Positions 1-64,000 of a stretch of DNA of 64,000 nucleotides are shown here, piece by piece; positions within the stretch are counted from its first letter, which is position 1; each line of letters opens with the position of its first letter. A model generated the notes under the pieces. That model saw only the letters and a list, made by a program, of their open reading frames with translations. It made no database searches and had not been told where the DNA came from. The position numbers were made by a program, and so were the translations under genes. Origin of the DNA: Desulfurococcaceae archaeon (GTDB lineage: Archaea; Thermoproteota; Thermoprotei_A; Sulfolobales; Desulfurococcaceae); assembly GCA_038816475.1 (NCBI GenBank), contig JAWBAI010000003.1:32001-96000 (forward strand), in the 5' to 3' direction.

Positions 1-906
1 CACGCAGCAATGGTTGCAACATACTACTTCAGCGAGCTGGCTGGTTTAAGTATTACTCCAATATCCGCAGCCGAATTCCCCTACTCCGTTCTAGAGAACG
101 TAACAACAGGAACAGTAGTACTGGCCGTGAGCCAGAGCGGAGAGACAACAGATGTGATTGTAAGTATTAAACAGGCTAAACAAAGAGGAGCTGTAATTGT
201 TGGTGTAACAAACAACGTTGGATCAAGGCTAGCTCTAGAATCAAACGTGTATCTTCCCATCGGTGCGGGACCCGAGATAGCAGTACCAGCAACGAAAACG
301 TTCTCATCAACTCTCGCAGGATTATTAATACTGGCAGTGTACACCGGCGTCTACTCAGGTAAGACCGACTACAGTGGGTACAGAGATATCGTTGAGCAGA
401 TCAGATCGTGTGCTAAGCTACTACAAACTAAGATACCTGAGTTCGAAGGGAGCATAAAACCGCTCATTCCGGACATCAAGGACTCAACAAGCATATACAT
501 AGCTAGTAGTGGTATAACCCATCCAATAGTAATCGAAGGAGCACTCAAATTCAAGGAAGCAGCGTTAATACATGCGGAGGGTGTACAACTAGGTGAGCTA
601 AGGCACGGCCCACTATCGATCGTCTCAGCAAGCTTTCCTGTAATACTCATTGAACCATACGAGGAAAAAGCACATCCCTTGTACATGAAGGTACTAAAAG
701 AACTTGAGTTCAAAAACACAAAGACAATCACGATCGAATCCAAGATGAAAACCAAGTACCCCAGAATAGAAATTCCAGAAGTTCCAAGACACCTATATCC
801 ACTGGTTGCAACAGTTGTTCTGCAGTTAATGGCTTACTATCTCGGTGTAGCTAGAAACCTACCGGTTGATACACCACCAAGCTTAGCTAAGACTATTACC
901 ACTTAA
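1..906 (+). CDS. glmS: Glucosamine--fructose-6-phosphate aminotransferase, C-terminal SIS domains (5' partial)
   Basis: SQSGETTD, AVPATKTF, EGALKFKE, GELRHGP and C-terminal PPSLAKTITT (cf. PRNLAKSVTVE); the frame is open from the window edge. Confidence 0.92.
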   Translation, partial: HAAMVATYYFSELAGLSITPISAAEFPYSVLENVTTGTVVLAVSQSGETTDVIVSIKQAKQRGAVIVGVTNNVGSRLALESNVYLPIGAGPEIAVPATKTFSSTLAGLLILAVYTGVYSGKTDYSGYRDIVEQIRSCAKLLQTKIPEFEGSIKPLIPDIKDSTSIYIASSGITHPIVIEGALKFKEAALIHAEGVQLGELRHGPLSIVSASFPVILIEPYEEKAHPLYMKVLKELEFKNTKTITIESKMKTKYPRIEIPEVPRHLYPLVATVVLQLMAYYLGVARNLPVDTPPSLAKTITT

Positions 907-973
907 GCGCTCACGGGATCTCGGGAAGATACTCTAACAAAGTTATTTTAGTTAATAAAACACACTAAAGTAT

Positions 974-1030
974 CAGCGATGAAGAATCCTAGTCCAGGTT
1001 GAGCGGTGATAGAGAGCTCCGGGGCAGAGC
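974..1030 (+). ncRNA. C/D box sRNA (2'-O-methylation guide)
   Basis: Intergenic; box C GCGATGA 976-982, D' TTGA 999-1002, C' GTGATAG 1006-1012, D CAGA 1025-1028; guides of 16 and 12 nt; AT-rich promoter-like tract upstream. Confidence 0.65.
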
Positions 1031-1146
1031 ACAGTTTTCCGCGGTAATCTCGTAGAGCTTATTCCCTATATGGTGTCATAATTAATAGGAGCCACATGAT
1101 ACTACACTACTGATAAGGGGTCTTGAAGATTTCAAGAGGCGATCTA

Positions 1147-2253
1147 ATGGAAATGCGCTTAGATCCATGGGGACATATGGCTATAGAAGACTACGAGAGA
1201 CTACTCTCAGAGTTCGGAATAAAACCAGTAAGAGAGCTTCTCGGAAAGTACAAGCTTGACCACTTCTACTTTACACGTGAAATAGTGTTTGGACATAGAG
1301 ATTTAGATATCTGGTTGGAGAGCCTATACGCTGGTAAAAAAGTAGCTGTTCTAACAGGGTTTATGCCTAGTGGTGAACCTCACTTGGGGACAGCCATGGT
1401 GTATGAGGAACTCAAGTATCTTCAGTCTAAGGGAGCCTTCGTTAAAATAGTAATTGCAGATGCGGAAGCATACGTAGTTAGAAAAGAGGATAGACGTAGT
1501 GTGATAGAGCAGGGCTTAAAGTTCATAGCTCACTCACTAGCGTGGGGTATTAACCCCGAGAAAGCAGAATTCTACTATCAAACCGAGATGTCTACACCTT
1601 ATTATAGGCTTATTCAGATGTTCTCCAGAAAGGTAACTTTTGCCGAGATGGAAGCTATATACGGAGAGATTACGCCATCAAAGATCATCGCGGCTCTAAC
1701 GCAGGCAGCTGATATTTTACACCTACAATTAGATGAGTACGGTGGATATAAATACGTTCTTGTACCCGTAGGAGCAGATCAAGACCCCCATTTAAGGCTA
1801 ACAAGGGACCTTGCAGACAGATTTGAAAACGAACTAGAGCTCAAAAGACCATCATCCATGTACCACAAGCTGATTAGGGGTCTTGACGGAAACAAGATGA
1901 GCAAGAGCAGACCAGAGTACGCCATACATCTCAGCGACCCCGTTGACTTAGCCGAGAAGAAACTCATGAACGCGCTAACAGGTGGGCGTGCAACAGCGGA
2001 AGAACAAAGAAGGCTAGGCGGAGAACCTTGGAAGTGCATGGTCTTTGAACTCTACATGTATCACTTGGTCCGTGACGATAAGCTACTGAGCGAAATACGT
2101 GAAGAGTGCATCAGTGGTAGAATACTCTGTGGGCAATGCAAGAGAAGAGCGGCTGAAATGCTTAGGGAACTTCTGGTGCAACATCAGAAGGCGCTCAGCG
2201 AGCAAAACGCTGAAGGTTTAGTGAAAAAAGTAGTTAAAGTACCGAAATTCTAG
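1147..2253 (+). CDS. trpS: Tryptophanyl-tRNA synthetase
   Basis: DPWG, GFMPSG-HLGT (HIGH-like), GADQDPH, KMSKS, TGGRAT; ATG 1147 preferred over TTG 1123. Confidence 0.95.
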   Translation: MEMRLDPWGHMAIEDYERLLSEFGIKPVRELLGKYKLDHFYFTREIVFGHRDLDIWLESLYAGKKVAVLTGFMPSGEPHLGTAMVYEELKYLQSKGAFVKIVIADAEAYVVRKEDRRSVIEQGLKFIAHSLAWGINPEKAEFYYQTEMSTPYYRLIQMFSRKVTFAEMEAIYGEITPSKIIAALTQAADILHLQLDEYGGYKYVLVPVGADQDPHLRLTRDLADRFENELELKRPSSMYHKLIRGLDGNKMSKSRPEYAIHLSDPVDLAEKKLMNALTGGRATAEEQRRLGGEPWKCMVFELYMYHLVRDDKLLSEIREECISGRILCGQCKRRAAEMLRELLVQHQKALSEQNAEGLVKKVVKVPKF

Positions 2254-2933
2254 AATTCAATGCTAATACCTATTTCTCTTAGGATCTCCGTAGCTGTAGA
2301 TGCGGGATCTGGCGAGGACGTTATCGCGGAACCTACGATGACGATATCTATTCCTTTCTCGATTAAAGGTCTTATTCGTCCTGGTTTAAGCCCGCCGGCA
2401 ACTGCTACTCTAACACCAAGTTCGCTTTTAACCTTGGCAGCTTCTTCTACGAGAACCTCGGCTGAAACCCCTCTAGCTTTCTGTACGCTTATTCCTACGT
2501 GAAATAGTATTACGTCTGGTTCTAATCTAGCTATCTCTAAGGCCCTACTATACGGTTCTCTGCACTCTATTAGATCAACTATTATTTTCTTGCCGTGTTC
2601 TCTAGCTGCCGAGACAGCTTCTTTAATGGTTTCAATGTCGGAGATCCCTAGAACAGTGAAGGCATCGGCTCCAGCGCTGTAAACAATTTTAGCTTCAATA
2701 TTGGGGACATCGATAGACTTCGTATCAGCAACCACAAAGCACTTTGTTAGATTCTTAAGGGCTTTAATTGCGATTTTACCCCATGCTTTTAGAAGTGGTG
2801 TACCAACTTCGATCCACAGATTCCTACACGTTGTTCTCGTAACAATGCTTGTAGCTATGTCAACAGCTTTAACTAGCTCTTCAACATCCAGTGCAACTTG
2901 AAGTACAGGGAACGAGTAGCTTATATCGTTCAA
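2250..2933 (-). CDS. hps: 3-hexulose-6-phosphate synthase (OMPDC/HPS family)
   Basis: LQVALD, IEVGTPL, VADTK, AVAGG, IVIVGSAIT. Confidence 0.8.
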   Translation of the reverse strand: MNDISYSFPVLQVALDVEELVKAVDIATSIVTRTTCRNLWIEVGTPLLKAWGKIAIKALKNLTKCFVVADTKSIDVPNIEAKIVYSAGADAFTVLGISDIETIKEAVSAAREHGKKIIVDLIECREPYSRALEIARLEPDVILFHVGISVQKARGVSAEVLVEEAAKVKSELGVRVAVAGGLKPGRIRPLIEKGIDIVIVGSAITSSPDPASTATEILREIGISIEF

Positions 2934-2995
2934 ACTCTACGCACCTTGATTATTTGTACTCACAGTTGTAAAATAGCTTTACGGGATTTCAGGCT

Positions 2996-3739
2996 ATGAG
3001 TAGTAGTACTAGTCAAGCAAAGTACGTAAAGTCCTTGATAAGGGAAAGGATATGGAGGTTAATGGAAGAACCGAATATAGCGGATTTTCCTAGACCGGTT
3101 TTTGGTAGAATCCCCAATTTTAAAGGTGCTCGAGAGGCTGCAAACAAGCTTACAACACTTAATATTTGGTCAACAGCTAGTGTTGTAAAGTCTAATCCTG
3201 ATTCACCACAATACCCTCTGAGATTGAAGGCGCTTGAAGAAGGAAAAATTCTTGTGATGGCAACACCCAAGCTGAGATCAGGCTTCATATTAATAGATCC
3301 ACGTAAGATACCAGCTAGTAAGTACCAGTACGCAGCTACGATCAGAGGAGCCTTTGTTTATGGTAGAAGGGTTGGTCTGTCTGAGATTCCACCAGTGGAC
3401 ATCGTGGTAACGGGTTGTGTAGCTGTAAATCATCGTGGATGCAGAGTAGGAAAAGGTGGTGGATATAGCGAACTCGAGTATGGAATACTTCGTGAGCTGG
3501 GCTTAATAACAGAGCAGACACCAGTAGTTACAACCGTACACGAGGTGCAGGTAATAAGCGATGAAATACCATTAGAAGTTCACGACTTAACAGTTGACTA
3601 CTACGCTACTCCAAGCAGGGTAGTTGAAGTTAAACCTAGAGGATACAAACCCAGAGGAATATTCTGGAATCTCCTAAAGCCTGAGCTTAGGAAACTTGAT
3701 GTTATAAGAGAACTAGCTCGTTTAAAAAACATACAGTAG
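2996..3739 (+). CDS. 5-formyltetrahydrofolate cyclo-ligase family protein (MTHFSD-like)
   Basis: [41 protein letters not shown]. Confidence 0.88.
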
Positions 3740-3785
3740 CAACCCTCTGCGAGGTATTTAATACAATCCTGTTTAATCTAGAAGA

Positions 3786-4901
3786 ATGGTGTACACTGTG
3801 GTAGAGTTGAAGAACATTGATAACCTAATAAACATGGTAATAGAGAACGTAAACTCGTATTTAAAGAATTACTTTAAACACCTTCACGAAGAAGCCAGTG
3901 CGGAATCCGTGTACGTGGATGACTTGGTTAGCATTGTTGAAGACTACACATTAAGAGGGGGAAAGAGACTAAGAGCTGTTCTAGCACTGATAGGTTATCT
4001 AAGCAGAAAGCGGGAAATAAGCGATTTAGGGAACATAACCAAGGTCATGTCTGCAATAGAACTGCTTCAAAGTTACCTGCTCGTTCACGACGACATTATG
4101 GATAGAGATGAGCTTAGAAGAGGCGGTCCCACAGTTCATGCTTGGTTTAGAAGAAAATGTGAAGAGATGTACTGGAAAGACTGCGTTCACTACGGTATTT
4201 CTCAGGCTATAACATCGGGTGATTATCTTGAAGCAAACGCGGTTGCACTGCTCGCATCATTAAACGTAAGTGCAAGGACGCTCGCAGACCTTATAACAAC
4301 CTACAGCAGAGGGCTTAGAAAAGTTGCTTATGGTCAATACCTCGATGTTCTCCTATCACAAACATCTATCAGAGATGTTAAAGAAAGCGATGTTTTGCTT
4401 GTTTACAAGCTCAAAACATCCTCGTACACCGTTGAACTACCACTACACCTAGGCATTATCTCCTCGGAGAACTACAATGAGAATGCTCTTAGGGAGGCAA
4501 CGAACTATGCTATACCAGCGGGTTTAGCGTTCCAAATAAGGGACGACATAATAGGACTATATGGAGACCCGATGGTAACCGGGAAACCCGTAGGTAGTGA
4601 TGTAAGAGGGAAAAAGAAAACCCTACTTGTTGTTAAAGCATACGAGCTTGCTGACGAGAATGATAGAGGTTTTCTTAAACAGCTATACGATGAGCTGAGC
4701 GAAGCAGATATTACGTTAGATCACGTTGAAAGGGTAAGGAACATAGTCAGAAAAACCGGTAGCCTGGAGTACTGTGAAAGATTGCTAAGTAGTCTTGTAA
4801 AGAAAGCGCTGGAGTCTCTAGACGAAGCTCGAGAAATAAATGAAGACGCGAAGAAGCTACTAAAGGAGTTAACATTGAAACTAGCATACAGGGAGAAGTA
4901 G
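3786..4901 (+). CDS. idsA: Geranylgeranyl diphosphate synthase (polyprenyl synthetase)
   Basis: GGKRLR, first Asp-rich motif LVHDDIMDRDELRRG, GQYLD, KT, second motif FQIRDD, GKPVGSD. Confidence 0.92.
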   Translation: MVYTVVELKNIDNLINMVIENVNSYLKNYFKHLHEEASAESVYVDDLVSIVEDYTLRGGKRLRAVLALIGYLSRKREISDLGNITKVMSAIELLQSYLLVHDDIMDRDELRRGGPTVHAWFRRKCEEMYWKDCVHYGISQAITSGDYLEANAVALLASLNVSARTLADLITTYSRGLRKVAYGQYLDVLLSQTSIRDVKESDVLLVYKLKTSSYTVELPLHLGIISSENYNENALREATNYAIPAGLAFQIRDDIIGLYGDPMVTGKPVGSDVRGKKKTLLVVKAYELADENDRGFLKQLYDELSEADITLDHVERVRNIVRKTGSLEYCERLLSSLVKKALESLDEAREINEDAKKLLKELTLKLAYREK

Positions 4902-4908
4902 TAACCAG

Positions 4909-5175
4909 ATGCTGTACGTGGTTTCTGCCGTGGGGAGAAGAAGAGGGGATATTGAGAATTGGTTGAAGAGAGTGTTCTTCGGAGGAAGAAAACAAGATTA
5001 CATCGTTCTTGTAAAGTTCAGAGTAAACGGTGAAGAGACACTACGTTCTATACCAGGAGAAATCATCACAGATGTGAGGGGCGGTTATATACGTGTAGGA
5101 GATGAGCTCATTCCTTTTCACAGAGTGGTAGAGATTAGAACTAAAAAAGGAGATGTGGTCTACAAAAGATATTAA
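4909..5175 (+). CDS. DUF504/MJ1316-like small protein
   Basis: IPFHRVVEIR motif near the C-terminus. Confidence 0.75.
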   Translation: MLYVVSAVGRRRGDIENWLKRVFFGGRKQDYIVLVKFRVNGEETLRSIPGEIITDVRGGYIRVGDELIPFHRVVEIRTKKGDVVYKRY

Positions 5176-5198
5176 GAGGCTTTTCTGGGGCAACTCGG

Positions 5199-6479
5199 CT
5201 AAATCCAACCTCTAATTTTCATTGCTTTTACTACTCTGTCGACTGCGATCGCGTACGCGGCTATTCTCATTGGGTACTCTGAGTACTTCTTCTGCCACTC
5301 ATCGAACACTCTGTGGAAGTTCTGTGTCATCATCTTATCTAGTCTACTGAGAGCCTCTTCTTCTGTTAAGAAGCACCCCATTCTATTGTGGCTCCACTCG
5401 ATCCAGCTCATTGTAACACCACCAGCGTTTGCCAGAATGTCAGGTATCACTACTGTGCCTTTCTCGTGTAGAACCCTGTCAGCCTCAGGGGTTGTTGGTC
5501 CGTTGGCTCCCTCAGAAATGATCTTTGCTTTCACTCTGTTAACATTTTCGCTTGTTATAACATTCTCAATGGCAGCTGGTACTAGTATATCTACCGGTAG
5601 TTCCAGTAGCTCCATATGGTTTTCTGATACCTTTACATCGCCTTTCTTGTAATTCACCACGCTACCCGTCTCCGTTTTTACTCTTATAACCTCCTCAACG
5701 TCGAGTCCTCTGGGGTCATATATGTAGCCTTTGCTATCGCTAACAGCTACAACGGTTGCACCCCACTCTGCGAGGTACTTAGCCGCGTACATACCTACGT
5801 TTCCAAAGCCGTGTACAGCTACCGTTTTACCCTCAAGTCCTCCGAGAACTTTCTTAGCGGCTTCGCGAGCTACGAGTGCAACACCATATCCTGTTGATAC
5901 TACTCTTGCTTGAAGCCCTCCCAGCTCAACAGGTTTAGCTGTTACTACACCCCATGCAGGGTAGCCTACGATTCTACTGTACTCATCATAGTACCATGCC
6001 ATCACCTGCGGGTTGGTGTAGACGTCTGGCGCAGGGATGTCTATGTCAGGACCCACTTCTCTCGCTATCGCCGCAAAGTATTTTCTACTAAGTTCCTCGA
6101 GTTCTCTCTGAGAGAGCTCCTTCGGGTTAACTCTCACAGCACCCTTGCCACCACCGTAAGGTAATCCTGCTAGTGCGTTCTTCCAGGTCATCCACATTGA
6201 TAATGCTACGGTTTCACCAGCAGTAGCGTTAGGACTATACCTTATACCACCCTTGTATGGTCCTAGTGCACTATTGTGCTGACTTCTCCAGCCAATGAAA
6301 GTCGCTATTCTACCATTATCTCTCTTTATTGTGATCTTGACTTGCACCAGTTTCTCGGGATGTCTCAATGCTTCTACGATTTCATCTGAAAGTCCAAGAA
6401 TGTTAGCAACGTCCTTCAGTTGCTTAACGGCCATCAGGTACACAGGGTCGTTTTCGTAGAGTGTTGCGTACTCGGACAT
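5199..6479 (-). CDS. gdhA: Glutamate dehydrogenase
   Basis: GPYKGGIRY, GGGKG, DIPAPD, GFGNVG, EGANGP, NAGGV. Confidence 0.95.
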   Translation of the reverse strand: MSEYATLYENDPVYLMAVKQLKDVANILGLSDEIVEALRHPEKLVQVKITIKRDNGRIATFIGWRSQHNSALGPYKGGIRYSPNATAGETVALSMWMTWKNALAGLPYGGGKGAVRVNPKELSQRELEELSRKYFAAIAREVGPDIDIPAPDVYTNPQVMAWYYDEYSRIVGYPAWGVVTAKPVELGGLQARVVSTGYGVALVAREAAKKVLGGLEGKTVAVHGFGNVGMYAAKYLAEWGATVVAVSDSKGYIYDPRGLDVEEVIRVKTETGSVVNYKKGDVKVSENHMELLELPVDILVPAAIENVITSENVNRVKAKIISEGANGPTTPEADRVLHEKGTVVIPDILANAGGVTMSWIEWSHNRMGCFLTEEEALSRLDKMMTQNFHRVFDEWQKKYSEYPMRIAAYAIAVDRVVKAMKIRGWI

Positions 6480-6582
6480 GAACTAACCCCAGGTATTAGT
6501 AAATACAGGAAAAGCTTTTAAGTACCTATATACAGTATATATGCGTATGTTTAATGCATGCTTGTGGAATGGTCAACGAGCA

Positions 6583-6642
6583 GGATTATCAGCCCTCACA
6601 CGGTTCTTCACGAAACCTCAAGACCGAAGTCGTTCATCATCC
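6583..6642 (-). ncRNA. C/D box sRNA (2'-O-methylation guide)
   Basis: Minus strand reads GG-ATGATGA(C)-ACGACTTCGGTC-TTGA(D')-GGTTTC-GTGAAGA(C')-ACCGTGTGAGGG-CTGA(D)-TAATCC; two 12-nt guides; intergenic. Confidence 0.88.
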
Positions 6643-6698
6643 ATCTTATCTTAAAGATTATTTACCTAGTTAAATCTTAACGTGACCTGGAATTAGGG

Positions 6699-7253
6699 GT
6701 GAAGCGATTGAAGCTGGCAGTAGTTGTTGTTGACATGTTAAAGGAGTTTGTGTACGGACGCTTGAGGAGTCCCGAAGCTGAGAGCATTGTTCCAGCTATA
6801 AAGTCCATAATTAGTAAGGCTCGCGAGAAGAAGATTCCAATAGTATACTTAGCCGACAGGCACTTCTCTTTTGATCGCGAGATCTCGATATGGGGGCTTC
6901 ACGCATTACCCGAAAGTGAAGAATCCGAGATAATAGAGGAGCTTAAGCCGGAGAAAACGGACATAATCCTCTACAAGAGGTCCTATAGTGGATTCAGAGA
7001 TACAGGTTTAAGCTATGTTCTCCGCGATCTAGGTGTAGATACGCTCATACTAACCGGTATTCACACTCACATATGTGTTTTGCACACCGCAATAGATGCT
7101 TTCTACGAGAGATTCAACATGATCGTAGTAAGCGATGCTGTTGCAGCATTCAGTAGAGAAGATCACAACTACGCGTTGAAATACATGGAAAAAGTACTAG
7201 GCGCAAAGCTCTTGTCGACTCGGGAAGTTCTAGAACTACTGGATCAGCTATAA
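6699..7253 (+). CDS. Isochorismatase/nicotinamidase-family cysteine hydrolase
   Basis: VVDM, K-RSYSGF, GIHTHICVLHTA (Asp-Lys-Cys triad). Confidence 0.88.
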   Translation: MKRLKLAVVVVDMLKEFVYGRLRSPEAESIVPAIKSIISKAREKKIPIVYLADRHFSFDREISIWGLHALPESEESEIIEELKPEKTDIILYKRSYSGFRDTGLSYVLRDLGVDTLILTGIHTHICVLHTAIDAFYERFNMIVVSDAVAAFSREDHNYALKYMEKVLGAKLLSTREVLELLDQL

Positions 7254-7254
7254 T

Positions 7255-8031
7255 TTAAGCTTGGCATTTTCTGCTCCAGTATCTCACGAACTCCTCTTCT
7301 ACAGGGTCTAATCGTGCTAGTACAACAATGCTATGCGGAGGTGGAGGATACTCATACTTAGCCAGCTCTCTCAAAGAAGCAGCGCAAACTTTCTCATCAA
7401 GCCATCCAAGTCTTGCAATACCAAGTGATACTCTATCATGTAGTTGATTTTTGTGGTCGAGCTCAAGTAGAATTTCAACGGCTTCAGGTATGCTCATGGC
7501 CCTCGATTCTTCGACTTTCAAATCAAGTAAAACAATAGTGTGTAGATTACGGGACAGGTTATCATATATAACCTCAACAGTACTGTGTGGTTTGAAGTGT
7601 TCTGGATACACAAGTGTTACGTGTTTTCCGAAGCGATAAGACTGAAGACCAAGTCTACTGTAAGCCATTGTTACAAAGGATATACCGTTGATCACCTTGA
7701 CTTCGATGCCACGTTTAAGAGCCTCAATGTAGATCGCGTCATGCGTTGTCGCAATGAAGGGATCACCTGGTACAGCTATTGCAACGTTCTTGAACCTGGC
7801 CTCCTCCAGTATTCTCTCAACAGCCGAACCTTCGAGGTCATGTCTTTTTGCATACACTAAAGTAGCCCTGGGATTAATTTCTCTAAGCTTGGCAAAGGGA
7901 TCTTCATAAATTGACGTGTATGTATCAACGTATATAACATCAACGCTCTTCAAAGCTTCTACAGCTTCACTCGTTAAATGCCTGAGAGCATACCCAAGGC
8001 CTACAAAGAACAACATCGTGATGCAACCCAA
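7255..8031 (-). CDS. dph5: Diphthine synthase
   Basis: FVGLG, YVDTYTS, GDPFIATTH, GLQSYRFG, LHTIVLLD, PPHSIV. Confidence 0.93.
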   Translation of the reverse strand: MGCITMLFFVGLGYALRHLTSEAVEALKSVDVIYVDTYTSIYEDPFAKLREINPRATLVYAKRHDLEGSAVERILEEARFKNVAIAVPGDPFIATTHDAIYIEALKRGIEVKVINGISFVTMAYSRLGLQSYRFGKHVTLVYPEHFKPHSTVEVIYDNLSRNLHTIVLLDLKVEESRAMSIPEAVEILLELDHKNQLHDRVSLGIARLGWLDEKVCAASLRELAKYEYPPPPHSIVVLARLDPVEEEFVRYWSRKCQA

Positions 8032-8034
8032 GGT

Positions 8035-9393
8035 CTAGAAGTACCTAATTAGCTTAATTACGATGTACAGCAATAGCATAACGTGCACTATACATAAGAC
8101 TGCAACGAGGTAATGACTTACATCAGCCAAGATCGTAAAGAATTCTCTTACCGGTAGTATTGGCCTAAGGTATAGTGCTAAATTCACTATACTATACGGA
8201 CCACCCGAGTCTACAATGAACTTATCGGCTGGAATCCAGTTTTGATCTTCCGCGATGTAAATAGGGTAACCAACTACCATTGATGGGAAAGTTAAAGATA
8301 TTGATGTTAGGATTACTATGATGTTTGAAAAAATATAAACGCTAGCTATTTTCTTTAGAATTACTCGATTCTCGTTGTTCTCATTCTCGTTAGAGAATAC
8401 AATAGCTATTATTGAAGGAGCCATCCACAATATGTAAGGAACATTGTTTACTTTAGTAAAGATCAGAAATCCAGCTACAACGATATTCATATACTTTAGA
8501 AACTTAATGTAAGTAAAGTTCTTCTCTACAAACATTCTATAAGTAACCCAAGCTAGAAAAGCAGCGTACGTGAAAACCCATAGATCATAAACCCACAGAG
8601 GAATAACATCGGGATTAAAACCAGAAAGATAATACGGTACAGCCCATATGCTGAACTGAGGTAACCTCTTTGCGTGGAAGAAGAATGTTTTAGCTATGAA
8701 AGACCACGGATCTACCATGAGGAAGGGTATTACGAATACAGCTAGCGTAATTCCTGAAACACACAAGTACTTCGCTATTCCACGAATGTTTTTCTTCTTC
8801 ACTAGTTCTACGAAAGGAACTAGGAGAAGAACAACTAGAACCTGCTTGATCAGTGTAGCTAAGGATATCCACAAGGCGTAGACTTCGTAATTTTTCTTTT
8901 CTAGAGATAGAATAGCTAGTAGAATGAATAGCACAATTATTAAGTCGAACTGATAGCCCATTATAACGGAGTAGGACACGAATGTGATTAACCATAAATA
9001 GCCAGCAGGCTTACCGTATCTCTTAACCAAAAGAAAGTACACTAAGTTAAACGATACAAGAAGCGGGATCTTATCAATTAATCGCCATACGAATATATCG
9101 TTTGATAGTGTTACAGCTAAGGTGTGAAATAGCGTGAATATAATAACAGCCAGTGGAAAATACGCTACTTTCTCTTCCGGGGGTCCCGTATACACTTCCA
9201 GTAGTCGTCCTTGCGAAAAGTACTTGTCATACCACATAATAAAGTACCTAACGTCATAGGGGTTCCAATGTGATACAGATAAGTATAGTGAAACAGCATT
9301 CGCTAGTATAATAGGCCAATTACGTCTGAGTACATCGATAATCTTACCAGCTAGTTTAACAATAGCTACTACCTTGACGTAGATGATCAACAC
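8035..9393 (-). CDS. Multi-pass membrane GT-C superfamily glycosyltransferase (GT87/PIG-M-like)
   Basis: About 11 hydrophobic segments; PYDV, YFPL, QFD, ATLIKQ, YILW motifs. Confidence 0.65.
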   Translation of the reverse strand: MLIIYVKVVAIVKLAGKIIDVLRRNWPIILANAVSLYLSVSHWNPYDVRYFIMWYDKYFSQGRLLEVYTGPPEEKVAYFPLAVIIFTLFHTLAVTLSNDIFVWRLIDKIPLLVSFNLVYFLLVKRYGKPAGYLWLITFVSYSVIMGYQFDLIIVLFILLAILSLEKKNYEVYALWISLATLIKQVLVVLLLVPFVELVKKKNIRGIAKYLCVSGITLAVFVIPFLMVDPWSFIAKTFFFHAKRLPQFSIWAVPYYLSGFNPDVIPLWVYDLWVFTYAAFLAWVTYRMFVEKNFTYIKFLKYMNIVVAGFLIFTKVNNVPYILWMAPSIIAIVFSNENENNENRVILKKIASVYIFSNIIVILTSISLTFPSMVVGYPIYIAEDQNWIPADKFIVDSGGPYSIVNLALYLRPILPVREFFTILADVSHYLVAVLCIVHVMLLLYIVIKLIRYF

Positions 9394-9478
9394 CCTTGTT
9401 GAAAATGTTTCACTTGTTTGGTCTAAACCTTGATCGAGACACCGAACTTATGTATCAATATAAACGAGAAAATAAATC

Positions 9479-10282
9479 TTGAGTACGGCAGGAGAGAGCT
9501 TGAGACCTGTTTACGTTAAGCTAGGAGGTAGTCTGGTTACCGTCAAAGGTAAGCCGGTGTCTATAAACTACAAAGCACTAGAATCTATAGCATATATACT
9601 TAGGAAAGCTAGCGATTCCGGTGTAAGGTTAATTGTGGGGAATGGTGGTGGAAGCTTCGCACATTACGTTGTTCTCAAACATGGAAGCATCAGTTACAGG
9701 GATCTCACCGTGCTCTGTCAAAGGTCCACTAGGATTTTAAATCACATTATAGTGGATTTCCTACTAGAAAACGGTATAAAAGCTACAAGTGTTCAAACAA
9801 GCGCCATTGTATACTACGATAATTCAACGCGGAGTCTAAGAGTGTGTGCGGAACCCGTTAAACAGTTCTTGGCAAACGATATAGTACCAGTAGTATACGG
9901 TGAGTGCATTATAGGAGCAGGCAATGTCATAGTTGTTTCAACTGAGCGGATCTTCGAGCTACTAGCAAGGGAGATTTCACCGCGTCGAATAGTTCTATTA
10001 ACGGATGTCAACGGCGTATATACGTGTGACCCGAAGAAGTGCAAGGATGCTTCCTTAATAAAGAGAATAACCCGAGACACCTTCGAGGAGGTTTTACTTC
10101 TTTTAAAACAAGGTGCTATGGATGATGCTACGGGAAGCATGTTTGGGAAGGTTCAAGTAGCCGGTAAATTGGCATTCGAGCTGGGGGTAGAAGTTGTGAT
10201 AACATCCGGTTTAAACACAAAATCAGCCTTGGAAGCGATCACAGGAGGTTATCCAGAGGAAGCAACATTAATAGCTCCCTGA
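9479..10282 (+). CDS. ipk: Isopentenyl phosphate kinase
   Basis: VKLGGSLVT.K, GNGGGSFAH (IPK His), VPVVYGE, TDVNGVY, DATGSMFGK. Confidence 0.88.
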   Translation: MSTAGESLRPVYVKLGGSLVTVKGKPVSINYKALESIAYILRKASDSGVRLIVGNGGGSFAHYVVLKHGSISYRDLTVLCQRSTRILNHIIVDFLLENGIKATSVQTSAIVYYDNSTRSLRVCAEPVKQFLANDIVPVVYGECIIGAGNVIVVSTERIFELLAREISPRRIVLLTDVNGVYTCDPKKCKDASLIKRITRDTFEEVLLLLKQGAMDDATGSMFGKVQVAGKLAFELGVEVVITSGLNTKSALEAITGGYPEEATLIAP

Positions 10283-10289
10283 TGATCAG

Positions 10290-10706
10290 CTATACAAAGT
10301 ACACGGTTACAGAGTCTTTTCCCTCCCTATCGATGTACACGTTCTTGCGTCCAGGAACTAGAAGCGCTACAATGTTTTCTCCTACAATGGCGTAGTCTAT
10401 CAAAAAACGCCCGGATGGTACAATACTGATAAAATCGCCGACTGAGGTAACGATGCGCTTGATCTGTGCTAAGGTGCTGGATAATTCATCTTGTGCGTTC
10501 TCCGTGCACTTTACACCTCTGTTGTTCTCGAGCTGGATGTAAACGACCTTCTTTTTACCACCACGAATGCCGTGAACACTGGCTTCTCCTGATCCCTTGA
10601 CAATCACAACTCTTTCTCTTATTTCAACGTTGAAGTTAAGCCCTTTTAAGTGTATGGAGTCGGTGGTAAAGGCTACCTCGATGCATTCATCCTTGTATAG
10701 CAACAA
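10290..10706 (-). CDS. Hypothetical beta-rich protein
   Basis: 138-aa ORF filling the gap, with genome-typical codon usage. Confidence 0.65.
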   Translation of the reverse strand: MLLYKDECIEVAFTTDSIHLKGLNFNVEIRERVVIVKGSGEASVHGIRGGKKKVVYIQLENNRGVKCTENAQDELSSTLAQIKRIVTSVGDFISIVPSGRFLIDYAIVGENIVALLVPGRKNVYIDREGKDSVTVYFV

Positions 10707-10802
10707 GCTTCTCTTCAGGTTGGAGCACCTTCTCCATCTTATTTAAGCCTTTTAATACATTTAAACCAAGCCTGGATAACTAGCCTACAATGGTGTTTAA
10801 CT

Positions 10803-11030
10803 ATGGTGAAGAGCAAGACAGAGCTGCTAAGAAGAGAACTCGAGAAGCTGGGGTTCGAACTGTTGGATATTTACAGTTTCAAGGAATCAGACCTCGTAAG
10901 GGTTAGACATAAACATAGTTCAAGCGTTGTTGTATACGAGACTAAGAAGAAGGTAAGCAGCCTAGTAAGCGTAGATGACGCTAGAGCCTTAGCCTTGGAG
11001 ATCGCTAAAAAAGCAGGTGTTGCAAAGTAA
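10803..11030 (+). CDS. Hypothetical small protein
   Basis: 75-aa ORF with GGTG RBS upstream and no competing ORF. Confidence 0.65.
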   Translation: MVKSKTELLRRELEKLGFELLDIYSFKESDLVRVRHKHSSSVVVYETKKKVSSLVSVDDARALALEIAKKAGVAK

Positions 11031-11097
11031 TAGCGCACTCATGCTCCAATGCGAATGCAGATCTATTAAGCTCAACCGAAGAAACGTCTTATCTTCG

Positions 11098-12543
11098 TTA
11101 GCGCCTTATTCTCATCCACGTTGTTTCAAGCCCTTTATCCATAAGCTGTATTCCTAGTTTGCTTAGCTCGCTTCTAATGGTATCCGAGAGGTCGTAAATA
11201 CCTCTTCTACGTAGCTCTTTTCTCACGCTTACAACAATGTTTATAAGTTCGTTCACCAGCTGGTCGCTTTCTGTAACGGTTTCTTCGAATGCGGCGAACA
11301 CGTGATTGAAAGCTCTAAGAGTCTTCATTGCTAAAGCTAGTAGCATATACCTAGGTTTATACTGCAGTTCTCTGAAGATAAAGCTTAGTAAATCGTTTAC
11401 TGCGGCGATCGCTTGCGGTGTATTGAAATCGTCGCTGAGAGCTTCGTGGAATCTTCGGTGCAGAAACAACAGGTACCTAGCGTTGTTTAAATCAACATCG
11501 TTTAGGTAGTGTGGTTCAGGTGCTTCCTCCTGAAGCTTTTTCAGTAGCTCGTACGCCGTAACTACTCTTTCACGTAGCTTCTCAGCCTGTTCGAGGCTTT
11601 CCTCGGAAAACTGCAGTGGTTTTCTGTAATGTAGATGAAGATACCATATTCTTATTGATCCAGGGTTCCATTTTTTGATGGCTTCTTTCAATGGTATTAT
11701 ATTGCCTAAGCTTTTGCTCATCTTATCAGCACCCACGGTTACAAGTCCTGTGTGCATCCATATCGATACCCATGGCTTTACACCGAACAACGCTTCGCTT
11801 TGAGCACGCTCGTTTTCATGGTGCGGAAATATCAAGTCAGTGCCTCCTCCATGAATATCGAAGCGTTCTCCCAGGTACCTAGAGCTCATTACGCTGCATT
11901 CTATGTGCCACCCTGGTCTTCCCTTACCCCACGGGCTCTCCCAGTAGGGTTCACCTGGTTTTGCTGCTTTCCACAGTGCGAAGTCGTAGGGTTTCTTCTT
12001 TTCACTGAGAAACTCTGGTTCTTGATTCCAGAGTTCTTTTTCGAGCCTTCCTGAGAGCCTTCCATAGTCCTCGTACTTATCAACATCAAAGTACACGCTT
12101 CCACTTGGTGCTACGTACGCATAGCCTTTGTCTATTAGGAGTTGTATGAACTCCACTATTTCCTTTATATGATTAGTAACTCTCGGATGATGATCAACTG
12201 TTACTCTCAAGGCATTCAAAGCTTGGAAGTAATCCTTTGTGAACTCCTCTGCGATATCCCTCCAGTCTCTTTTTTCGCTGTGAGCTTTCTTGATTATTTT
12301 ATCATCTATATCTGTTATGTTCATTACGTGTACGACGTTATAGCCTATTAGCGCTAAGTATCTTTTAAGTGCATCGTACACTACGTATGTTCTTCCATGT
12401 CCTATATGCGTGTAATCGTATACGGTTGGACCGCACACGTATATCTTTACAAAGCCTGGTTCTACAGGCTTAAGCTCTTTTTCTTTCTTTTCTAGAGTAT
12501 CGTACAGTCTTATAGTGAATTCCTGGGACACAATACTGATCAA
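11098..12543 (-). CDS. cysS: Cysteinyl-tRNA synthetase
   Basis: [41 protein letters not shown]. Confidence 0.97.
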
Positions 12544-13268
12544 CCCTTGTAGAATCTAGCAAATACCTCCATTAAAACTTTTCCAAGCTTTAGAAAGGTT
12601 TCCGAGAGTTCTTCCGTTGTTAAAAACACCTTCTGTGCTTCTTCGCTGTGGAGAACATCGCTAATTACGAGCACACACGCGGTTTGGAAACCCCGCATCC
12701 ATCCAAGTGTGAATAGTACAGCAGCCTCCATCTCAACTGCTACTATACCGTAGTGGCTTAGCTTTTCCGCGAAATCTGGTGATTCAGCGTAGAAAGCATC
12801 GCTGGAGAAAACCGGTCCATACTTATACTCCATGTTGTACTCATCAAGGACCTGAATAATACGGCTTGTTAAGAGAGGATCAGCGCCGGTAGCTCCGCAG
12901 TAACCCGGCATGTACTGTCCAATAGCGCAACCACCGGATACATAAGCAGCCGAGGTTGCTACAACAATATCGCCTATTCTAGTATCCTTCCGGATCCCAC
13001 CAGCTGTTCCAAGTCTTACTATTCTCTTTGCACCGAGTTGTGCTAGTTCCTCGAACACTATAGCTGCACTTGGAGCACCAATACCGTGTGTTGCAATGGT
13101 CACCTTTGTACCTTTGTAGTACCCTGTTGTAACCAGTAATCCACGATGAGTGTTCACTACACGGGCGTCCTCGAGTAGCTGTTTAAGAAGCTCTACTCTG
13201 TAGGGGTCTCCCCCAGCGATCACATTACCAGCTATGTCTTCCTTTGAAGCCTTAATATGTACAGGCAC
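12540..13268 (-). CDS. deoD: Purine nucleoside phosphorylase (hexameric PNP/UDP family)
   Basis: HIKA, GDPYR, HGIGAPS, RLGTAG, SSDAFY, VEME; start GTG 13268 inferred. Confidence 0.88.
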   Translation of the reverse strand: MPVHIKASKEDIAGNVIAGGDPYRVELLKQLLEDARVVNTHRGLLVTTGYYKGTKVTIATHGIGAPSAAIVFEELAQLGAKRIVRLGTAGGIRKDTRIGDIVVATSAAYVSGGCAIGQYMPGYCGATGADPLLTSRIIQVLDEYNMEYKYGPVFSSDAFYAESPDFAEKLSHYGIVAVEMEAAVLFTLGWMRGFQTACVLVISDVLHSEEAQKVFLTTEELSETFLKLGKVLMEVFARFYKG

Positions 13269-13436
13269 ACCGATCAACCGCGAACAGCAGATTTCAACTC
13301 GTTGTGAGTGGATCAATCTTCTTAATTAAATACCTGTTTTATAACGTTCTTGCATTGAGAGAAGATTTCGGAGATAATTTTAACTTGGGTTTTCCAGAGT
13401 TAATTATTGGGCTGAGGTAAGAACACCATTAAGGGG

Positions 13437-13931
13437 TTGCATGTGGAGGTAAGATTACTGAAGATTCCCGTCAGAATTCCGGAGAAAGCCAACGTGATCA
13501 TAGGTAGAAGCCACTTCATAAAAACCGTAGAGGACATCTACGAAACCCTGGTTACAAGTGTTCCCGGCATAAAGTTCGGCCTAGCCTTCAACGAGGCAAG
13601 TGGAAAAAGACTTGTAAGATACGAAGGCAACGATGAAGAACTAGTGAAGGCAGCGATAGAAACTGCTCTGAATATAGGAGCAGGTCATACATTCGTTCTA
13701 TTCATTAGAAACGCGTATCCCATAAACATTCTAAACCAGTTGAAGAACGTGCACGAAGTTGTATCACTGTACGTTGCTACAGGTAATCCTATTGAAGTTA
13801 TAGTTGCTGAAACCGAACAGGGGAGAACGATATTAGGCGTGGTAGATGGGTACCCACCGCTGGGTGTTGAAACTGAGGAAGATAAGGTAGAAAGAAGAGA
13901 ATTTCTGAGAAAAATAGGTTACAAGAAGTAA
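13437..13931 (+). CDS. Adenosine-specific kinase family (DUF355)
   Basis: [41 protein letters not shown]. Confidence 0.88.
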
Positions 13932-13970
13932 AAATGCCTCGTTCTCACAAGAACGTACTATAGAGTAAAC

Positions 13971-14267
13971 CTAGTCTGCTGACTCGCTTAGAATCTTAGT
14001 GACATACCCAATGGCTGTATCTTCCATTATTTTTACTATTTTAACTCTTACTCTAGAACCACTGGTTGCATTGGGTATAATTATTTTTACTCCTTTATAG
14101 TTGACTAGTCCTCTACCTTTATCATCAATATCGTAGATGTTAACCGTTATCTCTTCTCCTACTCTTAAACTAGGTGTTTCTCTCGTGTTTATCTGCGGAT
14201 ATATGCTCAGTCTTCTAATATCGCTTGTATATGGATTCCAGTGTTGCTTTCTTGTAGACCTAGACAA
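13971..14267 (-). CDS. Stand-alone TRAM-domain RNA-binding protein
   Basis: VGEEITVNI..G.G....G..IIIP.A..G..VRVKI TRAM pattern. Confidence 0.8.
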   Translation of the reverse strand: MSRSTRKQHWNPYTSDIRRLSIYPQINTRETPSLRVGEEITVNIYDIDDKGRGLVNYKGVKIIIPNATSGSRVRVKIVKIMEDTAIGYVTKILSESAD

Positions 14268-14340
14268 CTTTGTACACAGCCTCGGCAGACACGCAATTCA
14301 CTTAAGATTAAAGCTTCTTAAATATTTTCAGGGTGTTAAC

Positions 14341-14922
14341 TTGGCGATCGACTTCTTAAGGCACATAGTAAACCCGGTAATAAACAACTACGTAGGTAAA
14401 GGCTTAGCACCTAAAACAGCGAACGAGCTAAAGAAGATCATTGCGAGTTTAGAGAACAAGTATAAGTTCGACGCTTTTTCAGGGGATCCAGCAAACTTGC
14501 TACTATTCTTTGAATCGCAGGATTTCGAGCAGTTGGTAAGCATCTTTAGGTCGTTCAATGCAGAGCACGTGCTTATTGAAATACTGGAGAAAACAAAGGA
14601 GGCGTACAGGGATATTCCCCGGCTCTCGGAAACCGTGGAGTTGATACTGAAGAAACTTGCTGTAGCCAAGAAAGAACAGGTCGATGAGCTTGTGAGTCTC
14701 AGTGATATTGTGAGGATCATTGAGAAGCATGTACCTGCTACGCGGGTTAACTCGGAGAAGAGCACTATTACCGTGACATTGAACAACGCTACTGAAGCTA
14801 AGATACATGTACTTAAAAACAGCATTAAACTCGAATTTAAAATAAGAACGCTGAAGAAAAACGAGTTGAAAATCCACCTTGAAAAGGCGAAGTTTCTTGT
14901 GGAGAAAATTAGTAGTATTTGA
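14341..14922 (+). CDS. Hypothetical protein
   Basis: Probable TTG start at 14341 after GGGTG RBS; the upstream part of the track ORF is antisense to the TRAM gene. Confidence 0.65.
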   Translation: MAIDFLRHIVNPVINNYVGKGLAPKTANELKKIIASLENKYKFDAFSGDPANLLLFFESQDFEQLVSIFRSFNAEHVLIEILEKTKEAYRDIPRLSETVELILKKLAVAKKEQVDELVSLSDIVRIIEKHVPATRVNSEKSTITVTLNNATEAKIHVLKNSIKLEFKIRTLKKNELKIHLEKAKFLVEKISSI

Positions 14923-15541
14923 TTGTGATGGTGTTCTAACGGAGAGTAGAAGTAGTTGGGAGGTTTTGCACGAATACTTTGGAAGCGGGGATAACAAGTA
15001 CTTCGCGGAACTCTACAAGCGTGGAATGATAACTTACTTGGATTGGATGAAGATAGACATAGCTTTGATGATAAATAGTTGGAAGAAACCGATACTGAAA
15101 GAGGACGTTGTTAGAGCGCTTTCCAGTATCAAGTTAAAGCCCTCATCGATTAAAGTAGTGAACGAACTGAGAAAAAGAGGTGTTCTACTGGCAGTTGTTA
15201 GTAGTGGCGTCGATATTCTGGTTAAACGAGTCTGTGAACACCTCGGCATAGACTTATGTTTTTACAACGAGCTCATGTTCGTAGATAACGAGCTGTTACC
15301 TGGAGGGGTAGACAGAGTGCCACTTAAAGAAAAACCGAAGATCATAGAGAAATTAGCTGTAGAGAGCGGAGTAGATCTCACCAACACAGTGTATGTAGGA
15401 GATAGCGAATGGGACATTGAGGTATTCAAGATCGTGGGTCTTCCTGTAGCGGTGGAACCATGTGGTAAAGCGTGTCAGTACGCGAAATACGTGATCAGGG
15501 ACCTGGAGGAGCTGCTTAATATCCCAGAACTTCAAGAATGA
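14879..15541 (+). CDS. HAD-superfamily phosphatase (SerB-like, HAD-IB)
   Basis: FDCDGVL, VSSG, K, YVGDSEWD. Confidence 0.88.
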   Translation: MKRRSFLWRKLVVFDCDGVLTESRSSWEVLHEYFGSGDNKYFAELYKRGMITYLDWMKIDIALMINSWKKPILKEDVVRALSSIKLKPSSIKVVNELRKRGVLLAVVSSGVDILVKRVCEHLGIDLCFYNELMFVDNELLPGGVDRVPLKEKPKIIEKLAVESGVDLTNTVYVGDSEWDIEVFKIVGLPVAVEPCGKACQYAKYVIRDLEELLNIPELQE

Positions 15542-15607
15542 AAACGAAAATCGAGTAATACTTACTAGCGTAATAGGGGCTTTTCAGAGAAAAACAATGG
15601 GGTCCCG

Positions 15608-16741
15608 TTGATCGACTGGTTTATTACACTATTACACGTACGACCGGATGCTATTACAGTATGGAATGACCCCGAGGTCAAGCAGAGACTTTCTCACTAT
15701 TACCGAGTTATGAAAAATGAAATTCCAGCAAAGTTCCTAGTTATAAAGAGAGTAGGCGTAGATGTTAATCCTTACTCGCAGGATCTAACGTTGGAAGAAC
15801 TATGGAGTATACACAACAAGGCTTCAACAGAGTTCAGAAGTATCTATAAGGACGTTGTTGAGCATGCTGAAGACATAAGCAAGTACGAAGAACCAAAATA
15901 CAGCTATTTGGATGTTAAAGTATCAATAGCGTACAGGCTCTATAGCCCATGTAGACTTTGTGAAAGAAAATGTGGTGCTCTTAGAAGCGAGGGAAAACCG
16001 GGTGTTTGTCTGGTTGATAAAGAAGCCATAGTGCACAGCTATTTTCATCACATGGGTGAAGAAGCACCACTTGTACCCAGTGGCACGATCTTCTACGGTG
16101 GTTGCAACTTCAAATGCGTCTTCTGCCAAAACTACGACATAAGCCAGGTAAATGCTAGAAACGGTGATAGAGTTTCACCCAGAGAACTAGCATCAATACA
16201 GGCATACCTAAGAAGAAGCGGAGCTCGCAATATAAACCATGTTGGAGGTGAACCAACGCCCCACTTGCCATTCATACTGGAAAGCCTCAAGTACCTAGAT
16301 GTAAACGTTCCTCAACTATGGAATAGCAATATGTACATGACTCTTGAGTCCACCAACCTACTGGTAGATGTAATAGACATCTGGCTACCCGATCTCAAGT
16401 ACGGAAATAACGAGTGTGCCTGGAGGTTAAGTAAGGTTAGAAACTACTGGGAGATAACAACACGTAACATAAAAATAGCACATGATACAGGTGATATAAT
16501 AATCAGGCATCTGGTTCTTCCCAACCATATTGAGTGCTGTACAAGAACAGCCTTAGAGTGGATAGCGAAGAACGCTCCAAGAGCATTAGTTAATGTGATG
16601 GAGCAGTATAGACCAGAGCACATAGTTGCTAAGTACCCTAAGCTATACCCCGATATTGCTCGAAGACCTAAGCGCGAGGAGATATACGTGGCGTACAAAA
16701 TAGCGGAAGAGCTGGGGTTGGTTTACAAACCGGTATCATAA
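15608..16741 (+). CDS. Radical SAM protein, PflX-like
   Basis: CRLCERKC auxiliary motif, HMGEE, CNFKCVFCQN, GGEP, IRHLVLP. Confidence 0.9.
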   Translation: MIDWFITLLHVRPDAITVWNDPEVKQRLSHYYRVMKNEIPAKFLVIKRVGVDVNPYSQDLTLEELWSIHNKASTEFRSIYKDVVEHAEDISKYEEPKYSYLDVKVSIAYRLYSPCRLCERKCGALRSEGKPGVCLVDKEAIVHSYFHHMGEEAPLVPSGTIFYGGCNFKCVFCQNYDISQVNARNGDRVSPRELASIQAYLRRSGARNINHVGGEPTPHLPFILESLKYLDVNVPQLWNSNMYMTLESTNLLVDVIDIWLPDLKYGNNECAWRLSKVRNYWEITTRNIKIAHDTGDIIIRHLVLPNHIECCTRTALEWIAKNAPRALVNVMEQYRPEHIVAKYPKLYPDIARRPKREEIYVAYKIAEELGLVYKPVS

Positions 16742-16745
16742 TCTG

Positions 16746-17108
16746 GTGTTTGATCACATGTTGAGTGGGAATTTCAGCAATGAGGATGTCGAAGAGTACT
16801 ACTTCGACGATTACTACAGGGTCGTTGTAGTTAGAGACGAGCAAGATCACATTGTATCCGTAGATGTTTACAGACCTACGTGGAAATATGACTCTTACGA
16901 GTCCATTTGCGTTGAGAACGTGTGCCTATTAATGAGTGTACTAAGAAATCCGGAGATCTCAGCTATCCACGGAGTTAAGAAAATCATTGTAATAGGAGTC
17001 AAAGTAAACGAAAAAGTGGAAACTGTGAACGTCAAGTGGATAGTTGATCACAAGCCCTCGCGAAGCGAAGTAGAGGCGATGTATAGGGAATCATGGAGAC
17101 TAGTTTAG
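16746..17108 (+). CDS. Hypothetical protein
   Basis: 120-aa ORF directly downstream of the PflX-like gene. Confidence 0.65.
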   Translation: MFDHMLSGNFSNEDVEEYYFDDYYRVVVVRDEQDHIVSVDVYRPTWKYDSYESICVENVCLLMSVLRNPEISAIHGVKKIIVIGVKVNEKVETVNVKWIVDHKPSRSEVEAMYRESWRLV

Positions 17109-17242
17109 CTATAGAGAGAGGCTAGTGGAAAACGACCCAACCTCAATTGACCAACACTTTAGCCTGCACAACTGCTAAAGGCAACATGGAGCATAGACAA
17201 CCTATACATATTAATAATGGAGAATAGCATAAAAGCATAGGA

Positions 17243-19705
17243 GTGTCCGAAGGAGACTCAAATATGCAGAGAAACTTCAGACCAAAAATACAGTTAACAA
17301 GGTGGACTCCAGATAAGGAGCTCGAATTGATAAAGAAATGGGACGAGGAAAAACTGTACGAGTTTAAGTTTTCTCTTGATGACCCTAGAGAGATAATAGT
17401 CATAGATACTCCACCACCATATCCTAGTGGTAAGTGGCATGTAGGTGGTGCAGCCCACTACGCTCAGATCGACATGATTGCCAGGTACTTCAGGATGAAA
17501 GGTTACAACGTTCTCGTGCCTTTTTACGCAGATAGGAATGGTTTACCCGTGGAAGTTCAAGTCGAAAAAGTGTACAAGGTAAACCCCCACGAGCTATCCA
17601 AAACCCGCGAAGGACGCTTAAAGTTCCTTGAGCTATGCAAGCAGTTCCTAGACAAGGTCGAAGAGGAGATCGTCGACGTCTGGAGAAGAATGGGTTGTAG
17701 TTTTCAGTATTGGACGAATGGTACTGATAGCGACGAGTACCGTAAACTCACACAAGCAACATTCATAGAGCTCTACAAACGTGGTTTAGTGTACAGAGCT
17801 GAACGCCCTGTTAACTGGTGCCCGAGATGTAAAACCACACTCGCTGATGCTGAGCTTGAGTATGAGGAAAAAGAAGGTTACCTCTACTACCTGAAGTTTG
17901 AAATCAAGGAAACCGGAGAATACGTGATTGTGGCAACCACGAGACCTGAGCTACTTAAATCATGTAAAGCTCTAGCGTATAATCCACGAGATGAAAGATA
18001 CCTCGGATTGCACAACTTGCATGCTATCAATCCTCTCTATGGTCACCAAATGCCTATTCTAGCTCACGAGCTCGTAGACCCAGGCTTTGGAACAGGACTT
18101 GTCATGGTGTGTAGCTACGGCGATCACGCTGATGTAGTAATGTTCAGAGATCTACGGCTAGAACCAGAGATCGTAATAAACGACGAGGGTATCCTAACGG
18201 AGAACGCAGGTCCTCTCGCAGGGCTCCCAGTTGAGGAGGCCAGAAAGAAGGCGGTAGAACTCTTGGAGGAAAAGAAATTTGTTGTCAAGAAGGAGAAGAT
18301 CGTCCATAGAGTACCTGTTTGCTGGAGGTGTAAAACACCGGTTCAGATCATACATGCAAAGGAGTGGTTCTTAAAGCAGTTAGAGTTTAAAGATGAGCTT
18401 CTCCAGATCATCGACAAAATCGAGTTTAAACCACTCATGCACAAAGCTAAGCTGGTTAGCTGGATAAACACCGTTTCAGCTGACTGGCCTATAAGCAGAG
18501 ACAGGTACTATGGAACTGAGATACCTGTTTGGATGTGTAAAAGATGCAGTAGCGTGCTGTTGCCTAGCCCGGGGAGATACTATCGTCCATGGCTTGAAGA
18601 ACCCCCATGGGAAAAATGCCCAAACTGTGGTGCACCTCGAAGTGAACTAGCTGGTGAAACAAAAGTCTTTGATACATGGTTTGATAGCAGTATATCTGTT
18701 CTCTACGTTGCAGGGTACATGAAGAACAATGAGCTGTTTGAAAGAGCGTTCAAAAACACGCTTAGACCACAAGGACAAGACATCATCAGGACTTGGTTGT
18801 ACTACTCGATACTCAGAGTATACCAGTTGCTGGGTGAACCCGCTTTTAGATGGGTTAGAATAACTGGTATGGGTCTAGACGAGAAAGGCGAAGCTATGCA
18901 CAAGTCAAAGGGCAATGTGATAGATCCTGAACCGTTTCTCGAAAAATACGGTGCGGATGCGTTCAGATACTGGGCAGCTGCAAGTGCAAAGCTTGGCTAC
19001 GACTACAGGTTTAGTGAGGCGATGATCAGAACAGGGCTAATGTTTGCAACGAAGCTGTGGAACCTCGCAAGATACATCTCAGCGTTCCCAGAGCCGGACG
19101 AGTATGAGCTTAGACCAATAGATAAAGCCACATTAGCTCTGTTCAACAGATTAATAATCGATGTTGATAAGTACTATAGTGAACTAGACGTCTTTGAACC
19201 AATAACATTGATTTACAAGTTTGCATGGAATTACTTTGCATCACACTATGTTGAGCTAACGAAGTCCAGAGCTTACAATAAGAGCGGTAAGTACAGTGAG
19301 CTCGAGCAGAAGGGAACGTGGTATACACTACACTATATTCTCAGGAGACTACTGATAATTCTAGCACCCATAATGCCGTTCGTTACAGATGGAATCTACC
19401 GGGAGCTCTATGGAAAGTCCGTACACACTGAAAACTTTCCATTACCTGAGAGAACGTACTTGGAGATATCATACGATCTAGCAATGAAAGTTCAAGACGT
19501 GAACCATGCTATATGGAAGTACAAGAAGAACAGCGGAATGAGGCTTAACGAACCACTGAAGAAGAGAATTTACCTACCGACGGATCTGGCGTTGGTGAAA
19601 GAAGAACTAGTAGACTTGCATCATCTGGAAAGCATTGAGTTCTACAGCGTTAAACCACCGGAGAATACCGTGGATATAGGCTATGGTGTTTACGTGGAGT
19701 ATTAA
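17243..19705 (+). CDS. valS: Valyl-tRNA synthetase
   Basis: DTPPPYPSG.WHVGG, NWCPRCKT, ATTRPE, DWPISR, DTWFDSS, AMHKS. Confidence 0.95.
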   Translation: MSEGDSNMQRNFRPKIQLTRWTPDKELELIKKWDEEKLYEFKFSLDDPREIIVIDTPPPYPSGKWHVGGAAHYAQIDMIARYFRMKGYNVLVPFYADRNGLPVEVQVEKVYKVNPHELSKTREGRLKFLELCKQFLDKVEEEIVDVWRRMGCSFQYWTNGTDSDEYRKLTQATFIELYKRGLVYRAERPVNWCPRCKTTLADAELEYEEKEGYLYYLKFEIKETGEYVIVATTRPELLKSCKALAYNPRDERYLGLHNLHAINPLYGHQMPILAHELVDPGFGTGLVMVCSYGDHADVVMFRDLRLEPEIVINDEGILTENAGPLAGLPVEEARKKAVELLEEKKFVVKKEKIVHRVPVCWRCKTPVQIIHAKEWFLKQLEFKDELLQIIDKIEFKPLMHKAKLVSWINTVSADWPISRDRYYGTEIPVWMCKRCSSVLLPSPGRYYRPWLEEPPWEKCPNCGAPRSELAGETKVFDTWFDSSISVLYVAGYMKNNELFERAFKNTLRPQGQDIIRTWLYYSILRVYQLLGEPAFRWVRITGMGLDEKGEAMHKSKGNVIDPEPFLEKYGADAFRYWAAASAKLGYDYRFSEAMIRTGLMFATKLWNLARYISAFPEPDEYELRPIDKATLALFNRLIIDVDKYYSELDVFEPITLIYKFAWNYFASHYVELTKSRAYNKSGKYSELEQKGTWYTLHYILRRLLIILAPIMPFVTDGIYRELYGKSVHTENFPLPERTYLEISYDLAMKVQDVNHAIWKYKKNSGMRLNEPLKKRIYLPTDLALVKEELVDLHHLESIEFYSVKPPENTVDIGYGVYVEY

Positions 19706-20385
19706 CGTAGTGTACGTCTGTTTTGATCCACATGGATAAACCGAGTTAAACTCCACGAGAGTCTTTTAATTGTGGTACTGAAAGGACGCTTACCGAACAC
19801 TGGTTTTACCCGCCCTTTTCTGATAGCGTTGAGCACTGATTCTACTCTTAGGTCGTCTACTTCTATAAGAGTGTATGCTACTCCGATCTCCTCTAGAACA
19901 TGAGCATCGCTATTCGCTAAACCAGGTTTTCCAAGGATCTTGGCAGCCTCCATAGCTTTGTAGTTAGAGCCTCTAGTAGATGAAGCGTTCCACACTTCTA
20001 TAGCATCCCACTCACTGTACTCATATATTGCTTCTCCTACACCGAGCCTAGCAATATCGAAGGGATGCGCGGGAACAACTATGCAGTTCTCACTGTGGGC
20101 CTTCTCGATCAGGTTTTCGATTTTACGTGGAAAATCTATTTCCTTCTCGCAGTATACAAGAACATCACCCTTGTCGGTTCTAACCTCAACACCCGGTATG
20201 ACCAGTATACCTCTTGAGTAGCTTTCCGCGTACCTAGTAGCAATAGTACTACCGAGGAACGTATCGTGATCCGTGATCGATACTACCTGTAGCCCTATAT
20301 TCAAGGCTTGTAAAACTACTTCAGGAGGACCCGCTCTACCATCGCTACACGTGGTGTGTATGTGCATGTCAGCTTTAATCAGCAC
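19702..20385 (-). CDS. PHP-domain phosphoesterase
   Basis: DMHIHT.CSDG, ITDHD, GVE, AHP, NSDAH. Confidence 0.9.
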   Translation of the reverse strand: MLIKADMHIHTTCSDGRAGPPEVVLQALNIGLQVVSITDHDTFLGSTIATRYAESYSRGILVIPGVEVRTDKGDVLVYCEKEIDFPRKIENLIEKAHSENCIVVPAHPFDIARLGVGEAIYEYSEWDAIEVWNASSTRGSNYKAMEAAKILGKPGLANSDAHVLEEIGVAYTLIEVDDLRVESVLNAIRKGRVKPVFGKRPFSTTIKRLSWSLTRFIHVDQNRRTLR

Positions 20386-20478
20386 TCAAAGCACCTTATA
20401 ATCAAGCTGTATGTGCTTTAAGCATGTTTTGCTAATAAACATTTATTGAGCATTCACTATGGCTGATCTAGGTAGGAG

Positions 20479-20727
20479 TTGATGAGAGTCTTCGTTGAAA
20501 TAGACTATGGAAAGTGCAATACATGTAAATTGTGTGTTGAGTACTGTCCTGCTTTCGTATTCACCTTGGAGGAGAACAGAGTTGTGGTAGCAAATGGTGA
20601 CAAGTGCGTTGAGTGCTACGGATGTGTTCCTCTTTGCCCTCAGGGTGCTATAAGTGTAAGAATTGTGAACGAGTCCTCAGGAAGCCTGTTCTCCTTCTTT
20701 AAGAAACCTGGAACACGCGGAGGTTAG
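20479..20727 (+). CDS. 2x[4Fe-4S] ferredoxin
   Basis: CNTCKLCVEYCP and CVECYGCVPLCP. Confidence 0.9.
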   Translation: MMRVFVEIDYGKCNTCKLCVEYCPAFVFTLEENRVVVANGDKCVECYGCVPLCPQGAISVRIVNESSGSLFSFFKKPGTRGG

Positions 20728-20960
20728 TAATACGGTTTCAGTTCACTCTTGCAAAACGGGCATTTGTAATGTAGAGTTCTCGCATCAGCAGCGCAGAAGT
20801 ACGCTTTTATCTTATGCTCCAGGCACTTTGGACAATAGTATATGTTCTTCAGGTCGTAACCATGGAAGAAATCTAGTGTTGTTGCACATATAATGCACTT
20901 TTCCGTTGTCCAGCCCTTGTGTCCTGTTTTATTCGATCCGCGGAGCAGTCCAACGGTCAT
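20724..20960 (-). CDS. Small zinc-finger protein
   Basis: CIIC, CPKC, CAAD, CPFC; ATG 20960 preceded by GGTG. Confidence 0.75.
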   Translation of the reverse strand: MTVGLLRGSNKTGHKGWTTEKCIICATTLDFFHGYDLKNIYYCPKCLEHKIKAYFCAADARTLHYKCPFCKSELKPYY

Positions 20961-21023
20961 ATCTATAACACCTAACAAGCCCTGATATGTATAAGGGGTT
21001 TTAAATAATGGTGCTGTAATGCT

Positions 21024-21710
21024 ATGATAATACATGCCACATCAGATATCCATAGCCCCGAGAACTTACCACTATTTCTACGTGCACTGGAGAGAACATC
21101 GAGCATTCCAGAGGTGTTCATACTAGTGGGAGACATTGTTGAGAGAAACAACGTCATGGCGTTTAAACCTGTTTACGAAGCACTAAGAAAGAGGTTTCCA
21201 TCAGCAAAAATAATCGCTGTTTTCGGAAACGAGGAGTACAGAGGCTACGAGAAACTCTATGAAGGACTGTATAGGGATATTCTATGGTTGAATGACAGCT
21301 ACACGGTTTTAAACAACAATGAGCTATGCATTGTAGGAACACGAGGTGCACTGGATAAACCAACAAGCTGGCAAGCAAAGCACGTACCCGGCATTGAAAA
21401 GTACTACAGAGAGCTACCGTACAGGATAGTTAAGATGTGCGAGGAACTAAGGAAGACGAAAAACTGCAAAAAGATTGTTCTACTATCACACTACGGAGTT
21501 ACTAGCAAAAACCTACTTGGCGAGAAACAAGAGGCATACCCGTACCTAGCTTGTAGCGCGTTCGATAGAATTATAAATAGGAACATAGTAGACATGGTTA
21601 TACACGGTCATGTGCATCTAGGGAGGATTGAACTAGTCTACGTTAACGGTGTTCCTGTTTACAACGTTGCACTACCGGCTAGGCAGAAAATCGTTGAAAT
21701 ATCAATATAG
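21024..21710 (+). CDS. Calcineurin-like metallophosphoesterase
   Basis: SDIH, GD, GNEE, SH, HGHVH. Confidence 0.88.
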   Translation: MIIHATSDIHSPENLPLFLRALERTSSIPEVFILVGDIVERNNVMAFKPVYEALRKRFPSAKIIAVFGNEEYRGYEKLYEGLYRDILWLNDSYTVLNNNELCIVGTRGALDKPTSWQAKHVPGIEKYYRELPYRIVKMCEELRKTKNCKKIVLLSHYGVTSKNLLGEKQEAYPYLACSAFDRIINRNIVDMVIHGHVHLGRIELVYVNGVPVYNVALPARQKIVEISI

Positions 21711-21725
21711 TGGTTTAAGCGGATT

Positions 21726-22673
21726 CTATGTATACCCTTCGAAAGAAGCGAATGCTGCAACCAGAGTTGTTATCTCGCTAGCCCATTCAAACGTATGCTT
21801 GCCCCTTCTCAGCAAAACATCTAGCTCGATCATGAGCTTACTACACTCCGGTGTAGACATATACCCACAGGATTCAACATTATTCAAGATGCTCACGTAG
21901 CTTTGGGGGACATGAGGTTTGATCAGTTCCATGTACAGCGCTACGGTGGACATGGCTAGCTCATGGTATTTTTTATAGAGCTCACTGAGCCTCTTCAGGT
22001 ATGTGAACACCAGAACTTCACCAGTTTCTATTACCAAGAATCCACGCCACTTGGAACCTAGGACTCTGTATAAGTCGTTATAGCTTACGTTCAGCTGTAG
22101 CAAGCCTACTTCCGTGTACCCAAGGCTACTTAGATGATTGTACATGTCTTCTCGACCAACAGTTTTCAAGGTCTCGATAAACTGCTTAATTGAGCTCCAC
22201 TTGCTAATTGAATTGGCGAGTTCAAGAGCTTTCTTGAATTTAGCACTTTCCTTTACTATGCTTTCAACACCGCTAAGACCTATTGCAAAGCCCCCGATCA
22301 CTAGTGGTGTAATGTACTGGGGGTGAACGGTTCTACAGCTTCTAAAGAGCTCTTTCAGAACATTGGATAGAAGCTTGCCAATGTCTACGCTTGTGAGAAT
22401 CTGTTCTCCTCTTCTAACACTACTACCTGTTTCAAGAGCTTTCGCGAGAAACCCTACCGATGATATCAAGTTGCAAAGAACTTCGTCGTAGGTCTTACCG
22501 GGTGCAAGCCTGTGTACACCTCCGGGTTTAACGTATGCACTTAGACCAATTACAGCACCTTTTAGTAGGTCTTTTACAATCTGCAGATGCTCGTAGTTCT
22601 CGGACATGGTATCGATTACCTCCTTCATCATACTGTTGATAATCTGGTTATTTATTGTACCTAGATGAAGCAA
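21726..22673 (-). CDS. Divergent CitG-like (triphosphoribosyl-dephospho-CoA synthase family) protein
   Basis: KPGGVHR resembles CitG KPG.V.R; helical protein ending ELD..LR; start probably near 22607. Confidence 0.5.
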   Translation of the reverse strand: MLHLGTINNQIINSMMKEVIDTMSENYEHLQIVKDLLKGAVIGLSAYVKPGGVHRLAPGKTYDEVLCNLISSVGFLAKALETGSSVRRGEQILTSVDIGKLLSNVLKELFRSCRTVHPQYITPLVIGGFAIGLSGVESIVKESAKFKKALELANSISKWSSIKQFIETLKTVGREDMYNHLSSLGYTEVGLLQLNVSYNDLYRVLGSKWRGFLVIETGEVLVFTYLKRLSELYKKYHELAMSTVALYMELIKPHVPQSYVSILNNVESCGYMSTPECSKLMIELDVLLRRGKHTFEWASEITTLVAAFASFEGYT

Positions 22674-23277
22674 GCAGTTTCTCGGGGTTTAGTTCCTCGA
22701 GAAGCATAGTGAGTAGTAGTCTTGTTCTCTCGGCTAAGAGAGCTGATACCTTTCTCGAGTAATCGAAATACATGAGCTCAGGGAGTTTTAGTATCTTCTC
22801 ATGAAAATGTATCAAGGACTGCTCAAGTGTTCTTTCATTTCGTTCTCCAAATATGAAAACCCTCAAGAAGCCAACTACGCCTAGAGCGTCTAGCTTATCA
22901 GCATCGCTTATTACCTTTGCAAGGTCAGTTCTAGCTTGATGAGACTTGGAAAAGCTGTAACTGTGTGATAGAATAGCGGATGATACTTCCTCGATGAACG
23001 TACTTGCACACTCAGCCTCCATTAATAGCTCTTCGGCAACCAAGGCGGAGTAGTAAGCGTGTGGTTCTCCAATGTATCTACCTACATCATGCAAGAATAC
23101 AGCGATCTCCAGTAGAGTACTAGGTATGGAGAGCTTTTCTTCACTGGTTATCCTACGTGCCCACGCAAGTACTCTTTCAACGTGTGGGAGCCCGTGGTCA
23201 AACCTCTTGTCGTAAAGGCTCTCGGCGATTTCAAGTACAGGTTTAATCAGGCTTTCTCTACACATACCTAGGTGCAC
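22648..23277 (-). CDS. HD-domain phosphohydrolase
   Basis: DHGLPHVERV, LHDVG, H, SH, DADKLDALG. Confidence 0.9.
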   Translation of the reverse strand: MHLGMCRESLIKPVLEIAESLYDKRFDHGLPHVERVLAWARRITSEEKLSIPSTLLEIAVFLHDVGRYIGEPHAYYSALVAEELLMEAECASTFIEEVSSAILSHSYSFSKSHQARTDLAKVISDADKLDALGVVGFLRVFIFGERNERTLEQSLIHFHEKILKLPELMYFDYSRKVSALLAERTRLLLTMLLEELNPEKLLASSRYNK

Positions 23278-24124
23278 ACTCTACTAGAAGTTTGAGTAGG
23301 TTAGCCGAGATCTTGATACCATGTTTACCACTAATATCGACCAGGGCTCTTTGCACATCGAATTTTTCTTCGAGAATACTTCTTGTTATCAACCACGTAA
23401 ATGTATCCAAGTGTAGACATGGAATACCGATTTCACTACACACGATGCTCCAGGCTTCTCTAACAACACTAGCGTTTCTGCTTCGGACAAGCTCACTCGC
23501 ACACCTGTAGAGGTCCTCATTGCACTCGAAGACAAGGCAGCTGGTTAGAGATAAAACAGCGTTTCTAAAATCCACGGGTATGCTAATGCCCGTGTAGTCA
23601 GCCTCCTGTCCACAAGCATAACACAGGTAACCATACATCTTTGCGGCAAACACCACGGTTTTGCTCTCCCTGGTACTCCCAAGGATCTTCGAGAGATCGC
23701 CCACAAGACGACCTACGTTGCTACAGTATTCAAGTGGATTCACATACAGTTTAGGAACAAGAGGTGAACCAAGGATCTTCTTTACTCTTTCAAGCTTTTG
23801 CTCTAGAAGAAGTGTGTTCTTTGACCAAGTAAGAAAGTCTCTAAAGGTGAAATAATCTACGTTGTTCTTCCGAAGAGAGAAGTACTCAGCAAAGGAAAGC
23901 CAGTAATCCTCGCCCTTTACTTTCAGATTATAGCTTACAACACTGTTCAGTAGTACCAAAAGGGATGCCTCAGCGCATCCGCGTGCTTTAACCAAGTTGT
24001 CTATGGCAATGTACTGCGGGTCTTTTAGGTAGAGACTTAAGATCTGGTCTCTGTACGGTTTTAATGCTTCAGCGATAAGCCTCGCTCGCTCGTAATTTAT
24101 TTTTACCACTAATACAATCACCAT
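23258..24124 (-). CDS. Archaeal 8-oxoguanine N-glycosylase/DNA lyase (AGOG)
   Basis: DPQY, SYNL..KGEDYW..F, KTVVFAAKM (catalytic Lys), IPVDFR (catalytic Asp), LHLDTFTW; start 24124 or 24109. Confidence 0.9.
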   Translation of the reverse strand: MVIVLVVKINYERARLIAEALKPYRDQILSLYLKDPQYIAIDNLVKARGCAEASLLVLLNSVVSYNLKVKGEDYWLSFAEYFSLRKNNVDYFTFRDFLTWSKNTLLLEQKLERVKKILGSPLVPKLYVNPLEYCSNVGRLVGDLSKILGSTRESKTVVFAAKMYGYLCYACGQEADYTGISIPVDFRNAVLSLTSCLVFECNEDLYRCASELVRSRNASVVREAWSIVCSEIGIPCLHLDTFTWLITRSILEEKFDVQRALVDISGKHGIKISANLLKLLVECAPRYV

Positions 24125-24158
24125 GGAGGATATCGCGATTAAAAAGGTAAAAAATGCG

Positions 24159-24446
24159 ATGGTATCCGTTATCATACTCTGCAAGAACAACCTGGTAGTT
24201 AGCTACGAAGAGGCAACTGACGTGGTAATATACGATATGGATCTAAAGAAGAAAGTACTTACAATGAGAAAACCTCCAGATCCCAACTTGCTCGAAGACA
24301 CCATCGAGGAGTACGATGTGTGTGCTCTTATCACGTCAAGCATTTCACCCGATTACAGAGAGGTCTTCGAGGAAATGGGGGTTAAACCTATAATAGTGGA
24401 CCAGAACACATTGGACAATGTTATTAAAGAAATCTTCGTCGGATGA
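24159..24446 (+). CDS. Small NifB/NifX (FeMo-cofactor-binding)-like fold protein
   Basis: Pattern YEEA..VVIYD ... DVCALITSSI....EVFEEMGVKPI resembles COG1433-type proteins. Confidence 0.5.
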   Translation: MVSVIILCKNNLVVSYEEATDVVIYDMDLKKKVLTMRKPPDPNLLEDTIEEYDVCALITSSISPDYREVFEEMGVKPIIVDQNTLDNVIKEIFVG

Positions 24447-24745
24447 GGTACATGCCAAGTCATATCTTGATCGACATATATGACTCTACGGGGTTGCATC
24501 AGCGTAAGATAGTGGAATTTCTAAACTTAACATGCACGCAGGTGTACTCGAGCAAGAACGTGCAACTGGAAGTATACCACTGTAACGGATCACTAGTGTA
24601 CGTGCACAGAAGGGGTGATAATCTACTGATAGACATAATTGAAGGTGAAAACGTGTTCAATAAACTAGCAGAACACATACCCGTTCACCGCGTTGTTATC
24701 AGGCTAGTTGAGAGAGGTATTCCAGCAGGAGGTGAGCAAGTTTGA
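24443..24745 (+). CDS. Hypothetical protein with degenerate S-adenosylmethionine decarboxylase-like fold
   Basis: HILIDIYD ... GSLVYVH ... LLIDI ... VIRLVERG parallels the SpeD/SpeH pattern but lacks E-S-H; overlaps both neighbours by 4 nt. Confidence 0.55.
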   Translation: MRYMPSHILIDIYDSTGLHQRKIVEFLNLTCTQVYSSKNVQLEVYHCNGSLVYVHRRGDNLLIDIIEGENVFNKLAEHIPVHRVVIRLVERGIPAGGEQV

Positions 24746-25272
24746 AAAGCTTAGAGCACGAAGCAGTGTTCATACACTTTGATCCAGGTACGTGTAAGGG
24801 GTACTTGGATAAGTCGCCGATCGCGGATGAGCTAGCTAACAGATGGTTCGGCAAGTACTATCAGGATAAACTAGTACTAGAGCTTGTTGAAGTTGCATAC
24901 TTACTGTCCACGGGTAAGGTAGTAACTGGTGCTAACGGTAAGAGAATTCAAGACCTTAGCACCCTGGTATCCGAATACGCACACTGTTTTGAAGAGTTCT
25001 TCTGGCCTATGTTAACTGTTTTCAAAGACTTGAGAGAAAGAGGACGCAGGGTTAGAGTCCTAGAGCCGATGAAGTTCCTAGTGAGAGATAAAGGTAGTGA
25101 ATTAAGATTGATTTACGTTCTGGAGGAGAAGTCTTTAATACGAATAAACGATATCACGGAGATCATAAGTGAGGCTTTGAGAAACAATCTTAAAGCTACT
25201 TTAGCAATAGTTAGTCTACACGGTGAGTTAACGTATTATGAAATCTCGCAAGCCGATCTAAAGGTAGATTGA
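24742..25272 (+). CDS. tRNA-splicing endonuclease, structural (beta) subunit
   Basis: LELVEVAYLL, VFKDLRERG, LAIV..HGELTYY; the catalytic-subunit G.KFG.DF..Y and KT motifs are not evident. Confidence 0.78.
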   Translation: MKSLEHEAVFIHFDPGTCKGYLDKSPIADELANRWFGKYYQDKLVLELVEVAYLLSTGKVVTGANGKRIQDLSTLVSEYAHCFEEFFWPMLTVFKDLRERGRRVRVLEPMKFLVRDKGSELRLIYVLEEKSLIRINDITEIISEALRNNLKATLAIVSLHGELTYYEISQADLKVD

Positions 25273-25273
25273 T

Positions 25274-26569
25274 TTGAGCGAGATCTTCAATCCGCCTCGT
25301 GGTATGCGGGATATTGTCGATGAAGAGGCGGAACTCTACGAGTACTTGTTCGATGAATTCAGAAGAACAGCTAGGTCTAAGGGATTTCAACCCATAATAA
25401 CCCCGACCATAGAGTACTTCAAGCTTTTTGAAGTTAAGAGTGGTGAAGAAATAAGAAGATCAATGTATGTTTTCGAGGATAAGAGTAAAAGACTTGTAGC
25501 ATTAAGACCAGAAGTAACAGCTAGCGTTGTTAGGTCGTATGTGAGATTAATGAGAGCTAAGCCAAAACCTATAAGGCTCTACTACATAGCACAATGCTTC
25601 AGATACGAGGAGCCTCAGTACGCTAGGTACAGGGAGTTCTGGCAGGGTGGATTAGAGATAATAGGCGATCCCGATGTAAACGCCGATCTCTACGTTGCGA
25701 TCACAGCAAGCGAGTTTCTCGAGAACACTGGAGTTAAGCACTACTACAAGGTAGGAAACGTTCTCGTGTATAGAGGTTTTATGAGAAGTATGGGACTTGA
25801 AGAAGAGTTTCAAGACCACATACTACACTTAATAGATAAAGACCTCTTAGATAAAGCCATTGAGGAGCTTCAAGTAAGGATCGGAGAAGAAAACACGACC
25901 ATCTTCAAAAAATTAGTTGAAGCCGAGGACCTTTACACGGTGGAGAACATTATAGAAGACTACAAGAATAACCTAGGTGAGTACTACGAAAAGGTACGCG
26001 AGGAGCATGAGAGAACAAGAGTATTCATAGATACTCTCAGAGAGATGGGATACAGAGTAGAGTACGATGCTAAACTCGTACGTGGTCTAGCGTACTATAC
26101 TGGACTAATATTCGAGTACAAAGCTGAACACGCGAAGTTAACGCACAGTATAGGTGGTGGTGGAAGATACGATGGTTTAACCACAGTATACGGCGCTCCC
26201 TTTGAGTACTTTACTGGATTAGCTATGGGTATTGATAGAATAGCTCTTGCATTGAGAGAGACGTTTAAACCACAGAGAAAAACAAGGATTGCAATACTGG
26301 TGTTTGGAAATGCCCCCTTATCTTTGGGGTATAAAGTACTAGGACTTTTACGCTCAGAGAACTTCGAAGCAGTAGTGTACAGAGGTAGAAACCTATCTAA
26401 AGTTCTTGAGCACGCTAACAAGCTTGGATGTAATTACGCTATAATTATTGGCGAGAAGGAAGCTAGCACGGGTATGTTACTGTTGAAGAACATGAGGACA
26501 GGTGAGCAGAAGCAAGTAAATCTGAATACCATACTCGATGAGCTGAGAAAAGCTATGCATAGTGAGTAA
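25274..26569 (+). CDS. hisS: Histidyl-tRNA synthetase
   Basis: PRGMRD, LRPEVT, FRYEEPQ..RYREF, RGLAYYTG, GGGRYD. Confidence 0.96.
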   Translation: MSEIFNPPRGMRDIVDEEAELYEYLFDEFRRTARSKGFQPIITPTIEYFKLFEVKSGEEIRRSMYVFEDKSKRLVALRPEVTASVVRSYVRLMRAKPKPIRLYYIAQCFRYEEPQYARYREFWQGGLEIIGDPDVNADLYVAITASEFLENTGVKHYYKVGNVLVYRGFMRSMGLEEEFQDHILHLIDKDLLDKAIEELQVRIGEENTTIFKKLVEAEDLYTVENIIEDYKNNLGEYYEKVREEHERTRVFIDTLREMGYRVEYDAKLVRGLAYYTGLIFEYKAEHAKLTHSIGGGGRYDGLTTVYGAPFEYFTGLAMGIDRIALALRETFKPQRKTRIAILVFGNAPLSLGYKVLGLLRSENFEAVVYRGRNLSKVLEHANKLGCNYAIIIGEKEASTGMLLLKNMRTGEQKQVNLNTILDELRKAMHSE

Positions 26570-26652
26570 GCACAGTTTTACCCTAGCATCTGGCATTAAC
26601 TATGTTCACAGTTATATAAGTCCCTAGTGAATTATCACTGTTAGACTCGTAG

Positions 26653-28113
26653 TTGGTGGTTTTTATGGCAAGACTTAGGCTTGAGAAAATCAACGAGTAC
26701 GAGTGGAGAATTCCTAAGGGAGCAAAGTCTTGTATGAAAACTGATGCCATTATATTTGCTGATGAGTACCTTCTGGATAAAATGGAATCTGACCTAACAC
26801 TAGATCAAGCAGCTAACGTAGCTTGTCTTCCAAGTATTAAGCTGTACTCTTACGTAATGCCAGATGGACATCAGGGCTATGGATTCCCGATAGGTGGAGT
26901 AGCAGGGTTCGATGTCGAGGAGGGAGTAATTAGTCCTGGAGGTGTAGGCTACGATATAAACTGTGGTGTAAGAGTTCTCAGAACAAACCTGTCCGTGAAC
27001 GATATTAAGGGTAAGCTTAAGGATCTCGTGGAAGCAATCTTTAGGAACGTTCCAAGCGGTGTAGGTTCAACGGGGTACTTGAAGCTAACCATGCGTGATC
27101 TTGACGAGGTCCTGGAGTACGGTGTCAAGTGGGCTATCGAGCACGGTTATGGATGGGAAAGAGACGCTGAGCATACCGAGGAAAGAGGCTCTATGAAGGG
27201 TGCTAGAGCGGACAAAGTGAGCAGGGTTGCAAAGCAAAGAGGGCATGAGCAGCTGGGAACCCTAGGTGCCGGAAATCACTTCCTCGAGATACAGGTTGTA
27301 GATAGAATATACAACCCAAGTATCGCCGAGGCTATGGGTATAACACATGTTGGTCAAATAGCAGTAATGATACATACTGGTAGTAGAGGACTTGGTCACC
27401 AGGTTGCAAGCGATTACCTGATGATCATGGAAAGAGCTATGAGAAAATACGGTATAAGCGTACCAGACAGAGAACTGGCAGCACTCCCATTCAAGAGTCC
27501 TGAGGCACAAGATTACTTCGCAGCAATGGCTGCAGCTGCGAACTTTGCGTGGACAAACAGGCAGATAATAACTCACTGGGTAAGAGAAAGCTTTAAGCAA
27601 GTACTAAAGAAAGACCCTGAAGAGCTGGGTCTTGAAGTAATATACGATGTTGCTCACAACATAGCTAAGGTTGAAGAACACGTGATTAACGGTGAGAAGT
27701 ACAAGGTGGTTGTGCACAGAAAAGGCGCTACACGGGCATTTCCACCGGGACACCCCGATATACCGTCAGACTACAGGTCCATTGGTCAACCTGTTCTGAT
27801 ACCCGGTAGTATGGGCACAGCTAGCTACATTCTCGTGGGTATACCAGAGGGAGCTCGAACATGGTATAGTGCTCCACATGGTGCTGGAAGATGGTTAAGC
27901 AGAGGAGAAGCCATCAGATCATATTCGCCTGATAGGGTAATATCCGAGCTGAGTAGCAGAGGTATCGTTGTAAGAGCTGCCACGAAAAGGGTTGTCAGCG
28001 AGGAAGCTCCAGAAGCGTACAAGGATGTGGATAAAGTTGTATTTGTCGCTGAAAAAGTAAAAATAGCAAGACCCGTTGCGAGGCTTATACCTATTGGTGT
28101 TGTAAAGGGTTAA
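26653..28113 (+). CDS. rtcB: RNA-splicing ligase RtcB
   Basis: MPDGHQGYGFPIG, DINCG, GNHFLE, HTGSRG, HNIA, HRKGA, HGAGR; no intein. Confidence 0.97.
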   Translation: MVVFMARLRLEKINEYEWRIPKGAKSCMKTDAIIFADEYLLDKMESDLTLDQAANVACLPSIKLYSYVMPDGHQGYGFPIGGVAGFDVEEGVISPGGVGYDINCGVRVLRTNLSVNDIKGKLKDLVEAIFRNVPSGVGSTGYLKLTMRDLDEVLEYGVKWAIEHGYGWERDAEHTEERGSMKGARADKVSRVAKQRGHEQLGTLGAGNHFLEIQVVDRIYNPSIAEAMGITHVGQIAVMIHTGSRGLGHQVASDYLMIMERAMRKYGISVPDRELAALPFKSPEAQDYFAAMAAAANFAWTNRQIITHWVRESFKQVLKKDPEELGLEVIYDVAHNIAKVEEHVINGEKYKVVVHRKGATRAFPPGHPDIPSDYRSIGQPVLIPGSMGTASYILVGIPEGARTWYSAPHGAGRWLSRGEAIRSYSPDRVISELSSRGIVVRAATKRVVSEEAPEAYKDVDKVVFVAEKVKIARPVARLIPIGVVKG

Positions 28114-28358
28114 CAAGAGACAATTCTGCTGCAACCCAGTTCTTTTCCATACAAAACACAACACGTATCTTTCAAACCAGATCATCCACGAGTTTAAAGA
28201 ACTCAGCAGCTTCGTAGACTACATTATTAGAATTATTTTCGTTCGCAGATGATATCGCTGAAGCATGGCTTTGTCCAGCGTAGACATCTGTGCACTTAAC
28301 AAAGGAAAGAAAAAGGAAATATATATTTCTAAAAAGTTTTTAGTAAAACCCGAAGGGG

Positions 28359-30527
28359 GTGTATGTGAAAGGCGTTACAACCAGGACTTTGGCTATTGTC
28401 ATAGTTGTCATCGTGGTAATCGCTGTTGTAGCTATTCTCACAACAACAATGCTTCCAGCTCCAGCACCAACTCCTACACCAAGCCCCACACCGACTCCCA
28501 CTGAACTTAGATACAGTCTTCACGAGACCATACTGTACATAATAGCAGATGATGAAATGACGCGAATTCAGCTCTATAAGACTGGCGTAGCAGACATAGC
28601 CGCTATAACTCCTGCTAGATGGAAGGATCTTAATGGTACACCGGTTGACGGATTCTATTTAATACTGGAACCCGACCCTACAAAACCTAGGTTAACAATT
28701 CAATACGTACTATTCAACAACATGAAAGAACCTTTCAACATAACTGAAGTTAGACAAGCTCTCTCGTGGGCTGTTCCCTACGATACAATTCTAGAACAGA
28801 TTTTCGGAGGACTATACACCAGATTATACACCATTGTACCTAAGGGTATGTTTGGATGGACAGACTTCAACATCGTGAAGTATGAGTACGACAGAGCGAA
28901 GGCTATGGAAATAATCAACGCGCTGAAAGAGAAAGGGTTCGATCCCTCTAAGTACACTATTACAATAATTTACAACCTTGGTAATACAGCACGCGCGCAA
29001 ATAGCCGCTCTACTACAAAACGAGTGGACAAGATTAGGGTTCAAGGTCTACGTTGAAGTGTATAGTTGGCCTGAGTACTTAGACAAGGTTGATCACTTCA
29101 ATTTTGATGTCGCGTTAATTGGTTGGATACCCGACTACCTAGACCCCGACAACTACTTGATGCCGTTCGTATGGGGTGGTGCAGAGTTTAAGGACATAAA
29201 GTACTTCGTAAATGTAGCACCCAATAATGTCGGTGAATACGTAGTCAATGTAGAAAGGATTATCGAAACACCAAAGTACATTGTAGTGATAGGCCCCCAG
29301 GGCAAGGGTGCTACTTACACGGGTCCAACAAATAAACCCCTATTAGTAGTTGGATACGTTCTAGACGAGGAGGCAACAAAGAAAAACTGGGAGGAGCCTG
29401 TAGCATTTGTGAGCATAGGTGCAGCTGGCTGGAAGGATGTACCCGTTAGTGCACTATGTAAGCTCTCTCAGAAGGTGATAGACCCGGAAATTAGAGAAGC
29501 CTTGATCAACGCGGCGATCATAGTATTCAACAACGAAGCAGCAATGATCCTGCTAGGCCAGGCTATTACCGGAAGAAACTACGGTAGCTGGGTTCTAAAC
29601 ATGTACTACCCATTGACGAAGTCAGCAAGATACGACCTTGTTTACGAGCACCCTAACGCACCTGTTGTAGATACAGGTGTCAAAGGAATTAAAAACGACC
29701 CAAAGACCATGGTTATAGCAACCTTTGGTTGGCCTGACACCTTTGACCCAGCCAAGAGCTATGAGAGTTTTGGATGGGAGATATTTGACCAAATATACTC
29801 AAAGCCCATAACCTACAACTACGAAGACATTGAACCTGAGCCCGAGCTAGCTGTAGCATGGGCTTTCAGCAAAGAGCTAACAGAGCTATACCTAGTCATA
29901 AGAGGTGGTGTAGTGGCCTATGATCCATGGAATAACAGAACATACCCAATTGATGCTACAGATGTGCTATTCAGTTTATGGAGAGCGGTTAGACTTAACC
30001 TGCCTGGTGGACCTCAGTGGATGATTAGCGAGTTTATAGATGTAAATGCATCTCAGGTTATCACAGAGGAGGAGTTTCAACAAGTGGTAGCTCAAGGTCT
30101 TGTAACCACGTATCGTGGTAAAACAATAGAGGTAAAAGACATGCAAGAACTATTGTCATTCTTCAACTACACAGGGCCCACAGCTGGTGTTGTTAAGTTA
30201 CAGCTCAAGTTCCCCTACGCTCCAGTACTACATATACTAACAACAGGCGTTGCAAGTGTTATTCCGATGGAGTACGCCTTAGGTAACAACTACGAAGCTG
30301 CCCTAAGAGAGTCCAACTTCGGTAAGAACCCTGCAGCCTGGGCTAAGTATGTAATGGAAGGTCCGGATGATCCTTCACACAGACTACTAAAAGACTACCC
30401 TGTATCAACAGGACCATACTACGTCGCCGAGTATAAGGAAGGTGCATACATAATATTGAGGATAAACCCATACTACTGGAATGCTAACCTGTGGGAAACA
30501 CTTTATGGATACAAACCTACACCCTAA
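28359..30527 (+). CDS. Peptide ABC transporter substrate-binding protein (family 5), circularly permuted
   Basis: N-terminal TM anchor plus PT linker; VRQALSWA and GWIPDYLDPD occur before TFDPAKSY, PELAVAW and TGPY. Confidence 0.85.
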   Translation: MYVKGVTTRTLAIVIVVIVVIAVVAILTTTMLPAPAPTPTPSPTPTPTELRYSLHETILYIIADDEMTRIQLYKTGVADIAAITPARWKDLNGTPVDGFYLILEPDPTKPRLTIQYVLFNNMKEPFNITEVRQALSWAVPYDTILEQIFGGLYTRLYTIVPKGMFGWTDFNIVKYEYDRAKAMEIINALKEKGFDPSKYTITIIYNLGNTARAQIAALLQNEWTRLGFKVYVEVYSWPEYLDKVDHFNFDVALIGWIPDYLDPDNYLMPFVWGGAEFKDIKYFVNVAPNNVGEYVVNVERIIETPKYIVVIGPQGKGATYTGPTNKPLLVVGYVLDEEATKKNWEEPVAFVSIGAAGWKDVPVSALCKLSQKVIDPEIREALINAAIIVFNNEAAMILLGQAITGRNYGSWVLNMYYPLTKSARYDLVYEHPNAPVVDTGVKGIKNDPKTMVIATFGWPDTFDPAKSYESFGWEIFDQIYSKPITYNYEDIEPEPELAVAWAFSKELTELYLVIRGGVVAYDPWNNRTYPIDATDVLFSLWRAVRLNLPGGPQWMISEFIDVNASQVITEEEFQQVVAQGLVTTYRGKTIEVKDMQELLSFFNYTGPTAGVVKLQLKFPYAPVLHILTTGVASVIPMEYALGNNYEAALRESNFGKNPAAWAKYVMEGPDDPSHRLLKDYPVSTGPYYVAEYKEGAYIILRINPYYWNANLWETLYGYKPTP

Positions 30528-30548
30528 ATTTTTTCTTTTCTTCCTTTT
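30528..30548 (+). terminator. Oligo-T/pyrimidine archaeal terminator after the SBP gene
   Basis: ATTTTTTCTTTTCTTCCTTTT immediately after the stop codon. Confidence 0.55.
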
Positions 30549-30620
30549 GCACACTGTATACACTTTGTTTTTAAATGCTGATATTCCTAAACTAGAAGCG
30601 AGTTGAGTGGGGAGTCTTAG

Positions 30621-31679
30621 TTGGGCTTAGGTTCGTTTATCGCGAGAAGAGTACTAACATTTGTACCAACTCTAATAGGTGTCCTACTGATAACCTACTT
30701 AATAGCTTACGTAATACCGGCTGACCCCGTTAGAGCCTGGGTCGGAGAAAAGTTAAGAAACCCAGAAGCACTCGAGCAAATAAGAATAAAGTACAAGTTT
30801 AACGCGCCATGGTACGAGCAGTTCGCGTTCCTTGTACATCAGCTACTGACAGGTCAATTAGAGGATCCAATAAGACTCAGAAATGTTTTTACAGAGATCA
30901 GTTCAAGATTTGTTGTTACAGTTGAAGTTGCTATTATAGGTTTTCTCTTTCTCATAACGATAGGTATACCCTTAGGGATCATCGCTGCCGTTAAAAAAGA
31001 TACGTATGTGGACTTCGCTGTAAGAATACTTGCTCTAGTTGGAAGTTCTTTACCATCATTCGTACTGTACTACTTCCTAATACTCTTGCTCTTTGTATAC
31101 CTAAGAACAACTTATTTAGCCGGTATACCTATGTATTCTAGAGAGTGCAGCGTTTTCTTATCTACTCTACCAAACTACATACCAATATTAGGTCACTTAG
31201 CCTCGATCGTAGGCTCTGTTCCAATGTTTGGTGCTATGATGTGCAACGAATGGGAGGTTGTAGTTGAAACATTTAAGAGACTATACTTGCCGGGGCTCGC
31301 TCTAGGCTTACTCAATGGTGGTTTCATAGCTAGAATAGTGAGAAACAGTTTATTGGATGCTCTGAGTGCCGAGTACGTATTGTTCGCTAAAGCACGCGGT
31401 CTCTCCAGGCTCTCTGTTTGGAAACACGCATTTAAAAACGCAATGGTTCCAGTAGTAACGGTGTTGGGGTTAAACTTCGGAGGATTACTCTCGGGTGCTA
31501 TTATAGCTGAAACGGTATTCAATATACCGGGTCTCGGAAGGTACATGTACGAGGCTATAACTAGATTAAACTTCCCAGTTATAATAGCTTGTACATTTGT
31601 TGTAGCAGTAATTTACGTGACGGTTAACCTCATTGTTGACATTCTATATGCTGTAATAGATCCTAGAATTAGGTATTAA
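30621..31679 (+). CDS. dppB: Peptide ABC permease (DppB/OppB family)
   Basis: PADP, ARIVR, AKARGL, HAFKNA, AETVFNIPGLG, DPRIRY. Confidence 0.9.
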   Translation: MGLGSFIARRVLTFVPTLIGVLLITYLIAYVIPADPVRAWVGEKLRNPEALEQIRIKYKFNAPWYEQFAFLVHQLLTGQLEDPIRLRNVFTEISSRFVVTVEVAIIGFLFLITIGIPLGIIAAVKKDTYVDFAVRILALVGSSLPSFVLYYFLILLLFVYLRTTYLAGIPMYSRECSVFLSTLPNYIPILGHLASIVGSVPMFGAMMCNEWEVVVETFKRLYLPGLALGLLNGGFIARIVRNSLLDALSAEYVLFAKARGLSRLSVWKHAFKNAMVPVVTVLGLNFGGLLSGAIIAETVFNIPGLGRYMYEAITRLNFPVIIACTFVVAVIYVTVNLIVDILYAVIDPRIRY

Positions 31680-31697
31680 GGTGGTGAAGGAGAACCT

Positions 31698-32804
31698 ATG
31701 AGAGCTATTTACATAGCTCTTAAGAAAGCTATATGGGCATACGCAAGGTTTAGAGAAAAAATTTCTCCAGGCTGGGTACAGAGGAACTCGTCTAAGATTA
31801 AAGAATGGGAGCTTATGGCATATGCTTTTAGCAAGTCAAAGATAGGTGTAGTAGGAGGTATCATTGTCTTTATAAACTTTATGATAGCGCTTGTGGGACC
31901 ATTCGTATCATGGGAACCCTATTGGGAGTATAAGACCGTACATGATCTAAGCTTAATGTATCATCCCCCGTGTATTCCACCATCCTGTAAGGAATACCCC
32001 TTGCTTGGTACTGATGAATGGGGTAGAGATATAATCGCAATGTCGCTTTATGGTTTCAGAATATCCTTTGTTATATCCGTGGTAGTAGTGCTTTTGGGTG
32101 CACCCCTTGGAATATTGCTTGGACTAATTGCAGGTTACAAGGGTGGCATTGTAGATGAGGTTATCATGAGAATAACCGATATATTCCTTGCATTTCCCGG
32201 TTTAGTACTCGCAATAGCATTCGCTTCTATACTACCGCAAAGAATAAGAGGAATGCTAGAAGAAACCCCTCCGCTCAGAGCGTTCTTCTCAGCACTATAT
32301 GGTTTAAGGGAATTAGAGTACGGTCAGCTGGCATCTTTGTTATCTATTTGGTTTGCAATGGTGCTTGTATGGTGGCCTGCGTATGCTAGAATAGTACGTG
32401 GAAATGTTCTATCAGTTAGAGAAATGCCATTCGTGGAAGCGGCAAAGCTATCCGGTCTCTCTACCTGGAGCATACTCTTTAAGCACATACTACCAAACGT
32501 CTTATCACCAGTAATCGTCATGATGACGTTCGACCTTGCTACAGCAACGCTTTTCGCAGCTTCGCTTTCATTTCTGGGACTTGGTCCACAAGATCCTGTA
32601 CCAGAGCTGGGTTTCATGATATCCAAGGCAGGAGCATACTTCCCCGAGAGAAGCTGGCATGTGGTAGTTTACCTAGGAACAATACTACTAATGTTGGCTT
32701 TAGGGTGGAACCTTCTCGGAGATGCTTTAAGAGATATTTTGGATCCAAGAACTAGAAGAGCCATTGAATACAAACTAGAAGAGAAAGAAAAAAGTAGGAG
32801 GTAA
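31698..32804 (+). CDS. dppC: Peptide ABC permease (DppC/OppC family)
   Basis: LGTDEWGRD, FVEAAK, HILPN, LSFLGLG, GDALRD. Confidence 0.9.
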   Translation: MRAIYIALKKAIWAYARFREKISPGWVQRNSSKIKEWELMAYAFSKSKIGVVGGIIVFINFMIALVGPFVSWEPYWEYKTVHDLSLMYHPPCIPPSCKEYPLLGTDEWGRDIIAMSLYGFRISFVISVVVVLLGAPLGILLGLIAGYKGGIVDEVIMRITDIFLAFPGLVLAIAFASILPQRIRGMLEETPPLRAFFSALYGLRELEYGQLASLLSIWFAMVLVWWPAYARIVRGNVLSVREMPFVEAAKLSGLSTWSILFKHILPNVLSPVIVMMTFDLATATLFAASLSFLGLGPQDPVPELGFMISKAGAYFPERSWHVVVYLGTILLMLALGWNLLGDALRDILDPRTRRAIEYKLEEKEKSRR

Positions 32805-32812
32805 CAACACTC

Positions 32813-33826
32813 ATGGAGTTCGAGACCCTGAAAATGCCGGAGGACGAAGTATTAAGAGTTGAAGATCTAGAAGTTAAATTCTACACCTATATGGGAGTCG
32901 TGCACGCCGTATCCAAGGTTTCATTTAATGTTAGAAAAGCTGAAACGATTGCTCTTGTTGGTGAAACAGGTTGTGGTAAAACTGTAACAACAAGAGCCAT
33001 TACAAGACTCATTGAATCACCGGGTAGAATAGAAAATGGAAAGGTTCTCTTTAGACGTAGAGATGGTAGAGTAGTTGATCTGCTAAGAATAGATGACAAG
33101 AAATTACGTGAAATCAGAGGGAACGAGATAGCATATGTGTTTCAAGACCCCACGTCAGCTCTTGACCCGCTCTACACTATTGGATACCATATATATGAAA
33201 CCATTAAAGCACACAAACCAAATGTTACTAAGAAAAGCGCGTTAAAATACGCTATAAACTTACTAAGGCAAGTTTTAATACCAAGTCCCGAGTTGAGAAT
33301 CAAGAACTATCCTCATGAAATGTCCGGTGGTATGAGACAGAGAAGTGTAATAGCTATAAGTTTATCGAACACACCTAAGCTATTAATTGCTGATGAACCA
33401 ACGACAAACCTGGATGTAACACTTCAAGCACAAATACTAAGCTTGCTTAAAAATCTCCAAGAAGAGTACAAGATGAGTTTAATACTGATAACGCACAATC
33501 TCGGGGTAGTAGCAGAGATAGCGGATAGAGCATACGTAATGTACGCAGGTAAAATAGTCGAAGAAGGCCGCGTAGAGCAACTCTTTTACAACCCTCAACA
33601 TCCTTACACAAAATTATTGCTGAGATCTGTTCCTAATCCTTTAAAGAAAATCGAGAAACTGGAGTCTATACCTGGAGTAGTACCTTCGTTGATAAACCCA
33701 CCACCTGGTTGTAGATTTCATCCGCGTTGTCCCTATGCAATGGAGATATGCGGCAAGCGGGAACCACCAATGTTTAACGTAGAAGAGCAACATAGAGCAG
33801 CATGTTGGCTCTTGGATAAAAGGTGA
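32813..33826 (+). CDS. dppD: Peptide ABC ATPase (DppD/OppD)
   Basis: GETGCGKT, MSGGMRQR, IADEPT, HPY, GCRFHPRC. Confidence 0.92.
   Translation: MEFETLKMPEDEVLRVEDLEVKFYTYMGVVHAVSKVSFNVRKAETIALVGETGCGKTVTTRAITRLIESPGRIENGKVLFRRRDGRVVDLLRIDDKKLREIRGNEIAYVFQDPTSALDPLYTIGYHIYETIKAHKPNVTKKSALKYAINLLRQVLIPSPELRIKNYPHEMSGGMRQRSVIAISLSNTPKLLIADEPTTNLDVTLQAQILSLLKNLQEEYKMSLILITHNLGVVAEIADRAYVMYAGKIVEEGRVEQLFYNPQHPYTKLLLRSVPNPLKKIEKLESIPGVVPSLINPPPGCRFHPRCPYAMEICGKREPPMFNVEEQHRAACWLLDKR
33695..33750 (+). repeat. 56-nt direct repeat, copy 1 (in dppD)
   Basis: AACCCACCACCTGGTTGTAGATTTCATCCGCGTTGTCCCTA(T)GCAATGGAGATATG; 55/56 identical to 34670-34725. Confidence 0.9.
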
Positions 33827-33832
33827 AAGGGC

Positions 33833-34807
33833 TTGTCAAAGGAAGTACTACTTGAGGTTATAGACTTAAAGAAGTACTTCAGAGTAAGAGGATCTTTAAC
33901 AAAGAAAGTGAAAGCTGTAGATGGAGTAACGCTTAACATTAAACGTGGAGAAACACTAGGAGTAGTTGGCGAAAGTGGATGTGGGAAAACAACCCTAGGT
34001 AGACTCATCCTTAGACTAATCGATCCAACTTCGGGTAAAATACTATTCGAGGGTAGAGATGTATCAAAGGTTAAAGGTAAAGCTCTAAGGGAGTACTGGA
34101 GGAATGCTCAAATGGTATTCCAAGATCCTCATACAAGCTTGAACCCGAGAATGACGATTGCTAGCATACTTTTAGAGCCTGTTAGATATCATAAGCTAGA
34201 TGTAGGGGATGAGGAAGAGTTTCTCGTTAAACAAATGGAGCTTGTAGGGCTCGGACGAGAACATCTGTATAGGTATCCTCATGAACTATCAGGTGGGCAA
34301 AAGCAACGTGTTGCGATCCTAAGAGCTATAATTACAAGACCTAAATTCATAGTACTCGATGAACCAACATCCTCACTAGATGTATCTGTTCAAGCACAGA
34401 TTCTGGAGTTGTTAAAAGATCTTCAAAAGAAGTTCAACTTAACGTATCTATTCATATCACACGATATTGCAGTGGTGAAGTACATGAGTAATAGAATGGC
34501 TGTAATGTACCTCGGGAAAATAGTCGAGATAGGTCCATCTGACGTGGTTTTCGAAAACCCACATCACCCCTACTCAAAGTTCCTACTTGCAGCAGTACCT
34601 GTACCTGACCCCGAAGTGGCTAGAAGTAAAGAAAGACTGCTTATAAAGGGAGAACCTCCATCACCTGTGAACCCACCACCTGGTTGTAGATTTCATCCGC
34701 GTTGTCCCTACGCAATGGAGATATGTAGTAAGCAGGAACCGCCTGCTATTGAAATTGGTAATAATCACGTTGTTTACTGCTGGCTTTACACTAAAAGAGG
34801 CTCATGA
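33833..34807 (+). CDS. dppF: Peptide ABC ATPase (DppF/OppF)
   Basis: KAVDGV, GESGCGKT, LSGGQKQR, LDEPTS, GCRFHPRC. Confidence 0.92.
   Translation: MSKEVLLEVIDLKKYFRVRGSLTKKVKAVDGVTLNIKRGETLGVVGESGCGKTTLGRLILRLIDPTSGKILFEGRDVSKVKGKALREYWRNAQMVFQDPHTSLNPRMTIASILLEPVRYHKLDVGDEEEFLVKQMELVGLGREHLYRYPHELSGGQKQRVAILRAIITRPKFIVLDEPTSSLDVSVQAQILELLKDLQKKFNLTYLFISHDIAVVKYMSNRMAVMYLGKIVEIGPSDVVFENPHHPYSKFLLAAVPVPDPEVARSKERLLIKGEPPSPVNPPPGCRFHPRCPYAMEICSKQEPPAIEIGNNHVVYCWLYTKRGS
34670..34725 (+). repeat. 56-nt direct repeat, copy 2 (in dppF)
   Basis: Same as 33695-33750 except one synonymous T/C. Confidence 0.9.
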
Positions 34808-35133
34808 TATTTTCGACGCTTCCTTAGAATTCCCATGAATTCCTAATTAATTATTTAATCCTGGATTAACTGATTATTATTTTATGTTACGACAGGGCCA
34901 ACCTCCCTCCTTTATGAAGTGCTTACACTTACATGTAGCTCGCGCACCATCAAGAAACAACTAGCAATCTCAACTGAATAAACAACAATAGAACATAGAA
35001 CTTTTTACTAGTATTAATCATTGTACTTTTGACCGATTTAAATTTGTTATCAACGTACAGGAACAATTAAGGTTGTAAGGCATCAGTTATGGGTTCTTTT
35101 TAGCTTAAAAGCTGATTATTTTTAACTTTGGAT

Positions 35134-36393
35134 TCAAGCTTTTAATGCAAGGTATGCCATTACCTTGGCATCGTTAACTAAGTTGTCTATTTTGCAATAC
35201 TCGTTAGGCATGTGTGCTGTTTCATCTATAGTTGACCAAACAGCAGTTGGTATACCGACTCTTCTAAATAAAGCAGCTACAGTACCACCACCAATACCTC
35301 CAATTCGCGGTTCGATACCTCTCAGTACTTTCAAAGCTTCCAATAGAACCTTGACAATAGGCGAATCTGCAGATGTTGGTGGTGCGGCATCCGATCTCTC
35401 TAAGACCTCGTACTCGAGAACAGGGTAAATTCTCTCCTCGAACTTCTTCCTATAAACAATTCGTAGTCCCGCGAACATTCCAAGCATATCTTCTATCAGA
35501 TCATCGACACTATATTCCGGTAGAACACGACAATCTATTACGACTTCGTGCTCGCTCGGGACAATATTCGGAGAACCACTGGAGTTCTTAACCATAGTAG
35601 GTTCGCAGGTCGTTGTCGGTGGATCAAACATTAAGTTTACCTTGCCATACTTTTCTTTTATTAACTTATCCAATAATACTATGTATTCAGCCGCTATTTT
35701 ATGAGCATTAAGGCCCCTGTGTGGTACGCTTGCATGTACCTGTAGTCCTTTAAATTTTAATTTAATCCATAGTATGGATTTTTCAGCTACTTCAATGAAG
35801 TCACCATTACTAGAACCAGCATCGGGTACTAATGCTAGATCTTTTGGGTTAAACAACTCTGAATAGTTTTTAATTAAATACTCAAGACCAAACTTAGAGC
35901 CGGCTTCTTCATCACTTACAAACGCTAAAACAAGTGTTCTTCGAGGTTTTACACCTTCTTCTAAAAGAGCCTTAGCTACGATCAACGATGCTACTAAAGC
36001 TTGCCCATTATCTTCGCTACCTCTACCGTAAACTTTTCCATTAAGAAATACCGGTTCAAATGGCTTAGTGATAGTCCAAGCAGAAACATCTCCAGGTGGT
36101 ACGACATCAAGATGTGTTAGAATCCACAGCTTATCTTCAACTTCACCTTTAATTAAGGCTAATATGTTAGGTCGTACATTACCTTTAGCCCTCGGGTCTG
36201 GCACATTGATTACTTTTACATCCGTAAAGCCCCAGTCTTTTATCTCATCTAAAATGAACGTGGCTTTGTCGTATTCACCGTCACCACCAAATGCAGGATT
36301 AACCCCTTGTCTCTTGATAATCTCCATGAGAAGTTTTACTGCGTAATCTCTCAAAAGGTCTATTCTCTCTAAAACGCGCTTAAGCACAGACAT
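35134..36393 (-). CDS. M20 family metallo-amidohydrolase (ArgE/DapE-like)
   Basis: HLDVVP, GRGSEDNG, SDEEAG, H.PNE. Confidence 0.9.
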   Translation of the reverse strand: MSVLKRVLERIDLLRDYAVKLLMEIIKRQGVNPAFGGDGEYDKATFILDEIKDWGFTDVKVINVPDPRAKGNVRPNILALIKGEVEDKLWILTHLDVVPPGDVSAWTITKPFEPVFLNGKVYGRGSEDNGQALVASLIVAKALLEEGVKPRRTLVLAFVSDEEAGSKFGLEYLIKNYSELFNPKDLALVPDAGSSNGDFIEVAEKSILWIKLKFKGLQVHASVPHRGLNAHKIAAEYIVLLDKLIKEKYGKVNLMFDPPTTTCEPTMVKNSSGSPNIVPSEHEVVIDCRVLPEYSVDDLIEDMLGMFAGLRIVYRKKFEERIYPVLEYEVLERSDAAPPTSADSPIVKVLLEALKVLRGIEPRIGGIGGGTVAALFRRVGIPTAVWSTIDETAHMPNEYCKIDNLVNDAKVMAYLALKA

Positions 36394-36439
36394 TCTAAAC
36401 GCCTAGGAATAATCTATGAGTCAGTCATGTATATATCTT

Positions 36440-37162
36440 CTAGATCATGTTAAGATTTTGCAGTCGAGGTGATTTTATTTTACGATGTTTTAAGCTTAGT
36501 TTTAAAAGAGATTCTGCAACTTTCAATGTTACAAGTGTAGGGTCTATTACTGGAATACCTACAACTTTACTTATAGTGTTCGCCAACCCTATAAATCCAC
36601 TACACCCCAGTACAACAACATCTACCTCATGTTCCTTTACGGCTTTTTCAATTTCTTTAGTAAGTAAGCTTGTAATTCTTTCAATGTTTTTTCTTATCTC
36701 CAATATAGGTATTTCTATTCCTGATATGTAAACTACGCGTTTCTCGATACCTAGCTGAGCAACTCTGCGCTTATACAATGTAGACCACTCTCTCCCGGCC
36801 GAAATTATGCCAATTTTATAACCCAAGAGTAACGCTATTGCTAGCGACGTTTCGCCAATACCAAAAACCGGTATGTCTGATACTTCTCGCGAACCCTCTA
36901 ACCCAGGGTCGTCAAAACAGTTTATGATAACGCCATGGAACCCTTCTTTGTCAGCCTTCACCACTTCTTTAATAACCAGTGGCGCAACCAGCTCTTTTTC
37001 ATATTCGGTCTCTATATAAGGTGGTGCTCCAGGTATGTTCCTTACCACAACCTCTACGTCAAATGAGAGAACTTGTTTAGCGTAACTTAGAGTAAGCTCA
37101 TTCCATATATCCACACCTACTGGGTTTATAATAAGCAACTTCACCTTCAAGCTCATAACCAT
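36440..37162 (-). CDS. Asp/Glu/hydantoin racemase family protein (copy 1)
   Basis: INP, INCFDDPG, LGCSG (two catalytic Cys), PVIDP. Confidence 0.9.
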   Translation of the reverse strand: MVMSLKVKLLIINPVGVDIWNELTLSYAKQVLSFDVEVVVRNIPGAPPYIETEYEKELVAPLVIKEVVKADKEGFHGVIINCFDDPGLEGSREVSDIPVFGIGETSLAIALLLGYKIGIISAGREWSTLYKRRVAQLGIEKRVVYISGIEIPILEIRKNIERITSLLTKEIEKAVKEHEVDVVVLGCSGFIGLANTISKVVGIPVIDPTLVTLKVAESLLKLSLKHRKIKSPRLQNLNMI

Positions 37163-37200
37163 GCGATTTGATAAACTTTCCTAACCTACATAACTCTAAA

Positions 37201-38160
37201 TTAGATGTAGAGCCAGCATGCTACAAGCCTATTTTTCACATTAACTAATAAAGGCTTTTTTTCATAGCAGATCTTAGTAGCATAGCGACATCTATGAGCT
37301 AGTTTACAACCGAGCGCTTCCGCATAAGCTTTATCCTCTTTTAACAATGAGTAATTGGTATGATAAGTTAAACCCTTGATAGGATCAGGGAACGACGCCA
37401 TTAGTGCTTGTGTATACGGATGAAGTGGTTCTTGAAAAACGGTGTCTACACTACCAACTTCCATAACGTTGCCGCGATACAATACTAGTATATTTTTAAC
37501 TATGTAGCGTACAATTGATAAATCGTGTGTTACTAGAAGATATGTCATGTTAAATTTCTCACGTAACTCCTGCAGAAGATTAATTATTTGCGCCTGTATG
37601 GATACGTCTAAAGCTGATGTTGGTTCATCAAGAAGAATGAGCTCGGGGTTTACAGCTAGAGCTCGAGCTAATGCAACACGTTGAGCCTGTCCTCCACTTA
37701 GGTTTGAAGGATACTGGTTCATGGTAGATAAAGGTAATCCTACTAATTCTAATAATTCACTTACTTTTTTCCTGATATCTTTTTCTTCGAGTTTTTGATG
37801 TTTTCTTATAGGTTCAGCCACGATGTCGAATACCTTCATCCGAGGATTAAGTGATTGGAATGGGTTCTGAAAAACAGCCTGAACACTCCTACGGTACCAG
37901 CTCTCTTCTTTTTTAGTCAACAAGAAAATATCCTTATTCTTAAAGAAAATTCTGCCCCGTGTGGGTTTTTCCAACTTAAGTATAGTCCTTAATATTGTTG
38001 TTTTACCCGAGCCTGTTTCGCCGACTAAGGCAAGACCATCATAACTATTTACCGCAAATGACACCCCATTCACGGCTTTTACGTATCCAATAACACGTCC
38101 GAAGAGACCTTTTTTAATAGGAAAATACACATGAAGGTCTTCAACTCTTAAGATCTCCAT
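37201..38160 (-). CDS. Dpp/Opp-family ABC ATPase (F-type)
   Basis: KAVNGVS, GETGSGKT, LSGGQAQR, LDEPTS; ATG 38160 overlaps the upstream TAA. Confidence 0.9.
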   Translation of the reverse strand: MEILRVEDLHVYFPIKKGLFGRVIGYVKAVNGVSFAVNSYDGLALVGETGSGKTTILRTILKLEKPTRGRIFFKNKDIFLLTKKEESWYRRSVQAVFQNPFQSLNPRMKVFDIVAEPIRKHQKLEEKDIRKKVSELLELVGLPLSTMNQYPSNLSGGQAQRVALARALAVNPELILLDEPTSALDVSIQAQIINLLQELREKFNMTYLLVTHDLSIVRYIVKNILVLYRGNVMEVGSVDTVFQEPLHPYTQALMASFPDPIKGLTYHTNYSLLKEDKAYAEALGCKLAHRCRYATKICYEKKPLLVNVKNRLVACWLYI

Positions 38161-39131
38161 TATGACCCCTGATACAAATGACATAGAACCATTCTTTTGT
38201 TGAAAGCTACACGTGGAGGTTTTTGTATTGCGCACACAGGTTTGTTACTATCGCATCTACTATGAAATGGACAGCCCTCGAAGTCTTTTCTAAGATCTGG
38301 AGGAGATCCTTGTATAGGTATTAGTGAACCATCAGTTGCACATAGCTTTGGCATAGCTCTTAGCAGTCCCTTTGTGTATGGATGTAATGGACTTTTTAAG
38401 ACTTCTTCGATGAAGCCTTCCTCTACAATCGTTCCAGCGTACATTACTGCAACTTTATCACACATATGCGCTGCAATACCAAAATTATGTGTTATCATTA
38501 TTAGGGTTAAATCATATTCTTTTTTAAGCGCTTTGATTAGGTTTAGTATCTCAGCTTGAGTAATTACATCTAGATTCGTCGTCGGCTCATCTGCTATAAG
38601 AACTTTAGGTTTCTTAGCTAATGCTAATGCTATTGAAGCTCTCTGTAACATTCCACCTGATAGTTCGTGTGGGTACGAATTTAAAACACGGTCTATTTCG
38701 ATAAGTCTAGCACTTTTAAGAGCTTCCTTAGATATTTCAATCGCTTCCTTTGGGGTTACTTTCAACACATCAATTAGCACGTCTATGAACTGCTGTTTTA
38801 TAGTGAAAAGTGGATTGAAAGCGGTGGCCGGATCTTGAAATACTACTCCAATTTCTCTTCTTATCTTAGATAATATGCTCGGATTATTATTTCGTAGTAC
38901 GTCAATGCCTTCGTATATTACAGAACCCCGCTCTACCACGGCATTTTTAGGTAAAATTAAAGCTAGTGCTTGTACTAGTGTTGATTTACCTGATCCAGAC
39001 TCGCCTACAATGCAAATAGCCTCACCACGCTCAATACGTAGATTCACACCTCTGAGAGCCTTGATCACCGCTCCAAAGGTGTAGTAATTAATTACGAGAT
39101 CTTGTATTGCTATGAAGGCATTATTCGCCAT
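38160..39131 (-). CDS. Dpp/Opp-family ABC ATPase (D-type)
   Basis: GESGSGKS, LSGGMLQR, IADEPT, GCPFHSRC. Confidence 0.9.
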   Translation of the reverse strand: MANNAFIAIQDLVINYYTFGAVIKALRGVNLRIERGEAICIVGESGSGKSTLVQALALILPKNAVVERGSVIYEGIDVLRNNNPSILSKIRREIGVVFQDPATAFNPLFTIKQQFIDVLIDVLKVTPKEAIEISKEALKSARLIEIDRVLNSYPHELSGGMLQRASIALALAKKPKVLIADEPTTNLDVITQAEILNLIKALKKEYDLTLIMITHNFGIAAHMCDKVAVMYAGTIVEEGFIEEVLKSPLHPYTKGLLRAMPKLCATDGSLIPIQGSPPDLRKDFEGCPFHSRCDSNKPVCAIQKPPRVAFNKRMVLCHLYQGS

Positions 39132-40009
39132 GAACGTCGCCTCTTTATGATCATGAGATTTCTAACTCTCGGATCCATGTATTCTTTTAGCGCATCACCA
39201 AGCAAGTTAAAGCCAAGCACGACTGTTAGTATAGCTAAACCGGGGAACAACGAAATCCACCATGCTATATTTATATACTGCCATCCTTCACTAACAAGTA
39301 AACCCCATTCGGGGATTGGTGGAGGAACACCTACACCTAGAAAGCTCAGAGCCGACGCTTCTAGTATAGCTGACCCTATATCCAATGTCGCCTGAGTAAC
39401 CACGGGGGTAATCACATTCGGAAAAATATGCTTGAACATTATGACTACAGGACTCACACCTATTATTTTAGCTGAGTCTACGTATGCAAGAGATTTTACC
39501 GATGTTGTTTGAATGTAAACTAACCTAGTATACCACGGCCACCAGGATAGTGCTAATGCAATAATCGTGTTTAAAACGCCTCTTCCAAGTATAGATGCAA
39601 ACGCTATTGCTAGAAGCAAGGGTGGAAAAGCTAAGAACATGTCTGCAATTCTCATTACTACGGTACCGACTTTGCCACCGAAGTAGCCTGCTACAAGACC
39701 TGTTGGTACACCTATTAGTAGTGCAATTACAACTACAGATACACCGATCACCAAGGAAAACCTAGTACCTAAAATTACTCGGTTAAGCAGATCTCTGCCT
39801 AGAGCGTCTGTTCCTAGAGGGTGCTCTAGCGAAGGAGGATTAAACTTTTTTTCCGGGTGGTAAGCTATCCCCCATGCATCTTCGGGCTTCGTTACAATAT
39901 AGGGAGCTAAAACTCCTACTATGATAAAGATAGCAACTATACTAAAACCCACTAAATAAATCCTTCTCAGTAGAATAAACCTTAAGAAATCCTTGAACCA
40001 CGCGTTCAT
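39110..40009 (-). CDS. Dpp/Opp-family ABC permease (C-type)
   Basis: HPLGTDALGRD, HIFPN, LSFLGVG, PEWG, GDALK. Confidence 0.9.
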   Translation of the reverse strand: MNAWFKDFLRFILLRRIYLVGFSIVAIFIIVGVLAPYIVTKPEDAWGIAYHPEKKFNPPSLEHPLGTDALGRDLLNRVILGTRFSLVIGVSVVVIALLIGVPTGLVAGYFGGKVGTVVMRIADMFLAFPPLLLAIAFASILGRGVLNTIIALALSWWPWYTRLVYIQTTSVKSLAYVDSAKIIGVSPVVIMFKHIFPNVITPVVTQATLDIGSAILEASALSFLGVGVPPPIPEWGLLVSEGWQYINIAWWISLFPGLAILTVVLGFNLLGDALKEYMDPRVRNLMIIKRRRSWRIMPS

Positions 40010-41028
40010 AGTTTCACTCTAGGATCTATCCAGGCATGAACAATGTCTACAACGAGGTTTATCGCGGAATAAAACAAAGCTACAAATACTATCGAACCAA
40101 GCACAGCCGGGTAATCATGGCTTAAAAGAGACATACCTGCGTAATAACCTACACCGGGCCACACGAACACGAGTTCGACCATGAAGGCACCTATAATGGT
40201 GTAACCAAAACTCAAACCTAGTGAAGCTATTACTGGTGAAATAACGTTCTTTAAAACGTATTTGTAAATGAGTTTACTTCTACTTATTCCGTTAGCTTCT
40301 AAAAATCTTACGAAGTTTTCATTTAAAACTTCAATTGCAATGGATCTAACCATTCTAATCGTGAGACTTAACGGATAAAGAGATACTGTGATTGCGGGTA
40401 AAGCTATTCTTCTAAGCACATCAACGAACACTATCATATTGCCTTGCAATAGCGAATCTAACAGGTAGAAACCTGTTATTGGTCTAAAACCTGTCGCTAG
40501 TACTAAAACAGTATCTATACGCTTACCGGCTGGCAGTATTTTTAGCCATATTCCAAAAACTAACTGTAAAATTAATGCGGTCCAAAAAACAGGCATGGAA
40601 GCTCCTACTATAGCAATGGTTCGGATTATGTCATCCTTTATGCTTCCAATTCTTAAAGCCGAGTAAAAGCCTAAGGGAATGCCTAAAACCATTGCTATAG
40701 TAAACCCTACTACGACCAATTCTAGAGTTGCAGGTAAAGCCGATAGTATGTCCTGAAGAACTTGTTGTCGCGTTCTCCAGGATACACCCCAGTTACCTTT
40801 AAAAAAGTTTTCTAAATAGTAAATTAGCTGAATATGTATTGGTTCATCTAAATGGAGCTCTCGTCTAGCTCTCTCGATAGCTTCTAGGGGGGCATGAGGT
40901 CCTGCCCATAAAATCTCTGGTCGTGCAGGTATGACACGAGTTAGAATAAACGTGATAATGAGGACTCCAAATACAACGAGTATAAGTGAAAAAAGTCTTT
41001 TCGTAATATATGAATATGTAACCGGCAT
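40006..41028 (-). CDS. Dpp/Opp-family ABC permease (B-type)
   Basis: GNWGVS, PATLEL, VELVFVWPGVG, DYP, DPRV. Confidence 0.9.
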   Translation of the reverse strand: MPVTYSYITKRLFSLILVVFGVLIITFILTRVIPARPEILWAGPHAPLEAIERARRELHLDEPIHIQLIYYLENFFKGNWGVSWRTRQQVLQDILSALPATLELVVVGFTIAMVLGIPLGFYSALRIGSIKDDIIRTIAIVGASMPVFWTALILQLVFGIWLKILPAGKRIDTVLVLATGFRPITGFYLLDSLLQGNMIVFVDVLRRIALPAITVSLYPLSLTIRMVRSIAIEVLNENFVRFLEANGISRSKLIYKYVLKNVISPVIASLGLSFGYTIIGAFMVELVFVWPGVGYYAGMSLLSHDYPAVLGSIVFVALFYSAINLVVDIVHAWIDPRVKL

Positions 41029-41043
41029 ACCTTAGTCAGCCAT

Positions 41044-42684
41044 TTACTCCACGACAAGTTTTTGAGCAAATATAACGGTTGGATAGCAAGGATTAATAGC
41101 TTCATCAAGATTCTTAATACGAGTAGTAGCTACTCTAATATCGATCATATCCCATAGAGGTATGGCGGGAACATCCATGTAAAGTATATACTGTGCCTTG
41201 TAGTATAGCTCAAGAGCTTTCGCGGGATTCAAGCCTTCGAGTCTATAAGCATCGATTATTATTGCATCAAAGGTCTGGTTTTCGTAGTAGCATAAATTAA
41301 AAGCCTTACTTTCACTATGAAACATGTTGTATAGGTATGTTATCGGTGAAAGAACATCGGGCCACCAGTAGAATATGAACAAGTCTTGTACTTCCTCAGG
41401 CGTTTCCCATCCCTTTTGAGCTAAAGCCCACTGTTCTTCCCAGGACATAGGCTTTATTTCGACATTTATACCAATCTTAGCAAGCGATGCCTTTATTATC
41501 TCAGCTGTTCGAGCTTCATAGATGTCACCAGCCGTATACACTAAGGTTAGTGTTCTTGGAATGCCATCCGGATATCCCGCTTCAGCTAGTAACCTCTTGG
41601 CAAGATCTAAATCGTAGGTATACGTTAAATTATCGAAGTGACCCCATAAACCGTATGGTATGGGACCACTAGCTACCCTAGCTAGACCCCCACGTGCTAA
41701 TTTAACTATGTCTTCATATGGTATGGCATGCGCGATTGCTCTTCTCACGCGAGTGTCATTTAGCGGTGGCTTCCTGGTGTTTATCAACATTATCAAGTTC
41801 TGAAAGCTGGGTTTACGAACAACAACAAAATTCGGATCTCTTTCGAACAACTCAAGATCCTCGATTGGAACGTACTGCGCAATATGTATCTCTCCGGCTC
41901 TCAGCATTCTACTCTGAGTTGCAGCATCTTTGATAACTTTAATAATGAATACGTCGGGTGCTTTATCAATAGAGGATCTCCATGGGTAATCAGGCTCTCT
42001 CCAACCCCACCACTCTTCCCATTTTTCAAGCACGACTTCAAATTCAGGGTCCCATTTAATTAGCTTATATGGTCCGCTGCCACACGCATTACCTCTATTA
42101 AACCACTCTGCAACTTTAGGATCAACAGAGTCGGTCGCATTGGCGTATTTTACCACGTTGGGGCAGAAGATGTATGCAGAATAAGGAGATGCGGCAATTT
42201 TTAGTAATGGTGCGGGGTATTTGAGATAGAATCTAATAGTGTATTCGTCTATAACCTCAATTCTCTCCACAGGGTCCCATATATATGCTGCACCACCACC
42301 AAGTAATATTGTTCTGTTGATACTAAAAGCTACAGCTTCAGCATTAACAGGGGATCCATCGTGAAACTTGGCACCCTTCCTGATATAGAAAGTCCAAACG
42401 GTACCCTCAGGATCGCTCTCCCACCTCTCAGCTAATCCTGGTATGAACTGATCTTTGAACGGATCATACCATACTAATGTTTCATATACTAGCGGTAGCC
42501 ACATTACTGAATTAGAGAACTCTGTACTGGGATCAGCTGTTGTCATTTCAGATAGAGAAGCGTAGATAACAGCTTTCTTTGGTAATGGTGAAGGCGCTCG
42601 AAGCCATATCATAAAGCCAGCTACTATACTAATTATCACAACTACTGCAATAACAGCTAGTAACAAACGCTTAAGTACGGTCAA
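41044..42684 (-). CDS. Family-5 ABC substrate-binding protein (canonical domain order)
   Basis: TM anchor, TADP, YETLV, PGLAERW, KFHDG, GSGPY, VRRAIAHA, WWPD. Confidence 0.92.
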   Translation of the reverse strand: MTVLKRLLLAVIAVVVIISIVAGFMIWLRAPSPLPKKAVIYASLSEMTTADPSTEFSNSVMWLPLVYETLVWYDPFKDQFIPGLAERWESDPEGTVWTFYIRKGAKFHDGSPVNAEAVAFSINRTILLGGGAAYIWDPVERIEVIDEYTIRFYLKYPAPLLKIAASPYSAYIFCPNVVKYANATDSVDPKVAEWFNRGNACGSGPYKLIKWDPEFEVVLEKWEEWWGWREPDYPWRSSIDKAPDVFIIKVIKDAATQSRMLRAGEIHIAQYVPIEDLELFERDPNFVVVRKPSFQNLIMLINTRKPPLNDTRVRRAIAHAIPYEDIVKLARGGLARVASGPIPYGLWGHFDNLTYTYDLDLAKRLLAEAGYPDGIPRTLTLVYTAGDIYEARTAEIIKASLAKIGINVEIKPMSWEEQWALAQKGWETPEEVQDLFIFYWWPDVLSPITYLYNMFHSESKAFNLCYYENQTFDAIIIDAYRLEGLNPAKALELYYKAQYILYMDVPAIPLWDMIDIRVATTRIKNLDEAINPCYPTVIFAQKLVVE

Positions 42685-42844
42685 CGTGTGCCCTAAGTAT
42701 GAGACTCTACTAAGGGTATTTAAATGTCATAAGAAAAGCATTAATAAAAGCATCAATAATGGAAGTTTCGAAAACGATTAACAATGTAAAATCAAGCACC
42801 TCATTCACCAGATTAGTGCTATCATACGGTTTCATAACAATGTT

Positions 42845-43891
42845 TCATCTCATGCCTGTTCTTAAGAGCATGGCTAATTCCATGAGGTCTCCATGCACGT
42901 ACTCGCCGTTTTCTATTATTAATTCACCATCGCATTCTACTGTTGGATTTAAGCAAACACCATCAGTATGAGAAGATGCAGGTCCTAGCTTTCCCCTAAA
43001 TGTTGGAGACTGCGATCCAATACCCCATTCAACAACACCCCACACTCTTTCATCCTCCAGTATGTTACCAGAGAGCTTTGCTCCCGGGTTACAGCCATAG
43101 GATAAGTGAGCTATGTTTAGCATTTTCTCATCATTAAGCGACTTGATCCACTTTTCAAAGAGTCTTGCTTCATAACCGCCTTCGATTTTTTTAATTTTAC
43201 CTTCAATTACATGTAGCTTTATAGGAGTTTTTAAGATTCCAAGCTCTTCAGGAGGCCACACAGAACCATCAAACACTATTACCCCATTTATACTATCTTC
43301 TACGGGCGCCCAATCCACCTGACCGAACAACATGTATTCACCAGGTCCATCTACTTCACCTTCCACGAGAACAGGTCGAGCTGGATCATTTTCGAATTCC
43401 ACGTTCATACCAGCTGGACTTGTTATTCGCATTTTCTTGCATTTTTTTGTTATGCTTGATAACTTTCTCTGAAAGATGTACATGGCGTCCAAGTTCACTC
43501 TACCAATTGTTCTAACCATCATGTCACTGTACATACCCACAAGACACATATACTTTACCTTACCTGTTTCAACAGCTTTCCAGTAGGGTGTTGAGTAGAG
43601 TAGCCAATTTCTGTTGTATTCTATCCAGACATCAGCTTCTCTTAGTATAGCTGTGAGCGTTTTTACTGGTAGATACTTATCAGCAGCTATACCAACACCT
43701 ATAGGTGTTTGGTGGAGCACTATAACTGGCTTAGCACCAACTATTGCTGTTGCTTCTGCCGTTGCTACAGCTACATTCCAATCACCAGCTGTATCTATCG
43801 TTATTACAACTTCGTCTCCAGCAGACACTTTAAGTACGTCCTTCACTAATTTGTACGCAGCAGATAAAAGTTCGTAGTCTAGATACCTCAT
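42845..43891 (-). CDS. Peptidase M29/aminopeptidase T-fold metalloprotein with atypical ligands
   Basis: ITSPAG, GQVDWAP, GVIVFDGS, AHLSYGCNP, LEDERVWG, SHTDG. Confidence 0.78.
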   Translation of the reverse strand: MRYLDYELLSAAYKLVKDVLKVSAGDEVVITIDTAGDWNVAVATAEATAIVGAKPVIVLHQTPIGVGIAADKYLPVKTLTAILREADVWIEYNRNWLLYSTPYWKAVETGKVKYMCLVGMYSDMMVRTIGRVNLDAMYIFQRKLSSITKKCKKMRITSPAGMNVEFENDPARPVLVEGEVDGPGEYMLFGQVDWAPVEDSINGVIVFDGSVWPPEELGILKTPIKLHVIEGKIKKIEGGYEARLFEKWIKSLNDEKMLNIAHLSYGCNPGAKLSGNILEDERVWGVVEWGIGSQSPTFRGKLGPASSHTDGVCLNPTVECDGELIIENGEYVHGDLMELAMLLRTGMR

Positions 43892-43930
43892 AGGATCGCC
43901 CCTATTTAATTAACGCGTTCTCCTTCTTTT

Positions 43931-44599
43931 CTAAGTATAGTGTTTTACGAGTTTTAATAAACTTACTATTAAAAGCGCACTTGCCTTAACCGGGTCTATT
44001 ACTGGAACCTTAATTTCGTCCTCTAACTCTTCAGCCATACCACCAAAACCTGTACATCCAAGTACAAAAATAGCTCTACTTTCTTTAGAGAGAATGATCT
44101 TCATGGTATTTAGCAATAGCTCAGCTACTCTGTTTCTATCCTTATCAATATCTGTAACGCTAATAGGAATACTAACTATGTCGACTAAGTATTCTCTCAA
44201 ATTGAGTCTATAAATTTTGTTCCACATCAGATCAAGGGCCTCTTTCATTAAGCTTACAGTTAAGACATATATTGGGCGTCCATATAATTTAGCTAATGTT
44301 AAAGAGGATTCACCAGCACCTAGCACTATACCTTTAGTTTCACGTCTTAACTCCTCTACCCCCGGATCTAGGAAGCAGTTAATGATTACACCATCATACT
44401 TGCTAACTACGGTTCTACCGACTTCTACAACTATGCGAGAAGCTTCTAGAAAAGCTTCGACTGTTTCAACAGCTGAAGGCCCTCTAGGGAGAGATATGAC
44501 ATCCACTTCCATGTATGAAGGTAAAAATCTCTTGTATAATGCTTTATCGGCTTCGTTCCACATGGAGTGCCCTACAGGGTTTATAACAAGTATTCTCAT
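43931..44599 (-). CDS. Asp/Glu/hydantoin racemase family protein (copy 2)
   Basis: INPVG, INCFLDPG, LGCTG, PVIDP. Confidence 0.9.
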   Translation of the reverse strand: MRILVINPVGHSMWNEADKALYKRFLPSYMEVDVISLPRGPSAVETVEAFLEASRIVVEVGRTVVSKYDGVIINCFLDPGVEELRRETKGIVLGAGESSLTLAKLYGRPIYVLTVSLMKEALDLMWNKIYRLNLREYLVDIVSIPISVTDIDKDRNRVAELLLNTMKIILSKESRAIFVLGCTGFGGMAEELEDEIKVPVIDPVKASALLIVSLLKLVKHYT

Positions 44600-45708
44600 T
44601 ACGAAGGAACACCGAGTTCTTTCACTAGTTCTTCAACAGGTACATAGTCGTAATCAAACCCAAAACGCCTTGGTCCAAATAATTCAAGACCACGCGGAGT
44701 TCTCCAAACACTATGCGCTTTTGCCGCTATTCCATTAACAATCATACCTTCCTTGAGATCCGCGTTTGTTATGGGTGTGCCGTCGTCTGTTACTAGTATG
44801 AACAGATCTGGCGGCATTACGAGCGGTTTATCATCAAGCCATACCATGATATGTTCATTCATGATCCAGCTTCTAAGAACTCTATCTCTGTACACATTAA
44901 TACCTCTTATAACAGCCTCGCCTTTTAAGAAACCCGCTTCATCACGCCATTTATAGCTTTCAACAATACCTTTAAATACAACCCAGCCTTCAAGTACTCT
45001 AGCAATTGTAGCTACAGGGTCACGTTTCCTAGCTCTAGCTCTTAACACCTTTGATCCGAGTCTAAAACACTTTGAGAGCGTAGCACTAATAACTGCCTTC
45101 TTAGCTTCCGTTTTCTTCATTGGTGTATCAACTACTGCTACGTATCTACCACTAAGTACTGAAAGATACCTGACTATTGCCTCATAATCATCTATATCAG
45201 CATATTCCTTTACTAAGACTACATTGCCCGTTTCTGAGACTATTACTGAAGGATACATTGGAATCCCAAATATGTGAACAGTACATTGATGCAACTCTGG
45301 AGCAGCTCTGCCAAGAAGATCTCCATCTACTGCTGGTATTCCTAGTTTAGCTGCAATGCTTAAAGCTACAGGGGTGTTAGCACCTCCAAGCTCGCTAGCT
45401 ACAACTCCTGCTACTTTTACACCTAACTCTTTCTCCATAACTTCAAATGCTCTATTGATAGCGTTGGGTACCTTAATACTTTTCTTAGGCTTTAAACCCG
45501 GTGCTATTGATCCCACGTAGTATGGAACAACAATTACTCCATCATCTGGTAGCTCATCAAGGCTAACAATATTGATTACTTTGCCCTCTTCTAAAACACT
45601 CTTAAGTAGCAAGAGACCTTCTTTAGGATCACCTCCACCACCAGTGCCAAGGATTGTTGCTCCTAGAACAAGCTTCTCGGCATCATCAATACTGGTTATG
45701 GACCACAA
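44599..45708 (-). CDS. DUF917 family protein (thiohydantoin desulfurase/desulfhydrase family)
   Basis: GATILGTGGGG, ELGGAN, VDGDLLGRAAPE, NE, PDL, FGP. Confidence 0.88.
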   Translation of the reverse strand: MWSITSIDDAEKLVLGATILGTGGGGDPKEGLLLLKSVLEEGKVINIVSLDELPDDGVIVVPYYVGSIAPGLKPKKSIKVPNAINRAFEVMEKELGVKVAGVVASELGGANTPVALSIAAKLGIPAVDGDLLGRAAPELHQCTVHIFGIPMYPSVIVSETGNVVLVKEYADIDDYEAIVRYLSVLSGRYVAVVDTPMKKTEAKKAVISATLSKCFRLGSKVLRARARKRDPVATIARVLEGWVVFKGIVESYKWRDEAGFLKGEAVIRGINVYRDRVLRSWIMNEHIMVWLDDKPLVMPPDLFILVTDDGTPITNADLKEGMIVNGIAAKAHSVWRTPRGLELFGPRRFGFDYDYVPVEELVKELGVPS

Positions 45709-46348
45709 AATTCACACCCATGTAAGAGTGGTTCAAGGTCTTTAAAATTTTGTAGAGGTGTACTTATTGAATTTACCATCACGTTAAACCATGCTAGGAA
45801 GGTAAAGGACTTAAGCGTACGCTAATGCTGATGTTCTGATGTGTTTACATCATGGAGATTTCTGAGAGCCGGTATTTAACTGTTATCAACTTTCGCAGGG
45901 ATCATACGAGATCTCAGCAAAGTTCCTAGAACACTAGCACGACTAGCACGGCAAAGAAGAATATACAATATCAAGGTCGGCTTCGGCATTTACGATTGTA
46001 ACGTACTTAGGATAATGGCTATTAGCTATGTTCAATAAGTCCTCGTATCTTGTCTCGCTCGTTCTTAGTCAGAACAACCCCTGGGCAAACACTACTGTTT
46101 TTCTCGAAGTTTTCATCATGAACTCCAAGGCAACCTACACATAGTTTTGAATACCGAAAACCCTAAGCTCAAGGAGAAACCGGAGATAGATGCTGGGGGA
46201 TCAAAGCAAGACTACGAAGTCGTCATCACTCTACATGAATCACTATCAAGGCTGAACTTCTAACTGGGAGAGATACGAAGACTCATAGTTTTTGATGATT
46301 GATTTTTAATATTTAGAGGACTCTAATATTTGAAGAAAAGGATAAGTC

Positions 46349-46743
46349 ATGCGGTTTAAACTATCATCTTACTTGTTCGTTGCCAGTGTTCTCACCCCCT
46401 TGCTGATGGTCACGTTTATCGGTGTTCTAGCTACTCGACCAGATCTACTACAAGAACTATCGCGGCTGGACGTTGTTGTGCTTGAACTCACGCTACCCTC
46501 TGATCTGAGGGAAAAGCTTACATCTACGTCTCGCCGATGTACCCTGAGGGTCTTAGGCAGGTGAGCAGAACGGTTGTAGACCCGGAGAACATGCCCGTGG
46601 AGAGGGCGATCCTCAGCCTCAGGGACCTCAGGGAAGCCTGGAGGAGGGAGTGGAAGAGAAGGGGGACATTCGCCGAGCCCCTTATTGTAATAACAGGGGT
46701 TCACGAGATCCAGCAAGGTTTTTGCACAGAGGGTCGAGTCTAG
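46349..46743 (+). pseudogene. Fragmentary remnant of a secreted/membrane protein gene
   Basis: Signal-peptide-like ORF 46349-46564 overlapped by a second-frame ORF 46537-46743; GC-richer tail. Confidence 0.35.
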
Positions 46744-46776
46744 TGGGTCAAGGGCAATTAGGTGAGTGAAGAATTG

Positions 46777-46851
46777 CGGGCCCGCCGGGATTTGAACCCG
46801 GGTCCTCCGGCTCCGAAGGCCGGCGCCCTTTCCAGGCTAGGCGACGGGCCC
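46777..46851 (-). tRNA. tRNA-Arg(UCG), intronless, CCA not encoded
   Basis: GGGCCCG acceptor stem, anticodon arm CCGGC-CTTCGGA-GCCGG, T arm CCGGG-TTCAAAT-CCCGG, discriminator G. Confidence 0.97.
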
Positions 46852-46936
46852 ATTGTTTTTACTTTAGCCTTTAAGGAGTAATAATTTAATCGATGATTCA
46901 TTACTCAATTTTGGTAGCAAATTCGACGAGTGGTTT

Positions 46937-47536
46937 TTATGTGGTTTTGAACAAGTACTCCTTCGTAGTATAACCCTCCTTTGTGAATACGAGTACGTCT
47001 ACTCCATCACCGGAGAGAACATCTCTTTCTATAACGGTTTTTATGGCTTCTACGGCTATTTTCTCTGCTTCTGTGAGGTCAAGGTCTTCTTTGTACCTTG
47101 GTTCTATGTAGCCTAAGGCCAGCTGAGCCCCTGAACCGACAGCCGCGTACCTCTCTTCCAGTAGGCTTCCAACAGGGTCTAGTACGAAGAGTGTTGGACC
47201 CTCTTCATCGTATCCTCCAACTATAACCTCAGTGAACATCGGGAAGAGCTTATAGCTGTAGAGTATTACTGAGAGTATCTTGGCTAAACTACGTGTTTTA
47301 AGCTCTTTTCCTTGTTGTAGCTCGTAGTGTTTTGCTTCCAGCTTAAGAATCTTGGTTAAGTAACCAATATCACCTACTAATCCCGCAAAGGCAACTCCAG
47401 CTCTACTAGTAATTGGATACACCTTTCTTGCTTGTTTACTAAGTACGAAACCTTCATAAGCAACTCTTTTCTCACTAGCTAATACCACACCATTTCTTGT
47501 TCTTATACCTATGGCTGTTCCTGGAATCGTTACCAA
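46937..47536 (-). CDS. psmB: Proteasome beta subunit (atypical N-terminus)
   Basis: GTAIGI, VVLASEKR, AG..GD, GSG, ERD..SG. Confidence 0.88.
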   Translation of the reverse strand: MVTIPGTAIGIRTRNGVVLASEKRVAYEGFVLSKQARKVYPITSRAGVAFAGLVGDIGYLTKILKLEAKHYELQQGKELKTRSLAKILSVILYSYKLFPMFTEVIVGGYDEEGPTLFVLDPVGSLLEERYAAVGSGAQLALGYIEPRYKEDLDLTEAEKIAVEAIKTVIERDVLSGDGVDVLVFTKEGYTTKEYLFKTT

Positions 47537-47676
47537 TTTAACCCCCAGGTCTTACAACGTGTTTAAAACTAATAAAACTAATAAAACCCGCGTTATCTCT
47601 GAGAACAGCTTCACGATAAATACTTTCGCCGATCTCCCCGAGACTAGTTCGTTTCACACTCAGTATAAAGAAAATC

Positions 47677-48321
47677 ATGGTGAAACATGGAATCGGTGAA
47701 AGAGTGAACTGTAGTGTATGTAAAGGACAACTGATATGGGACTACGAAAGAGGAGAAATAGTTTGCGCGAAGTGTGGTTTAATAGTGGATCAGCTGACTA
47801 CATTGGAAGCTGAAGAGTACAGAGTACCAACAGCTACTCGAGACGACAACGTGATCAGGGGGTTGAAGAACGAGAAAAGAAGCGTAGTATCAAGCAAGCA
47901 TAGGTACATGCTAAAGCTCTACAACGAGTGTAAAAGAATCGTTAAGAATAAACCATGGCTTGAGGTCGACTACGATAAGGTGCTCAGAACAGGTAAGTTC
48001 GTTATGTCTATTCACGCTAAGGTTTCAACAGAAGTACGTAGAAACATAGAAATACTTGGGTATTGGGATATTCTTAGAAAAGGATTGGAATTCATAGGTT
48101 CTGTTAATCCAGCTTTTCTTGCAAGAACAGAGAGAAGCAAGTACGCGTTAGCCTACATTGTTGCTAGAAAACTAGAATCAGGAAAACACCCATCATGCGA
48201 GGAAGTAACAAGAATATTCAAGGTTAGTACTACGAGCTACAAAAGACTATGTGCACTAGCAAACAAGCTAATGGTAGCTGCTGATAAGCTACACGTAGGG
48301 CAATCTTTGAACAGCTCGTAG
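47677..48321 (+). CDS. Short TFIIB-type zinc-ribbon protein (truncated TFB paralogue)
   Basis: CSVC...WDYERGEIVCAKCGLIV zinc ribbon; C-terminal cyclin/HTH-like segment; 214 aa. Confidence 0.7.
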   Translation: MVKHGIGERVNCSVCKGQLIWDYERGEIVCAKCGLIVDQLTTLEAEEYRVPTATRDDNVIRGLKNEKRSVVSSKHRYMLKLYNECKRIVKNKPWLEVDYDKVLRTGKFVMSIHAKVSTEVRRNIEILGYWDILRKGLEFIGSVNPAFLARTERSKYALAYIVARKLESGKHPSCEEVTRIFKVSTTSYKRLCALANKLMVAADKLHVGQSLNSS

Positions 48322-48395
48322 CAACTGCTCATGATAGATAATTAAAAGCACTGTAGAAGGTTACTTACCATTGAAGCATACTTCAGGTTCAGTGA

Positions 48396-49403
48396 ATGAA
48401 GCTGAAAACAAGCGTGAAAAACTACGAAGAGCTCTTTGCCTATGTAAATGAAAACCTGAAGAAGATGCGTAAACGTGGTGAAGAGAGTTTTAGGGATTAC
48501 ATGGCTAGGAAACTGGATTACGTGTACCAGGTTGTAGTAAACGAGCTTAAGCACCTCGAGAGAATTTTGCGGACCATTGAAGAATCCGGGGAATTCTACA
48601 GAGAGCTGTTCAAAGCGTACATAGGTGTAGAACCCGAGAACATCGTGTTAAAAACAAGAGTATACACTAGAATAGCGCACCGAATATACAGAGAGGCTCA
48701 GCTTAAATTCAGGGAGATCGGAGAAAAGGAGGGTAGAAAAGCCTCTGAGGTGTTCAAGGAGAACGCGGGTAGAATACTCTCACTCTACAAGAGACTTGCG
48801 AGAACATCACCACTAATCAACCAGTATCTAAGAGAGCTAGCTAAAATGCCCGATGTCAAAGGAGACTACGTAGTAGTAATAGCAGGTTTACCCCAGGTAG
48901 GAAAATCAACACTATTGTCGAAGCTGACTAGAGCTAAGCCCGAGATAGGAACTTACCCTTTTACCACTAAAACACTGATAGCAGGACACATGGATGTTGA
49001 TGGCTATGGGAAGATAGTACTGCTGGATTCACCCGGTATTTTGGATACGCCGCTTGAGGATAAGAATCTTGTAGAGCTAAAGACTGTTCTAGCTATTAAG
49101 CATCTAGCGGATCACGTACTATACATCTTCGCGGTTTACCCCTACTTCTACTATACCCTTGATGAGCAACTACGAGTCTATGAATCAATTACTAAAATCC
49201 TTGGGGACAAGCCCAAAACAATCGTTTTGAACAAGGTTGACTTAATGGAACCCCACTCTGTGGATGCTGTTGTAAAGAGAATAGAAGAACACACAGGAGT
49301 ACCACCTATACTCATATCCGCTTTAACAGGGTTTAACCTGGAGCTCTTGAAGAAAAGTGTTCTCGAAGCTTTCATGGCGAAAATCCAACGCCGGAAACAG
49401 TAA
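48396..49403 (+). CDS. NOG1-family GTPase
   Basis: Helical N-domain, GLPQVGKS, YPFTT, DSPG, NKVD, ISA. Confidence 0.9.
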   Translation: MKLKTSVKNYEELFAYVNENLKKMRKRGEESFRDYMARKLDYVYQVVVNELKHLERILRTIEESGEFYRELFKAYIGVEPENIVLKTRVYTRIAHRIYREAQLKFREIGEKEGRKASEVFKENAGRILSLYKRLARTSPLINQYLRELAKMPDVKGDYVVVIAGLPQVGKSTLLSKLTRAKPEIGTYPFTTKTLIAGHMDVDGYGKIVLLDSPGILDTPLEDKNLVELKTVLAIKHLADHVLYIFAVYPYFYYTLDEQLRVYESITKILGDKPKTIVLNKVDLMEPHSVDAVVKRIEEHTGVPPILISALTGFNLELLKKSVLEAFMAKIQRRKQ

Positions 49404-50448
49404 CCACTCCAGGCTTATTTAGCTCTCCGTCGACTTTAACGCTGGCCTCGGGTAGAAACATTTTCGCGATCTCAATAGCTGTGAGCAAGTGCATGGTTAT
49501 TCTAGCAACACCAGCTCTGCTAACTCCCTTTGCTAAGAACATGTAGGGTATCAGCATATCACCCATGTGCCTGTCGAAAGCCATACCTGTTTCGTAGTCT
49601 TCCACGAGGACTCTTGCAGCTTCTTCTCCTACAACCTCAGCTGGTTTTCCCTTTTCTCCTACAGCATCACCACCGAGCCTAACGTGGTTAAAGGTTTCAA
49701 CGTAGACTAGTATTCCGCTTCCAGGTCCAAGGTGAGGGTCTTTCTCGGGTGGATACGTTTCAATATCGACCTCGGGCTCTATACCGATAATCTTTCTGAG
49801 GATTTTAGCTGCAGCATCAGCTTGTCTTCTAGCTACGTGGTGTGGAAGCTTAACGCAGTGACTTATGATTCTCAGCGCTGTAGGTTTTGATCTCGATACT
49901 ATATCAATTGGTTTCAGCGGTTGTTTTATGGGTTCTACGTAGAGTTCTACGAGACCTCCACCACGAGGATAGTGCCCACGTCTTTTTAGCTCTATGTCGA
50001 ATTTAGCTCCAAAGAGCTCTAGATTGTACTTGAAAACGTGGATCATGTAGTCTACCGGGGGACTCATGGGAACATTTGTTCCACCTCTGATTGTTACATG
50101 CGAAGAGCAATCGCTCGCTAGCAGAACTGGTAGTATCGCTTGCACGACCAGCGATACACTCCCAGCGGTTCCTATATCAAACGTGTAATCTCCACACAGT
50201 CTTGTACGAGGCTTAAAAACCAGTGACATGCTTCCAACTTCTGCGCCTTTAACCTCAGCGTTCGTGAGCACAGCAAGAGACCTAACGGCTGTAAGGTGCT
50301 GAGGGCGAAGCCCAGGGTTACCTCTTCGCGCTCTGATGTTGTATATTTCGAGAGGCTTAAGGGTTAGTGCTGATAGTGCCAACGCGTATCTCAGTATTTG
50401 TCCTCCGCCTTCACCTATACTACCATCTACTCTTACTGGAGTGTTCAT
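49372..50448 (-). CDS. rtcA: RNA 3'-terminal phosphate cyclase
   Basis: DGSIGEGGGQILR, PGLRPQH, GGTNV, RRGHYPRGGG, DRHMGD. Confidence 0.95.
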   Translation of the reverse strand: MNTPVRVDGSIGEGGGQILRYALALSALTLKPLEIYNIRARRGNPGLRPQHLTAVRSLAVLTNAEVKGAEVGSMSLVFKPRTRLCGDYTFDIGTAGSVSLVVQAILPVLLASDCSSHVTIRGGTNVPMSPPVDYMIHVFKYNLELFGAKFDIELKRRGHYPRGGGLVELYVEPIKQPLKPIDIVSRSKPTALRIISHCVKLPHHVARRQADAAAKILRKIIGIEPEVDIETYPPEKDPHLGPGSGILVYVETFNHVRLGGDAVGEKGKPAEVVGEEAARVLVEDYETGMAFDRHMGDMLIPYMFLAKGVSRAGVARITMHLLTAIEIAKMFLPEASVKVDGELNKPGVVTVSGVGFSP

Positions 50449-50974
50449 CCGTGCACAACCTTCTTACTCTTTCAACACCTCTGATCTCGTCAATGAACTC
50501 CACTACCACGGATGGGACAAGCTCTTTCCATGCATCGTTACCCATTATCATGAGATCTCTTATTCTTGTTCCATGGTACTTCTCAGGCTCCACTAGTCTG
50601 ATCTTCTTTACTTTAAATCCCAACCACTCAAACAGGTACAATGTCTGAGGATTTCCTGATGCTACGGCTTCTACTGGTGGAACCATCGATAAGACGTAGG
50701 CAGACCATGCTGGAGGCATGTTTATGTCTGGAATGGTAGTTATCCAAACTCTGTTCCTTATACCTTCGCGAACTACGAATCTTGCTATCATCTCGAATCT
50801 TTCACCGGCTGTAAATGGGTTTTTGCAGGTGAACCCTTCTTGGGAACTACCAATAGCTACAATAACCTCGTCAAACTCTGATAGAAGCTGTTCTAGAGCA
50901 GCCTGATGCCCTAAGTGGAAAGGCTGAAATCTACCTGGGAAAAGCACTCTCCTAGTATTCATATTATCAGCCAT
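50420..50974 (-). CDS. nadM: Nicotinamide-nucleotide adenylyltransferase
   Basis: GRFQPFHLGH, NPFTAGER, SGNP, GT.IR. Confidence 0.92.
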   Translation of the reverse strand: MADNMNTRRVLFPGRFQPFHLGHQAALEQLLSEFDEVIVAIGSSQEGFTCKNPFTAGERFEMIARFVVREGIRNRVWITTIPDINMPPAWSAYVLSMVPPVEAVASGNPQTLYLFEWLGFKVKKIRLVEPEKYHGTRIRDLMIMGNDAWKELVPSVVVEFIDEIRGVERVRRLCTDEHSSKSRW

Positions 50975-50977
50975 GCA

Positions 50978-52912
50978 TCAGCTCATAGCTAAGCACAAGG
51001 AGTCTAGTAGTGACGGTGTTAAAATATCATCGGTGAACTGTCTTACTTCTTTCGTTTTTCTTAGAATAGTAGCTAGAGCTTCCACAGCACCTGGTTCACC
51101 GTGGTTGAGCAGTACCTTCTTGGGTTTAGGATTCATGGATTTAACATACGATACGAGCTCTCTTTGATCACTATGTCCACTGAATCCGTCAATACTGTGC
51201 ACTTCAAGCTCCACTTTTATTGTTTCTATCCTGTTGTCGACAACCATGGGCACCTCTCGAGCTCCGTCTTTTACAGCTCTTCCAAGAGTCCCCTCAGCTT
51301 GATAACCCACAAATACTAGTGAACTGTTAGGATCACCCGCGATGAGTTTAAAGTAGTCTACAACGGGTCCACCATTCAACATACCGTTTGTGGCAACGAT
51401 TATTGAAGGTTTATCCTCGACGATATCCGTTCTTGACGCGGGTTTATCGATAACCACCACGTTATCACTCATGAACGGGTTTTCTCCCTCGAAGATTTTA
51501 TCCCTAACTTTCTTGTTCAAGTACTCTGGGTACTGGAGATGTATGAGTGTTACCTCGTTAACAAGTCCTTCTACGTAGATTGAGATCTTTGGTAGTAATC
51601 CTCTTTCGATAGCATCATTTAAAACGAGTAGTATTTCTTGTCCTCTTCCAGCGGCGAACACAGGTACTAAGACTACACCTTTTCTCTCAATGGTTCTTTT
51701 AACTATCTGAACGAGCTTTTCTTCAGCTTGAGCTCTAGACTCCTGGAGAGAGGCACCATACGTGCTCTCCATTATCAAGGTCTCTACTCGGGGGAACTCG
51801 GTGTGCGCCTTAACTAGGAGCCTAGTATCTGCGAATTTGAAATCACCTGTGTAGACTATGTTGTGAAGACCCATTCCTACATGAAGGTGAACTATGGCTG
51901 AACCCAGGAGATGACCAGCGCTGTACATTGTCAGCTTCATGTCGGGTGCTACATCCGTGACTTCTTCGTAGTCAACAGTTATGGTGTGTGTAAGCATTGT
52001 AGCTAAGTCTTTTTCTCCGTAGGGTAGGTATTTTCCACTTCTCTTTACTACATCGATCATGTCCTTGATCATAATTGTCATGAGATCGCGTGTAGGCTTA
52101 GTAACGTATACGGGGCCTCTGTAACCGTACTTGTAGAGTAGTGGAACAAGACCTACGTGGTCCAGGTGTGCATGTGTAACTATAACAGCGTCTAGCTCGT
52201 CTACTCTGATCATGTCGATCAACGGGTATGCTTTGCTAGGGTTCTCGAGGGCTCCAACATTAACACCAAAATCCAGTAGCACTTTACTCTCGCGAGTTTC
52301 TACGAGCGTAGCTGATCTGCCCACCTCTCTGTAGCCTCCAAGTGCTGTGATCCTGACATAGTTGTTCTTGAAGATAACATCTCTGTGTATCCTTTCCCCA
52401 AGGTTTTTCATGAACTCAGCTCTGTACTCGGATTGCTTGAGCACTATGTTGAGCACATCATTAATGATCTTGGACTCCGAGCGTGTTCTGCGAAGAGGTA
52501 CTATGCGCCAACCTGTTTCTGCGAGTACGTTGATCAGCAGGTTTCGACTGATGAGCAACCCCGGTTTTTCCACCTTTAACCATACTTCTCCAGCGTGCTC
52601 ATCGAAGTACATGTAGTTATGGTCCAATCCTACGTCTTTTGGTAACAGTTCAGCAATTTTAACCTTTGCCATTTCAGCTGGCAGTCTAGCTTCCTTTTGA
52701 ACTTTAATAATGATCTTCTTGCGAACCTTCTTAGCTATATGCTGTGCTAGCTGTGGATATTTAACTAGAGCTTCTCTGTTGCTTACATATATGACTATGT
52801 ATGGTCCTTCGAACTCTATGTTCGGGTAACCCAGTTCTGGTGGTATCTCCTCTAAAATGCTCTTAATTAAGCTCATTTTACCTCTATCTAGCACTACTCT
52901 ACCGGATATCAA
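50978..52912 (-). CDS. fttA: beta-CASP ribonuclease aCPSF1 / termination factor FttA
   Basis: N-terminal KH domains, LGGYREVGRS, THAHLDH, AGHLLGS, MESTYG, GFSGHSD, NHGE. Confidence 0.93.
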   Translation of the reverse strand: MISGRVVLDRGKMSLIKSILEEIPPELGYPNIEFEGPYIVIYVSNREALVKYPQLAQHIAKKVRKKIIIKVQKEARLPAEMAKVKIAELLPKDVGLDHNYMYFDEHAGEVWLKVEKPGLLISRNLLINVLAETGWRIVPLRRTRSESKIINDVLNIVLKQSEYRAEFMKNLGERIHRDVIFKNNYVRITALGGYREVGRSATLVETRESKVLLDFGVNVGALENPSKAYPLIDMIRVDELDAVIVTHAHLDHVGLVPLLYKYGYRGPVYVTKPTRDLMTIMIKDMIDVVKRSGKYLPYGEKDLATMLTHTITVDYEEVTDVAPDMKLTMYSAGHLLGSAIVHLHVGMGLHNIVYTGDFKFADTRLLVKAHTEFPRVETLIMESTYGASLQESRAQAEEKLVQIVKRTIERKGVVLVPVFAAGRGQEILLVLNDAIERGLLPKISIYVEGLVNEVTLIHLQYPEYLNKKVRDKIFEGENPFMSDNVVVIDKPASRTDIVEDKPSIIVATNGMLNGGPVVDYFKLIAGDPNSSLVFVGYQAEGTLGRAVKDGAREVPMVVDNRIETIKVELEVHSIDGFSGHSDQRELVSYVKSMNPKPKKVLLNHGEPGAVEALATILRKTKEVRQFTDDILTPSLLDSLCLAMS

Positions 52913-53015
52913 GCATGTAACACCTTAAACTCCAAGGAGATAAGAACGCAACCGTGCTCCACGTAAGTATTGGATTAAGGCTTTTAAAACCTTAGCTTTA
53001 ACAACTGGAGTACGC

Positions 53016-53636
53016 TTAGGTTTTCTCGAGAGTTTTCTTGAGAGGAACAGTTTTTTCTAGCAATACACCATCGCGTCCGATAACTACCACGTCAACACCC
53101 TCCCCTGTAAAGCCGTCTCTCATAATAGCTGCCTTTACAGCTTTTACAGCAAGGTCTACTGCTGCATCTACGGAGAGATCGTCTTTGTACTCGGACTCTA
53201 GCACACCATAGGCTACCGGAGAACCGCTTCCCGTAGCCGTGTATTTTTCTTTTGATACTGTACCGTAGAGGTCTAAGTAGTACAGATGGGGACCTTCAGA
53301 ATCGTAACCTCCTAGTATTAGCTGTACTAGGAAGGGGTAGTACCTTAAGTACGCAGAGAGTAGTAGTGATAGGTAGTTCGCGAGTGCACGAAGTCCTATG
53401 GGCTTACCTAGGATCACTTCGTATCTTCTTGAATAGTACCTTGCGTTTTCAACTAGAAACTGAGCATCAGCAACGAGACCGGATATTGTAAGTGCAGCGT
53501 AGTCTGTTAACTTAGAGATCTTCTTAACCTGTTTATGGTACACCATTGTACCAGCAGATGCTCTCTTATCAGCTGCTAGAACAACGTGATCGCTGGCGAT
53601 TAACCCCACAGTGGTGGTTTTGGTTTCGTACTTCAC
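53016..53636 (-). CDS. psmB: Proteasome beta subunit (catalytic Thr type)
   Basis: TTTVG, AADKRA, GSGS, RDGFTG; adjacent to aCPSF1 as in many archaea. Confidence 0.92.
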   Translation of the reverse strand: MKYETKTTTVGLIASDHVVLAADKRASAGTMVYHKQVKKISKLTDYAALTISGLVADAQFLVENARYYSRRYEVILGKPIGLRALANYLSLLLSAYLRYYPFLVQLILGGYDSEGPHLYYLDLYGTVSKEKYTATGSGSPVAYGVLESEYKDDLSVDAAVDLAVKAVKAAIMRDGFTGEGVDVVVIGRDGVLLEKTVPLKKTLEKT

Positions 53637-53747
53637 TTAGAGTACACCCTGATTGCTTATTCATCCATGGTTTATTTATGGAGGTGTAGTACTTTTAAAG
53701 CAAAATTATCTATCTACTCAGAACTAGATTAAAGTTAGGTGCATTGA

Positions 53748-54803
53748 GTGAGTAGTATTCACAAAATCGACTTACCAAAGAGAATCGTTATTGGAGATGG
53801 TGCACTGAATGAAATTCCATTGATATTGAAATTCGCCAAGAACAATGTTTCCAAGGTAGCCATAATCACCGGAGAACACACGTACAGTGTAGGGGGATTC
53901 ATAGTAGAGAAAATGGTTAAAGACCAAGCAGATGTTGTAGTAGTTAAAGTGCAAGATGCTCACGTTAATACAGCGGAGAGGATCCTGGATAAGCTAAGGA
54001 ATGAAAGTGTAGACACGATATTCGGTGTAGGTGGTGGTAAATCCATTGACATAGCTAAGTACGTTTCTTCGAAACTCAAAGTACCCATGATAAGTGTTCC
54101 TTTAGCACCGAGTCACGATGGAATAGTAAGCCCCTTTGCAAGTCTTAAAGGTACCAGTAGACCTTACAGCGTATACACAGAGGTTCCATACGCGATTGTA
54201 GCAGATACTAGCATTCTAGCTAGAGCGCCCCGAAGACTTATCCTATCAGGAATGGGTGATCTACTAGGCAAGCTTGTATCGGTGAAAGACTGGAGATTAG
54301 CGCATAGACTAAGAGGTGAGTACTACGGTGAATACGCTGCTCAGCTAGCTCTCATGAGTGCAAAGCATGTAATAAAGTACCATGAGCTAATAGCGAGCGG
54401 CTCTGTTGAGGGCGTAAGAATACTCGTGGAGGCTCTTATCAGTAGTGGTGTTTCGATGTGCATAGCTGGATCCAGCAGACCTGCCAGTGGAAGTGAGCAC
54501 TTATTCGCTCATGCAATTGAGTTATTGGCTCCCGGGAGAGTTCTTCACGGTGAAGCAGTAGCCTTGGGAACAGTTGTCATGCTGTACATATACGGTGATA
54601 AAAGATGGAGATCCGTGAAGGAGATCATGAGGAAAACCGGTCTTCCAACATCAGCCTACGAGCTAAACATAGAACCAGAGGTACTAGTAAAGGCGCTTAC
54701 AATAGCGCATACTATTAGACCAGAAAGATACACTATTCTGGGTGAAAGAGGTCTGTCGGAAGAAGCGGCTTTAAAGGTTCTCAAAGAAACTGGTATAGTG
54801 TAA
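53748..54803 (+). CDS. egsA: Glycerol-1-phosphate dehydrogenase
   Basis: GGGKSID, SHDGI.SP, SRPASGSEH, HGEAV, RPERYTIL. Confidence 0.95.
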   Translation: MSSIHKIDLPKRIVIGDGALNEIPLILKFAKNNVSKVAIITGEHTYSVGGFIVEKMVKDQADVVVVKVQDAHVNTAERILDKLRNESVDTIFGVGGGKSIDIAKYVSSKLKVPMISVPLAPSHDGIVSPFASLKGTSRPYSVYTEVPYAIVADTSILARAPRRLILSGMGDLLGKLVSVKDWRLAHRLRGEYYGEYAAQLALMSAKHVIKYHELIASGSVEGVRILVEALISSGVSMCIAGSSRPASGSEHLFAHAIELLAPGRVLHGEAVALGTVVMLYIYGDKRWRSVKEIMRKTGLPTSAYELNIEPEVLVKALTIAHTIRPERYTILGERGLSEEAALKVLKETGIV

Positions 54804-54837
54804 AGGGAATAGTTATCTAAACCTTGAAAGTACCTGC

Positions 54838-55533
54838 CTAGCTTTGGCGCGAGATCTCTTCTTGGAACACCAGTTTGTTGACCAGGTCTTTGAAGTGCTC
54901 AAATATGTCTGCTGCAAGTGTTAACTTAGCGTAACCCAAGTGTTCTCTCGTTATGTATTTACCAGGTAGCACAATGGTAAGTTTTTTCTCCTGTTCTTGG
55001 TAGATAGTGGTTATCTCGTTCGCTGGTATTTTAAGATGTCTTGAAGATAGTGTTTTTATCTTTTCCTCCGTGTCTTCTATCTTCTTAACAACCTTTACTC
55101 GGTATACGAGGGTTTTACCTGCTAATGGATGGTTAAAGTCTATTACTACCCTACCACCGCTGATCTGCTTTACAATCCCTCTTAATCCTCCGATCTCAAC
55201 GGTATCACCAACGTTTACTTCGTAACCACGTCTTTGAAAATCCCTGAGACTGAACACCTTGATTTTGCTTGGATCTCTTTCCCCAAAGGCTTTCTCGGGT
55301 GGAACTTCAATTTCCTTTTCCTCGTTCTCGGACATCTTGGCAATTTCTTCTTCGACGAAGGGGTTTATCCAGTTCTTTCCGAGGATTAGCAAAACTGGTC
55401 CGTAGAGCTTATTGGGATCATATACATTCTCCTTCTTTGCAAGCTCAGCATCTGTTGTATCAATAACAACACCCGTTTCTTTTACACGTACGGTGAACTC
55501 TATGAGCAGAAAATCACCCTTGTTGAACGGCAT
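54838..55533 (-). CDS. Long-type FKBP peptidyl-prolyl isomerase
   Basis: GDF..IEF, IDTT, PEKAFG.RD, IDFNHPLAGK. Confidence 0.92.
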   Translation of the reverse strand: MPFNKGDFLLIEFTVRVKETGVVIDTTDAELAKKENVYDPNKLYGPVLLILGKNWINPFVEEEIAKMSENEEKEIEVPPEKAFGERDPSKIKVFSLRDFQRRGYEVNVGDTVEIGGLRGIVKQISGGRVVIDFNHPLAGKTLVYRVKVVKKIEDTEEKIKTLSSRHLKIPANEITTIYQEQEKKLTIVLPGKYITREHLGYAKLTLAADIFEHFKDLVNKLVFQEEISRQS

Positions 55534-55681
55534 GCTTATCACCAACAGGTGGTTTAACATAAGCTACTTCTTAAATCTCTAATTCTACACCAAGGTGGAT
55601 AGTGATTTATAAAAGCCTTCAGTAGTGTATTAACAATGATGGTTGCATTAAGTAGTAATTGAGCTAATAGGGGGCTTTAGT

Positions 55682-55906
55682 TTGAGTGAAACTGCACACA
55701 AGATACTTGAGGAAAACCTAGGAAACATGGTACTAATTAAAACTCGTGATGGTGTAGCACTAAGAGGTGTTCTGAGAAGTTTTGATCAGCACTTGAACGT
55801 TGTACTAGAGAACGCTGAGGAACTCGGCAAAGAGAACATTAGAAAACTCGGCACAGTTGTTATAAGAGGAGACAACATAATACTTATTTCGCCACTAACC
55901 GAGTAG
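55682..55906 (+). CDS. Sm-like (Lsm/SmAP1) protein
   Basis: [20 protein letters not shown]; upstream of rpl37e. Confidence 0.93.
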
Positions 55907-55922
55907 CAAAAGGTATGTTGGT

Positions 55923-56111
55923 ATGGTTAAGGGCACAACAAGCTTTGGTAAACATGGGCGTAGCAAAACGCATATTAGATGCCGTAGATGCGGTAGACAC
56001 AGCTTCAACGTGGCAAAGGGTTACTGTGCAGCGTGCGGCTTTGGAAGAAGCAGAAGAATAAGAAGATACAGTTGGCAAAACAAAAAAGTTAATAGAGTTA
56101 GAGTAGTATAG
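55923..56111 (+). CDS. rpl37e: 50S ribosomal protein L37e
   Basis: [23 protein letters not shown]. Confidence 0.96.
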
Positions 56112-56231
56112 AGAATTTTAAGGCTAGTAAGCAGTATAAAAACTTGAAGACTAATAAACCCCTACACTTCAGACTAGTCTTACAAGCGTGGTGAATTTTC
56201 GATTCACAGTTGATTCGATGGTGCATTACTA

Positions 56232-57434
56232 ATGGCCAAGTATTTGATCAGAGCACGTATAACTGTTGATGGTGTCGTGGATAAACACGATATAATAGGA
56301 GCTATATTTGGGCAAACAGAGGGTTTGCTAGGTGGAGAATTCGACCTTAAGGTTCTTCAGGATAAAGGCAGAGTTGGTAGAATACAGGTAAACATAAGAA
56401 CGCAGAGTAACAAAACTATAGGTGAAATTCTGATTCCAAGCAATCTCGATAGAGTGGAAACAGCTCTACTAGCAGCTCTCACGGAGATCGTGGATAGAGT
56501 TGGACCTTACGATGCTGAAGTTAAAGTAGTAGACATCGTAGACCTCAGAGCCGAGCGTATAAGGAAAATAATTGAGAGAGCAGTTGAAATACTCAAAGTA
56601 TGGGGGAAAGAGAAAACACCGGATCTCAAGGACATAATAAAAACTATTCAGGACAGGCTGAGAACACCGGAGCCAACATCCTATGGTCCTGACGAGCTTC
56701 CAGCCGGTCCTGACATCGATAAAGCTAGCACAATTATAGTAGTTGAGGGACGTGCAGACGTAATCAACTTACTAAGGTACGGTTACACTAACGTGATAGC
56801 GCTAGGAGGCGCGAGAAGAGTATCGGAAACGATCAAGAACCTATCGCAGAATAGGAAAATCATTCTTCTAGTTGACGGAGATCACGGAGGTGATCTGGTG
56901 ATCAAAGAGGTTCTCAGGTCCATGAGAGTAGACTACATCGCGAGAGCACCACCAAACGTAGAGGTTGAAGAGCTCACAGGGAAAGAGATCGAAGAAGTAC
57001 TATCTAAAGCGCAACCCGTTCTCGAATATCTTGAGCAGAAGGCCAAACAAGGTGACAAGGAATCCGAGATATTGCTTCAAACTCAGAGAAAGTTCCACAA
57101 GATTGTAGAGGAGAAAGTCGAGGAAACTCTGCTTATACCGCTGAAAGTTGCAGAGCTTATGAAATCGCTCCAGGGAACTCTAGAGTCTGTACTGTTTAAT
57201 AGTGACTGGCAGGAAGTGAAGAAGATACCTGTAAGGGATCTCGTGGCTGAGATTGAGGGATTAGAGCCAGGTAAAGTGTATGCTGTAGTTATGGACGGAA
57301 TTATAACACAGCGCTTACTGGATACAGCTTCCACCAAGGCTATAAAGCTGATAATTGGTGCTAGAGTTGGTAAAATACAGTACAAGAACCCTAGTTTAGT
57401 AGTTTTAACATTCAACGAGATCTTTACACAGTAG
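56232..57434 (+). CDS. dnaG: Archaeal DnaG (TOPRIM, exosome-associated)
   Basis: GAIFGQTEGLLG, GRVGRI, VVEGRAD, DGDHGG, DGIITQRL. Confidence 0.95.
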   Translation: MAKYLIRARITVDGVVDKHDIIGAIFGQTEGLLGGEFDLKVLQDKGRVGRIQVNIRTQSNKTIGEILIPSNLDRVETALLAALTEIVDRVGPYDAEVKVVDIVDLRAERIRKIIERAVEILKVWGKEKTPDLKDIIKTIQDRLRTPEPTSYGPDELPAGPDIDKASTIIVVEGRADVINLLRYGYTNVIALGGARRVSETIKNLSQNRKIILLVDGDHGGDLVIKEVLRSMRVDYIARAPPNVEVEELTGKEIEEVLSKAQPVLEYLEQKAKQGDKESEILLQTQRKFHKIVEEKVEETLLIPLKVAELMKSLQGTLESVLFNSDWQEVKKIPVRDLVAEIEGLEPGKVYAVVMDGIITQRLLDTASTKAIKLIIGARVGKIQYKNPSLVVLTFNEIFTQ

Positions 57435-57443
57435 ACTGAATTA

Positions 57444-59852
57444 CTACTCTTGTTTTTTACCGATATATTCAAACAAGCTCTTTCTTGTTGTTGAAACACG
57501 CTTTAACTGAGTGTCAGTAACCCCGAAGTACTCTAGTATTCTGAGTACAGCAGGAATCACTTGGTGATCCACGTAGTAATTGTAGTCCAGGAGCTTGGAG
57601 TCTTTTACTAGCATATATGGTTCAGCTCTATCGGAGACCTTGCCTGAACCCTTCAGGATTACAAAGCCTATTTTATCACCTACGTCAACTTCGTAGCCCA
57701 GTTTAATCATCTTCTTAGCAGCTCTTACGTGAGGTGCTTCAACATCGTACTCCGATATGGGCTTCGTCAAGGTCTTCCATATAATTAGCTTTTCAACGGG
57801 TATTTTACCCTGTGCAAGGTCGAGCACTACGCTTCGAACATACTCAATAGCTTTGTTTACACTACCTTCTTTGAGTAGAATTTCGGTCACACGTTCTTGA
57901 ACATCCTTTGCGATCTCCGCCCAGTCACCACGTGCAGCTTCAAAACCAACAATATCTATTCTACCATCCTCTAGAAGCCCTGCGTATCTCTTCTTAGCTT
58001 CGCTGAAAAACACTCTCTTGTAGACCTTGTCTACTTTGATCTCAAAGCCGAGCTCTTTTTCAACGAGCTCCACGAACTTGCTGATTTTCTCCGGATGGTA
58101 CGTTACGAACAGTGAGTCGGTGTCCCCGTAAATAACCTTGAGACCTAAGCTCTGAGCAAGCTCAATGGCTTTTCTTATTAGAGATCTACCCCAAGCAGTT
58201 ACAGCTTCAGCGCATTGCTTGCAGTACCATCTTGCGCCAACCCAGCCCATGTACCCGTAGGTCGCATTTGCCAATATCTTCACCGCTCGCTGTCTTTCGT
58301 CTAGTAACCTGTACTCGTAGGATTCAGGTGGGTACTTCTTCAGTTCTTCTTTTAGAGCTTTTCTCAGCTCAATGAGCTTTGTTAAAACGCTCTTGAAGAA
58401 GCCTGGTGGTTCCTTCGCAAAGCAGTGTTCAACCTCAGGGGCGATGTTGTGCAGCTGTTCAACACACTCAGTGTGCTTTACAATGGTATCTGGACCAACG
58501 TTGTACTTGATCATGATGCTGGGATACATGCTTGTAAAGTCCAGTACAGCTATATTCTCGTGAACTCCGGGTACTGGGCGAAGAACAACGGCTCCCTTGT
58601 AGGGTTCAGCTTCTCTCTCCTCTCTATTGGGTATTAGTTCTCCACGCTTGTATGCTTCGTACATTAAAAACCATTCAAGCCTGTGCCCCACGCTAGCTGC
58701 TCCAACCTGGTCCAGCGGTAGTCTTGTTAAGTACGATAGTTGCATAGCAAAGGGTAGGAATTTCTCTCCAAGACCCAGAGTTGATAGAACATCGTCTAGA
58801 TTGTACTTTAGGAGAAGTTTTCTCTTCTCGGGGTTTTTCCAGTAGCTGGGGAACTCAGCGTAGTCTATTAGAATCCTTTCTTCCCGCTTCATAACTCCTA
58901 GGTAATCAGCTACTATGTCGAGACTCTTCAGCTTTATCTCTGGTATTTCCTCCGCGAAGTGCAACAGGTCTACATTGAGTCTTCCAGGTATTGATATGTG
59001 TCCATAGGTGCTGGTAGAAGGTGCTGAACCCTTTCTACGGCCTACGTCAAGCTGTATTCCTAGAACTTTCGATCTATCTATGAGGTATGGCCAATCAAAC
59101 TTGTTCGAGTTATACCCTAGTATTATGTCTGGATCATAGCTGTTCACGTAGTTAACAAACTCTCTTAGAGCCTTCTCGTCATTAAACTCGTCTGCTGTGA
59201 ACTGCATCACCTGCTTCTTGTCCGTAGTTACACCAATTACAATAACCGGGTCTCTAGCTGGTTTTGGAGAACCATGCTCGGTGTACACTTCGATGTCAAA
59301 TGCTAGAACCCTGAGATCTCTCGGAGGAGTAGAGTCCTCGAGTGAGCGTATCTCACCAACGATCTCGTACTCTTCGTCTACTCTATAGCCTGGTGCAGGT
59401 TTTATGGGTGAAACCTTTGCGATATGCCAACCACATGGACGCAGCTCTTTGTCTATGATGTACCTCATGCTGAACCTAATGTCAGCTTCAACAACTTCAA
59501 AAACACCGGGTAGCGTTTTCACTTTTTCTCTATACTCTCTGACATACTCGGGTACAACAGTTGTTATCTTAAGAGCTTTCACTGGTTTACCATAGTACTT
59601 TTTGTCTACTACTTCCAGGTTTACTATAGGTGATTTTATTTCGGATAGAAGCTTAACCTTGTTAACGACGAACAGGGGATCTGCGGCTTCCTTTAGTATA
59701 GCGTAGAAGTAGGGTCTAAATGTTCTATCACGTAGGATCACTCGACGACCATCTCTCGTGATAGCCCATAGAATAATATGAGGTTCTCCTCCTACGACTT
59801 CATAAGTAGAGTCAAGCAGGTAGAACTCCAAATACTCCATGTTTATCCTCAC
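57444..59852 (-). CDS. polB3: Family B DNA polymerase (PolB3 type)
   Basis: ExoI FDIE, ExoII YNSNKFD, DFTSMYPS, KILANATYGY, YGDTDS, KKRY; no intein. Confidence 0.93.
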   Translation of the reverse strand: MRINMEYLEFYLLDSTYEVVGGEPHIILWAITRDGRRVILRDRTFRPYFYAILKEAADPLFVVNKVKLLSEIKSPIVNLEVVDKKYYGKPVKALKITTVVPEYVREYREKVKTLPGVFEVVEADIRFSMRYIIDKELRPCGWHIAKVSPIKPAPGYRVDEEYEIVGEIRSLEDSTPPRDLRVLAFDIEVYTEHGSPKPARDPVIVIGVTTDKKQVMQFTADEFNDEKALREFVNYVNSYDPDIILGYNSNKFDWPYLIDRSKVLGIQLDVGRRKGSAPSTSTYGHISIPGRLNVDLLHFAEEIPEIKLKSLDIVADYLGVMKREERILIDYAEFPSYWKNPEKRKLLLKYNLDDVLSTLGLGEKFLPFAMQLSYLTRLPLDQVGAASVGHRLEWFLMYEAYKRGELIPNREEREAEPYKGAVVLRPVPGVHENIAVLDFTSMYPSIMIKYNVGPDTIVKHTECVEQLHNIAPEVEHCFAKEPPGFFKSVLTKLIELRKALKEELKKYPPESYEYRLLDERQRAVKILANATYGYMGWVGARWYCKQCAEAVTAWGRSLIRKAIELAQSLGLKVIYGDTDSLFVTYHPEKISKFVELVEKELGFEIKVDKVYKRVFFSEAKKRYAGLLEDGRIDIVGFEAARGDWAEIAKDVQERVTEILLKEGSVNKAIEYVRSVVLDLAQGKIPVEKLIIWKTLTKPISEYDVEAPHVRAAKKMIKLGYEVDVGDKIGFVILKGSGKVSDRAEPYMLVKDSKLLDYNYYVDHQVIPAVLRILEYFGVTDTQLKRVSTTRKSLFEYIGKKQE

Positions 59853-59912
59853 TAGACATTATACTATAAGAGACTCAAAAACACAACTATAGCGGAGAAC
59901 GGTGAACGCGCT

Positions 59913-60974
59913 GTGAAAGTGCTTGAGAAAAACACGAGAGAGAACAGTATAACAATACAGCTGGAAACAACGGACGACCTCTGGGCGCTCTTTAACATAG
60001 TAAAAGAAGGCGACATTGTTTACGCTAGAACAACTAGAGAGGTAAAGGTTGGTGAAGGATCAGAGGGCAGAAGAATACCCATGGTTCTAGGTATCAGAGT
60101 TAAAGGCGTGGAGTTTCAGCAGTTTACCGATAAAATTAGAATTAAGGGTGTAGTAGTAGAAGGACCTGAAGAGTACGGTGTTAAAGGAAAGCATCACACT
60201 CTTACTGTAGGCACTGGAGACACTGTTAAAATAGTGAAGGAGCAGTGGAGCGACTTCGAACTACACTACATCAACAAGTTTGCATTCAAAAGGCTGAAAG
60301 TGATGGTTGTATCAGTGGATCCCGAAGAAGCCTGCATAGGAATCCTCACTGAGCAAGGAGTAAAGTACGTATGGGAGTACACGTACAATTTACCAAGCAA
60401 AGCGTACACGGCTGATCACGAACACCTCCTCAGAGAGTACATAAGAGAAGTTGTCAACGCTATTACAAGCATAGCTCCACGTGAGGAAGTCAACGCATTA
60501 ATAGTAGCTGGACCCGGTGAGGTGAAGAACATAGTCAAGCGAGCCGTTCTGGAAAAGCTGAACATAGTAACGTACTCTGATACAACAGCATCTGGCGGTT
60601 GTCAAGGCGTTAGAGAGGTTCTCGGCAGAGACGTGGTTAAGAACGTTCTAAGAGACCTTGCAGTAGTAAAAGCAAAAACCGTGCTTGAAGAGTTCAAGGA
60701 GCTTTTAGTGAAAGAACCGAATCTCGTAACATACGGTGTTCAAGACGTCTACGAAGCTACGCTCATTGGAGCGGTTTCAAAGCTGGTTGTAGTAGACGAG
60801 CTTTTGAAAACCAGCGATGAAGAGGAGAGAAGAAAGATCTACGACGCACTGGACAATGCTGTTAAGAGAAATGCTGATATAACCATAGTCTCAGCTAAAA
60901 GCGATGTAGGAGTCGAAGTCAGTGGTTTCGGCGGTATAATCTCTATTCTTAGGTTTAAACTACAAAAGGTCTGA
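59913..60974 (+). CDS. pelA: Pelota / mRNA surveillance protein
   Basis: DDLWAL, GD...A.TTR, GKHHT, AGPG, GGIISILRF. Confidence 0.93.
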   Translation: MKVLEKNTRENSITIQLETTDDLWALFNIVKEGDIVYARTTREVKVGEGSEGRRIPMVLGIRVKGVEFQQFTDKIRIKGVVVEGPEEYGVKGKHHTLTVGTGDTVKIVKEQWSDFELHYINKFAFKRLKVMVVSVDPEEACIGILTEQGVKYVWEYTYNLPSKAYTADHEHLLREYIREVVNAITSIAPREEVNALIVAGPGEVKNIVKRAVLEKLNIVTYSDTTASGGCQGVREVLGRDVVKNVLRDLAVVKAKTVLEEFKELLVKEPNLVTYGVQDVYEATLIGAVSKLVVVDELLKTSDEEERRKIYDALDNAVKRNADITIVSAKSDVGVEVSGFGGIISILRFKLQKV

Positions 60975-61679
60975 GTACACCTTTCTTAGAAGTGGTCTAC
61001 TCTTAAACAGCCTTTCCAGAGCTTCCTCGAAGTTTTCATTGGGTGCTAGTGGAAGCTTAGCGTAAACACCCGTTCGACCAACCTCGTCTCTCCTGGTGAG
61101 AACCTTCACTCTCTCTCTAACAATGTCTACACTAACACCTAGCACTTTAGCCACGTAATCCTCGTAGCCTATCACAGGGAACTCTATGTGACCTGTTGAA
61201 GTAGGGATTATTAGAAGCAGGTTTTTGTTTACACCGGGAACACGCTTGTCTTTCAGAAGTTCTTCGTAAGTTATATAGCCGCCGAACTTGTAAAACTCCA
61301 GCTCAAGAGGTTTGAAGTCGACTATTGGAAAATTCACAGAGACTCTCTCTTCTTCGTCGAGAACTATGTATGCTTTAGCAGTAGCTGTAGGTGTAGCTAC
61401 AACAAGGTATCTTGCATACGGTTTAAAGCCCGCTTTCTCCAGTAGGTACTCAACTAGGTATCCCGAGGTTCTCTTTGGTATAACCACATCTACATCGCTT
61501 TTTCTCTGAACATCTCCTCTAGCAACACTACCATGAAGCCATACTTCAATTCCATGTTGCACAAAGACCTCCATTACTTTCCTCGCGCAGGATCTCAGCT
61601 CTCTTAGTAGACTCCAGTGTTCTGCTGTGTACACAACCTCCCTATACTCTGGTGTAGGTTTTACTCTCGTTCTCGCCAA
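60960..61679 (-). CDS. Pol-beta superfamily nucleotidyltransferase
   Basis: HGSVARGD...SDVD, EFYKFGG, RVPGVNK, RRDEVGRTG. Confidence 0.85.
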   Translation of the reverse strand: MARTRVKPTPEYREVVYTAEHWSLLRELRSCARKVMEVFVQHGIEVWLHGSVARGDVQRKSDVDVVIPKRTSGYLVEYLLEKAGFKPYARYLVVATPTATAKAYIVLDEEERVSVNFPIVDFKPLELEFYKFGGYITYEELLKDKRVPGVNKNLLLIIPTSTGHIEFPVIGYEDYVAKVLGVSVDIVRERVKVLTRRDEVGRTGVYAKLPLAPNENFEEALERLFKSRPLLRKVYSDLL

Positions 61680-61800
61680 ATCAGTACACCAAGGTCAAGT
61701 AGACCACCGGCTCTACCATGTTCTAAGCTATCAAAGAAGTGGAAATTATGCTTCTGAAATATTAAAACTCGAAAAACATATCGCTGAATGGGAGTTTAAC

Positions 61801-62877
61801 ATGGATACTTCAATTACGCTAGTACTGTTCATCGTTGCTTTATGGGCATCTATAAACCTTCTGTACAGAGCTGGTCTTCTTAGGAGATTCATGCCTAGCG
61901 CAGAAGTGCACTACGGGCTTGTAATGTTGATTAAGAAAAGTAAAAGCTTAAACCCGTCTTCAAAGAACAGAGCAAAGTTGCTTGGAATACTCGGATTACT
62001 GGTCTACGTTGCATCCCTTCTGATATCTGTGCTAACACTGCTAAGCACACTTTTGTATAGAGTACAATCAGGCGAAAGAGGTATAATTGTTCTCATACCT
62101 GGTCTCAACATCACAGGTGAAGACTTACTTTTCTTTCTCATAGGAGTATTCATAGCTGTAGGTCTACATGAGTATATGCACGCTAAAGCAGCGGTTAAAT
62201 CGGGAATTCCGGTAAAATCGTGGGGATTTATACTGGCTGTGATCATTCCAGCGGCCTTTGTTGAAGTGGATGAAGCGGTATTTAGAATATCTTCTAAACT
62301 AGCAAAAGTAGCAGTGCTCTCTGCTGGCATAATGGCGAACTTTGCTTTAATGCTTTTATCCATGTTCATACTGCAGTACGTGGTTAACCCTTATGGGTTA
62401 ACCGTAGTATCCGTTGAACCCGAGAGTCTAGCATCGAGATCAGGGCTGAAACCTTACGATGTTATCTACGAAATTAACGGTATGGAGGCATCAGTGAGTG
62501 TTCTTGAACAGCAATTAAGGAACCAAGAAGCATCAGTAATACACCTGCTTATCTACAGAGATAACGAAGGTTTTAAAGATGTAATTGTGTTCAAAAGTAA
62601 AAACGAAACTAAACTCGGTGTAACTCTGTACTCGTTGGCACCTCGCCGTAGCATAGTTGATCTCGTGAAACCCAGGTTCTTTACCCATTTATTCAAGGCT
62701 CTTCAGTGGAGCTTTGTGATAAACTTTAGCATAATGTTCATAAACACCCTGCCCCTGTTCATAACTGATGGTGGAAGAATAGTAAGTAGCTTACTCGGTG
62801 AGAAAACAGGAAAACTGGTGAACACGGCTGTAACAGCTCTTCTCGTGGTAACGATGCTACTTAGTGCAAGGTTCTAG
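61801..62877 (+). CDS. Site-2 protease (M50) with PDZ domain
   Basis: HEYMH, AAFVE, AGIMAN, PDZ GLKPYDVI, NTLP...DGG; ATG 61801. Confidence 0.9.
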   Translation: MDTSITLVLFIVALWASINLLYRAGLLRRFMPSAEVHYGLVMLIKKSKSLNPSSKNRAKLLGILGLLVYVASLLISVLTLLSTLLYRVQSGERGIIVLIPGLNITGEDLLFFLIGVFIAVGLHEYMHAKAAVKSGIPVKSWGFILAVIIPAAFVEVDEAVFRISSKLAKVAVLSAGIMANFALMLLSMFILQYVVNPYGLTVVSVEPESLASRSGLKPYDVIYEINGMEASVSVLEQQLRNQEASVIHLLIYRDNEGFKDVIVFKSKNETKLGVTLYSLAPRRSIVDLVKPRFFTHLFKALQWSFVINFSIMFINTLPLFITDGGRIVSSLLGEKTGKLVNTAVTALLVVTMLLSARF

Positions 62878-62972
62878 ATCTTGCGCGTGCTTAAAGCTCG
62901 GATTTTCAAGAGAACATTTCCTATTATATGCATTGTTGTTATTGCATGGTACTTGATTTTTAGTGAGTTTAA

Positions 62973-63356
62973 TTACTCAGCTGTATCTATCATCTCCTTG
63001 ACCATGTTTGGATAGAGAATAATGAAATCATTATCAATATTCAATATGTGTTTAGCACCTCTTTTCTTTTCTAAGAGAAAACCATAAGTTATCGCGAAGC
63101 TATTTCCAGGTCCTTACCAAATCTTTTGCTCTCAAATTTATAGACATTTCCTTCGATAATCTTGACCCGAGTTGGGCTCAGCTTCTCGTATGATCCATCA
63201 AAAGACGCATTATCTATTAAGTATTACCCGGCCATCTATGAAATCACCGAGTTTAGCCAATCCTTTTAAAGCACTATATAAGCTAAGCATTGATATAGAT
63301 AAATAATTATTTGAATTAAAGTTCTGTGTAACATTATTTACTTATACCTTACTCAT
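62973..63356 (-). pseudogene. Degraded GT2-family glycosyltransferase pseudogene
   Basis: Manual translation: MSKV*VNNVTQNFNS...RVIL / IDNASFDGSYEKL...KDL / GNSFAITYG...AKHILNIDNDFII; one stop, two frameshifts, truncated. Confidence 0.75.
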
Positions 63357-63498
63357 CTGTATTACGCCTAATTAGATATCTTATCGCAGTAATCATCAAG
63401 ATTATTATTAACTATTAGGTGAATAAGCCTTCTAGTATTCTGTATTGTGGTAAGCTTGCACACGATGTGAATTACGGTGATTTTAACCAATGTTTAAG

Positions 63499-64000
63499 TT
63501 AATCATTAAATTGATCTTTACCTAGTATAATATCTACCTTCTCGAATACTCTTCCTTGTTTTAGTATAACCTTAAGCCATTCAAAGTATATTTGCTCTAT
63601 ATTTAAGTTTCGTAGTTTCAATAATACTTTATCAATATCGTATTTAATTCTGTGCTGTTCATATAGATTGTTTTCTATGTCCAGTACTGCGTAGGATGCC
63701 CTTGGATCCCCATCCCTTGGTTGCCCGCAACTACCTGGATTTAATAACCATATGTTACCTATTCTCATGTTCAATGGTATATGAGTGTGCCCAGTGATAA
63801 CTACATCTGCTTCAACCGGTTTGACTCCAAGTGGTTGTGGAGTTAGTTGTTGTATTAATTCATCATATGATAGATTTGGTTTCAAGTAACCGTAGAGTGG
63901 GCTACGTGGACTACCGTGAACTACATATACGCGCTTCCCAGAGACCTTTAATTCAATTTTATGCGGCAGAGTCTTTAACCATGAAATTTGCTCCCGACTC
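63499..64000 (-). CDS. YfcE/MJ0936-type metallophosphoesterase (5' partial)
   Basis: Frame open to the window end: WLKTLP...VHGSP, GHTH, NPGSCGQPRDGDPRASY. Confidence 0.88.
   Translation of the reverse strand, partial: SREQISWLKTLPHKIELKVSGKRVYVVHGSPRSPLYGYLKPNLSYDELIQQLTPQPLGVKPVEADVVITGHTHIPLNMRIGNIWLLNPGSCGQPRDGDPRASYAVLDIENNLYEQHRIKYDIDKVLLKLRNLNIEQIYFEWLKVILKQGRVFEKVDIILGKDQFND

Follow-up and report, generated by a model that had tools for sequence, protein, structure and literature searches.

A run of ten genes, all encoded on the minus strand, spans positions 35134-45708 of the analysed window, a 64,000-nucleotide stretch of DNA from a heat-loving, anaerobic Desulfurococcaceae archaeon (Table 1). 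The ORF list and the Pfam and NCBIfam assignments agree with the original prediction on the gene list, order and common orientation. Junctions between the genes are tight, consisting of overlaps or gaps of 15-46 nt, with the exception of a 160-nt gap 5' of the gene for the binding protein (SBP). The first 25 residues of gene 8, as called, overlap gene 7, and translation of gene 8 probably begins at the internal Met26 (~38160). An A/T-rich 12-mer falls within the 160-nt gap and, judging by its sequence, is probably an internal promoter. Divergent transcription of the enzyme and transporter blocks is seen in many related loci, and the module is probably expressed as two units, one comprising genes 1-3 and the other genes 4-10. 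Contigs from an RNA library match parts of genes 1-5 and 10 at 93-97% identity and leave 36012-39647 uncovered; they are weak evidence of expression and may represent DNA carry-over from a related strain. Another Opp/Dpp-type operon directly adjoins the cluster.

Table 1. Genes and putative promoter elements of the cluster, in order of transcription.
Feature	Position	Strand	Description
TATA-like element 5' of gene 1	45740..45750	-	Candidate A/T-rich 11-mer, centre ~37 nt upstream of TTG start
Gene 1	44599..45708	-	DUF917 two-domain protein, 369 aa, TTG start; PF06032 161 bits, PF20906 183 bits
Gene 2 (racA)	43931..44599	-	Two-Cys Asp/Glu/hydantoin racemase family, 222 aa; PF01177 98 bits
Gene 3	42845..43891	-	NicX-like protein, M29 fold (structure model), 348 aa
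TATA-like element 5' of SBP gene	42715..42726	-	Candidate A/T-rich 12-mer, centre ~36 nt upstream of TTG start
Gene 4	41044..42684	-	Family-5 (Dpp/Opp-type) SBP, SBP_bac_5, 546 aa; PF00496 314 bits
Gene 5	40006..41028	-	ABC permease, DppB/NikB-like; PF00528 (BPD_transp_1) + PF19300
Gene 6	39110..40009	-	ABC permease, DppC/NikC-like; PF00528 (BPD_transp_1)
Gene 7	38160..39131	-	ABC ATPase, DppD/OppD-like; PF00005 + PF08352 (oligo_HPY)
Gene 8	37201..38235	-	ABC ATPase, DppF/OppF-like; PF00005 + PF08352 (oligo_HPY)
Gene 9 (racB)	36440..37162	-	Second two-Cys racemase/epimerase, 240 aa; PF01177 139 bits
Gene 10	35134..36393	-	M20 metallohydrolase, DapE/ArgE type, 419 aa; PF01546 + PF07687

Members of the module were found together, in varied gene orders, across many archaeal lineages. 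Among 80 related loci, 30 formed a well-flanked set with at least 6 kb on either side of the gene 3 homologue. DUF917 and components of a Dpp-type ABC importer each occurred in 28 of these 30 loci, a racemase gene in 18 (two in 15, none seen in 12) and an M20 gene in 8. Across all 80 loci, DUF917 was found in 60, ABC components in 53, a racemase in 46 (two in 34) and M20 in 19. Unbiased clustering of the 1049 neighbouring ORFs from the 80 loci recovered the NicX-like family (78 loci), DUF917 (59), the ATPases (54), the permeases (50 and 49), the SBP (49), racemases (46) and M20 (19), with no further family present in more than 6 of the 80 loci. Of the hydrolases, DUF917 and the NicX-like protein alone come close to being universal in the module. 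Among 61 genomes sampled from the class, moreover, all eight carriers of the gene 3 family also hold DUF917, which occurs in 6 of the 53 genomes lacking that family. The co-occurrence elsewhere that the original prediction called for is strong.

Certain DUF917 proteins function as thiohydantoin or S-methyl-thiohydantoin desulfurases in bacterial ergothioneine catabolism. Gene 1 shares their two-domain architecture, and its homology to the two desulfurase equivalog models (NF058529 and NF058532) is nearly full length (residues 7-331 and 7-325), but its scores of 75.2 and 68.8 bits are roughly one sixth of the respective cut-offs of 450 and 440. The ergothioneine system differs further in that an ergothionase-type lyase, a urocanase-type hydratase and the ErtD equivalog were not found in this genome, the module belongs to anaerobic archaea, and it has an entirely different set of gene partners. 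The DUF917 subfamilies that carry a name among the NCBIfam models all have (thio)hydantoins as substrates. The structure model of gene 1 (pLDDT 93.3) has a single convincing structural relative, 2O3I (Z 37.2), and matched no known hydantoinase fold, which is not proof against such an activity. Invariant residues of the family (E106, N111, D128, D130, R134, E138, E176, R180, N284, E285, D301, W335, R336, Y355 and E359) include no Cys or His, and gene 1 is putatively a metal-independent or carboxylate-site hydrolase.

Gene 3 gave no hit in the local Pfam search, the M29 model included, and its relatives carry the database tag PF26233. Foldseek matched its structure model to NicX, a 2,5-dihydroxypyridine 5,6-dioxygenase (7CN3, TM 0.73-0.75, about 19-20% identity), and to M29 aminopeptidases (TM 0.55-0.65), while hhalign aligned it with archaeal M29 proteins at 97.5% probability, in keeping with the M29 fold claimed for it at the outset. 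Conserved residues comprise H262, which aligns with NicX His265, H308 and D310, which correspond to the M29 His-x-Asp pair, and several acidic residues. The protein thus has the fold of the M29 aminopeptidases (AmpS, PepS and AmpT) and keeps their His-x-Asp pair, but retains only two of the five metal-ligand positions, the other three being changed (E to Q191, E to H262 and H to E288); a true M29 is encoded elsewhere in the same genome. Gene 3 is putatively a mononuclear metallohydrolase. Despite the likeness to NicX, a dioxygenase reaction is unlikely in hosts without terminal oxidases, and since neither COX1 nor cytochrome bd oxidase was found in the present host, a hydrolytic mechanism is favoured over one that depends on O2.

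The two-Cys character predicted for both racemases is upheld by their paralogue alignments, with C75 of RacA invariant across 33 sequences and C182 kept in 0.97 of them, and with C82 and C187 of RacB conserved in all 48. The PDB relatives of RacA are the hydantoin racemase 2EQ5, the allantoin/hydantoin racemase 3QVJ and the epimerase OpaE, and those of RacB are 3QVJ and the allantoin racemase 5LFD. Both match hydantoin and allantoin racemases better (E 1e-22 to 1e-13) than Asp/Glu racemases (1e-5 or weaker). They share 35% identity with each other, and the genome has no further PF01177 gene. In a tree of the family they fall into two clades, the RacA clade being distinct with a support of 1.0 and RacB lying outside it; all 28 racemase genes sited between the DUF917 and NicX-like genes share one clade (support 1.0). 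RacA and RacB are anciently diverged paralogues, and two separately conserved epimerase clades would fit a substrate with two stereocentres.

The importer shares the five-component architecture of E. coli Dpp, both possessing an SBP_bac_5 protein and oligo_HPY ATPases, although all NCBIfam matches of its components fall under the equivalog cut-offs. The SBP carries an N-terminal hydrophobic anchor, and its nearest named solved relatives (HbpA, the GsiB homologue YliB, and DppA) bind glutathione or dipeptides. In DppA, Arg355 holds the carboxylate of the peptide and Asp408 its amino terminus. The family of gene 4 lacks the former residue and often the latter: the Arg355 column holds Thr in gene 4 and Arg or Lys in 0 of 40 family members, in a region aligned at low identity, and the Asp408 column holds Asp in gene 4 and in just 16 of the 40.

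Gene 10 scored 520 bits against NF010589 (cut-off 333), and no carbamoylase model was among the best 25 of its 53 NCBIfam matches. Its counterpart in the closest relative (locus L002) is a 61-residue remnant, and M20 is an accessory member of the module. As originally stated, Pfam assignments reveal no hydantoinase, oxoprolinase, ergothionase or urocanase among the ten genes. The proposed check for a hydantoinase elsewhere was also carried out, and neither Hydantoinase_A (HyuA), Hydantoinase_B (HyuB), Urocanase nor Lyase_aromatic was found in the genome; because the assembly is 92% complete, these genome-wide absences are provisional. An aromatic lyase was likewise not found in three genus mates. 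Two ErtD-like cyclic amidases are encoded elsewhere in the genome, far under their cut-offs.

A pair of cyclodipeptide-oxidase (CDO) genes, CDOA and CDOB (PF00881 + PF19585), adjoins the module in 6 of the 80 loci, and in two further loci a CDOA gene is cut by the locus end; the pair is absent from 74 of the 80 and from this genome. All characterised CDOs use cyclic dipeptides as substrates, according to Andreas and Giessen (2024, Nat Commun; PMC11055893), whose genomic catalogue, which carries no function tests, describes PF01177 genes of the hydantoin-racemase family, DUF917, dipeptide/oligopeptide ABC transporters and peptidases as enriched together around non-CDPS CDOs, including those of Thermococcus, and suggests hydantoin- or allantoin-like substrates for such clusters. 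This type of cluster is therefore already catalogued in part, and the earlier description of the system as undescribed does not hold in full; the NicX-like family goes unmentioned in the main text of that paper, where "M29" and "aminopeptidase" occur 0 times (PMC11055893). DUF917, the NicX-like protein and the importer are the core of the module, and the CDO is an add-on.

Taken as a whole, these data are best accommodated by a route in which a cyclic amide about the size of a dipeptide is imported, epimerised and hydrolysed in two steps, an account to which about an even chance may be assigned. The Dpp-type importer would take up a small, dipeptide-sized amide, derived from amino acids and without normal free peptide termini. 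By inference, the likeliest such compound is a cyclic dipeptide (2,5-diketopiperazine), a 5-substituted hydantoin being the second choice. RacA and RacB would interconvert stereoisomers at acidic C-alpha centres, making D-containing forms usable, and DUF917 and the NicX-like metalloenzyme would open the ring and then cleave the linear product; the order of the steps, and which core enzyme may open the ring, we infer as well. The two near-universal hydrolases match this two-step route. Diketopiperazines are preferred on indirect grounds, namely the two ancient racemase paralogues, the SBP family without a terminus-binding Arg, and the CDO pairs in 6 of 80 loci. Several observations weigh against a cyclic dipeptide. 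Among solved proteins, those nearest to the racemases act on hydantoins and allantoin rather than diketopiperazines, (thio)hydantoins are the substrates of the named DUF917 subfamilies, and only half of the well-flanked loci carry two racemases, with none seen in 12 of the 30. Gene 4 keeps the Asp408-equivalent Asp, its Arg355 region being aligned at low identity, and most loci, like this genome, lack the CDO pair. Andreas and Giessen, too, suggest other ring types for non-CDPS CDO clusters (PMC11055893).

A non-canonical (oxo)hydantoin pathway, which is unlikely, would import 5-substituted hydantoins or N-carbamoyl amino acids for racemisation by RacA and RacB; DUF917 would then open the ring in place of a dihydropyrimidinase-type hydantoinase, and the NicX-like protein and/or M20 would remove the carbamoyl group. 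The nearest racemase structures and the named DUF917 subfamilies agree with this, two universal hydrolases suit its two-step hydrolysis, the ring-opening role is vacant given the missing hydantoinases, and the last gene of the operon encodes an M20 enzyme, a family that includes L-N-carbamoylases. A hydantoin has a single stereocentre, however, against two separately conserved racemase clades, and known hydantoin permeases are of the NCS1 rather than the Dpp type. The M20 protein, moreover, is nearest to DapE/ArgE-type models and scarce in the well-flanked loci, and the DUF917 model matched no known hydantoinase fold, though this is no proof. Rather improbable is the salvage of atypical linear peptides, with D-residue, isoaspartyl or gamma-glutamyl di- or tripeptides entering through Dpp, the racemases epimerising residues or freed D-Asp/D-Glu, and the NicX-like protein, DUF917 and M20 acting as specialised peptidases. 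The importer type, the ligands of the nearest SBP relatives, the retained Asp408-type residue, the homology of gene 3 to M29 aminopeptidases, an M20 of DapE or dipeptidase type and the presence of Asp and Glu racemases within PF01177 would all be in keeping with it. The two terminus-binding columns of the SBP family argue otherwise, as do the altered metal ligands of gene 3, its invisibility to the M29 model, the true M29 elsewhere, the racemases' closer kinship to hydantoin and allantoin enzymes, and the CDO pairs, which point to ring substrates.

The route originally predicted, in which 2-thiohydantoins or S-alkyl-thiohydantoins are imported, desulfurated by DUF917, racemised and opened as hydantoins (possibly by the M29-fold protein) and converted to amino acids by M20, is now very unlikely. 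Its broader idea, that a cyclised amino-acid derivative is imported and then broken down, is still the best type of explanation. The racemases, M20 and near-full-length desulfurase homology agree with the thiohydantoin route, but its sulfur-specific step is not supported, the bit scores lying far below the cut-offs. The route also needs three hydrolytic steps against two near-universal hydrolases, the third enzyme, M20, being sporadic and, in the closest relative, decayed. No Cys is conserved in DUF917, the urocanase and aromatic lyase were not found, the ErtD-like amidases score too low, and literature searches aimed at the desulfurase turned up no report of a naturally occurring pool of free thiohydantoins. 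That the module is also present in MAGs from soil and peat, by their record titles Nitrososphaerales and Bathyarchaeia, makes the suggested origin of the substrate through heat or sulfide less likely. A chance neighbourhood, with an ordinary peptide importer beside unrelated enzyme genes, is largely refuted and the least probable reading of all. Opp/Dpp-type transporters are indeed common here, one being directly adjacent, and one genome (G004) has its DUF917 and NicX-like genes on separate contigs, but the linkage recurs across many lineages in varied orders, the spacing is tight, and the NicX-like and DUF917 families co-occur in 8 of 8 genomes.

Classical hyu operons encode a permease, a hydantoin racemase, a hydantoinase and a carbamoylase. 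The favoured cyclic-amide route would resemble them in its import, its racemisation at an acidic C-alpha and its two hydrolytic steps to an amino acid, and the module likewise possesses a two-Cys racemase family member and a terminal M20-type hydrolase. It differs in lacking a dihydropyrimidinase-type or HyuA/HyuB-type hydantoinase, in its Dpp-type ABC importer as opposed to an NCS1 permease, in its two racemase paralogues, and in having DUF917 and the NicX-like protein in place of the known hydrolases. As the same gene set is found in many archaea, it represents a genuine pathway of nutrient breakdown. It forms a self-contained, accessory catabolic module, and its substrates are probably small ring-shaped amino-acid derivatives. 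In this genome, M20 would add to or back up the final amide cleavage, yielding free amino acids for fermentation.

The ten co-oriented genes of the cluster belong to a real, self-contained module that is patchily distributed and accessory. Its core consists of a DUF917 protein, a NicX-like protein (gene 3) and a Dpp-type importer, with racemases as the usual companions and an M20 hydrolase as an occasional one. The gene list and gene order of the original prediction, checked against an ORF listing of the window and against Pfam and NCBIfam scans, were correct in every item.

Features of the cluster, its surroundings and associated positions (window coordinates unless a contig or locus is named; C5, C7 and C16 are contigs of the window's genome)
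Feature	Position	Strand	Description
Cluster	35134-45708	minus	ten co-oriented ORFs
Gene 1		minus	DUF917; PF06032 161 bits, PF20906 183 bits (Pfam scan)
Gene 2, racA		minus	PF01177 racemase-family protein; 97.9 bits, cut-off 31
Gene 3		minus	348-aa protein; zero local Pfam matches, even at E 10
Gene 4		minus	SBP_bac_5 binding protein (SBP)
Genes 5-6		minus	two BPD_transp_1 permeases
Genes 7-8		minus	two ABC ATPases with oligo_HPY domain
Gene 9, racB		minus	second PF01177 protein; 138.9 bits, cut-off 31
Gene 10		minus	M20 hydrolase; passes equivalog NF010589, 520 bits, cut-off 333
Second ATPase, called ORF	37201-38235	minus	starts 76 nt inside first ATPase gene; 25-residue N-terminal extension
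Second Opp/Dpp-type ABC transporter	31698-34807	plus	permease with OppC_N, two oligo_HPY ATPases
Interval between gene 1 and tRNA gene	45709-46776		about 1.07 kb
ORF in this interval	46369-46716		115 aa; no Pfam match
tRNA gene	46777-46851	minus	
Zero depth, RNA library X1	36012-39647		within cluster
Zero depth, RNA library X1	45708-46515		upstream gap
racB region, closest related locus	L002:16672-17631		58% identical
Amidohydrolase group	C5 ~70371-81040		four superfamily genes (L082, L084, L085, L087)
Candidate cyclic amidase	C5:79712-81040		DHOase/allantoinase/dihydropyrimidinase-like
Candidate cyclic amidase	C7:66035-67387		DHOase/allantoinase/dihydropyrimidinase-like
True M29 aminopeptidase gene	C16:4921-5637		ended by contig edge

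Adjacent genes overlap or are spaced by 15–46 nt, with the exception of a 160-nt gap before the SBP gene. Because of this gap, and of A/T-rich TATA-like elements that precede the start codons of gene 1 and the SBP gene by ~36–37 nt, the cluster is probably transcribed as two units. The true start of the second ATPase is more likely an internal methionine, Met26, at ~38160. In RNA library X1, short contigs of 93–97% identity cover parts of genes 10, 5, 4, 3, 2 and 1; these contigs, from a related strain, are weak evidence of cluster expression, with DNA carry-over possible. The raw-read libraries X2, X3 and X4 gave 0, 0 and 1 reads, respectively, and constitute no test of expression. On one side, a second Opp/Dpp-type transporter converges tail-to-tail on the cluster. 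On the other, the interval before the tRNA gene contains no convincing ORF and nothing at the Rfam gathering score, and it may be the remains of a gene or serve as a promoter/integration region. The cluster's G+C is slightly lower (0.39–0.41 versus mostly 0.41–0.45), which, together with the adjoining tRNA gene, would fit an origin as an acquired island.

Recurrence of the module was assessed on 162 confirmed loci that contain a gene-3 homologue, the best 80 of which were searched by tblastn with the ten window proteins. These 80 are the closest relatives of gene 3 and come partly from related, non-independent genomes. Inside a 10-kb radius of the homologue, DUF917 was found in 60, an ABC component in 53, a racemase in 46, two racemases in 34 and M20 in 19. 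Most of the 20 loci lacking DUF917 end early on one side, and among the 30 loci flanked by 6 kb or more in each direction the corresponding counts were 28, 28, 18, 15 and 8. An unbiased clustering of every ORF of 90 aa or longer in these best 80 loci (1049 ORFs) returned exactly the window's families as the commonest: NicX-like (78/80), DUF917 (59/80), ATPases (54/80), permeases (50/80 and 49/80), SBP (49/80), racemases (46/80) and M20 (19/80). Every remaining family was confined to at most 6 of the 80 loci; some are annotated (HyuA-like in 6, DUF1028 in 6, AroM in 4), and a 176-aa family in 5 loci has a representative at the position of CDOA, one of the paired cyclodipeptide oxidase (CDO) genes, in locus L035. 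Moreover, among 61 sampled genomes of the class, the gene-3 family was present in 8, all 8 of which carry DUF917, while DUF917 occurred in 6 of the 53 genomes negative for the gene-3 family. The co-occurrence elsewhere that the original prediction had named as its check is borne out by all three tallies.

As recorded for the loci, the module's lineages include Desulfurococcales, Ignisphaera, Pyrodictiaceae, Acidilobaceae, Sulfolobales and Caldarchaeales/Aigarchaeota, as well as Methanodesulfokora, Thermococcus, Thermoplasmata, Bathyarchaeia and Nitrososphaerales, with several gene orders among them. Within the window's family, it was found in 1 of 10 other genomes and is restricted to the window's own genus. 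In the closest relative, L002 (92% identity in gene 3), no ORF of 90 aa or longer is intact in the racB region and the M20 match is restricted to residues 1–61; the 3′ end of the operon appears to be decayed or replaced there. A variant context of the NicX-like gene occurs in some Desulfurococcales (L024, L025, L028, L029 and L072), where a distant DUF917 (32–33% identity) adjoins a HyuA-like protein (Hydant_A_N plus Hydantoinase_A), along with DUF1028 and an NMT1-type binding protein. Two or three closely spaced NicX-like paralogues occur in several loci (L076–L080 and L051), and L080, recorded as a Thermotogae bacterium, has three with no DUF917 within reach.

The gene-3 family counts 1785 relatives in the protein database (E ≤ 0.001), tagged PF26233 and named by different sources as aminopeptidase or 2,5-dihydroxypyridine dioxygenase. 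In Foldseek searches, the gene-3 model (pLDDT 82, pTM 0.82) matched NicX structures 7CN3 and 7CUP (TM 0.73–0.75, E 3e-26) and the M29 peptidases PepS, AmpS and AmpT (TM 0.55–0.65, E 3e-14 to 2e-12). A profile of 18 members aligned with 14 archaeal M29 sequences over 318 columns (hhalign probability 97.5%, E 8.9e-12). The earlier "M29-fold" label thus holds in the sense of shared fold and homology. The M29 model PF02073 misses gene 3, and in the genome scan it matched a different gene only, on C16; the genome therefore has a classical M29 plus a NicX-like relative. E228, E294, H321, H340 and D342, invariant among the 14 archaeal M29 sequences and taken by us to be the five metal ligands (Glu-Glu-His-His-Asp), align to Q191, H262, E288, H308 and D310 of gene 3, so that the five-ligand set is not intact and three ligand positions are lost. 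Because fold and profile match while ligand positions have changed, gene 3 is homologous to M29 without being a member, and it is closest to NicX. A NicX profile match (E 4.3e-16) aligns H262 to NicX His265 and ends at residue 281; from spacing and the M29 alignment, H308 and D310 would be the counterparts of His318 and Asp320, which with His265 we take to be the iron-ligand triad of NicX.

Neither COX1 nor cytochrome bd oxidase was detected in the window's genome, consistent with an anaerobic host, and many host lineages are strict anaerobes. Since a terminal oxidase was not found, the gene-3 reaction is presumably O2-independent, mononuclear-metal and probably hydrolytic. A NicX-type dioxygenase reaction is rated unlikely on the same ground, and there are no nicotinate-pathway genes among the cluster's ten.

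Gene 1 had been predicted to desulfurate thiohydantoins. It has the two-domain architecture of the desulfurase family (PF06032 plus PF20906). Against the (S-methyl-)thiohydantoin desulfurase models NF058529 and NF058532, however, it scores 68.8 and 75.2 bits, respectively, versus cut-offs of 440 and 450; the characterised DUF917 enzymes are identified here by their NCBIfam model names. By these scores, gene 1 is a distant desulfurase relative and not an orthologue. An ergothionase-type lyase, a urocanase-type hydratase and an ErtD amidohydrolase, which would make up an ergothioneine-catabolism context, were not found in the 92%-complete genome, and the desulfuration claim is not sustained. Specifically, urocanase (PF01175) was not detected in that genome, nor was an aromatic ammonia-lyase (PF00221) in it or in three genus mates, and ergothioneine was rejected as a substrate for lack of these two enzymes in the genome. 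The very confident DUF917 model (pLDDT 93.3) matches the uncharacterised structure 2O3I (Z 37.2). VIA-align and Foldseek gave no other convincing relatives (next Z 5.4, C-terminal beta-barrel only) and no hydantoinase-like fold match, a result that does not by itself prove a difference in fold. Cys and His are missing from the invariant DUF917 positions, which comprise acidic residues, Asn, Arg, Tyr and Trp.

The best PDB matches of RacA and RacB are the hydantoin/allantoin racemases 2EQ5, 3QVJ and 5LFD, and the epimerase OpaE matches too. The two-Cys character predicted for these racemases was confirmed in both paralogues: C75 is present in 33/33 RacA orthologues and C182 at 0.97, C82 and C187 are present in 48/48 RacB orthologues, and the cysteines align to Cys-containing motifs of 3QVJ. 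In a tree of 81 sequences, all 28 genes located between DUF917 and the NicX-like gene fell into one clade (support 1.0), which also holds 10 genes scored as "other", several on truncated loci, and RacB types lie outside it. Judging from these sequences, RacA and RacB are two old, separately conserved paralogues. The importer has the Dpp-type composition of an SBP_bac_5 protein, two permeases and two oligo_HPY ATPases, and the nearest named solved relatives of the SBP are HbpA, the GsiB homologue YliB and DppA. The window SBP and 39 of 41 complete orthologues (two below 40% identity were dropped) were aligned to E. coli DppA, whose Arg355 and Asp408, checked on the fetched sequence, presumably hold the peptide termini. 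The Arg355 column contains Thr (34), Asn (3), Met (2) and Leu (1), with Arg or Lys in 0/40, and the Asp408 column contains Asp (16) and Thr (24); the window protein has Thr and Asp, respectively. This is moderate evidence, because the alignment is at low identity, for a ligand that would lack at least a normal free C-terminus. The M20 protein, an accessory member of the module, is intact and of DapE/ArgE type.

A link to cyclodipeptide oxidases is seen in Thermococcus, where in L043 and L049 a nitroreductase-family gene overlapping a DUF6092/PF19585 gene precedes the same nine-gene module, with an AsnC-type regulator next beyond the pair. In Andreas and Giessen (PMC11055893), CDOA is defined as PF00881 and CDOB as PF19585, CDOs are reported in Thermococcus, and non-CDPS CDO clusters are described as enriched in PF01177, DUF917, AroM, peptide ABC transporters and peptidases, with no functional tests. 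By tblastn, both CDO genes adjoin the module in 6 of the best 80 of 162 loci (L026, L035, L043, L049, L069 and L078), and in two further loci (L032 and L039) a CDOA beside the module is cut by the locus end. There is no nitroreductase in or beside the window cluster; its genome has only a nitroreductase of 34% identity, carried by a different contig, and Thermococcus CDOB gave no tblastn match there.

The window's genome (1.15 Mb, 18 contigs, 92% complete) has its nearest public gene-3 relatives in Desulfurococcus and Desulfurococcaceae MAGs (92% identity). It carries one DUF917 gene, only two PF01177 genes, both inside the cluster, and seven Amidohydro_1 genes; Hydantoinase_A and Hydantoinase_B were not found in it at this completeness, nor were DUF1177 and AroM. 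The proposed search for a hydantoinase elsewhere gave two candidate cyclic amidases, on C5 and C7, which are unlinked to the cluster, and both score below the hydantoinase, allantoinase and ErtD cut-offs (262.8 and 288.7 bits versus 393.25 for the hydantoinase model; 209–279 bits versus 600–650 for the ErtD models). The C5 gene is one of four amidohydrolase-superfamily genes close together, the others being an adenine deaminase (above cut-off), an SsnA-like and a 5′-deoxyadenosine-deaminase-like gene; together they may serve the breakdown of purines or heterocycles.

We propose that a dipeptide-sized cyclic amide would be imported through the Dpp-type importer, whereupon RacA and RacB would epimerise its C-alpha centres. 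It would then be hydrolysed in two steps by DUF917 and the NicX-like enzyme, with M20 possibly adding to or backing up the last cleavage in this genome. This general reading could as easily be right as wrong. Within it, we tentatively favour diketopiperazines over oxo-hydantoins as the substrate, for four reasons: the two epimerases are conserved separately, which suits a substrate with two stereocentres; the importer is of dipeptide type but without the carboxylate clamp; the pair of universal hydrolases matches a route in which a ring is opened and the resulting dipeptide then cleaved; and CDO pairs, which use cyclic dipeptides in all characterised cases, recur as additions to the module. 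Against diketopiperazines, hydantoin-type rings are the substrates of the nearest characterised relatives of both the racemases and DUF917, the second racemase is missing in half of the well-flanked loci, and CDO is missing in most loci. Oxo-hydantoins themselves seem an unlikely substrate, and salvage of atypical linear peptides, while possible, is rather improbable. The thiohydantoin route of import, desulfuration, racemisation, ring opening and amino-acid release, as originally predicted, is very unlikely: it requires three hydrolases, DUF917 is far from the desulfurase equivalogs, and the upstream ergothioneine enzymes were not found in the genome. Should the diketopiperazine reading be correct, which is doubtful at present, DUF917 and the NicX-like protein would form the first gene-defined, ATP- and O2-independent system for opening and splitting the diketopiperazine ring, with an SBP for uncharged cyclic dipeptides and two cyclic-dipeptide epimerases, one per stereocentre.

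Compared with known systems, the cluster differs from a non-CDPS CDO cluster by the missing adjacent CDOA and CDOB pair, and from a hyu operon in that none of its ten genes encodes a hydantoinase, whether dihydropyrimidinase-type or HyuA/HyuB-type. It can be described as a putative hyu-like operon for cyclic-amide catabolism whose enzymes are non-canonical. Such gene content was partly catalogued by Andreas and Giessen 2024 (PMC11055893). New here are the self-contained module, the NicX-like and DUF917 core pair, the loss of three M29 ligands, the ancient racemase paralogues, the SBP family without the DppA Arg clamp, and the CDO pair as an optional add-on to an identical module.

Two widespread families lack an assigned reaction in this context: the NicX-like proteins, and DUF917 where it occurs apart from the ergothioneine pathway. 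Perzborn et al. 2013 (PMC3852281) reported that the tested peptidases left cyclic dipeptides uncleaved and described the degradation of these compounds as little known, and our literature search turned up no publication in which a diketopiperazine hydrolase gene is named. Because its proteins are thermostable and it is small and self-contained, the module is well suited to in-vitro reconstitution. Working out its chemistry would give both families a function, would account for the peptide-transporter-linked clusters around cyclodipeptide oxidases, and could yield racemase and hydrolase pairs for the production of enantiopure amino acids or dipeptides. Moreover, if the module is indeed a diketopiperazine system, peptide-fermenting anaerobic archaea would be able to draw on a pool of cyclised peptides resistant to ordinary peptidases.
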